Shown: in pieces, positions 1-64,000 of the stretch
Layout of the letters: each line of letters begins with the position of its first letter
How positions within the stretch are numbered: position 1 is the first letter of the stretch
Source: a plasmid
Direction: 5' to 3' (one strand)
Sequence record: NZ_CP081675.1
Length of the DNA stretch: 64,000 nucleotides
Translations under genes and position numbers: made by a program
The notes under the pieces: generated by a model
The model's input: the letters and a program-made list of their open reading frames with translations, nothing else
The model's database searches: none
Told to the model about the DNA's origin: nothing

Positions 1-111
1 TTCGTGGAATGTTGACTGTGGGGGTGTGTAGATAAGCGAAAGTGCCTGTCCTGCAAGGAATAATTGGACTTCTCTACGGTTCAAAAACCCTGACGGGAAG
101 GCACTTCGCAG

Positions 112-1518
112 GTGAAGAATATCGCGGCGGCATCGCCGGTGAAAGTTTCCGCCGACGGCCATGGCGTTGTGTCGCATGCCGGGATGGGCATGCTGCGTGA
201 GCTTGCCGACCGGACCGGCTTATCGGCGCAGGTCACGGCCGCGTTGGCCGACACCTACCGCGGCCCGTGGGTGTATGCGCCTGGGGAGGTGTTCGCTGAT
301 CTGGCGGCCGCGGTCGCCGACGGCGCGGACTGCATCGACGCGGTCGGTCAGCTGTGCGGTGACCGGGAGCACGTCCTGGGGGCCAAGGCCTCAACGACCA
401 CCATGTGGCGGCTGATCGATGAGCGGATCGATGCCGCGCATCTACCCGGGGTGCGCGCAGCCCGAGCCGCGGCGCGGGCAGCGGCCTGGGCTGTCGGAGC
501 CGCCCCCACCACCGGCGGCTGGCTGCATATCGACATCGATGCCACGCTGGTGATCGATCACTCCGACAACAAGGCCGGGGCTGCGCCGACCTGGAAGAAA
601 ACGTTCGGGCTGCACCCGCTGCTGGCGTTTCTGGACCGCCCCGACATCGCCGGCGGCGAAGCCCTGGCCGGGTTGCTGCGCAACGGTAACGCCGGCTCCA
701 ACACCGCCTCCGACCACATCATCGTCCTGCACCAGGCTTTGGCATCGCTGCCAGCGGCGTGGCGGCCCAACCCCGACGATCCCGACAACCCCGAGGCCCC
801 GAAGGTGTTGGTGCGCTGCGATACCGCCGGATCCACCCACAAATTCGCCGCAGCGTGCCGGGCCGCCGGGGCCGGGTTCTCCTTCGGGTACCCCGTCGAT
901 ACCCGCGTCCAGGACGCCGTGGACACCCTCAACCTCGGCGATTGCTGGTATCCAGCGATCGACACCGACGGCGGGATCCGCGACGGCGCGTGGGTCGCTG
1001 AAGCCACCGACCTGGTCAACCTGGCCTCCTGGCCCGAAGGGACCCGGCTGATCCTGCGTAAAGAACGCCCCCACCCCGGCGCGCAGTTGCGGTTCACCGA
1101 CGCCGACGGCATGCGGGTCACCGCGTTCATCACCGACACACCACCGGGTGTCGTACCCGGTCAGGTCGCCGGTCTGGAACTACGGCACCGCCAGCACGCC
1201 CGCGTCGAGGACCGTATCCGCGAACTCAAAGCCACCGGGCTGCGTAACCTGCCCTGCCACTCCTTCTGGGCCAATGCTGCCTGGCTCGAAATCGTCCTGG
1301 CCGCCGCTGACCTGGTCACCTGGACCCGCCTCATCGGGTTCGCCAGCGATCGCGCTCTGGCCCGCGTCGAGATCACCACGTTCCGCTACCGGGTCCTGCA
1401 CGTGGCCGCCCGTATCACCCGCGGCGCCCGCCAACTGCGGCTACGCATCGATGCCACCTGGCGCTGGGCGGCGGCGATCGCCGCCGCCTGGCACCGCGTC
1501 CGCACCGCCTTCGGATAA
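112..1518 (+). CDS. IS1380-family transposase (GTG start; IS ends not defined in window)
   Basis: 468 aa; N-terminal motif DGHGVVSHAGMGMLRELADRTGL and overall length match actinobacterial IS1380-family transposases as I recall them; no homology search run. Confidence 0.55.
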   Translation: MKNIAAASPVKVSADGHGVVSHAGMGMLRELADRTGLSAQVTAALADTYRGPWVYAPGEVFADLAAAVADGADCIDAVGQLCGDREHVLGAKASTTTMWRLIDERIDAAHLPGVRAARAAARAAAWAVGAAPTTGGWLHIDIDATLVIDHSDNKAGAAPTWKKTFGLHPLLAFLDRPDIAGGEALAGLLRNGNAGSNTASDHIIVLHQALASLPAAWRPNPDDPDNPEAPKVLVRCDTAGSTHKFAAACRAAGAGFSFGYPVDTRVQDAVDTLNLGDCWYPAIDTDGGIRDGAWVAEATDLVNLASWPEGTRLILRKERPHPGAQLRFTDADGMRVTAFITDTPPGVVPGQVAGLELRHRQHARVEDRIRELKATGLRNLPCHSFWANAAWLEIVLAAADLVTWTRLIGFASDRALARVEITTFRYRVLHVAARITRGARQLRLRIDATWRWAAAIAAAWHRVRTAFG

Positions 1519-1734
1519 CACCCCACCCCATCGGACCCATCAACGATGAAGGACCCACAGGCCCCAGGAAAGCCCGCCCCACCCGGCGACACGGGACAGC
1601 ACCTCTACGCCACCACACGAAAACCACTACCCAACAACACAACTCGGCATCACACCGAACCCACACCAATTACCACGCAAAATCCGGGCTAAATCGCACC
1701 GCAGCAGCACCCACCAGGTGAGTGATATCAGCAA

Positions 1735-2076
1735 TCAGCAAACAAAGAATGGGTCAAGAAACTCGCGAATCTCACGGGAGTCGGGCACGAGTCGGGCTGA
1801 GTCTGTCAAATAGTAGCTGTGACGAGTGTCGAGCATCATCACGGCTGCGGCCATCGCGGCCTGCGGATGCGGGACGCGGATCGTTCCGACATCAGGAATA
1901 GTGCACTCAGAACCCGGCCGCGTGCTCATCATCGCCGCGATCGAGTTATCGCGGGATTCTTCTGACGAACCGTGAATCGTCTGATCGTCGACAGTGATCG
2001 ACCATTCCTGGACGCAACCGCCGGTCGCGCTCACGGCAACAGCAACATCGAAAGCAGAGTATTCCGAGTCGAGCAT
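1735..2076 (-). CDS. hypothetical protein downstream of XRE regulator
   Basis: 113 aa ORF in operon-like arrangement with 2113..2508; no recognisable motif. Confidence 0.25.
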   Translation of the reverse strand: MLDSEYSAFDVAVAVSATGGCVQEWSITVDDQTIHGSSEESRDNSIAAMMSTRPGSECTIPDVGTIRVPHPQAAMAAAVMMLDTRHSYYLTDSARLVPDSREIREFLDPFFVC

Positions 2077-2112
2077 GGTTGTCCTCCAACAGTGATTCAG
2101 CGACAGCGGGTA

Positions 2113-2508
2113 CTAAGGCCGTTCCTCGGTTGTGATCGTCGGCCAGCTCCGTTGACACACTCGTACCGAGGTCACCTCGCCTGGAGCATCGCGCAACATT
2201 TCGAGCAGCGAGAGTTGTGACTCGATTCGGGGGACAGGGCCATCCGTGAGCAGAAATTCCGGCGAAACCCCGAAAAGGGCTGCGATAGCAGATAATTCGG
2301 CGTGATCGGGATCGGTTCTACGGCCGTCCAGAAGCGCATCAAGCGCACTAGCTGTCATCGACACACCGTGATGTGCCGTTATCGCTGCTGCGGCTGCTTG
2401 TGTGGACAGCGGTGGCTCAGACGCTTTGTGCATAACGCTGAACAGGCGGCGGAGTTTCGGTGCGAGGCTGCTGCAACTCACAGCATCCATTCTATCGGGC
2501 ATCGCCAC
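2113..2508 (-). CDS. XRE-family helix-turn-helix regulator
   Basis: C-terminal HTH-like segment AELSAIAALFGVSPEFLL typical of XRE/Cro-C1 DNA-binding domains. Confidence 0.4.
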   Translation of the reverse strand: MAMPDRMDAVSCSSLAPKLRRLFSVMHKASEPPLSTQAAAAAITAHHGVSMTASALDALLDGRRTDPDHAELSAIAALFGVSPEFLLTDGPVPRIESQLSLLEMLRDAPGEVTSVRVCQRSWPTITTEERP

Positions 2509-2727
2509 GTGTTGAAGCGATCAACGCATGGGGGATCGGGTCACGTCAGCGCGGCAGAAGATGGAATTGAGGGACCCTCGTTCAAGGCGGTAATGGAGCG
2601 TTTGCCGTCGTACTGGCAGTGAATACGTGCTGTTGCTGTGCTGGCAGCTGTTCCTGGCCGGAATTCAGTCGGGGCATCTTCGAATTACAGCGCGCAGTAG
2701 TGGTGCGAAAATGATCCGCTTCGCTAT

Positions 2728-3225
2728 CTATTCCGGAATGCGTTCGATGGCAGGTCCATTATGCAGGGTTGCGCGCTGTGAAGCCCATCGCCGCCAACCG
2801 TTGCGCAGCTCGCGCACGCCGACGCCGGACCAGAACAGTGCCGACAAGGCTGACACTATCCATGATGCCCAACCGTGTGCGGCGATGACAGTAGAGATCG
2901 AGGCGATGGCGAGGAGAAGCCCGGCCAGTCCGCTGAAGATCTGTCCTGGTGCTGTATCGGTAAGCAGTGAGCTGACCTGGCGTGCCCCAGCTGACCCGCG
3001 CTTGAAAATGTGCCGAGTGATTAAGCCTGCTGCCATCAATCCGAACAATGCAACCGCGGCGATTGCCGCATCGAGCGCGCTAAATGCTGAAGCGGAGGCT
3101 TGCAGCGACGCGACCAGCGTGATCGTCACTAGCACAAGTAGGACGAAGACAGCGCATCCACTGACAGCGGCCAGCACACGAACCAGCCGTTCATTTTGCG
3201 GCTGCTGACCATCGAAAATTTTCAT
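2728..3225 (-). CDS. hypothetical membrane protein
   Basis: 165 aa with several long hydrophobic stretches (4-5 predicted TM helices). Confidence 0.3.
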   Translation of the reverse strand: MKIFDGQQPQNERLVRVLAAVSGCAVFVLLVLVTITLVASLQASASAFSALDAAIAAVALFGLMAAGLITRHIFKRGSAGARQVSSLLTDTAPGQIFSGLAGLLLAIASISTVIAAHGWASWIVSALSALFWSGVGVRELRNGWRRWASQRATLHNGPAIERIPE

Positions 3226-3431
3226 ACCCTGATTCTCCCAACCTGGTCTGACATCTGCGGCTCGGAACGCTTCTTCCCTGGTGAGACCAAATCCGGTTCT
3301 GGCCTATTTCTGGAATTCTCTCTGAGAGAGAGTGCTGCTGTTGTTGTTGTACTCGGTAGCGGTTCTACGATTCCGCCGTCACGCAACATTATTCGTCACG
3401 GTGACGATTTGCAGTGATGCACTCGCATGCC

Positions 3432-3710
3432 TCAGCTGGGGCGGTAGATGTGTGCCCGGTGCTCGACACGGCCGATCAGGAGGGCGTGGGCGTCGTCGAG
3501 TATGCGGAAGGTGACGCGATAGTCGCCGCGTCGTGCGACTCGCCAGCCCTCCAGCTCGTGACGGAGCGGCTTCGACATCCGGTATGGGTCGGTGGGCAGT
3601 GTTGCGGTGATGAACTCCACGATCGCGGCCGCCACTTTGTGCGGAAGTCGATCCAGTGCCCGGACCGCGCTGGGCGCCAGTCGGACCGCCCATGGCTGGT
3701 CGTTGCTCAC
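3432..3710 (-). CDS. RelE/ParE-family type II toxin
   Basis: 92 aa; WRVARRGDYRVTFRI...LLIGRVEHRAH pattern typical of RelE/ParE fold; 4-bp overlap with upstream antitoxin gene. Confidence 0.65.
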   Translation of the reverse strand: MSNDQPWAVRLAPSAVRALDRLPHKVAAAIVEFITATLPTDPYRMSKPLRHELEGWRVARRGDYRVTFRILDDAHALLIGRVEHRAHIYRPS

Positions 3711-3976
3711 GACAGACCGTAGCGTTTACGCAGATCTTCACCGGTGATGGTCTTGCCGGCGGCGTAGTCGGCGTCTGCCTGGTTGAGTTCGTCGACGAGC
3801 CCTGGGGTCCGTAAAGCATGCAGGGTTTCATTGAGTGAGTCCAGATCGTCGGCAGACATCAAGACCGCGGCGGCACGCCCGTGCCGGGTGATCCGGATGA
3901 TCTCGTGCGTGCTGTCGGCCTCGTCGACCAACGCTGAAAGCTTGTCCTTGGCCTCGCTGAGCGGTACCGTCTTCAT
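3707..3976 (-). CDS. Phd/YefM-family antitoxin
   Basis: 89 aa; N-terminal MKTVPLSEAKDKLSALVDEA... matches Phd/YefM antitoxins; ATGA overlap with toxin. Confidence 0.65.
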   Translation of the reverse strand: MKTVPLSEAKDKLSALVDEADSTHEIIRITRHGRAAAVLMSADDLDSLNETLHALRTPGLVDELNQADADYAAGKTITGEDLRKRYGLS

Positions 3977-4138
3977 GTGACGATAATAGCCGGATTATTA
4001 GCCTCTGACTAGTCGCATGATTAACTTTCAATTAGCCGGACATTTAGCCGATAACGTACCTTATGTCAGTTAAGCGTCACTTAACACTTGTGATTAGCGG
4101 CTATTGACATACGTCCGTATCGCCTTCATGCTGGGTGA

Positions 4139-5344
4139 ATGCCTCCCAGCAGTCGCCTGGTCGATCTGATCGACTGGTACAAGAACGCCCATCCGGACGT
4201 CACGGACGCCGAGATCGCGCGACGGGTCGGTATCACGCGGGCGAATCTGTCTCAGTGGCGCTCCAATGGTGTGCGTGGATGGCCGGCGCGGGCCACACTC
4301 GACGCGTTGGCCGCAACGATCGGCCGGCCATATCGCGAAGTGCTGGACGCCGTACTGGCCGATAGCGGCTATGCGGATACCAGCAGGAGATCCACAGCCA
4401 CGGCGCGGGCGCACCAGGTGGTGCTCGACGAGGCGGTGCGGGTGCTCACCGAAGCCGCGAGGCTCACCAACCAGCCGGTACGTCGAGCGGCCGATGGTTC
4501 TTGGGAACCTGACCTGGATGCCGATGGCCTCCCGATCGATTGGGCCGCGTTCGTCACCGCAGCCCTTGCTGGCGCGGCCGCCAACATCGGTGGCATTGAT
4601 GCGATCTTGGCGGGCCGGCCGGGCTCCTGGGAAGCTGGCGTGGTTCGGGATGCCCTCAATGCCGCTGTGGGCCACGATGAATGGGATTTGTGGCGGCACC
4701 GCACCGAGCCGGTCAACGTCGTTGTGCACCCCGAGCGGATCCTGTCCGATGTGGATTCGTTGGCGTGGTTTCGTGAGTTTGACGCCGCGGAGACTGAGCT
4801 GCAACGCCGGGAGAACGCCATCAGACCCGGTCGGGTGTACAGCTACCCCGGCCACGAGCTGAGCGAGCGCATGCGGGCGTACTTCACGGATCTGGGTGTC
4901 GAGATCATTGACGGTCCTCCCCCACCGCTACCGACGGTCGAGGAGATCGAGGCGGCCGTGGCAGCCGAACAGGAAAACCCGACCGAGCTCACCCCCGAAG
5001 AGCAGGCGGCCGAGGACGCCCTGGCGGCGATCGAGGTACTCAGAGACCGCCTGGAAGCCCTTCAGCGCGACGAACTCGCCGAATACGGACAACGCCTCGC
5101 CCAGGCCGTTCGAGAGCGTCTCGCGGCGCTCAAGCTCCCTGTTCCGGTGACGGTGACCGTCGACCTCGACAGTCCGCCACATGAGGCACCACAAACCCCG
5201 ATTGATGGCTGGGCTACCGGAGCGGTCGAACGGGCGATCGCCGCAGCGATCGCCGAAACCCCGACCCCCGACACACTGCCCGGCACGCCCCTTGAACGGG
5301 CCGACGCCGCCCTCGCCGGCGAGAACGGATCCACCGATGAATGA
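4139..5344 (+). CDS. HTH-domain protein with acidic coiled-coil C-terminus (plasmid regulator?)
   Basis: N-terminal HTH-like ARRVGITRANLSQWRSNG; Glu/Ala-rich C-terminal half. Confidence 0.4.
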   Translation: MPPSSRLVDLIDWYKNAHPDVTDAEIARRVGITRANLSQWRSNGVRGWPARATLDALAATIGRPYREVLDAVLADSGYADTSRRSTATARAHQVVLDEAVRVLTEAARLTNQPVRRAADGSWEPDLDADGLPIDWAAFVTAALAGAAANIGGIDAILAGRPGSWEAGVVRDALNAAVGHDEWDLWRHRTEPVNVVVHPERILSDVDSLAWFREFDAAETELQRRENAIRPGRVYSYPGHELSERMRAYFTDLGVEIIDGPPPPLPTVEEIEAAVAAEQENPTELTPEEQAAEDALAAIEVLRDRLEALQRDELAEYGQRLAQAVRERLAALKLPVPVTVTVDLDSPPHEAPQTPIDGWATGAVERAIAAAIAETPTPDTLPGTPLERADAALAGENGSTDE

Positions 5345-5507
5345 ACCCGACCTCGCCAAGCTCTCCGAAGCCGCAGACCAGTGCGGGATCCCGGCCGACG
5401 TCCTCAGGATCATGGCTGCCGACGATCTACTCCCCCAGGTCGTACGCGGCCGCGGCGGCCAAGGGAGCCGGACCCCGACTCCGACTCCCCCAACCGCGGC
5501 GGTCGGC

Positions 5508-6374
5508 TTACTTCTGCTTCTTGGCTGGTCCCGCACTGCTGGGCAGGTAGGCGTCGAGCGCGGCCGCCACCATCTCGCTGCGGTTGGTTTCCCGCGCGCC
5601 CGGGCGCTGCGCACGGATCTGCTTGGTCGACCAGTCTTGCAGTGTCTTCATGACCTTCAGCTCAGCCTTTGTCGGCCGAATCCGCAGCGGCAGTGGCGTT
5701 TCAGACCCCGAGTCGCCGGGCGTGTCGCGCCACGGAAAGAGATCGCCGGGGTTAGGGCCTGGCCGACGATCAAGTATCAGAGTAGGGAGCTCGTGAGCAT
5801 GTTTCCGCAGAGCATTCAGCACGACGGCAGTGTGACTGGGCGCTTTGGACCGGGCCTTGTCGAATCGTGCGACGATTGATTCCGGGATGCTCATGACGGT
5901 TGGCGACACGATCTGCGCTTCGGGATCTCGCAGGTCGCTGTCGAGGACTGGGAGTTCGGCGTTGGCCGGCGAGGCTGACGCTTCCTCGCGCGACTCGTCA
6001 GCATGGCTGGACGAGTCGCGCCTGACCTGTTCATCCGGGGCGGGCTCGACGGGCACAAGGGCCGACCCCGTGGCTGCAGGCTCGGCGGTCTCGGCGCTGG
6101 GGAGTACGACCCGGTCCGCGGACTCCTGCGGCTTGGGCTCGGCCGGCGGTGCCTGCTCGGTGTCCGTGTCGACGACTGGTTCTGGCCGGGCTGGAGTCTC
6201 TTGGACAGACGTAGGCGGGTCGTTGACCGTGTCGGGTACGACAGCCAGAGGCGTTGGTGTCGCAGGGTGGCGCGGTGGCGGTGCCTGACGTGTGCGCCGT
6301 GTGCGCCGCTTGTTCAGCGCGTCAACTCCGCCGCCGAGGCCGGACTGTTGGTTCTGGGTCATCGTCTCACTCAC
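5508..6374 (-). CDS. ParB-like/ribbon-helix-helix centromere-binding protein (partition adaptor)
   Basis: Pro/Glu-rich disordered protein with C-terminal RHH-like RSEMVAAALDAYL; 8-bp overlap with parA immediately upstream. Confidence 0.45.
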   Translation of the reverse strand: MSETMTQNQQSGLGGGVDALNKRRTRRTRQAPPPRHPATPTPLAVVPDTVNDPPTSVQETPARPEPVVDTDTEQAPPAEPKPQESADRVVLPSAETAEPAATGSALVPVEPAPDEQVRRDSSSHADESREEASASPANAELPVLDSDLRDPEAQIVSPTVMSIPESIVARFDKARSKAPSHTAVVLNALRKHAHELPTLILDRRPGPNPGDLFPWRDTPGDSGSETPLPLRIRPTKAELKVMKTLQDWSTKQIRAQRPGARETNRSEMVAAALDAYLPSSAGPAKKQK

Positions 6375-7329
6375 TCTTCCCTGCTGCCCTGGTAATGGCC
6401 AGTTCCACCACCGCTCTGGCCACTGCCGTCACCTCTTGTACGAATGGTCTGCTGCGGGCCGGCACCGGTTTACGTGCCGATACAGCCATGCGGTACTGGC
6501 GCTGGGCGAGCCAGCTGTACTTGCTGATCGGGGGCAACACCGGAATGCCGTAAGTCTTGCTGATCGATGCCAGGTGGTCGACTCGCTTCTTGGGTGCGGC
6601 AGCCACCACGTTCGGCACGATGAGCAGCGGGTAGGACCGGAGCTCATCGGCCATCCCTTCTAGAGCTTCGAGTGCTCGGACTTCCAGGACGACGGGCGCG
6701 ACGATGACATGCGCGGCAGCGACGGCGCCGTAGGTGCTGTCGCCGCCGCCTGGGTGGGTGTCGATGACGACGGGACGCTGCCACTCAGTCGACCACTGCT
6801 CGATGTGGCGCGTGATGACTTCGTCTTCGGGTTGGTTGGCCATCCAGTCGGGGTGCGACGGCACAAGATCGGCACGGAACTCGCCGCCCTTGAGCGGCCG
6901 CGGGGTGCGTCCGGTCTCGAATGCGTCGAGCAGTGGAGCGTTGGTGCGGGTCTCGTGGCGATAGCCCCATGCACGGCTGGCGTTGCCACGGTCCCAGTCG
7001 AAGTCGACAAGTACCGCGGCCAAGATCCAGGCGACCTCCTTGGCGATTTCAGTCTTGCCAACTCCGCCCTTCCATGCTGCGACGGCTACGAGCAGATCTT
7101 GCAGAGCCTCACGCAGATCCGACTCTGGAATGGTGGACAGCAGGGAGTCCTCCCATCCGGTGTCTTCTCTGTCTTCGCGACCAAACGGATACTTCAGCCG
7201 CTCCAGGGCGAGATCGATCGGTGAGGTCTCGGCGTCAATGAGGCTGGTAGTCGTCATGCGTTCTGCCACTCCCCCGCTCGCGCGGTAGATTCTCGGATAT
7301 GCCTCGCGGTGTTCCGCGTCATGTGTCAC
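6367..7329 (-). CDS. parA: ParA-family partition ATPase
   Basis: Deviant Walker A KGGVGKT and ParA/MinD-like downstream motifs; long N-terminal extension. Confidence 0.75.
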   Translation of the reverse strand: MTHDAEHREAYPRIYRASGGVAERMTTTSLIDAETSPIDLALERLKYPFGREDREDTGWEDSLLSTIPESDLREALQDLLVAVAAWKGGVGKTEIAKEVAWILAAVLVDFDWDRGNASRAWGYRHETRTNAPLLDAFETGRTPRPLKGGEFRADLVPSHPDWMANQPEDEVITRHIEQWSTEWQRPVVIDTHPGGGDSTYGAVAAAHVIVAPVVLEVRALEALEGMADELRSYPLLIVPNVVAAAPKKRVDHLASISKTYGIPVLPPISKYSWLAQRQYRMAVSARKPVPARSRPFVQEVTAVARAVVELAITRAAGKSE

Positions 7330-7334
7330 ATGTT

Positions 7335-7410
7335 AACGGCTGCAATATCTCATTGTCTATCGCACCCTATCGCGTGTCGCCTACGTCACGCGATAGGTCA
7401 TGAGATACGC
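7335..7410. promoter_or_regulatory. parS-like/operator repeats upstream of parA
   Basis: Contains arm fragments of the 38-bp palindrome at 8848-8885: TGCAATATCTCAT (7341-7353), TATCGCGTG (7368-7376), CACGCGATA (7388-7396) and CATGAGATA (7399-7407). Confidence 0.4.
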
Positions 7411-7811
7411 GATGCGATACTCGGTGCGTCCACGGTTCCGTTGTGTCACGTGTTAGCGTGCGCATTGCGCTACGCATCATGTGACCGGATATGCTGCGCA
7501 GTATCACATCCACCGTCGTATGCGTTACTGCACCTGCTAATCCAGCCGCCCATTCACGCGCAGTCTCGCGGGATAATGCGTCCGTTGCGTGATGCGTGAT
7601 TACTCGCGTTGCTCCACGTAGTCTTTGACGGGAGGTTTGCTCCAATGTCATCCGCGTTGTGCCCCGCAATGAGTCGCGGGGGAGCCCCTGCGTTACGTGT
7701 CGGAGTGCTTCACCCAACCTCTGTCGCGATGGCTTGTCGTAATCCCCCGGTGACCGCCCAAACCCCGAAGACCCAACACCATCCGAATCCGAGCTACGAA
7801 AAGGAAGCCTG

Positions 7812-8786
7812 ATGACTCTTGTGGACGAGCGGTCTGTAGTTGCTGCGGACGTTTCTGATGAACCCGCTGCTTCTCCACGTCCGGAACCGGCAGAGAATGC
7901 GCCGACAGCGCCGGCCGGGGGACATGTCGATAGAGCGGCGAAGGAGAAGCGGCTGGGGTGGCTTTGGCGCGGCCGAAAAGGGCGTGTGAAGCCCGCGGCG
8001 CCAATGCAGCAAGTGGCTGAGCCGGCCAGGGGGGACGATCGAGAAGCTGAGAAGCTGGTGATGCTGCACCGCGCTCGCAAGAGCGCGGTGGCGGTGACGG
8101 TGTTCATCGCGGGCGGTTCGTTCGCGCTGTCGTTCTACTCCCTATGGGACATGGCCTCCCAACTGGCGTGGCCGGGGTACATCGCGTGGCTGTGGCCGCT
8201 GATCGTGGACGGGATGATCATCGTCGCCACGATGGCGCTGGTGGCCTTCGGCGGTTACGCCGGCCAGAAGACGAACGTGATCTATTCGTGGTGTGTTCTG
8301 GCGTTCGGGGCCGTGGTCAGCATGGCGGCCAACTTCGTCCATCCGTTGTTGCCTCATCTGATGGGCCAGTCGCAGGGGCCCATCACGGCGGGTATGTGGC
8401 TGGGGGCCGGCATGTCCTGCATCCCGCCGATCGCACTTCTGGCGTGCACGCATCTGTTGGCGCGGTTGTGGGCGTTCAGCCCGGAGGGCGCGAACGTTGC
8501 TGCGGCAGCGACCGAGACGGTGGTGGCGGTGGTGGCGGATTCGGCCGGGGGAGCGGCGGAGCTGTCCCGCGCTGTGGCGGGGCGGATTCAGGCTAGCGGG
8601 AAGTTGTCCAGCTATCCGGAGGATGATGTCGCTGAGATGATTCGGCTGCTCTTCCAGACCGAACCACCGTTGAAGCTGCGCGAGATCGGCAGGATGGTCG
8701 ATCGGCACCATGACGTGGTGGGCAGGGTGCGCGACGAGGTGTCCGCCCTGCTCGGGGTAGGTATAGCCGGAGATGCTGCCGGCTGA
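7812..8786 (+). CDS. membrane protein, DUF2637-like (plasmid/phage associated)
   Basis: 324 aa; 4 predicted TM helices (FYSLWDMASQLAWPGYIAWLWPLIVDGMIIVATMAL...). Confidence 0.4.
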   Translation: MTLVDERSVVAADVSDEPAASPRPEPAENAPTAPAGGHVDRAAKEKRLGWLWRGRKGRVKPAAPMQQVAEPARGDDREAEKLVMLHRARKSAVAVTVFIAGGSFALSFYSLWDMASQLAWPGYIAWLWPLIVDGMIIVATMALVAFGGYAGQKTNVIYSWCVLAFGAVVSMAANFVHPLLPHLMGQSQGPITAGMWLGAGMSCIPPIALLACTHLLARLWAFSPEGANVAAAATETVVAVVADSAGGAAELSRAVAGRIQASGKLSSYPEDDVAEMIRLLFQTEPPLKLREIGRMVDRHHDVVGRVRDEVSALLGVGIAGDAAG

Positions 8787-8847
8787 CAAACACCTGGCGG
8801 AGCCTTGGCGGAAGGTGGCGAGATGTCCGCCACTTCATCACTGATGC

Positions 8848-8885
8848 TATCGCGTGCAATATCTCATGAGATATTGCACGCGATA
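8848..8885. repeat. perfect 38-bp palindrome TATCGCGTGCAATATCTCATGAGATATTGCACGCGATA (putative centromere/operator)
   Basis: Read directly; reverse complement identical; related half-sites in parA upstream region. Confidence 0.6.
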
Positions 8886-9056
8886 CCTCTGGGGCTAATT
8901 TCGTTGCCTCATGTAGGGAGCCGCGGCGTCGGATACCGGGCGGCTCCTGCACCGACTGTGCAAGGGAGGGACGCAAGCGTGCGTCGGGGGCGAACAACAG
9001 GTGCCCGCCCTACAGCGGGCATCGAATCCCAGGCGCTCGGCAGAAGTCTCCGAGTG

Positions 9057-9386
9057 CTAATCGATCGTGTCGGGCACTGGAGTGTCTTCAGCCAGTGCTT
9101 TGGCAAGAAGCTCGATGGCGAGGGTCCAGGCAGTGCTTGGTTGGCGCTCGTAGTAGACCCTGCGGTCCACACCATCCACACGCTTTATCAAGCCCGCGAC
9201 GACAAGGCCTGGGAACACGTTCTGGAAGGAGCTTTGGGAGGGGAATCCGTGTTCTTTGACCAGGTCTGATGGATTGACACGACCGTCGGAGCTTTGCGCA
9301 ATGGCCGCCATTACGGCAAGTCGGTGTCGTTGCCCGAACAGAGCGTACGAGATCTCCTGAACTCGCTCAGACTGGGCGTACGACAC
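9057..9386 (-). CDS. winged-helix transcriptional regulator
   Basis: 109 aa; pattern resembling ArsR/MarR-like wHTH; divergent from 9501..9770. Confidence 0.35.
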   Translation of the reverse strand: MSYAQSERVQEISYALFGQRHRLAVMAAIAQSSDGRVNPSDLVKEHGFPSQSSFQNVFPGLVVAGLIKRVDGVDRRVYYERQPSTAWTLAIELLAKALAEDTPVPDTID

Positions 9387-9394
9387 GCCGACAT

Positions 9395-9460
9395 CGTATT
9401 ACGCCATGCGCGTTACGGGTATCGCGTAACGTATATGGCGTAACGCGATATGCGTAATAG
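9395..9460. promoter_or_regulatory. iteron/inverted-repeat cluster in divergent intergenic region
   Basis: CGCGTTACG-GGTAT-CGCGTAACG plus further GCGTAACGCGATATGCGTAATAGC repeats. Confidence 0.3.
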
Positions 9461-9500
9461 CAGGTCAGGGCGCTGTATTATATGATCGTGTCAGGGATAT

Positions 9501-9770
9501 TTGACCAACCGGATGGGATGTGACGTGGCGACGAAGAAGCCAGGCCGCAAGGTGTATGGCCCGACAGGTATCAAGCATGGGTCTGAGCAGCGCCGGTCGA
9601 CCCAGTTCATCCGCAAGCGCCTGACCGAGTCCGAAAAGGAACTGATTAGACGGCTGGCCCAACATCGGGGAGTCTCGGAGGCCGATCTATTGGCACCACA
9701 CGTGGAGAAGCTTCTTCGCGAGGCGCAGCTGCTACAGACCGCTGAAGGTCCGTTGGCAGCGACGGGATGA
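9501..9770 (+). CDS. small basic hypothetical protein
   Basis: 89 aa ORF, convergent with rep. Confidence 0.25.
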   Translation: MTNRMGCDVATKKPGRKVYGPTGIKHGSEQRRSTQFIRKRLTESEKELIRRLAQHRGVSEADLLAPHVEKLLREAQLLQTAEGPLAATG

Positions 9771-9771
9771 T

Positions 9772-38741: not shown

Positions 38742-40130
38742 ATGTTTGATCCGTACGCCCAACCGTATAAGCGCCCGCCACGTACCGGGCCGTACTGCGG
38801 CTTCGTGGAGCGCGAGGACCCGCAGACGCGTCGCAAGTTTTATGTTCCGGCTGAAACTGACAGCCATATATGGGTACTCGGCAGGACGGGGGCCGGCAAG
38901 ACCACTTTGGTGTTGGCGCCGATGGCGATCGCACATCAGGGTCCTGCGTTCATCGTTTCCTCGAAAGACGATCTGCTTCAGTGGATACTGCCGTACCGGC
39001 CGGGCCCATCCAAGCTCATTGATCTGCGGACTGTCCGCAATCCGATGTATCCGAAGGATGTCGAGCCGGTGCGGTTCGATCCGACTACGTCCATACAAAG
39101 TGTTGATGATGCGTATACGACGGCCTCGACGCTGCTGCAGATGGCTTCTACTGCCTATGGCGCGGGCGCACAGCAGGTTACTGACGGAGGCACGTGGGAG
39201 TCGCTAGGTGAAGGCCCGCTGGCAGCGTTTTTGTATGCGGCCTCGCCGGCACAAACGAATCTGGGGATGCGATGGGTTCTGCAGGCAATTCAGAAACCCA
39301 TCTTGTTCGAGGATGACCCCCAAGATACGCCGTCATGGGCAATGGCGGCCGAGCTCGTCAATGTTCCCGAGTTGAAGGCTGAGGTCGATCACGCCGCTGA
39401 TATGGATCCCAGACAACGCGATTCCATCTTGTTCTCGTTGTCGAAAGCCACTCGTGCATGGTTGCGGATGGCGTTGCGTGAGCAGCCGGAGGGTGCGTTC
39501 ACTCCGGAGTTTCTCGATGACCCGACCGCCACGGTGTACGTGATGGCGCCGGGCAACGGTACAACCGCCCCCGCAGCGGTGACGTTGATTGAGCAGCTTG
39601 TGGAGCGGTGGCGGGAGAAGACCTCCCAGTGGGAGGATCTGAGCCGCCTGCTGGGTGTGATCGATGAGGCACCGAATACCGCCCCGATGCCCCGGCAGGC
39701 CAATTACGTCGGTGAGGCAAGGGGTTTGGGCGCCAACTTGGTGATTGCGCAGCAGGCAAGCAATCAGACCGATATCACCCACGGCCCCATTTACACGGAA
39801 GTGCTGCGCAAGATTTTTCCGGCGGTGTGTGTGATGCACGGAGCAGCCGAGCAGGAGCTGCTGCGGGCGGCCGCCGAAGAGCGTGGGGTGCAGCATCGTC
39901 GCGGTGAAGCTCAGAGTGTCGAGGGCGGCCGCAACCAGTCGGGGCGCCTGGAGCAGGAAGTCGAATGGCAGGAGTTGATGTCACGCAACCCTGACAAGGC
40001 ACGGCTGCTGCTGCGAGGCACGGTGGGCCAAGAGGTCTATCTGCCGCACGTGACAGAGTTCGTGGCGAAATTCTGGCCCAAGATGGCCCAGAATCGAAAT
40101 GTACCGGTCAGACCGGCGGCAGTAGGCTGA
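38742..40130 (+). CDS. type IV coupling-protein-like ATPase (VirD4/TraG/TcpA type, no N-terminal TM)
   Basis: Walker A VLGRTGAGKTT and Walker B VIDEAPN; 462 aa. Confidence 0.55.
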   Translation: MFDPYAQPYKRPPRTGPYCGFVEREDPQTRRKFYVPAETDSHIWVLGRTGAGKTTLVLAPMAIAHQGPAFIVSSKDDLLQWILPYRPGPSKLIDLRTVRNPMYPKDVEPVRFDPTTSIQSVDDAYTTASTLLQMASTAYGAGAQQVTDGGTWESLGEGPLAAFLYAASPAQTNLGMRWVLQAIQKPILFEDDPQDTPSWAMAAELVNVPELKAEVDHAADMDPRQRDSILFSLSKATRAWLRMALREQPEGAFTPEFLDDPTATVYVMAPGNGTTAPAAVTLIEQLVERWREKTSQWEDLSRLLGVIDEAPNTAPMPRQANYVGEARGLGANLVIAQQASNQTDITHGPIYTEVLRKIFPAVCVMHGAAEQELLRAAAEERGVQHRRGEAQSVEGGRNQSGRLEQEVEWQELMSRNPDKARLLLRGTVGQEVYLPHVTEFVAKFWPKMAQNRNVPVRPAAVG

Positions 40131-40134
40131 CCCC

Positions 40135-41667
40135 ATGTTGCGGGTCGACACCGATGCTCTGGTGGCCGTCGCGCGGTCACTGGAAAAGACGGCAGTAGGG
40201 CTGCTCGCCGACGGTGGGGCAGTACATCCGCCGCTGGCTGCCGATGCGGCCTCGGTGACCGCAGCGACGCGCTTCACTCATCGTGCCATGGCGTTGTCGA
40301 GTGATATCCGCAATGGTGCGCGGGGGCTGCTGTCGTCCGCGGCGACATTGCGGGCCATCGCGGGCAACTACGAGGAGACCGACGAGGAGATCGCGCGCGC
40401 ACACGCAGTGCTGCAGATGCCGCGTACCGGGGCAGGGCAGGTTCCGCACGTGGAACCAATACCGGCGCGCGAAAACCGGGCGCAGGTACCGATGCCTGCC
40501 CCGGTTCCGCGGCCCGGTGAGGTGGTGGCGGCGACGTTCCATACCGGAGATGCCTCGCGTGGTGCGGGGTTCATCTCGCAGATGCAGGCCACCGCCGATC
40601 ACGCGGAATTGGCCTCGGCCGAAACGCGTTCAGCCGTGCGGGTGTTGGACTCAGCATGGAAATCTCCTGTCTCGGCCGCACCGGCGATCGAGCATCTGTC
40701 GAATCAGTCCCGGTTTTTGGGGTTGGTGGCTTCAGATCACCGTGAGACGGCTGCCTCGGCATCCCAGCACGCCCAGAACTTCGATGCGCACAAGAGTCGC
40801 GCTGATTCCCCGCAGGATTTCGAACGGCTGCGGGCACAGATAGCGCAGGTAGAGGCCGCGAACAACACCCCTCCCAATGTCGGACGTTACAGCGGACTAC
40901 TGAAATCGCTCAACGATCAGCTCACTGAGATGGAGCAACGCAACCAAAAGAACGGGGCCGAGTATCACGAGGGCGCCGACGACGGGTCGCAGGCTGATCC
41001 GCCCTCGGATGAGGCTATGGACATGGGGCAGGCGGCAGGTTTAGCGGCCGCACTCCCGGGGATGATGGCCTCGCTCGCTGCCGGCATTGTCGGGGCGGTC
41101 GGCGGCCTGGCCGCCAAGGTGCCTGAAGCGGCGGGACAAGCCGCCACACAGGCAGTTTCGGGTATTGGGTCGGCGATGGGTGCCGCCCAAAAGGGTTCGG
41201 GGCGTTTGAAGATGCCGTCCTGGGATGAGCCCGGGGTCGGCGGTCTGGGTGGTGGTGAGGGTTCTGGTGGCGGTACCGCGCCTGCCGGCGGGCTGTCCCC
41301 GGCGCCGGGCGTGCAGACCCCGCCGGCGGGCGGCCTGGACACGTCCCGCGCCGCGGTTGCCCCGCATCCGTTGCCCGCGGCGGCGCCGGCACCTGCCGGC
41401 AGCGGGGGGATGGGGATGGCACCCATGGGGGGCATGGGCCCGATGGGTGCAGGTGGCGGCGCGGGGGAGAAGGACAAGGGCGGCAAAGAGCACAAAATTT
41501 TGGTGCGGGCGCCGCGCAACTCCGAGCCGGTCAAGGGAGTGCTGCAGCCAACAGGGCAGGACCGCCAGCAATCTGAGGCCAATGAACCTGCAGGGGAGAA
41601 TGGTCAGCCAGAAGGCACGCGGCGGATCGTGCTCGGCAGCCGTAAGGCAAAACCCGCTGACCAGTGA
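40135..41667 (+). CDS. PE-like N-terminal domain protein with YxxxD motif and Gly/Ala/Pro-rich C-terminus (putative ESX substrate, Esp-like)
   Basis: Helix-turn-helix Ala-rich N-terminal ~95 aa ending in NYEETDEE (Y-x3-D); long GGxGG low-complexity tail. Confidence 0.45.
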   Translation: MLRVDTDALVAVARSLEKTAVGLLADGGAVHPPLAADAASVTAATRFTHRAMALSSDIRNGARGLLSSAATLRAIAGNYEETDEEIARAHAVLQMPRTGAGQVPHVEPIPARENRAQVPMPAPVPRPGEVVAATFHTGDASRGAGFISQMQATADHAELASAETRSAVRVLDSAWKSPVSAAPAIEHLSNQSRFLGLVASDHRETAASASQHAQNFDAHKSRADSPQDFERLRAQIAQVEAANNTPPNVGRYSGLLKSLNDQLTEMEQRNQKNGAEYHEGADDGSQADPPSDEAMDMGQAAGLAAALPGMMASLAAGIVGAVGGLAAKVPEAAGQAATQAVSGIGSAMGAAQKGSGRLKMPSWDEPGVGGLGGGEGSGGGTAPAGGLSPAPGVQTPPAGGLDTSRAAVAPHPLPAAAPAPAGSGGMGMAPMGGMGPMGAGGGAGEKDKGGKEHKILVRAPRNSEPVKGVLQPTGQDRQQSEANEPAGENGQPEGTRRIVLGSRKAKPADQ

Positions 41668-41688
41668 CAACGGTCAATCTCGGGGGGA

Positions 41689-42090
41689 TTGTACACAGGG
41701 GCAAAGCCCTTTGTAGACAACCAGCGGGGGCCGTGTTTGGATCATTTTGTGGAGATTCCGGATCTACCTTCCTCCGAGGCGCTACGTCGACTGCCACCGG
41801 AACAGCGAGTGATGGCGACCCAGGCAAAGCTGCAGCGGGTGCAGGAAGTGTTCAAGAGCAAGCGTCAGGAACTCGACTCGTTAACCTCTGATGCCGGCAC
41901 CAGTGACGGTCTGGTGCACCTGGAAATCCACGGTGACGGTCAGTGGAAGCGGTTCACCTTGCATCCGGCGGTGGCCGCCCGTCTGACCAACATCGAGCTT
42001 GAAGAGATCATGAACGAAATCTTCACCGTGGTCAACGAGGACGCACGCAGTCAGTGGGCACAATGCCTGTCTTTCGACAGGCCGGCCTAG
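41689..42090 (+). CDS. hypothetical protein
   Basis: 133 aa ORF. Confidence 0.3.
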   Translation: MYTGAKPFVDNQRGPCLDHFVEIPDLPSSEALRRLPPEQRVMATQAKLQRVQEVFKSKRQELDSLTSDAGTSDGLVHLEIHGDGQWKRFTLHPAVAARLTNIELEEIMNEIFTVVNEDARSQWAQCLSFDRPA

Positions 42091-42097
42091 CGTAAAA

Positions 42098-42604
42098 ATG
42101 GGGGGACTTATGACTGACACAGACCGAAGTGGTCCGGCTGAACGCTGTGTTGAGTACCTCTGTGTCAACAATGCTGGCGACGCGCTGATCCTTGTCACCA
42201 CCGATGGCAACTACAGGAACTTCCGGCTGTACGTGGGAAGCCTAGGGGCTGAGATGCGTGAGGTCACAGTGTTCGATGCGGAGCGGATGCGTGACGGGGG
42301 AACGACCTGGATCTTCACTGCCGAAGGTACTTTCTTCGCGCCGTCCCCGCTCCGCCCGCCGGAGTGGGGACTAGGCTCAGACGGCTCTTGTGTTTGGCCA
42401 ACGGCAGACTTAGTGGGGGACACATGGGGATTGCCAACCGCCGATACGTTCCGGCCGCCCTTGCCGTTACCCAGCCCCGAGTCCTTCAAACTGGTTGACC
42501 GCGCGGTGTATGTCGATGTGGGATCCGCCACCGACGATCGAATCCTCATTGAACGCGCACAGACGGCTCTCGCGGCCGGTCACAGTAGGAGAGACAACGC
42601 ATGA
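42098..42604 (+). CDS. hypothetical protein
   Basis: 168 aa; ATGA overlap with next gene. Confidence 0.35.
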   Translation: MGGLMTDTDRSGPAERCVEYLCVNNAGDALILVTTDGNYRNFRLYVGSLGAEMREVTVFDAERMRDGGTTWIFTAEGTFFAPSPLRPPEWGLGSDGSCVWPTADLVGDTWGLPTADTFRPPLPLPSPESFKLVDRAVYVDVGSATDDRILIERAQTALAAGHSRRDNA

Positions 42605-42981
42605 CGCACGCCGCCCCCACCGGTATCGAAGCGGCCCTCAGGCTCGTTCCGCCCCTGTGGGGTGTGCACGGTTGGTCGCTCGCTCGCAGCGAGCAGAACG
42701 GCGATGTGACATGGGCGTTGGCCGTGATCGCGCAGGGCACTGTGTCCTCACCGGAGCATCTGCTTCTGTTTTACCGCGGCGCCTACATTGGGACCGCCAC
42801 CGCGGATCCGCGCCCGTACACGCGTGTTCTCGACGTCACCGGTGATGTGGTGACGGTGGAGTATCGATGGCCTCTGGGCGAGGAGCCGTTGGCGGCACCG
42901 GCTGGTGTGGGCACCGTCCGTTACGAGGTCAGCGCCCAGGGGGTACGGCCGTTGGACGCACCGCCGTGGCCGCAGCCATGA
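42601..42981 (+). CDS. hypothetical protein
   Basis: 126 aa; translationally coupled to upstream ORF. Confidence 0.35.
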   Translation: MTHAAPTGIEAALRLVPPLWGVHGWSLARSEQNGDVTWALAVIAQGTVSSPEHLLLFYRGAYIGTATADPRPYTRVLDVTGDVVTVEYRWPLGEEPLAAPAGVGTVRYEVSAQGVRPLDAPPWPQP

Positions 42982-43229
42982 GCCGCAAGTACGGCGCGTT
43001 CACCGCTGAGTGCGGCGACGACGTTGGGCGGCCTCGCGGTATTCGCGGAGATCTACGCGAAACTCGTGGGCGAGGAAGACCAGCAACCGGACTAGTACGG
43101 CAACCGCGGCGATCATTGCCAGCAGCCACATCGTGGCGATGAGGACGTCGGTGTCAGACAGCTCGGCGAGGCGGCTCATAAGGGCTAGGGTACTTGGCTT
43201 CAACGTTGTCCGGCCGATGCGCCATCAAG

Positions 43230-43805
43230 TCAGATTCGCGGTGTGTGATCCCGCGCTTCCATGATTTGGAACGTTTCGATCTCGGCTTCGGGCCGCTTCA
43301 ACGGTAGCCAGTCTTGGCTTTCGGGTATGGCTAGCCAGCCTTCGAGGATGCCGTAGCCGGCGGCGATGAGTAGGGCTGCGGGGATTTGCCAGATCAGCCA
43401 CGGCACCACCAGGACGCCGAGCACGCTCATGGGCGGGTCGTAGAACATCGGCAGCGCGATGCCGGTGAGTGCTGCGAGTCCGAACAGCATGGCTAGCGGG
43501 TAGGCGTAGAGGCGCTGTGGGATAAGGGACACAAGGTAATTGGATAGAACCCGGGCGATGGCCCAGCCGACCGGCGCTACGGCTGCGAGCACTAGCACTG
43601 CTGCACCTTCGGCGTAGTCGGCGGGGGTGTTCCATTGGCGCTGCCAGATGGTGGGGGTGATTTCGTCTTCGTGCTGATCGGGGGACGGTGTGAACTCGTT
43701 GCGGCGGCGGCGCCGCAGCGACCGGCCGAGTAGTTCGGCGCGGCGGTGCTGCATGAGGAAGGGCCCTTGGTTGTGCATGATCCATTCACGCCGTAGGTCA
43801 TCGAC
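43230..43805 (-). CDS. hypothetical membrane protein (start set at internal Met; upstream ORF part looks non-coding)
   Basis: C-terminal 190 aa has 4 TM helices; N-terminal 110 aa of the long ORF is Arg/Pro-rich junk and overlaps 43826..44314. Confidence 0.3.
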   Translation of the reverse strand, partial: VDDLRREWIMHNQGPFLMQHRRAELLGRSLRRRRRNEFTPSPDQHEDEITPTIWQRQWNTPADYAEGAAVLVLAAVAPVGWAIARVLSNYLVSLIPQRLYAYPLAMLFGLAALTGIALPMFYDPPMSVLGVLVVPWLIWQIPAALLIAAGYGILEGWLAIPESQDWLPLKRPEAEIETFQIMEARDHTPRI

Positions 43806-43825
43806 GTGTTGGGTACAGGTGCGCA

Positions 43826-44314
43826 TCAGGGAATCCAATCGTGAGAATGCTGCAGTGTGTGGTGCAGCTGGGTCATGAGGCGCTGGGAGTTTGTCAAGTA
43901 GTCGTGTGCGGCTTGGAGGCTCTCGCGCATCTGGTTGGTGGTGTGTGCGGCTGGGTATTGGTCCACGGCGGCATAGGTTTTGGTGATCGCCTCGCTGATG
44001 TGGTCGGCGTCTTGGCGGATTTGGTTGTTGAGTTGGGTTGCCTGGCATAGCAAGGTGTGCAGGGGCCCTGGGAAGTCCAGCGGTACGGGCACGGTGCCGT
44101 CGCGGGCTGCACGCATTGTCGAGCCGGGTGGCCATTGGAGTGCGTTGTCGATGCGTAGGGCCATGCGCTGTGTGAGCGTTCGTTGGCCTGCGAAGACTTT
44201 CGCCATGTGTGAGCGTGATGGCCCGCCTAGGGCGGCTAGATCACCGCGCCGGCAACCCATCGCCATCAGTCGACGGCCGATGTACTGATCCAGACGGGCG
44301 TCGACAGTGAGCAC
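43826..44314 (-). CDS. XRE-like HTH protein
   Basis: N-terminal HTH-like LAALGGPSRSHMAKVFAGQRTLTQRMALRIDNAL. Confidence 0.3.
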   Translation of the reverse strand: MLTVDARLDQYIGRRLMAMGCRRGDLAALGGPSRSHMAKVFAGQRTLTQRMALRIDNALQWPPGSTMRAARDGTVPVPLDFPGPLHTLLCQATQLNNQIRQDADHISEAITKTYAAVDQYPAAHTTNQMRESLQAAHDYLTNSQRLMTQLHHTLQHSHDWIP

Positions 44315-44379
44315 AATTCGAGCCTATCGCCGCTTTGGCGCAGTTCAACTTCACCTGAACCGGGCTTACGATCCGAACT

Positions 44380-44778
44380 ATGTGGAAGGTTCTGTTGTCG
44401 ATCTTCATCTTTGGGGCCATCGCAGGGCCGTTGATCGCGTTGGTTTTGGGTGCGGTGACGGTGCTGATTGTCATGGTCGTGTCTGTGGTGGGGGCGGTGT
44501 GTGCGCTGATGTGGGCCGGCACCAAGGGGGTATGGCGCTGGGCTGGGGCTCAGCCCATATCCGCGACAGACTCAGCGCGACGTGATGTACCGGCCGAAGA
44601 CGTGCCGCTGGTGGGTCCGCGTTACCGCGGCGCGGAGCTCGCCGACATGCCAGGCCCTGATGCATCGGGGAAGGACGCGGATGAGTCGATTTTCGAGCAG
44701 TACCGGCGCCGGCATCCGGGCGGCGGTGTGGGTCGCGCCCTGGTGCTCGATACCCGCGCCTACCCGAAGACGCCATGA
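44380..44778 (+). CDS. small membrane protein
   Basis: 132 aa, two TM helices; overlaps next gene by 4 nt. Confidence 0.35.
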   Translation: MWKVLLSIFIFGAIAGPLIALVLGAVTVLIVMVVSVVGAVCALMWAGTKGVWRWAGAQPISATDSARRDVPAEDVPLVGPRYRGAELADMPGPDASGKDADESIFEQYRRRHPGGGVGRALVLDTRAYPKTP

Positions 44779-45806
44779 GCGAGACCGATGCACAGTTCTT
44801 GCGGCGCATCTACCCGGAGGCCGCCGCCGGGGATAGCCGCGACGACGACATTGTGATCCTTGACGAGGACCAGCTCGAGGCGAGTGCTGACGAGAACGTG
44901 CCGACAGCAGATGACGACGATGACCAGGATTTCGGGGACCGGTTTTCCACTGTAGCCATCGAGCAATCCGAGATCGAGAAACCTGCGGGCAGGCAGCAGG
45001 ATTCAGATGAGGACAGCACGGTCAATGGGCGTACCAAGACCACCTTGGCGGTGTTGGGCGGTGTCGGTGTGTTTGTGGCCGTGGTGATCATCGTGATGGT
45101 CAATGTGTTGAGCAAAGATACTGCGGCTGTGGCCGCACCCGAACCTCAGCGCAGGGTCAACGTCGCCGGTTCTGTGACGACACCGCCGGTTTCGGCGACT
45201 GAGTCCGCCAGCACGGACCGGTCCATGCCTTTCGAGGCTTCCGCCGACTGCGGGGAAGGCTCGACGACAGCACGCAACGTCGAAGATCCCACCGGCGACA
45301 GCGCGTGGGTGTGTTACGGGCCGGGGCTGGGACTGGGGCAGCCGATCGATTTGAAGTTCTCCGATGACATCACCGCGGTGGCGATCAAGCTGGCGCCGGG
45401 CTGGCTGGCCAAACGCCCGGGCGGCAAGGAGGAGTGGGGCCAGCACCGCATCATCACCAAGATCCGGTGGTGGTTCATGAACGATGTCAAGGGCCGCTAT
45501 GTCGACCAGGACACCAAGAACGTGAAAGGCATTGCGACGGTGCCGGTGGAGAACATCCGCACTCGCTGGATTCGGGGAATCGTGGTGCAGACTTCCCGGC
45601 CGCCCACAGATCAGGTGCCGCAGAACTCGGCACCCTCGGGTGGCGGAATTTTCGGGGGCTTGTTCGGCCCGGACGGGTCGAGTTCACCGGGTAGCCCAGG
45701 TACCGGGGATGCACCTAACGCTTCCTCGGATCCGGGCTTGCGCGATGCGATCGATCAGTCGTTCGCGACCAGCCGGATCGAGGTGATAGGCCATGTTCCG
45801 AACTGA
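44775..45806 (+). CDS. acidic N-terminus / single TM / extracytoplasmic domain protein (conjugation-associated?)
   Basis: 343 aa; Asp-rich N-term, TM LAVLGGVGVFVAVVIIVMVNVL. Confidence 0.4.
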   Translation: MSETDAQFLRRIYPEAAAGDSRDDDIVILDEDQLEASADENVPTADDDDDQDFGDRFSTVAIEQSEIEKPAGRQQDSDEDSTVNGRTKTTLAVLGGVGVFVAVVIIVMVNVLSKDTAAVAAPEPQRRVNVAGSVTTPPVSATESASTDRSMPFEASADCGEGSTTARNVEDPTGDSAWVCYGPGLGLGQPIDLKFSDDITAVAIKLAPGWLAKRPGGKEEWGQHRIITKIRWWFMNDVKGRYVDQDTKNVKGIATVPVENIRTRWIRGIVVQTSRPPTDQVPQNSAPSGGGIFGGLFGPDGSSSPGSPGTGDAPNASSDPGLRDAIDQSFATSRIEVIGHVPN

Positions 45807-45853
45807 GAATGTGGTGTGTAGAGATTTGCCGGACGGCATGAGGGAATAGTGGC

Positions 45854-46810
45854 ATGACGCGGACCTGGAAGAACCGTTTCAAACTGTTCGGTAAAGTTGT
45901 TGGGATTCTGCTGGCCATTTATTTGAGCTTTTGCACGATAGTTGCTGGCACGTCCACTACATGGAGCTGGATACGTCCGCCTGAGGGTCCGAATGTGCGG
46001 GGTATCTCTCAGACGACATCGAACGAGAGCGCGGTGGCCACCGCCTGGGCGATCGAGTGCTTTGCGCTGTTTAAAATCGCCACTACCGCGGAGCGGGACT
46101 TGCTCAAAGATTGCTTTCCTTTGCCTGACGATTACGCGCTGCCGGAGACCCCGAAGATCTTCATCACGACGCCGCTGGCGTTGACGACGCTGGAAGACAA
46201 GCGCCAGTCCACCAGTACCGCGCAGCTGTACACCGTGTTCTTGACGACGCTGGAGCGCCCGTACGCGGGGGCTGCTGCTAAGCGTGCCTATTACGCCGTG
46301 CCGGTCAGCGTGGTGGATCACGGTCCGGCTGGTGTCAGCCTTCCAGAGCGTCTCGGGGGGCCGCCGGCTGGGGTCAGGTTGGCAACGCTCTACAGCTACG
46401 CAGTGACAACCCCTGATGTGAAGACGGGCAAGGGCGGAGCCCCGCTGGCCACCGATCTGGCGGGATTCTTCACGGTGTTCCTCACAACCAGCGATGCAGG
46501 GCAGCTGGCCCATTACGTCACCGGGACCGCCCAGATTGGGCCTCTGGGGGCCTATCAAACGGCGTTCTTGACCAAACTCGAAGCTACTCAACCGATTCCG
46601 GACAACCCCGTTGAGGGTACCGAACGGCAGGTGCTGGCTCAGGTGACAGTGCAAACCGAACAAGTGTTGGACTGGCCCATGACCTACCCGTTGACAGTCA
46701 CTTTCACCAAGGGCGCTTGGGCCGTGTCGCGCTTGGACTACATGCCGCTGGTCGACGTAAGCGCAGACGCCATCGAATCCGCGGCATCCTCACCGACCTC
46801 TACCCGATAG
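45854..46810 (+). CDS. VirB8/TcpC-like protein with N-terminal TM and duplicated domain
   Basis: TM helix then two repeats containing YTVFLTT / FTVFLTT; architecture like tandem NTF2-like domains of Gram-positive VirB8 homologues. Confidence 0.4.
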   Translation: MTRTWKNRFKLFGKVVGILLAIYLSFCTIVAGTSTTWSWIRPPEGPNVRGISQTTSNESAVATAWAIECFALFKIATTAERDLLKDCFPLPDDYALPETPKIFITTPLALTTLEDKRQSTSTAQLYTVFLTTLERPYAGAAAKRAYYAVPVSVVDHGPAGVSLPERLGGPPAGVRLATLYSYAVTTPDVKTGKGGAPLATDLAGFFTVFLTTSDAGQLAHYVTGTAQIGPLGAYQTAFLTKLEATQPIPDNPVEGTERQVLAQVTVQTEQVLDWPMTYPLTVTFTKGAWAVSRLDYMPLVDVSADAIESAASSPTSTR

Positions 46811-46821
46811 GAGAATTCCTG

Positions 46822-47127
46822 ATGACTACCCAGATTCTTGCGGCGGTGAACCCGTTCTCGTTCATACAGAGCACGGCGGTGCAGGTCGTGATCACCGGCG
46901 TGTCGGTGGTTTTCGCTGTCGGTGCAGTGGTGACGGTGAAGAGCATGATGAGCAGGCATGGAGGTATTGGCGCCGCGGTGGCATCAGCACTCGGGGTGAT
47001 CTTGGTGGCGTGCATTGTGGGCGCGGGTTGGGGTGCTTACAGCCTGCTGGGCGGCTGGCTCAATAGCCAAGGTGTTCGGACGGTGCAAGTGGTTCCGCCC
47101 GGCGGCGGCACCCCGTACGGCAGCTAA
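46822..47127 (+). CDS. small two-TM membrane protein (pilin/VirB2-like position)
   Basis: 101 aa from ATG with GGAGA RBS; two hydrophobic helices. Confidence 0.35.
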   Translation: MTTQILAAVNPFSFIQSTAVQVVITGVSVVFAVGAVVTVKSMMSRHGGIGAAVASALGVILVACIVGAGWGAYSLLGGWLNSQGVRTVQVVPPGGGTPYGS

Positions 47128-47139
47128 GGACTTCTCGTT

Positions 47140-47493
47140 ATGGCGCAAGAGGATTCAGCGCAGCTGTTCAGCTCGTTTCGGGATGTCCCGATATCGATCT
47201 CGGAGTCGGACTCGTTCAAGATCCCTCTGGGGCCATGGGGCCCAGTGGATCTGGTCATCGGTGTCCTAGGTTTTGCCTGGACTGTGTTCTGGGTGATCAT
47301 CAACCTCGATAACGATCCCCTGACTAAGGGCATTTTCAGTGTCATGATCTCGGCGGGCGCGGTGGCGGCGGCACGGCAGATCAAGAAGGGCCGGCCGCCT
47401 CTGCTCACGCGGTTCGTGTGGATGGTGCGCCGCTGGTTCCCTCAAATCGTCGACACGGGCGACGGAATCTACAAGAAACCGTTACGAAAGTAG
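47140..47493 (+). CDS. small membrane protein immediately upstream of VirB4-like gene (VirB3-like position)
   Basis: 117 aa, one or two TM helices. Confidence 0.35.
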   Translation: MAQEDSAQLFSSFRDVPISISESDSFKIPLGPWGPVDLVIGVLGFAWTVFWVIINLDNDPLTKGIFSVMISAGAVAAARQIKKGRPPLLTRFVWMVRRWFPQIVDTGDGIYKKPLRK

Positions 47494-47533
47494 CTCTGTA
47501 GCACTTCGGGCATACCGGGGTTAGCGTCTATTT

Positions 47534-50098
47534 GTGCAAATACAACCCCCGGAATTCGCAGAGAAAAACCTATCTGTCTGTGACGGTGGCGTCTACGCAA
47601 ACTATTTGCTATCCGGCATGCCATACATGTTCAAGCGCAAGGAACGTCGCCGCCGGTTCGCAGAGCTGCACCGCCAGCTCACACAGGCCTTGCCGTCGGG
47701 GACGTTGCTGTATCTGGTGGCCGCACCGACTGACATCGACTTCATCATGCGACGCGCCCTCTGGGGTCACCTGAGCCCGGCGCAGCTGCGGCGCGCGGTC
47801 GCGGGGGAGTTGCAGGATCCGTGGGTTCAACACGTGCAGGCCTATGAATCCACTTTCCGGGCCTACGCGCCGTATCAGCGTCTGTTCTGGATCGCGATGC
47901 CTGTGGATGCCGGGTTGGAAGGGTACGCCAAAGGCTCTGCAAAGCAACGTTTCCGGAACTGGTTGGCCGGCGCCGACAGTGAAGCCGCTACCACGCTGGA
48001 GGGCTGGCGGGAGACTGCAGACACGATGGTGCGGGGGCTGCCGCGTGACTTCAAACCCACACCGGTCACCGAAGCGCAGCAAGAGTGGTTCTGGGATCAG
48101 TTCTGCTCCCTTGGTGCGTTCAACGACCCGTTCCCGGCACCGACGGTGCCGGCGCGCGGTGTTTTCCGGCGCGCCAAGTTCCACCCCCGCGGCGGCCGGC
48201 GCGACGAATCGATCCTGAAAGTGACGCGCCCGGACAACCCCGAGATCAGGCCGAGCTATCAGAGTGTGTTGACGCTGTTCAGCGCCCAGAAACTGCGATT
48301 CCCTGGCTCGGAGATCTTCAAATTGATCGACCACATCGACCCCTCCCTGGGCCGGGTGAACTGCGCGATGCGGCTGAGCTTGAACCACGTGCAGGACGAG
48401 AAGAATCACAACACCAGTACCGCCAAGAACATTCGAGACCAGGTCCGCCAGCGCGGTATCGCAGCGCTCAATGACGACGAACTCAAGCACCAGATGCAGG
48501 ATCTGCGCGAGTACAACAATCTGCTCAGCGCCGAACCTGGGCAGAAGGGCATGAACGTCGATGTCGTGTTCGCTGCCGGGGCGGACTCGTTGAGCAAAGC
48601 GCGCCACCTGGAACAGGCGTTGCTCAACATCATGGATCGCTCGCGAGTTACGTTGAAATCATTCCCCGGGTCACAGGCCGGGTTGATCAAGATTTTCGCT
48701 GTCGGCAACGAAAAGCAGGCCGGACTCGACGGTATGGGCCATCCGACGACACCGACGAAGTTCTCTCGGTTCGTGCCGCTGATCTCCACCGGCTTGGGCA
48801 ACTCCACAGGCATACCGCTGCTGGTGAACTATTCGACGTTGCGCCGCGAGATCGTGCTCTTGGACCTGCAGGGGGCCTCGGGGCGCGGACATGTGGGCGT
48901 GATCTTGATCGGTGGATCACCTGGTGGCGGTAAGTCGCACTGCTCGAAGATGATTGTGATCGGACTGATGAAGCGCCGCTCACGGATTCACGTCGTGGAC
49001 CCCACTGATACTCGTGAATGGGAGAAGGCGATCGGGCGGGAGCCTGGGGTCAAGGTGATTGATGTGGCCGGCGGCAAGGTCTCCATGGACTTGCTGCGCC
49101 TACTGAGCCCCGACGTCGGCGGGGAGGTGTTCGTCGACCATCTCATGCCATTGTTGGGATATCCGGCAGAAAGCAGCGAGGGTGATCGCTTGGAGCTGCT
49201 GCTGGAACCCGCCTCGCGCGACACTAACGGCATCGGCAGCTGGAACCGGCTGGTGGAAGTGTTGAGGCGAGAGGCCAGCACTGACGCCGACCGGGAAATG
49301 CTCAACAAGTTCGAGGTGCTGTCCAACCGCTCGTATATGCGGGCGCTCACCGATGAGTTGTTGGAAGCCCCTGATATCAGCAAGCTTTCAGGACTGGTGT
49401 GGAACATGGCCGGCATTCCGCTGCCCACCAGCACCGAGAACGACACCGAGCATTTAGCGAGCCGGATATCGCGGCGCGAGCGGGCGGGGCAGGCTATCTA
49501 TGGCATCTGCGCCGAACTGTCGCAGCAGTTGTTCTTCAACGATTCGCAGAGCAGCGATTTCATCGTGCTTGAGGAGGCCGAGGGCTATTTGAACTCCCCG
49601 GCCGGCGGCAAGCGGGCTCACAAGATCACTCGCGAGGCCCGGCGCCTGCAAACTGGCCTTGTCGTGATCAGCCAGAACCTGATCAACGACTGCAGGAAGA
49701 TGGGGACCGAGTTCGTGACCCAAACGATCCTGACCCGCTTCGATGAAGATGATGTCGCCAAGGCTCATCTGGAGCGGTTCATGGGGATCACCGAGGCCGA
49801 GTATCCCGACGTGGTGCGTCGCTACATTGACGATACTTCACCGCCGGAGCTCAATGACACCCTCGAAATGTCGATGGCTACTGATGATTTCGATATGGCC
49901 ATGTCAGATTTCGGCAAGACGATATCTGGGCGTGAGGGTGAGTGCTTTTTCCGCGACGAGTTCCGTCGGGTCGGGCGCGGCAAGCTGCTGGGCGCACCGA
50001 CTGCTGAGTTGGCAGACAGACTCAACACCAACCCAAACGAACAAAAGAGCGGCGACGGGGACGGTAAGCCGAGCAATGGTCAGCGGGGTGCGGCGTGA
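47534..50098 (+). CDS. VirB4/TraC/TcpF-like conjugation ATPase
   Basis: 854 aa; Walker A GGSPGGGKS, Walker B FIVLEEAEGY in C-terminal half. Confidence 0.75.
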   Translation: MQIQPPEFAEKNLSVCDGGVYANYLLSGMPYMFKRKERRRRFAELHRQLTQALPSGTLLYLVAAPTDIDFIMRRALWGHLSPAQLRRAVAGELQDPWVQHVQAYESTFRAYAPYQRLFWIAMPVDAGLEGYAKGSAKQRFRNWLAGADSEAATTLEGWRETADTMVRGLPRDFKPTPVTEAQQEWFWDQFCSLGAFNDPFPAPTVPARGVFRRAKFHPRGGRRDESILKVTRPDNPEIRPSYQSVLTLFSAQKLRFPGSEIFKLIDHIDPSLGRVNCAMRLSLNHVQDEKNHNTSTAKNIRDQVRQRGIAALNDDELKHQMQDLREYNNLLSAEPGQKGMNVDVVFAAGADSLSKARHLEQALLNIMDRSRVTLKSFPGSQAGLIKIFAVGNEKQAGLDGMGHPTTPTKFSRFVPLISTGLGNSTGIPLLVNYSTLRREIVLLDLQGASGRGHVGVILIGGSPGGGKSHCSKMIVIGLMKRRSRIHVVDPTDTREWEKAIGREPGVKVIDVAGGKVSMDLLRLLSPDVGGEVFVDHLMPLLGYPAESSEGDRLELLLEPASRDTNGIGSWNRLVEVLRREASTDADREMLNKFEVLSNRSYMRALTDELLEAPDISKLSGLVWNMAGIPLPTSTENDTEHLASRISRRERAGQAIYGICAELSQQLFFNDSQSSDFIVLEEAEGYLNSPAGGKRAHKITREARRLQTGLVVISQNLINDCRKMGTEFVTQTILTRFDEDDVAKAHLERFMGITEAEYPDVVRRYIDDTSPPELNDTLEMSMATDDFDMAMSDFGKTISGREGECFFRDEFRRVGRGKLLGAPTAELADRLNTNPNEQKSGDGDGKPSNGQRGAA

Positions 50099-52032
50099 TC
50101 GCGGCGTGGTGGTACACCCGCTCGCCGCGGCTGCGCTGGACCATCCGGATCTATACGGTGTGCTATCTAGTGTGCGCGTGGATGATGAAGTCGCAGGCCG
50201 CGATTGCTCGCGCCGATGACACTACCGAGGCGGTATCGCGCTCAGGGAACATGATGGGCTGGACCGGGCTGCACAGCCTGCGCGGAATCCCGTCGGCGTC
50301 GATGCATCTGATCACGTTGTCGGATCGGCGCGGAAATGGGTTCTTCGACGTCATTCTAGCGATCGTGCAGGTCTTCAAAGACATTGTCACCTTTACCTTT
50401 CCGGCGGGCCTGCTGACCGGTGCGGTGGCCTGCTTTCTGCTATTTATGTCCCTGATCCTGTGGCTGTTTAAGTTCGCGCAGTCGATGGTGTGGCTGCAGT
50501 GGCTCGCGGCGCTGTTCGCGCCCCTGTTCACGGCGCTGGTGCAGGTGGTGGTGCAGCTGGGCATCTTGCCGGCATGCTTGGTTGTCGGGCTGACAACCGG
50601 TGGTGTGGTGTTCATGCTGGGTGAACGCGGGCGCGGCATGGCGATGATGGCGGCCGCGTTCGGGGTCGGATTGTTAAGCCTGGCGTTCTTCTCTGATCCT
50701 GTGGGCGATCTGTACTCGCCCGACACGGGGCTACTGGCGACCATTCGGCATTTGGGATTTCAGGTGGGTGAGGCCGCTGCGCGCAATGGGGCGTTGCCGG
50801 GCGCCACCGGTGCCGCCCAGCTCGACAATGCGATGGCCCGCATGGTGACCTCCCTGCAGGAGGGGCCGCTCATGCAGGTCAACTTCGGCCACGTCCTGGG
50901 GTCGCAGTGCGACGGGGCCTACAAGGAGGCATTGGCCACCGCTGATAGCTCTGCGGCGCTGGATAAGATCAGGGGATGCGATAGCGACGCGGCCGATTAC
51001 GCTGAACACCTCGCGTGGGAGGCGTTGGCGGCTGTCGGGATCTTCGGGCTGCTGGCGGCCGTGATGGGCCTGTTCATCATCTACGTGGTGGTCGCTGAGG
51101 TCGAAGTGGGTTTCAAGGCAGGTGCCTACGCCATCAGTGTTGTACCGATGAGCGGTCCGGGGGCGATTCCAGGTCCGACACAACGTGTGTGGATTCAGTT
51201 GATCAAGAACTTGGGCATGGCCGGGTTGGAATGGTTCGCCTACACCGTGTTCGCCTCATTCATTGCGGTGCTGATGATCTCGGCCACGGGAGAGGAGTTC
51301 GCAGCACGCACGGGCATCAACCATCCGGTGGTGAAGTTTCTGGTGGCGACGATCTTGTCGGCGGCGGCGATCGTCGCGTTCTGGAAAATCACGGGATCGT
51401 TTCGCACCATGTCGTTTCGCAAAGTGTCCAAGGCCATGTCGGGCCCGGCGACAGCGGCGCAAGCGGCCATGCTGGGTACCTTCGCCAAAGGACAATCGGC
51501 CGGCGAATGGGCGCATAACTGGCTTAATTCGCGCGGCGAGGGCGAATCAGACAGCGCCGACGACGAGGATAGCGATGGGCAGGGTAAGAACAGCCCCCGA
51601 GATCCCGACGTGCCGACCCTTCCCGACAACATTCCCGAAACGGTGGTGCCCACTACCGCCTCAGCCCCGGACAGCCGAGAAGTGCAGGGCTCTACCACCT
51701 CACGCACTCAAGCGGCGGCCGACGCGGCAGTGGCCACGGCGGCCCCGGAGGCCGCGGTGGCCCAGCGTGTCGCCGAACGCGTCCGTGGCCGTGGCCACGG
51801 CGAAAACGAGGACCCCAGCGCCGGCGGTGGGGGTGCGGGCGTCACACACGCAGCCCAGCGGTACCTGACCGATGATCACCAACCCGACCATGATGGGGCT
51901 CCGCGCCGCGGGGACGTGGACAGCACGCCGGCCGTGCCGGGTCTGCCCGACGTGGCGGCCGACACGGCCAATCGCGAACCGAGCAACGACGGACCCGGAC
52001 CCACCGTTCAGACAACACCGGAAGGCGAATAA
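50095..52032 (+). CDS. VirB6/TrbL/TcpH-like polytopic membrane protein with acidic C-terminal tail
   Basis: 645 aa; ~8 TM helices; ATGA overlap with VirB4-like gene. Confidence 0.5.
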   Translation: MIAAWWYTRSPRLRWTIRIYTVCYLVCAWMMKSQAAIARADDTTEAVSRSGNMMGWTGLHSLRGIPSASMHLITLSDRRGNGFFDVILAIVQVFKDIVTFTFPAGLLTGAVACFLLFMSLILWLFKFAQSMVWLQWLAALFAPLFTALVQVVVQLGILPACLVVGLTTGGVVFMLGERGRGMAMMAAAFGVGLLSLAFFSDPVGDLYSPDTGLLATIRHLGFQVGEAAARNGALPGATGAAQLDNAMARMVTSLQEGPLMQVNFGHVLGSQCDGAYKEALATADSSAALDKIRGCDSDAADYAEHLAWEALAAVGIFGLLAAVMGLFIIYVVVAEVEVGFKAGAYAISVVPMSGPGAIPGPTQRVWIQLIKNLGMAGLEWFAYTVFASFIAVLMISATGEEFAARTGINHPVVKFLVATILSAAAIVAFWKITGSFRTMSFRKVSKAMSGPATAAQAAMLGTFAKGQSAGEWAHNWLNSRGEGESDSADDEDSDGQGKNSPRDPDVPTLPDNIPETVVPTTASAPDSREVQGSTTSRTQAAADAAVATAAPEAAVAQRVAERVRGRGHGENEDPSAGGGGAGVTHAAQRYLTDDHQPDHDGAPRRGDVDSTPAVPGLPDVAADTANREPSNDGPGPTVQTTPEGE

Positions 52033-52165
52033 CAATGAAACCTTGGTATTGGTCCCTTGGCGCTGCCGTAGGGGTGCTGGTGTGGGAGGTTGGGGTGTAT
52101 TTCTCCGGCATTGTGAGTCTGGCGTTCTCAGCGGCTACTACGTTCAACCCGGGAGGCTGAAATCT

Positions 52166-53995
52166 ATGCCGACAACAGCAAGCAGCAAGTTCGCCGAAGG
52201 CCTGCGGCACCTGGGGTTGCTGCCGGGCGTGGCAACCAGCAGGACTGATGCCGCCACGGCGGCGGGGTGCTTTCGTGAGGCCACCCGTCTTGACTCGACG
52301 ATGTGTGATGCCTGGTTGGGTTTGGCCTATGCCCAAGGTTCCACCGTCCAAGTCCTGGCCGCGGCGCACACTCATGCCCGCAACATGTATCGGGAAGTGC
52401 GCAGCCTGGAAGTGCCCGACAGCCATCTGGCGCCCATTGTGCGTACACCGATCGGCGGCAATTTCACCATCACCAGCAAGACGGCCCTGGCGGCCGGGTA
52501 TGCCGGGTTGCTGGTCAGTGACCGCCGCTTCGATGACGCCGAGAATTTGCTGATTGAACTCAACCAACCCGAGAACACCTACGTGACGTTGATATCGACG
52601 ATCCTGTACGCGGTTACCGAACGTTGGACCGATGTGCTCACCACGGCAGACCAGGGCCGACGCCCCGCCGATGTGACGATGGCGGCCACCGTGGATGCGC
52701 TCACCGCACAGGCGGCCGCGAAAATGGGACAGTTCGGGCGGGCGGTGGAGCTCGCCGAATTTGCATACCTGCACGGCGAGCCAGCGACGAAAGGGTCTGC
52801 GGCGCTGACCGCGGGCCTGGCGCTACGCAGCCTGAGCCAGTCCGAGAAGGCCACTGAATGGCTGACCAAGGCAGCGGCCACCGGAACCAGCCCGGAAGCC
52901 AAAGCAGCACTGGATAACTCTGGCTATGTTCTGACCGTCATCACTGAAGATGTCATCAACGCGCGCACCAACCGGTGGGATCCCAGCAGTGCACCATCGC
53001 TGGAGGAGCTCGAGCGCGAGATGCGCCGCATCGGCGACCCGGAGCTGTTGGCTGAGGGGGAAGCCGAGCTTGCCGCCCATGTGGGTCTGGTCGTGGTTAA
53101 GGATCGGATAGAACAGCTCAAGACTGCCCAGAAGTTTGACTTGGAGATGCGGGCGGCTGGTGAGCCGGTCGGTGAAATCGAAAGTCTCTGCATGACTTTC
53201 GTTGGTGAACCGGGCACGGCGAAGACCTCAGTAGCGAAGGCTACCGGCAAGATTTTCTGCGGATTGGGGTTGCTGCGATTCCCCGATGTGTATCGGGTAA
53301 CGCGCATGAACCTCGTGGGCGAGGCGATCGGTCAAACAGCGCAGCGCACCAGCGAGTGGCTGGAGCGGGCACGTGGAGCCACGCTCGTGGTCGACGAGGC
53401 TCACGAGTTGTGGAAACCGCAGACCACGAATGATTTCGGTGTGGAAGCTCTCGATACCATCATGAATTTCGCTGAAGAGCACCGCCGCGACATCATGATC
53501 ATCCTGGCCGGATACAAGCTTCGCATCGACGCCATGCTCGATGCGAACCCAGGTCTGCGAAGCCGGTTCCCTGTGCAGCTGGAATTCCCGTCGTACTCGG
53601 CCGAGGAGATGCTCTCGATCAGCGACGTGATCGCCCGGCTGAGTTCTAAAGCGATTCTCGATCCCAGCGCACGTGGATACCTGGCCGCGATTTTCACCGA
53701 ACTGACCAGCAAATACGAAGATTACAATCCTTACGGCGGGGAGCCGCGTCTACTGGTTGACCGCGCCGCCAACGGGCGCTTCGTTCGCATGCTGCTGACG
53801 GAGGCTTCCATCTGGATGAAGAACCGGGCGATGAGCGACTCACTGATCGACCGGAGCACACCGGATGGGCGCCGCCTAGCTCGCACATTGTGCGAGGCAG
53901 ACCTGCGCCGCGCGGCGCCGCTGGTGTTGAAGGCGCAAAAGTGCGATCCGCAGATCGCCGATGTGAACGCCGATAGCGCTTTGATCGCGCTGTGA
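52166..53995 (+). CDS. eccA: ESX conserved component EccA (TPR-like N-domain + CbxX-type AAA+ ATPase)
   Basis: Walker A GEPGTAKTS, Walker B LVVDEAHEL, arginine finger region; N-terminal TPR-like helical repeats. Confidence 0.8.
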   Translation: MPTTASSKFAEGLRHLGLLPGVATSRTDAATAAGCFREATRLDSTMCDAWLGLAYAQGSTVQVLAAAHTHARNMYREVRSLEVPDSHLAPIVRTPIGGNFTITSKTALAAGYAGLLVSDRRFDDAENLLIELNQPENTYVTLISTILYAVTERWTDVLTTADQGRRPADVTMAATVDALTAQAAAKMGQFGRAVELAEFAYLHGEPATKGSAALTAGLALRSLSQSEKATEWLTKAAATGTSPEAKAALDNSGYVLTVITEDVINARTNRWDPSSAPSLEELEREMRRIGDPELLAEGEAELAAHVGLVVVKDRIEQLKTAQKFDLEMRAAGEPVGEIESLCMTFVGEPGTAKTSVAKATGKIFCGLGLLRFPDVYRVTRMNLVGEAIGQTAQRTSEWLERARGATLVVDEAHELWKPQTTNDFGVEALDTIMNFAEEHRRDIMIILAGYKLRIDAMLDANPGLRSRFPVQLEFPSYSAEEMLSISDVIARLSSKAILDPSARGYLAAIFTELTSKYEDYNPYGGEPRLLVDRAANGRFVRMLLTEASIWMKNRAMSDSLIDRSTPDGRRLARTLCEADLRRAAPLVLKAQKCDPQIADVNADSALIAL

Positions 53996-54052
53996 TCGAT
54001 TGGGGCGGACCTGCCCTTAAGATTCTGGTAGCGACCTCAGGAGGACCATCGC

Positions 54053-54763
54053 ATGGCCGACAAACCACTGCCGCCACAACGGGCGGTCGAGGCGCAGCAC
54101 GACCACGACCACGACCACCCGCACACGGAGTCTGAACAGGCCCACCGCGCTGAAGCACACGATAGCGGGCCGGCGGATGACCCTTCTGCCAGTGGCGATC
54201 CGTCCGCCGGTGGCGATTGGCCCCTTGCCGTAGACCCGACCGAAGGTGTGTCCGGACTCGACGGGTCCGACCCCCTCAGCGGCATGGATCCGTCAAGTTT
54301 TCTGGGGCCCATCCAGGAAATCGGGTCGAAAGTTGGTGAGCTTCCAAGCCAGCTGGGCCAAGGCCTGCAGCCAGCGATGCAAGCAGCGCAGGCACTGCCG
54401 TCTATGGCCTCAGCCTTCGCACAACCGGCGGGCAATGGTCTTGCTGGTGCCGGGTCACCCGCAGGTGGCGACAAGGTCCAACTCGACCCTGAGAAAGCTC
54501 ATGCCACCACGAGCAGGGCTGAGCAGGAGTCAGCGAACGGCCTGGCCAAAAAATCAGCACCTCAAGGAATGGCGGGAAAGACCCCGTTCGACGCGGCCGT
54601 GGTGACGGGCGCTGTCGAACAGGAGGTGATTGATACCGCGGGCAGCGGCCAGCTCGGCGTGAGATCAGTATCCAACAGCGCAAGCCGGCGCATCGGCACC
54701 GCCACGATCGAGGCCGCCGACGACAAGGCAGCCGGCGAACAGGCATCCGTACGCTACATCTGA
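54053..54763 (+). CDS. acidic protein with HDHDHDH N-terminal repeat
   Basis: 236 aa; AQHDHDHDHPH motif; Gly/Asp/Pro rich. Confidence 0.35.
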   Translation: MADKPLPPQRAVEAQHDHDHDHPHTESEQAHRAEAHDSGPADDPSASGDPSAGGDWPLAVDPTEGVSGLDGSDPLSGMDPSSFLGPIQEIGSKVGELPSQLGQGLQPAMQAAQALPSMASAFAQPAGNGLAGAGSPAGGDKVQLDPEKAHATTSRAEQESANGLAKKSAPQGMAGKTPFDAAVVTGAVEQEVIDTAGSGQLGVRSVSNSASRRIGTATIEAADDKAAGEQASVRYI

Positions 54764-54799
54764 TCTGCGACGACAACGAGATTTGGATAGGTAACCGCC

Positions 54800-55315
54800 T
54801 TGAGCGAGAACACCGCCGACACACCAGAACCCGACAGCATCGAAGCTCTACGCCGTGACCTCAGCGAGCTGAGCGACCGCACCACCAGCCGGCACCGTTA
54901 CCTCAGCCGTGAAATCAACGCCCTTGGAATCCTTGTCGTGCTCATTCTGGCCGGCGCGATCATCGTCGTCTTCGTCGCAGCGTTCTGGTCGGGCTCCTCG
55001 CCCACGACCGCCGACGACGATCTCGACCAACTCCTGGCTCCGGGAACGCACTGTTATCACAGCAGCGAAGAGATGGCGGCTGCGAGGCAACGCGCGCTGG
55101 CCGCGATCGATCGTCTCCAATGGGAGCGTGAACATCCCGACAACGGCAGCGACGATGCGGAGCACGGCCGCTACTACTCGCCGCCAGCTGCCACACAGGC
55201 CGAGCCGGCACTGCCCATCATCGTCGGCGCCAAAGATTCAGGCGTGCCGCAACCAGGGGATAACCAGAACGTCGACACCGACCTGTGCTTCGGCATCCCC
55301 GCCCCCGCTCGGTAG
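54800..55315 (+). CDS. hypothetical single-TM protein
   Basis: 171 aa; TM ILVVLILAGAIIVVFVAAFW. Confidence 0.3.
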   Translation: MSENTADTPEPDSIEALRRDLSELSDRTTSRHRYLSREINALGILVVLILAGAIIVVFVAAFWSGSSPTTADDDLDQLLAPGTHCYHSSEEMAAARQRALAAIDRLQWEREHPDNGSDDAEHGRYYSPPAATQAEPALPIIVGAKDSGVPQPGDNQNVDTDLCFGIPAPAR

Positions 55316-55614
55316 GACCCAGCCAGGCCTCAGTTCGTGGTCGCTGTCGAGACGACACGAGGGATGTCCTCGGCGTCAGAGTGTGCCGGTCGAACGACTG
55401 CTGAGTTACGGGCTCCGCTGACCGGCCGAGGTGACAGACAACGCATGCTCACAGCAAACAGGACCGCGCCGCGAGCCGCGCTGTGCGAGTGTGCGAGTGC
55501 CGGTTGCTGCACTTTCCGGCCAGAGCGCGTACAGTCAGTGGTCATTACGAGGATACTGGCCGGACTATTTAGACGTATTCTGTGGTTGATACATGGTGAG
55601 GAGGTGTTTACAAC

Positions 55615-56004
55615 ATGGCTGACGTACTGGTCAAAGCTGCGAACGACACCGCCCGCATGGACACTCACGAGGTCGTCGCCTACCTGTTGGCGCGGCTCGG
55701 TCGCACCCTGACCGCCTACATCGCCGGCTCGAAGAGCCGCGCCATGCCCGCCAGGTGGGCCGCTCCCCCAAATGACCCGACGCACGCCAAACCCTCCGAC
55801 GAAAAGGCTCGGCGCCTGACCGCGGCGCACGCCGTGTTCCGGTCGATCGAGGACGCAGAGAACGATCAGGTGGCGCGCAACTGGCTGATTTCGGCCAACC
55901 CGCGACTCGACGGCCTCACCCCGGCACAGCTCGTACGCGAGGACCGGATTCCCGAGGTCTACCGGGCAGTCGAAGCATTCATCACCGACACCTATCACGC
56001 CTGA
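55615..56004 (+). CDS. Xre/MbcA/ParS-type antitoxin (DUF2384 C-terminal domain)
   Basis: C-terminal WLISANPRLDGLTPAQLV matches antitoxin toxin-binding motif. Confidence 0.55.
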   Translation: MADVLVKAANDTARMDTHEVVAYLLARLGRTLTAYIAGSKSRAMPARWAAPPNDPTHAKPSDEKARRLTAAHAVFRSIEDAENDQVARNWLISANPRLDGLTPAQLVREDRIPEVYRAVEAFITDTYHA

Positions 56005-56051
56005 CCTGGCCCGTCCCTATACTCAGCCGGATCGCTGTGTAGAGGGGGTAG

Positions 56052-56849
56052 GTGCGGGTGACGTCCTTTGACGTTGGCGTCTGCGCGGCGACAGGTCTGA
56101 ACATCGTTGCCAGCGCCGGCCAGAGCATCTACCGGGTCGCCAGCACAGACTACGGACCGGTCAATCCTCCGGCGCGAGAGCTCGGCGGCGTCCCGGTCGA
56201 GGGCTGGTCGCGGTGGGACACGCTGGGGCGCACCATCTATGGGTGCTCGACGGCCACCGGCGCGTTCGTCGAAGTGCTCGAGTACATCACGCCCGATCCC
56301 CCGGCCACGCCGATGGAGGAGTTGTTCGACGACGTCGGCCCCGACGATGCCGCGACGTTCGCCGAGCAGGTCGCCCGGGAACTGCCCGCCCACGGGGCCA
56401 TGGCCTACCGGTCGATCCCGCGGGGATGGAGGGAAGAGCGATCGCTCTATGAATTGCGGCTGCCCGGCAGTGGGTGGTTTGTGAACATCACCGGAGCCCA
56501 ATCATTGTCGGTCGTCTCCAAGCAGCTCAGCTCGCTGGTGGCGCAGTGCGGGATCGATCAGCTCACGGTCAGCGAGTTGACGAGCTCTTCTGAGGAATAC
56601 AAGAAGTTGACCACGGGGATCGCCACGTGGGTTCGGGAGTCGGTGGTGCTCGCCAACGGCGATAGACCGCACGGGATCGTGTACCCATCGAAATGGGGTA
56701 TCACGCTGGACAATTGGGCGATGTGGCTGCGACGCGCCGACGATCAGACCGGAGTCGATCCGATTGCCGTCACCGCCACCGATGGGATTGGCCGGCACAC
56801 GAGACCATTTGTTGAGGCGGCGACGTTGCGTCATATGCGGATCTTCTAG
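56052..56849 (+). CDS. RES-domain toxin (MbcT-like NAD-targeting family)
   Basis: Arg...Glu...Ser signature segments GRTIYGCSTATGAFVEVLEY and HGIVYPSKWG; downstream of Xre-type antitoxin. Confidence 0.5.
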   Translation: MRVTSFDVGVCAATGLNIVASAGQSIYRVASTDYGPVNPPARELGGVPVEGWSRWDTLGRTIYGCSTATGAFVEVLEYITPDPPATPMEELFDDVGPDDAATFAEQVARELPAHGAMAYRSIPRGWREERSLYELRLPGSGWFVNITGAQSLSVVSKQLSSLVAQCGIDQLTVSELTSSSEEYKKLTTGIATWVRESVVLANGDRPHGIVYPSKWGITLDNWAMWLRRADDQTGVDPIAVTATDGIGRHTRPFVEAATLRHMRIF

Positions 56850-57030
56850 CGGGTGGGCAAGACATTGCCGCCATGCCTCAATCGAACAGGAGACCTGGCG
56901 GCATCACCCAAACGCCCGCGCAGAACACCGTCACCACGGCAAGAGGACGTGAATTCTGATCGATTCAGCCCCCACCCGTCGTTCGCCATACCCTTTCGAC
57001 TGATCCGCCCCGGCATGTCGGGAGGTTCTC

Positions 57031-57984
57031 TTATCTGAGTGCCTCCTCGGCATGAGGGTGCCGTTGGCGATGGTAGTAGAGCGCTTCGGCCCGATCGGGG
57101 GTCAGGTCCTGGCAGTAGCCGTTGGGTCGCTGACGGTTGTAGAAGGCCACCCATTCGGCGGTCCCCAGCGCCAGTTCGGTGGCACCGGGATAGAGCGGCT
57201 GGCGGTCGATGAGTTCGGTCTTGTAGCTGCTGTTCACCGATTCGGCCAGAGCATTATCGAAACTATCCCCGACGGATCCGACTGAAGGCAGGATCCCCTC
57301 AGCGGCCAGACGTTCGGTGAACGCGACCGCGGTGTATTGCGAGCCCGCGTCGCTGTGGTGGATAAGTGAATCCAAAGATGCTGCACCCGAACGCTTTCTG
57401 GTGTCGATAGCGTGGTCGATCGCATCGGTCACCAGCTTCTGGGTCATCTCGGTAGCCACCTTCCAACCCACGATCTTGCGGGCATAGACATCGGTGACGA
57501 ACGCCGTGTAGGCCCAGCCGGCACGAGTCCGGCAGTAGGTGAAATCGGCCACCCACAATCGGTCAGGCGCACCGGCGACGAAATTACGCCGGACCCGATC
57601 CGGGGCTCGCGTCGCTGCCGGATCGGCGACGGTGGTGCGCACCCGCCGGCGCTTGCACGCACCCCGCCAACCCATCTCCCGCATGACCCGTTCCACGACA
57701 CAGCGCGATACGTCGATACCATTGGTGCGCAATACAATCCATGTTTTACGAGCGCCCAGGACTCGGTACAGACTCTGCGATTGGCGAAGCTGCCAGATCG
57801 CATCGATCACCTGCGCATCGGCCCAGTCGGCTTTCGAGGGGCCCTGACGGGCGCGGTGGGCGTAATACGTCGACGGGGCGATCGTGACGCCGTACTCGGA
57901 AAGCACAGCGCACATCGACTCGACACCCCACTTGAGACCATCAACGCCCACCCGCATGTGCTGGTGGGCGCTGATGAACTCCAC
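57031..57984 (-). CDS. IS3-family transposase OrfB
   Basis: identical to 24421..25374. Confidence 0.8.
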   Translation of the reverse strand: MEFISAHQHMRVGVDGLKWGVESMCAVLSEYGVTIAPSTYYAHRARQGPSKADWADAQVIDAIWQLRQSQSLYRVLGARKTWIVLRTNGIDVSRCVVERVMREMGWRGACKRRRVRTTVADPAATRAPDRVRRNFVAGAPDRLWVADFTYCRTRAGWAYTAFVTDVYARKIVGWKVATEMTQKLVTDAIDHAIDTRKRSGAASLDSLIHHSDAGSQYTAVAFTERLAAEGILPSVGSVGDSFDNALAESVNSSYKTELIDRQPLYPGATELALGTAEWVAFYNRQRPNGYCQDLTPDRAEALYYHRQRHPHAEEALR

Positions 57985-57986
57985 GA

Positions 57987-64000: not shown

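Follow-up and report, generated by a model that had tools for sequence, protein, structure and literature searches.

A divergent copy of the mycobacterial plasmid conjugation locus, with a Gram-positive-style type IV module inside an ESX locus

Conjugation of the Mycobacterium marinum plasmid pRAW requires both a type IV-like and a type VII (ESX) secretion system, with virB4 and eccC each needed (Ummels 2014; PMC4173767). The same work found no transfer to fast growers and did not identify equivalents of VirB6 and VirB3 (PMC4173767). ESX-P genes adjoin the type IV genes, and eccA travels with the latter (Dumas 2016). pRAW and the pRAW-like plasmids pMAH135 and pMyong1 carry an ESX-P1 plus virB4/tcpC/virD4 locus, and ESX-P/type IV-like loci are found on the plasmids pELW1-1 (NZ_CP032156) and pCBMA213_2 (KY349138) of fast-growing mycobacteria. 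Loci of the pELW1-1 type share, on one strand, eccD, mycP, eccE and genes for a VirD4-like protein, a protein with three transmembrane (TM) segments, a protein of about 350 aa, a TcpC-like protein, two small membrane proteins, a VirB4-like ATPase and a polytopic protein of about 650 aa, followed by eccA.

The tcp locus of pCW3 from Clostridium perfringens encodes TcpC, two small membrane proteins, a VirB4-type ATPase and the polytopic TcpH, in the order tcpC-D-E-F-(G)-H, and the orf13-orf17 region of Tn916 is related to it. A type VII system is likewise needed for DNA transfer in the ESX-1/ESX-4-dependent distributive conjugal transfer of Mycobacterium smegmatis (PMC12857230), but there the system is encoded on the chromosome and lacks a VirB4/VirD4/TcpC module, a plasmid and relaxase-type transfer.

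Here we describe a locus in a 64-kb stretch of DNA, the window, whose sequence matches a Mycolicibacterium farcinogenes contig and has relatives in M. chelonae and M. abscessus. The block at 38742-52032 is a divergent copy of the known locus for mycobacterial plasmid conjugation, where an ESX locus encloses a Gram-positive-style type IV module for DNA transfer. It is very probably the mating-channel module of an ESX-P-type conjugative plasmid, with a Tcp/Tn916-like type IV core between eccE on one side and eccA on the other side of a complete ESX locus (Table 1). This core comprises a VirD4/TrwB-type coupling ATPase, a VirB8-like TcpC protein, two small membrane proteins, a VirB4/TcpF-type ATPase and a polytopic 645-aa protein. 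Pfam matches identify the surrounding eccB, eccC, PPE, two WXG100 genes, espG, eccD, mycP, eccE and eccA, with a ParA-like gene among them.

The block begins and ends exactly at ORF boundaries, from the VirD4-like ORF to the stop codon of the 645-aa ORF. The block looks intact. Gene junctions are tight (ATGA, GTGA or TGATG overlaps, or abutting genes), and the core type IV and ESX ORFs are all full length and retain conserved motifs. The contiguity of VirB4-like, VirD4-like and TcpC-like genes with the conserved hypothetical genes of the module points to membership in the ESX-P/type IV locus family. A sequence-only reading had placed a T4SS-like conjugation module within an ESX locus, between eccE and eccA, and both the family matches and the synteny support this central idea and its placement. 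That reading was also correct in taking the two systems together as a signature of conjugation; the novelty it implied was too high because the arrangement had been published earlier (PMC4173767, PMC4779608).

Table 1. Features of the type IV block and its flanks in the 64-kb window
Feature	Coordinates	Strand	Basis or remark
PE	25873-26172	.	called by position only
eccE, last ESX membrane-complex gene ahead of the type IV block	34474-36060	+	Pfam EccE 1.9e-15; homologous to pELW1-1 eccE
IS200/IS605-family insertion at the eccE/type IV junction	36056-37905	.	Pfam Y1_Tnp 4e-46, Cas12f1-like_TNB 1.5e-19, HTH_OrfB_IS605
TnpA of the IS605-family element	37382-37810	+	within 36056-37905
TnpB, split in two pieces	36603-37358 and 36091-36669	-	within 36056-37905
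243-aa protein, lineage-specific	37915-38646	-	homologue in locus L005 alone
VirD4/TraG/TrwB-type coupling ATPase, 462 aa	38742-40130	+	motifs, Pfam near cut-off, TrwB profile match
510-aa protein, PE-like then PPE-like N-terminal halves; candidate ESX substrate	40135-41667	+	sub-threshold Pfam, motif, hydropathy
133-aa protein, weakly YbaB/DUF2710-like	41689-42090	+	Pfam YbaB_DNA_bd 2e-4 and DUF2710 1.7e-3, both sub-cut-off; NCBIfam YbaB 3e-3
168-aa protein, lineage-specific	42098-42604	+	stop overlaps next start (ATGA)
126-aa protein, LppP/LprE domain	42601-42981	+	Pfam Lipoprotein_21, 5e-19, 68.6 bits
Conserved ~3-TM membrane protein, module core gene, inverted here	43230-43826	-	hydropathy; homology to pELW1-1
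162-aa protein, possible HTH regulator	43826-44314	-	Pfam HTH_3 at just E 0.17
132-aa protein, N-terminal membrane segment; opens second plus-strand run	44380-44778	+	hydropathy; ATGA overlap with next gene
343-aa bitopic protein, conserved core gene	44775-45806	+	
TcpC-family (VirB8-like) protein, 318 aa, N-terminal TM	45854-46810	+	Pfam TpcC, hydropathy
101-aa protein, two TM segments, conserved; pCW3 TcpD position	46822-47127	+	present between tcpC-like and virB4-like in all loci examined
117-aa membrane hairpin protein, conserved; TcpE/VirB3 position	47140-47493	+	family alignment across 24 loci; 32% identity to pELW1-1 counterpart
VirB4/TcpF-type ATPase, 854 aa	47534-50098	+	Pfam AAA_10, hhalign vs TcpF, Walker motifs
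645-aa polytopic protein, TcpH-like VirB6 analogue	50095-52032	+	hydropathy, hhalign vs TcpH, position
eccA, ESX AAA+ ATPase, directly 3' of the type IV block	52166-53995	+	Pfam T7SS_EccA1_N 1e-50 plus AAA; gene call in Logan contig

The order VirB4, 645-aa protein, eccA on one strand is shared by pELW1-1 and 28 of 36 related genome loci, with mycP/eccE also upstream in 12 of those 28. Because the same order recurs in so many loci of other mycobacterial genomes, the arrangement is not due to chance. The synteny check against pRAW-like plasmids, suggested at the outset, had a positive outcome: the whole block is syntenic with pELW1-1, pMAH135 and, by its reported gene content, pRAW. Compared with loci of the pELW1-1 type, the window shows 27-43% protein identity (VirB4 34%, EccB 41%, VirD4 39%) and lacks the FtsK/SpoIIIE-like gene that pELW1-1 carries after eccE, while it adds a 2.9-kb cassette (PE-PPE-like 510 aa, YbaB-like, 168 aa, LppP-domain) and a 243-aa minus-strand gene, has the 3-TM gene inverted and has acquired the IS605 insertion. 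pMAH135, checked for this purpose, has the VirB4, VirD4, TcpC, 645-aa, 343-aa and 3-TM families next to its ESX genes as in the window, but there the type IV genes stand next to the ESX locus in convergent orientation to eccA, with virD4 divergent, whereas in the window they are intercalated between eccE and eccA. VirB4 identity to the pRAW type is about 30%. Window proteins are just 30-42% identical to those of any complete plasmid, so the window represents a deep new lineage of a known kind of locus, the arrangement itself being known.

From the TcpC-like gene to that of the 645-aa protein, the core is collinear with the tcp locus of pCW3. While the pCW3 coupling protein TcpA is FtsK-type, that of the window is VirD4/TrwB-type; the TcpG-like hydrolase is absent from the window, which has a CBM32-fold membrane protein and the 3-TM protein instead; and the host is diderm-like, with the module fused to an ESX locus.

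The two ATPases agree with the VirD4-type and VirB4-type assignments made from their Walker motifs in the sequence-only reading, and not with an FtsK type. The 854-aa protein is of the VirB4/TcpF conjugation ATPase type: it matches Pfam AAA_10 at 56.4 bits (3e-15, cut-off 27.5), its translation shows a Walker A motif, GSPGGGKS, at 48914-48937 and a Walker B motif, FIVLEE, at 49559-49576, and its family can be aligned with pCW3 TcpF along 710 columns (hhalign 98%, E 2e-14). Its conservation starts at residue 1, and NCBIfam equivalog models score far under their cut-offs on this protein. The translated coupling ATPase has Walker A GRTGAGKT at 38880-38903 and Walker B LLGVIDEA at about 39648-39668. 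Taken alone it reaches 19.8 bits with Pfam T4SS-DNA_transf and 20 bits with TraG-D_C, 0.3 and 2 bits under the two cut-offs, but all 14 family members examined match both models and 13 of the 14 match TrwB_AAD_bind. A PDB search with the family profile retrieves TrwB (1E9R) at E 1.6e-6. An FtsK-type coupling protein was considered and rejected; the alignment with the FtsK-like TcpA is confined to the P-loop. These matches indicate a coupling protein of TrwB/VirD4 type. Canonical VirD4/TraG/TrwB members have an N-terminal transmembrane anchor; hydropathy reveals no hydrophobic segment in the 462 aa of the window protein, and its relatives are of similar length.

The VirB8/TcpC-like protein of the sequence-only reading was recovered as well. 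The 318-aa protein is TcpC/VirB8-like: it scores 28.4 bits with Pfam TpcC (cut-off 27), a family that 16 of 16 relatives match too (best 3e-14), and has a TM segment at residues 9-36. The duplicated domains ascribed to it, two tandem NTF2-like units, are not demonstrable by sequence, with the N-terminal and C-terminal halves of the family aligning at hhalign E 0.024 over just 23 columns. The likeness of the two small membrane proteins that follow, 101 and 117 aa, to TcpD, TcpE and VirB3 is limited to size, topology and position: there is no sequence similarity to TcpD, TcpE (PF12648) or VirB3, with hhalign E of 0.08-0.8, and none of 20 members matches Pfam.

The sequence-only reading also included a polytopic VirB6-like protein. 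The 645-aa protein is indeed polytopic, with an N-terminal signal-like anchor and about seven TM segments by hydropathy; it has a loop with two conserved cysteines and ends in a long low-complexity tail, and its gene overlaps the virB4-like gene through GTGA. Deep alignments of its family (384 representatives) match pCW3 TcpH at hhalign 85-92.5% (E 5e-7 to 6e-6) in collinear fashion across 155-427 columns that include the VQQPW region, where the family-conserved Pro258 aligns with the proline of the motif. The match scores 61, compared to at most 32 for reversed, block-shuffled and EccD controls; it is a profile-to-single-sequence comparison and is lost with shallow alignments. Together with the position after a VirB4-type ATPase, this indicates that the protein is a distant homologue of TcpH, the Gram-positive VirB6 analogue. 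Membership in the VirB6/TrbL family proper (PF04610) was rejected, since all 68 family members lack a match to the relevant Pfam families and a profile search of PDB sequences brings up only low-complexity noise and no solved VirB6 chain. The AlphaFold model (pLDDT 36) is unusable.

Beyond these type IV parts, the module has two more conserved core genes, for the ~3-TM protein and for a membrane-anchored discoidin/CBM32-fold protein. The latter, 343 aa, has an acidic N-terminal tail and one TM segment followed by the extracytoplasmic discoidin/CBM32-fold domain. The 3-TM protein is 43% identical to the product of pELW1-1 15650-16306 and has no Pfam match; its gene occurs in 30 loci, on the plus strand in nearly all, while in pMAH135 it is next to virD4 on the minus strand, and in the window its start codon shares a base with the stop codon of the gene upstream (TGATG). 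That neighbour, encoding the 162-aa protein, weakly matches pELW1-1 16321-16827 (minus strand), and the 132-aa gene is the positional counterpart of pELW1-1 16917-17285, with undetectable sequence similarity. The single plus-strand operon-like block proposed earlier does not hold, as it is split by two or three minus-strand genes, the 162-aa and 3-TM genes and possibly also 43000-43203.

The genes at 40135-42981 form a lineage-specific cassette of ESX-substrate-like proteins outside the conserved core. Among the loci compared, the 510-aa, 133-aa and 126-aa LppP/LprE proteins are present solely in the window and in its closest relative, locus L005. The lineage-specific 510-aa protein may be an EspB-like PE-PPE fusion. 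Its Pfam scores are sub-threshold and in the correct order (PE 17.7 bits, E 0.004, cut-off 22; EspB_PE 16, 0.017, cut-off 29; PPE 21.9, 2e-4, cut-off 26), and it has a YxxxD motif (YEETD) at residue 79 and a Gly/Ala/Pro-rich tail; BLAST and PDB sequence searches gave no supporting match for PE-PPE. It has a single hydrophobic segment, at about residues 300-329, and is therefore not polytopic. Neither the 168-aa nor the 243-aa protein matches a Pfam or NCBIfam family. The small proteins of 41689-47493 are not all devoid of motifs as had been thought, some having an LppP/LprE domain, a weak YbaB match or a CBM32-like fold. The proposal that the small proteins are structural parts fails for the cassette, whose type VII-substrate-like features set it apart from T4SS components.

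It is conceivable, though unlikely, that the module is a decaying remnant whose genes are recognisable while self-transfer has been lost through IS insertions and missing parts. The IS605-family element right after eccE, with its TnpB split in two, is absent from L005, and an IS3 copy plus a 655-bp duplicated fragment lies between eccC and PE/PPE; either insertion could disturb expression. Yet the IS elements lie between genes, each with its own target-site duplication, the full-length core ORFs retain their motifs and tight junctions, and L005, otherwise collinear at 92-94% nucleotide identity, keeps the same genes. As for missing parts, the small FtsK/TcpB-like ATPase of pELW1-1, which probably corresponds to a small VirD4-like gene reported for pRAW, is absent from the window, but TcpB is dispensable in pCW3 (PMC6137059). 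MobF relaxases adjoin the module in related plasmids, whereas neither a relaxase nor an oriT was found in the 64-kb window, where tblastn with the pELW1-1 MobF gave no match; about 28 kb of the source contig extend beyond it and could hold the relaxase.

That the region is a chromosomally integrated element (ICE or island) instead of a plasmid is very unlikely. Some related loci do lie on contigs of 300-580 kb, and the window has no nameable replication gene, but the exact 645-aa protein is found on a 91.8-kb contig and close relatives on contigs of 86-122 kb in five species, the window has typical plasmid content in its ParA and toxin-antitoxin genes and its several IS elements, and all annotated homologues in the plasmid collection sit on plasmids. 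We consider it exceedingly improbable that the type IV-like genes work in the secretion of proteins or the assembly of ESX instead of DNA transfer, or that DNA is moved in double-stranded form by an FtsK/TraB-type mechanism like that of Streptomyces. In favour of these readings, EccC belongs to the FtsK/SpoIIIE ATPases, there is a genetic tie between eccA and the type IV genes, and chromosomal transfer in M. smegmatis proceeds through ESX alone (PMC12857230); against this stand the TrwB/VirD4-type coupling protein, the MobF relaxases of related plasmids and the loss of conjugation in the pRAW virB4 mutant (PMC4173767).

For a conjugative mating-channel module, we propose that a relaxase encoded beyond the window would nick oriT and that the VirD4-like protein would pass the relaxase-ssDNA complex to a channel in the cytoplasmic membrane. 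The TcpH-like and TcpC-like proteins would form this channel together with the small membrane proteins, the VirB4-like ATPase would drive it, and the CBM32-like protein would bind a cell-wall glycan in place of the missing hydrolase. The co-encoded ESX system, to which eccA ties the type IV genes, would provide a step across or at the mycomembrane or secrete factors needed for mating, a role we assign to it because pRAW shows a genetic requirement for both systems.

We further speculate, with considerable doubt, that the 'type IV' machine of mycobacterial plasmids is a Tcp/Tn916-type Gram-positive channel (TcpC, TcpH-like, VirB4, two small membrane proteins) in which passage through the arabinogalactan-mycolate layer is handled by dedicated partners. 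These would be the universally conserved membrane-anchored CBM32-fold glycan binder and, in this lineage, the EspB-like PE-PPE fusion, which would be encoded inside the type IV operon, exported by ESX and form an outer conduit or contact structure. Doubtful as this is, such partners would, if real, provide the long-sought physical link and account for the need for both systems.

Our analysis confirms that a type IV-like block lies inside an ESX locus. ESX components were identified with Pfam, and the positions of eccE and eccA bear out the placement of the block between these two genes proposed by the sequence-only reading; its proposed limits, 38742-52032, coincide exactly with ORF boundaries. 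The core ORFs are all intact and G+C stays at 61-66% across the window. The interpretation of the block as a T4SS-like module in an ESX locus is supported. This arrangement has already been described, and in pRAW virB4 and eccC are both needed (Ummels et al., PMC4173767).

The block had been read as a single plus-strand operon. We find two plus-strand runs with a short minus-strand unit between them. Neighbouring ORFs overlap at several junctions (ATGA at 42601 and 44775, GTGA at 50095, TGATG at 43826), and a promoter and terminator scan gave hits no more numerous than in shuffles. The minus-strand unit includes a protein of about three TM segments (43230-43826) with 43% identity to its counterpart in pELW1-1, a complete plasmid from a fast-growing mycobacterium. 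Since the gene is on the plus strand in nearly all related loci, it is inverted here relative to them; in the pRAW-like plasmid pMAH135 it is on the minus strand beside virD4. The adjoining segment 43003-43230, holding a doubtful 67-aa single-TM minus-strand ORF, does not align with the closest related locus, L005, where only about 77 bp stand, and could represent either an indel or an additional small gene.

Coordinates of the ESX frame, the type IV-like block and the insertion elements
Feature	Coordinates	Strand	Remarks
eccB	17559-19040		
eccC	19071-23219		fused
IS3-family copies, 1364 bp	24391-25754, 57001-58364		direct, 100% identical
PPE	26172-27368		
two WXG100 genes	27456-28097		
espG	28297-29304		
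ParA-like gene	29378-31285		635-aa ParA/MinD-like ATPase, within the ESX locus, flanked by espG and eccD
eccD	31278-32837		
mycosin	within 32444-34477		
eccE	34474-36060		
IS200/IS605-family element	36056-37905		TnpA 37382-37810 intact; TnpB split into two ORFs
five tightly packed ORFs	38742-42981	+	462, 510, 133, 168, 126 aa in order
minus-strand unit between both plus runs	43230-43826, 43826-44314	-	third ORF 43000-43203 doubtful
second plus run, eight ORFs	44380-53995	+	132, 343, 318, 101, 117, 854, 645, 609 aa
eccA	52166-53995		

One alternative for the two ATPases of the block is that they are FtsK-like. The 854-aa VirB4-like protein (Walker A GSPGGGKS, Walker B FIVLEE) scores 56 bits with Pfam AAA_10, whose cut-off is 27.5, and an hhalign comparison of its family with TcpF of the Clostridium perfringens plasmid pCW3 spans 710 columns (98%, E 2e-14). 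The VirD4-like protein (462 aa, motifs GRTGAGKT and LLGVIDEA) falls by itself 0.3 and 2 bits under the Pfam cut-offs; all 14 of its relatives give hits to T4SS-DNA_transf and TraG-D_C, 13 of them to TrwB_AAD_bind too, while the family profile, compared with solved structures, finds TrwB of R388 (E 1.6e-6). Its alignment with the FtsK-type TcpA is confined to the P-loop. It lacks the N-terminal membrane anchor that is a canonical feature of coupling proteins, and single-sequence PDB searches with the VirB4, VirD4 and 510-aa proteins returned nothing or noise. The TcpF alignment, the TrwB profile match and the T4SS-DNA_transf and TraG-D_C matches of the relatives rule out the FtsK-like alternative, and the VirB4-type and VirD4-type assignments hold. 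Within the 64-kb window, out of a source contig of about 92 kb, we found neither the FtsK/TcpB-like gene of pELW1-1 nor a MobF relaxase.

The proposed VirB8/TcpC-like protein is also upheld: the 318-aa protein passes the cut-off of Pfam TpcC (28.4 against 27), all 16 relatives match the family too, and the internal duplication attributed to it is not detectable by sequence. As for the polytopic VirB6-like protein, the 510-aa ORF is ruled out by its one hydrophobic segment. In the 645-aa protein a signal-like anchor at the N-terminus is accompanied by about seven hydrophobic segments, a loop of roughly 110 residues in which two cysteines are conserved across the family, and a long tail that is acidic and Pro/Ala-rich. 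Its family counts 384 representatives at 50% clustering. None of 68 members has a Pfam match, VirB6/TrbL included, which carries little weight because TcpH itself has no Pfam family. No solved chain matches it, and the AlphaFold model of its membrane domain (4-sequence alignment, pLDDT 36) was kept out of the fold search. Profile comparison of deep family alignments with pCW3 TcpH gave 85-92.5% (E 5e-7 to 6e-6), with a collinear match of 155-427 columns that places the family-conserved P258 on the proline of TcpH VQQPW. Controls (reversed, 20 block-shuffled, EccD) all reached at most 32, compared to 61 for the real TcpH. Shallow alignments miss the match, and for this reason we call the 645-aa protein likely, rather than certainly, TcpH-like. 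TcpH is taken to correspond to VirB6 and TcpC to VirB8 (PMC6137059); the pRAW paper stated that it had identified no equivalent of VirB6 or VirB3 (PMC4173767).

The gene order in pCW3 is tcpA, tcpB, tcpC, tcpD, tcpE, tcpF, tcpG, tcpH. Compared with this locus, the window reads tcpC-like, a 101-aa two-TM protein, a 117-aa membrane hairpin, virB4/tcpF-like and tcpH-like. The 101-aa and 117-aa proteins are conserved in all related loci and show no sequence similarity to TcpD, TcpE, VirB3 or any Pfam family; their equivalence to TcpD and TcpE is positional only. The 343-aa protein is a conserved CBM32-fold membrane protein of the core, with CBM32 modules ranking first in a Foldseek search (E 4e-5); an NCBIfam hit to a glycan-binding discoidin domain, though weak, agrees with this.

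Homologues of the ORFs in 40135-42981, and of a 243-aa minus-strand ORF (37915-38646), were found in L005 only. The 510-aa protein gives PE/EspB_PE and then PPE matches, in the correct order and all sub-threshold, together with a YxxxD motif (YEETD, residue 79) and a Gly/Ala/Pro-rich tail. BLAST and PDB sequence searches gave the EspB-like reading no support. Judged by its layout, which is EspB-like, this protein is a candidate ESX substrate. It is followed by a 133-aa weakly YbaB/DUF2710-like protein, a 168-aa protein and a 126-aa LppP/LprE-domain protein (5e-19), and we regard the segment with moderate confidence as an ESX-substrate-type accessory cassette. Elsewhere, directly upstream of eccB (15314-17255), the window encodes what are probably additional ESX substrates, a DUF4226 protein (539 aa) and an EspC-like WXG-type protein (101 aa). 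The 635-aa ParA/MinD-like ATPase is conserved in pELW1-1 and pMAH135.

The intercalated order in pELW1-1 matches that of the window, while in pMAH135 the same families stand beside eccA in a different orientation. The succession virB4, 645-aa gene, eccA on one strand is found in 28 of 36 genome loci, 12 of which also have mycP/eccE upstream within the DNA covered. A related locus, L037 (Mycolicibacterium sp. P1-18 plasmid contig), departs from an order that is constant elsewhere: about 7 kb lie between the tcpC-like and virB4-like genes, and no eccA comes after the 645-aa gene.

A 91.8-kb contig of Mycolicibacterium farcinogenes encodes a protein with 100% identity to the 645-aa protein; proteins of M. 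chelonae, M. abscessus and Mycobacterium sp. D16R24 share 84-86% identity with it. L005, whose contig carries the label M. vanbaalenii BC8_1, runs collinear with the window at 92-94% DNA identity. Exact-protein look-up placed the TcpC-like and 645-aa proteins on a 12-kb Logan contig only and gave no match for the VirB4 ORF and one right-flank ORF; repeating the homologue search with an alignment added nothing to the 8 proteins already found. The block had no megablast match among plasmids, and protein-level searches alone succeed, with best identities to complete plasmids of 30-42% overall (VirB4 34%, EccB 42%). The low protein identity, with DNA matches of the window limited to IS elements and short backbone pieces, makes this a deep lineage absent from the plasmid collection. 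Not catalogued before, it occurs in M. farcinogenes, M. chelonae, M. abscessus and others. A 658-aa protein (9772-11748, minus strand), of a kind widespread on plasmids of actinobacteria (Arthrobacter, Rhodococcus, Mycobacterium), has a counterpart with 79% identity on M. abscessus plasmid CP065285.1, whose EccB reaches only 39%; the history of the backbone is thus distinct from that of the ESX/type IV module. Positions 1-1691, with an IS1380-family transposase at 112-1518, recur at 100% identity on the M. abscessus plasmids NC_021279 and AP022622, indicating a common pool of hosts.

The IS200/IS605 element immediately follows the eccE stop and is missing from L005. The IS3 copies (orfA 108 aa; orfB 317 aa, carrying an rve domain) have separate 3-bp target duplications, ACG and GAC, so the two are independent insertions and a composite transposon is ruled out. 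Because they bracket everything from PE through eccA, including the type IV block, recombination between them would delete the block. An exact 655-bp direct repeat (14481-15135 and 23736-24390) is part of a 394-aa ORF (14009-15193, no Pfam match), its second copy lying downstream of eccC and abutting the first IS3 copy. Downstream of eccA, 55615-56849 encodes an Xre/MbcA/ParS-type antitoxin C-terminal domain and then a weak RES-domain protein, a probable toxin-antitoxin pair.

The type IV parts recognised in the pRAW paper and in the papers of 2025-2026 consulted are VirB4, VirD4 and TcpC/VirB8-like proteins (plus relaxase) only. What is new here is the likely link of the 645-aa protein to TcpH with the tcp-type collinearity, the CBM32-fold core protein, and the putative EspB-like accessory protein, in a plasmid lineage that is itself new. 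Such plasmids spread among non-tuberculous mycobacteria, clinical fast growers included, and the macrolide-resistance gene erm(55) sits on related T4SS/T7SS backbones (PMC12816644). The gains in annotation are modest and usable, providing concrete targets for how DNA crosses the mycobacterial envelope.

Follow-up and report, generated by a model that had tools for sequence, protein, structure and literature searches.

MycP1 trims the tail of EspB, and EspB and MycP1 have been proposed to regulate or prime secretion. In Mycobacterium tuberculosis the genes mycP1-eccE1-espB-espL are transcribed together, and a YbaB-type domain is present in EspL (PMC6319747). Conditions under which the proteins of slow growers oligomerise have no such effect on EspB of M. 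smegmatis (PMC8313811). The second set of described systems that concerns us is conjugative. Plasmids of the pRAW type possess a minimal T4SS made up of VirB4, VirD4 and TcpC, and their transfer needs this T4SS together with a type VII system (PMC4173767). The outer-envelope components that serve the T4SS-like and ESX loci of pRAW are unidentified (PMC4173767), and other genes of such T4SS loci have been called unassignable or hypothetical (PMC4173767, PMC12857230). Here we describe a gene in a 64,000-nucleotide stretch of plasmid DNA (record NZ_CP081675.1; the window) that lies directly behind a VirD4-like gene and appears to encode a protein of the EspB kind. The features discussed below are collected in Table 1.

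Table 1. Features of the window and their positions, with the basis for each or a remark
Feature	Position	Strand	Basis or remark
DUF4226 protein, head module	15314-16933	+	
ESX head module lacking an EspB-like gene	15314..17533	+	EccB directly after
EspC-like type VII target, head module	16950-17255	+	
DUF2694-like ORF, head module	17147-17533	+	
Plasmid-type ESX (type VII) locus	17559..36060	+	Pfam and NCBIfam
EccB	17559-19040	+	
EccC, then IS3 insertion	19071-23219	+	
PPE	26172-27368	+	
EspG	28297-29304	+	
ParA/MinD (EspI-like)	29378-31285	+	
EccD	31278-32837	+	
Mycosin ORF	32444-34477	+	
EccE	34474-36060	+	
VirD4-like coupling ATPase gene, 462 aa	38742..40130	+	near-cut-off Pfam scores; RefSeq identity
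Conserved VirD4-stop/EspB-like-start junction GTAGGCTGA-nnnn-ATGTTGC	40120..40141	+	window sequence
EspB-like PE-PPE fusion gene	40135..41667	+	ATG start, 510 aa plus stop
PE-like helical hairpin, residues 1-80	40135..40374	+	AlphaFold helices 6-24 and 38-80; PE25 profile match
Y79-E-E-T-D83, YxxxD/E type VII secretion motif	40369..40383	+	sequence; EspB alignment
Pro-rich PE-PPE linker, residues 81-127	40375..40515	+	low pLDDT, Pro content
PPE-like helical domain, residues 128-285	40516..40989	+	pLDDT, PPE41 profile match
W175-K-S177, helix-turn-helix tip; WxG counterpart with Ser for Gly	40657..40665	+	hhalign
Hydrophobic Ala/Gly-rich segment, about residues 297-350	41023..41184	+	Kyte-Doolittle
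Gly/Pro/Met-rich low-complexity tail, residues 356-445, with GGMGMAPMGGMG	41200..41469	+	composition
Charged C-terminal region, residues 446-510	41470..41664	+	13 K/R and 9 D/E in last 65 residues
YbaB/EbfC-like (EspL-type) gene	41689..42090	+	Pfam YbaB_DNA_bd E = 1.3e-4, DUF2710 E = 1.1e-3
Remaining T4SS-like block, then EccA	45854..53995	+	
TcpC-like	45854-46810	+	
VirB4-like	47534-50098	+	
Polytopic membrane ORF	50095-52032	+	
EccA ORF	51872-53995	+	

The gene, its junction with virD4 and its neighbours

The VirD4-like ORF ends with TGA at 40128-40130, which is followed by CCCC at 40131-40134 and by the ATG of the EspB-like gene at 40135. The gap between the two genes is thus exactly 4 nt, as a first, sequence-only reading of this DNA had stated. 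The same junction sequence is present in two related loci, L013 and L005, whose EspB-like proteins are 81 % and 49 % identical to that of the window, and the 4-nt spacing recurs in the gene calls of L004, L005 and L013. Between the VirD4-like and EspB-like genes such a conserved junction offers no space for either a promoter or a terminator. A promoter and terminator scan of 37800-47600 returned counts at chance level and found the plus strand between the VirD4-like, EspB-like and YbaB-like genes empty.

The region has a G+C content of about 65 %, and its opposite strand carries long overlapping ORFs. The EspB-like protein has full-length homologues at 49-86 % identity, and a family profile search retrieved 817 cluster representatives at E <= 1e-3, of which 129 reached E <= 1e-30; the gene is therefore real rather than a chance product of GC-rich DNA. 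A megablast search of 38742-42090 against the PLSDB plasmids gave no match.

The VirD4-like protein scores just under the Pfam cut-offs for T4SS-DNA_transf (19.8 bits where 20.1 are required) and TraG-D_C (20 bits where 22 are required), and is 43-46 % identical to proteins from 61 mycobacterial plasmids that RefSeq names 'type IV secretory system conjugative DNA transfer family protein'. It has no predicted transmembrane segment (no 19-residue window with hydrophobicity >= 1.6), and phmmer against the PDB returned only spurious matches to TAL-effector repeats. We considered the small 'VirD4' gene of pMK12478 as a detached membrane anchor and rejected it, its product being non-hydrophobic and matching the middle of the VirD4-like protein of the window.

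The true start of the downstream YbaB-like gene is probably GTG 41749, which would give a protein of 113 aa like its homologues. Six of nine orthologues match YbaB_DNA_bd (best E = 3.4e-8) and the orthologue in M. branderi is annotated YbaB/EbfC; a search of the window protein against the PDB returned nothing. Together the EspB-like and YbaB/EspL-like genes make up a pair equivalent to espB-espL in ESX-1, and the ESX-1 order mycP-eccE-espB-espL is reproduced. MycP and EccE lie upstream of the EspB-like gene in the window, with an IS605 element, an unknown ORF and VirD4 in between.

The triad of VirD4, 4-nt gap, EspB-like gene and YbaB was found in four contexts, in which the EspB-like protein has identities of 100, 86, 81 and 49 %. 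What lies upstream of the triad varies: L005 has EccE there, L004 and L013 have small genes, and the window has the IS605 element. In L005, a metagenomic relative, EccD-MycP-EccE-VirD4-EspB-like-YbaB are contiguous. Elsewhere the arrangement is different. The five other ESX plasmids examined carry a weaker homologue together with YbaB in the ESX head module, after NlpC/P60-DUF4226-EspC-like-DUF2694, unlike the window, whose head module is without the pair. In pMchErm55 and pMK12478 the gene behind VirD4 is a small hypothetical one. On account of these two observations the linkage of the EspB-like gene to VirD4 is lineage-specific, and a specific functional tie between them is not general. The gene had been described as embedded in the T4SS operon, which holds for this lineage, in the four contexts that share the 4-nt junction, but does not extend to the five plasmids with a head-module homologue.

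The order TcpC-like, VirB4-like, polytopic ORF and EccA is also found in M. chelonae and Mycobacterium sp. D16R24. A second EspB-like copy in the window was sought by tblastn and none was found, nor was an EspK-like gene recognised within the window. IS elements and duplications are frequent in the surrounding region.

Protein architecture and family assignment

Single-sequence searches do not reach threshold with the window protein, and its assignment rests on profiles and predicted structure. The protein gave no match at E <= 1 to Pfam EspB_PE (PF18625) or EspB_PPE (PF21856), no match to PE (PF00934) or PPE (PF00823), and no match by phmmer against the PDB. Searched alone against Pfam and NCBIfam, it returned a sub-threshold FUSC and a sub-threshold WXG100, respectively. 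BLASTP against an EspB fragment aligned the YxxxD region alone (E = 0.1), and identity to EspB is about 15-19 %.

A family profile built from 19 homologues matched EspB in the PDB (4wj1, E = 2.6e-5; 4xwp, E = 1.5e-4), as well as PE25 over positions 2-91 (E = 1.3e-3) and PPE41 over positions 125-280 (E = 0.015). Profile-profile comparison with an EspB alignment by hhalign gave 95.9 % probability and E = 5.5e-9 over 225 columns, pairing Y79 with Y81, D83 with D85, W175 with W176 and S177 with G178 of EspB. AlphaFold modelled residues 1-290 at high confidence, and the best ten Foldseek matches of this model in the PDB are all EspB (E = 4.7e-7 to 5.6e-5; target-normalised TM-scores 0.61-0.74), followed by PPE4 and PPE41, with PPE15 also matched. 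When Pfam was run on the 19 family members, PPE was recognised in 10 (best E = 1e-9), EspB_PPE in three (best E = 2.3e-6) and PE, weakly, in seven (best E = 2.4e-4). Collectively these results predict a PE/Esp-like fold, and at the level of profiles and modelled structure they mark the window protein as a distant relative of EspB and a divergent further member of the EspB kind.

The N-terminal part is an Ala-rich hairpin, as proposed from the letters, with 22 Ala among residues 1-95 and helices 6-24 and 38-80 modelled at high confidence. P33, A35, D37 and S40 of the hairpin are family-invariant columns, which we take to resemble the 'AADxxS' motif of PE proteins. NYEETDEE begins at residue 78 and contains Y79-E-E-T-D83, which the model places in the final turn of helix 2. 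The tyrosine thus lies inside the helix-turn-helix, and its alignment with Y81 of EspB bears out the placing of a Y-x3-D at the position of the ESX secretion signal. The protein has three Tyr (79, 252 and 277), and only Y79 has D or E at +4, which makes this the sole Y-x3-D/E motif of the protein. All six close homologues keep Y79 and carry D or E at position 83; in distant family members the aromatic position of YxxxD/E is Y or F and twice M, with Phe or Met in many.

Behind the hairpin the modelled confidence drops. Mean pLDDT in the three blocks that span residues 81-110 is 35-42, and block 111-120 has a mean of 62, the segment below 50 being residues 81-113, and confidence rises only at the C-terminal end of the linker, where the PPE-like P127-G128-E129 begins. 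Nine of the 32 residues from 96 to 127 are Pro. Beyond this Pro-rich, disordered linker the model has a PPE-like domain of about 160 residues with helices 128-137, 140-174, 181-222, 226-243 and 253-284, at pLDDT of about 89-97 in most blocks. We looked for a WxG motif on its helix-turn-helix and found the Trp present and aligned, with the Gly replaced by Ser (S177). The close subfamily carries W175 and S177 throughout, and the motif is degenerate in distant members. Given this second helical domain, the model indicates an EspB-type PE-PPE fusion within a single chain, its two domains folding into one elongated EspB-like bundle. The earlier designation as a PE-like domain protein therefore stands for the hairpin but was incomplete, and Y79xxxD83 and W175-x-S177, as aligned, correspond to the two parts of the EspB secretion signal.

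The C-terminal half, residues 291-510, is low-complexity and Gly/Ala/Pro-rich, with pLDDT below 50. The long Gly/Pro/Ala tail of the sequence-only reading is thus present, but it does not follow the hairpin directly, since the linker and the PPE-like domain intervene. The sole hydrophobic window of the protein covers residues of about 300-329, with 19-residue Kyte-Doolittle maxima of 1.6-1.75 at 301-311; the conserved columns of the segment are G298, G302, P308, G317, G320, G324, P330 and Q339. A transmembrane-anchored protein was considered and rejected, because this only hydrophobic stretch is Ala/Gly-rich, marginal, and within the low-confidence region. The Gly/Pro/Met-rich tail, with 30 Gly, 15 Ala and 14 Pro per 95 residues, is disordered in the AlphaFold model and has conserved columns around M428, P430, M431 and G432. 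In the charged region that ends the protein an NSEPVKG motif occupies residues 462-468 (nt 41518-41538), of which E464, V466 and G468 are conserved family-wide. Searching the C-terminal tail against the PDB gave nothing meaningful, and a search of genome contigs for related loci was overrun by matches to the low-complexity GGMGMAPM pattern, yielding a single distant locus.

Proposed role and alternative readings

We believe that the gene probably encodes an EspB-type substrate of the ESX system on the same element, which is the best explanation of these observations. The EspB-type fold and the coincidence of Y79/D83 with Y81/D85 of EspB support the original suggestion of an ESX substrate; export itself by the plasmid ESX, processing by MycP and a surface, mating-pair or other conjugation role are what we infer. 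A literature search found no secretion, processing, oligomerisation or conjugation-phenotype data reported for any family member.

The following course of events would be consistent with an EspB-type substrate. The EspB-like/YbaB pair may have moved from the ESX head module to its position behind VirD4, where the EspB-like gene would share a transcript with VirD4, probably with translational coupling between the two. The plasmid EccC would recognise the protein via its YxxxD signal and the ESX would export it, after which the plasmid mycosin might trim its tail, by analogy with the action of MycP1 on EspB. The protein could then act beyond the cytoplasmic membrane, plausibly as an oligomeric component of a channel-like, envelope or surface kind, which the T4SS-like/ESX conjugation machine may need.

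A first alternative keeps the substrate and removes the connection with transfer. The protein would be an ordinary substrate or accessory of the PE/PPE kind that serves ESX secretion itself, for example by regulating or priming it, with no direct part in DNA transfer, and its position behind VirD4 would be the neutral outcome of rearrangement within a locus whose T4SS genes are nested between eccE and eccA. The five other ESX plasmids, whose weaker homologue sits in the head module far from VirD4, and the small unrelated gene that follows VirD4 in pMchErm55 and pMK12478 agree with this, as do the many IS elements and duplications of the region and the fact that such nesting of T4SS genes has been described before (PMC7478629). 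We nevertheless regard it as unlikely, because the VirD4/4-nt/EspB-like/YbaB unit remains intact while its upstream neighbours differ, and is still present at 49 % identity, its junction sequence conserved. Since the ESX of pRAW is needed for conjugation (PMC4173767), a role confined to ESX would also matter for transfer.

At the other extreme, the EspB-like protein could be the missing link or outer conduit of a T4SS/T7SS hybrid, either as an exported, mycosin-trimmed ring in the style of EspB that carries DNA or the mating bridge over the periplasm and mycomembrane, or by docking the relaxosome on EccC together with the anchor-less VirD4. We consider this stronger claim doubtful. If it were true, EspB of ESX-1 would descend from a component of plasmid conjugation.

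More improbable still is a cytoplasmic adaptor that binds the co-made, anchor-less VirD4-like ATPase and uses its YxxxD to dock the relaxase-DNA-VirD4 complex on EccC, thereby coupling the T4SS pathway to the type VII channel. The lack of a hydrophobic segment in the VirD4-like protein and the tight, conserved translational junction between the two genes are compatible with such an adaptor, and pRAW transfer needs both secretion systems, for which a joint mating-pair complex has been hypothesised (PMC4173767). It is opposed by the five other plasmids examined, which encode their weaker homologue away from VirD4, and by the long disordered tail and the neighbouring mycosin, which better fit an exported, processed EspB-like protein.

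Finally, a chance ORF without function has practically nothing left in its favour and was discarded as the identity of 40135-41667: the high G+C content, the long opposite-strand ORFs and a low-complexity C-terminal half speak for it, but it is already refuted by homologues that align end to end and share the start, by the 817 representatives, and by a confident fold of 290 residues.

The EspB-like protein offers a concrete candidate, testable by knock-out, for a missing envelope part of the mycobacterial mating machine, in which DNA or the mating contact of pRAW-type plasmids has to be carried over the periplasm and mycomembrane. It also belongs to a large family on such elements, conserved over its full length and paired with an EspL-like gene, which would take the EspB/EspL pair beyond ESX-1, a virulence system, and into conjugative ESX systems, and thus bears on the proposed plasmid origin of ESX-1. 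The assignment would further correct the database labels 'PE domain-containing', 'PPE protein' and 'hypothetical'. Should the protein prove an ordinary ESX substrate, the annotation would still be useful and would bring no surprise.

Comparison with known systems

The nearest counterpart is EspB (Rv3881c; ESX-1 secretion-associated protein B), which shares with the window protein the fusion of PE and PPE parts in a single chain and the long linker that joins them. In both, YxxxD closes PE helix 2 and the Trp of the WxG turn stands at the homologous position, and both end in a tail of about 200 residues rich in Gly, Pro, Ala and Met, with a GGMGMxPMG stretch and a Lys-rich part, a resemblance that is qualitative only. 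Both genes lie beside a YbaB-type espL and downstream of mycP-eccE (PMC6319747, PMC8313811). The differences are in detail and in setting: the window protein has WxS where EspB has WxG, its P33, A35, D37 and S40 line up with other sequence in EspB, and it has the conserved hydrophobic Ala/Gly segment and the C-terminal NSEPVKG. The window gene belongs to an ESX of the conjugative plasmid or ICE type and sits behind VirD4, whereas EspB belongs to chromosomal ESX-1.

With the PE/PPE heterodimers PE25-PPE41 and PE5-PPE4, which are exported with EspG, the window protein shares the hairpin and the five-helix PPE fold as well as a YxxxD/E on the PE part, and an EspG gene is present in its locus. It differs from them in that both domains are fused in one polypeptide. 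It also departs from the namesake motifs of both families: its N-terminus (MLRVDTDALVAV) lacks Pro-Glu around residues 8-9, and where a PPE motif would stand the helical domain opens with P127-G128-E129.

At the level of the locus, the window resembles the pRAW-like T4SS/ESX loci (Ummels et al. 2014), in which VirD4-, TcpC- and VirB4-like genes lie beside or within the plasmid ESX with EccA beyond (PMC4173767, PMC7478629). In pRAW-like pMK12478, VirD4 is followed by a hypothetical gene of 88 aa, in contrast to the EspB-like gene that occupies this place in the window.

The EspB-like gene and the fold of its product

The EspB-like gene is a plus-strand ORF of 510 codons with an ATG start. Its coordinates agree with those of the sequence-only reading, as does its start 4 nt past the stop of the VirD4-like gene: TGA (40128–40130), CCCC and ATG are consecutive, which leaves a gap of exactly 4 nt. 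The Ala-rich N-terminus of about 95 aa described there is also present, with 22 Ala within residues 1–95 and NYEETDEE starting at residue 78, which gives the motif Y79-E-E-T-D83. Three Tyr were read off the translation and only Y79 is followed by Asp/Glu at +4. Mycobacteroides chelonae, M. abscessus and Mycobacterium sp. D16R24 carry full-length homologues (81–86 % identity), a metagenome has a further one (49 %), and plasmids of many mycobacteria have others at 27–31 %. A family profile search returned 817 cluster representatives at E <= 1e-3 (129 at E <= 1e-30), most of them 500–600 residues long and matching end to end. These homologues demonstrate that the gene is real.

Alone, the protein reached no Pfam or NCBIfam threshold and phmmer against the PDB gave no match. 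The profile of a 19-sequence family alignment, run against the PDB, matched EspB of M. smegmatis (4wj1, E = 2.6e-5) and M. tuberculosis (4xwp, E = 1.5e-4), PE25 over profile positions 2–91 (E = 1.3e-3) and PPE41 over positions 125–280 (E = 0.015). Scanned singly against Pfam, the 19 members matched PPE (10), PE (7) and EspB_PPE (3). We compared the family by hhalign with an EspB alignment grown from the EspB fragment that the profile search had returned, and obtained 95.9 % probability (E = 5.5e-9) over 225 columns and residues 2–237 of the window protein. Y79 and D83 are paired with EspB Y81 and D85, as expected if the Y-x3-D lies at the position of the ESX secretion signal, and W175 and S177 with W176 and G178. 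AlphaFold, run with the family alignment, modelled residues 1–290 confidently. In a Foldseek search of the PDB with this model the best ten matches were all EspB entries (E = 4.7e-7 to 5.6e-5; target-normalised TM-scores 0.61–0.74), followed by PPE4, PPE41 and PPE15. Taken together, the profile, hhalign and structural matches identify the protein, at the level of sequence and predicted model, as an EspB-type single-chain PE-PPE fusion. The PE-like part and the tail had been recognized from the sequence, but the 160-residue PPE-like domain between them was overlooked.

Features of the window and, in residues, of the EspB-like protein
Feature	Position	Remarks
655-bp duplication	14481–15135	just upstream of DUF4226 gene
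Head module	15314–17533	DUF4226, EspC-like type VII secretion target, DUF2694-like ORF
EccB	17559–19040	
EccC	19071–23219	
655-bp duplication	23736–24390	directly abuts IS3 copy at 24391
IS3-family copy	24391–25754	rve/HTH_21 transposase ORF 24421–25374
PPE	26172–27368	
EspG	28297–29304	
ParA/MinD (EspI-like)	29378–31285	
EccD	31278–32837	
Mycosin	32444–34477	mechanical ORF, 677 aa
EccE	34474–36060	
IS200/IS605 element	36091–37810	TnpA 37382–37810; TnpB ORFs 36091–36669 and 36603–37358, minus strand
VirD4-like	38742–40130	
EspB-like	40135–41667	
Two extra genes	42098–42981	168-aa ORF; 126-aa LppP/LprE lipoprotein-domain protein
343-aa protein	44775–45806	acidic N-terminus, one transmembrane segment
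TcpC-like	45854–46810	
VirB4-like	47534–50098	
Polytopic membrane ORF	50095–52032	645 aa, about nine hydrophobic segments
EccA	51872–53995	mechanical ORF, 707 aa
Weak RES-domain match	56052–56849	E = 9e-4; adjoins an IS3 copy
IS3-family copy	57001–58364	rve/HTH_21 transposase ORF 57031–57984
PE-like hairpin (AlphaFold)	residues 1–80	helices 6–24, 38–80
Pro-rich linker (AlphaFold)	residues 81–127	low confidence; pLDDT below 50 through residue 113
PPE-like domain (AlphaFold)	residues 128–285	helices 128–137, 140–174, 181–222, 226–243, 253–284
C-terminal tail (AlphaFold)	residues 291–510	pLDDT < 50
Hydrophobic Ala/Gly segment of tail	around residues 300–329	Kyte-Doolittle maxima 1.6–1.75
Gly/Pro/Met-rich stretch of tail		contains GGMGMAPMGGMG
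Charged end of tail		NSEPVKG motif, conserved in family

ESX, T4SS-like genes and mobile elements

By Pfam and NCBIfam the plasmid-type ESX locus is complete. The mechanical ORFs of mycosin and EccA overlap the preceding genes and are longer than the M. chelonae products (545 and 604 aa), so their true starts probably lie further downstream. EccE is followed by the IS200/IS605 element, one unknown minus-strand ORF and the VirD4-like, EspB-like and YbaB/EbfC-like genes, and then by several small or membrane proteins, TcpC-like, VirB4-like, the polytopic membrane ORF and EccA. Nesting of T4SS genes between eccE and eccA is a published layout (PMC7478629), and pRAW transfer needs both T4SS-like and ESX systems (PMC4173767).

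The gene directly 3' of the EspB-like gene matches YbaB_DNA_bd (E = 1.3e-4), as do six of nine orthologues of its product (best E = 3.4e-8). In M. tuberculosis mycP1-eccE1-espB-espL is a single transcript and EspL contains a YbaB-type domain (PMC6319747); a chaperone function for substrates has been proposed for the YbaB-like proteins of ESX-1 (PMC6107294). With a YbaB-like gene next to the EspB-like one, the mycP-eccE-espB-espL order of ESX-1 is thus repeated in the window, VirD4 being inserted ahead of espB. The metagenomic relative has a contiguous EccD-MycP-EccE-VirD4-EspB-like-YbaB.

The VirD4-like protein, whose Pfam scores fall marginally below cut-offs, has no hydrophobic or predicted transmembrane segment. 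A small separate 'VirD4' gene of pMK12478 is ruled out as a detached membrane anchor, since its product is not hydrophobic and matches the middle of the VirD4-like protein (38 % identity). The polytopic membrane ORF overlaps the VirB4-like stop and has no Pfam match. M. chelonae has a conserved counterpart of 644 aa, and in D16R24 the ORF is present but truncated by the end of the locus; it may encode the 'missing' channel subunit of VirB6 type. Past the YbaB-like gene, the 168-aa ORF gave no matches and the lipoprotein-domain protein matched Pfam at E = 5e-19; the M. chelonae and D16R24 relatives lack both genes at that position. The 343-aa protein directly upstream of TcpC weakly matches an NADase-type glycan-binding (discoidin-like) domain (NCBIfam E = 0.002); it may belong to the transfer apparatus, as a part that lies at the surface or binds the cell wall.

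The two IS3-family copies (1364 bp, direct orientation, 100 % identical) enclose about 31 kb with most of ESX, the T4SS-like genes and EccA in a composite-transposon-like arrangement, and the first is inserted within the ESX locus, where it separates eccC from the pe/ppe genes. The 655-bp duplication (100 % identity), whose ORFs have no Pfam match, may reflect either a rearrangement mediated by an IS or an artefact of the assembly. TnpA of the IS200/IS605 element is intact (Y1_Tnp E = 4e-46); TnpB is probably frameshifted, as it is split over two overlapping ORFs. Beside the weak RES-domain match of the window, we note an XRE/RES toxin-antitoxin pair close to the EspB-like gene of M. abscessus pGD21-1.

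Linkage to VirD4 and the head module

A VirD4/4 nt/EspB-like/YbaB-like triad is found in four places: the window, M. chelonae (86 % identity), Mycobacterium sp. D16R24 (81 %) and the metagenome (49 %). The genes upstream of it vary, and the junction GTAGGCTGA-nnnn-ATGTTGC is conserved in the window, D16R24 and metagenomic loci. The proposal that the gene is embedded in a T4SS operon thus holds in these contexts but fails in five other ESX plasmids (M. avium pP4-4a, M. abscessus pGD21-1, M. poriferae pJCM12603, pCBMA213_2 and M. branderi pJCM12687), where a weaker homologue (27–31 % identity) and a YbaB gene close the head module, after DUF4226, a type VII secretion target and a small DUF2694-type/hypothetical gene. 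This module precedes eccB or eccC, with one or two extra small genes interposed in two plasmids (L002 and L008) and an NlpC/P60 (C40) peptidase gene ahead of it in all but pGD21-1. In pMchErm55 and pMK12478 a small hypothetical gene is directly 3' of VirD4.

The window head module stops past its DUF2694-like ORF and runs directly into EccB, and a search of the window for a second EspB-like copy found none. Since other plasmids keep the pair in the head module, the most parsimonious interpretation is a relocation of the pair to behind VirD4 in one lineage, which has retained it there. The head module looks like a plasmid version of accessory gene sets of ESX-1, namely espE/F/H or espA/C/D plus espB/L; the parallel with EspE/F/H is one that we presume. 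A promoter and terminator scan gave nothing above chance; by itself, the 4-nt gap points to co-transcription of the VirD4-like and EspB-like genes and to probable translational coupling.

Proposed role and comparison with EspB

The fold class, the YxxxD position, the pairing with a YbaB-type gene, the co-location with a full ESX and a minimal T4SS, and the conserved operon junction are established. By analogy with EspB (PMC8313811), the plasmid ESX would export the protein after EccC recognition, the plasmid mycosin would trim its tail, and the site of action of the protein would be beyond the membrane, where it might serve in mating as a surface component or an oligomeric, channel-like one. 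We believe that it is probably an EspB-type ESX substrate; a direct structural role in conjugation is put forward tentatively. Weighed between the head-module homologues and the four triads, an ordinary ESX substrate or regulator that lies behind VirD4 by accident seems unlikely, and a cytoplasmic adaptor linking VirD4 to EccC is highly improbable for all the closeness of the two genes. A chance ORF is refuted. As a divergent EspB relative, the protein can be tested as a concrete candidate for the envelope component still missing from mycobacterial plasmid conjugation, and it is also evidence that ESX-1 and plasmid ESX systems have the espB-espL pair in common.

Dual T4SS/ESX plasmids are already known, and close relatives are already labelled 'PE domain-containing protein' or 'PPE protein' in databases. 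A full-text literature search found no description of plasmid-borne EspB homologues and no assignment of this gene; the 2014 pRAW paper and a 2025 T4SS review leave the remaining T4SS-locus genes unassignable or hypothetical (PMC4173767, PMC12857230). MycP1 cuts EspB at A358, which takes off the hydrophilic end and leaves a hydrophobic tail (PMC8313811). The tail of the EspB-like protein is similar in layout, a likeness that is qualitative only, and searched alone against the PDB it matched nothing.

Identity to EspB is about 15–19 %. In contrast to the WxG turn of EspB, the protein has W-K-S and the motif is degenerate throughout the family, while the Tyr of YxxxD/E is replaced in many distant members by Phe and in two by Met. 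P33, A35, D37 and S40 are invariant in the family alignment and presumably resemble the 'AADxxS' motif of PE proteins; the PPE-like part opens with P127-G128-E129. From these features the family looks intermediate between canonical EspB and separate PE and PPE proteins, and its window member is a divergent EspB relative in a new setting.
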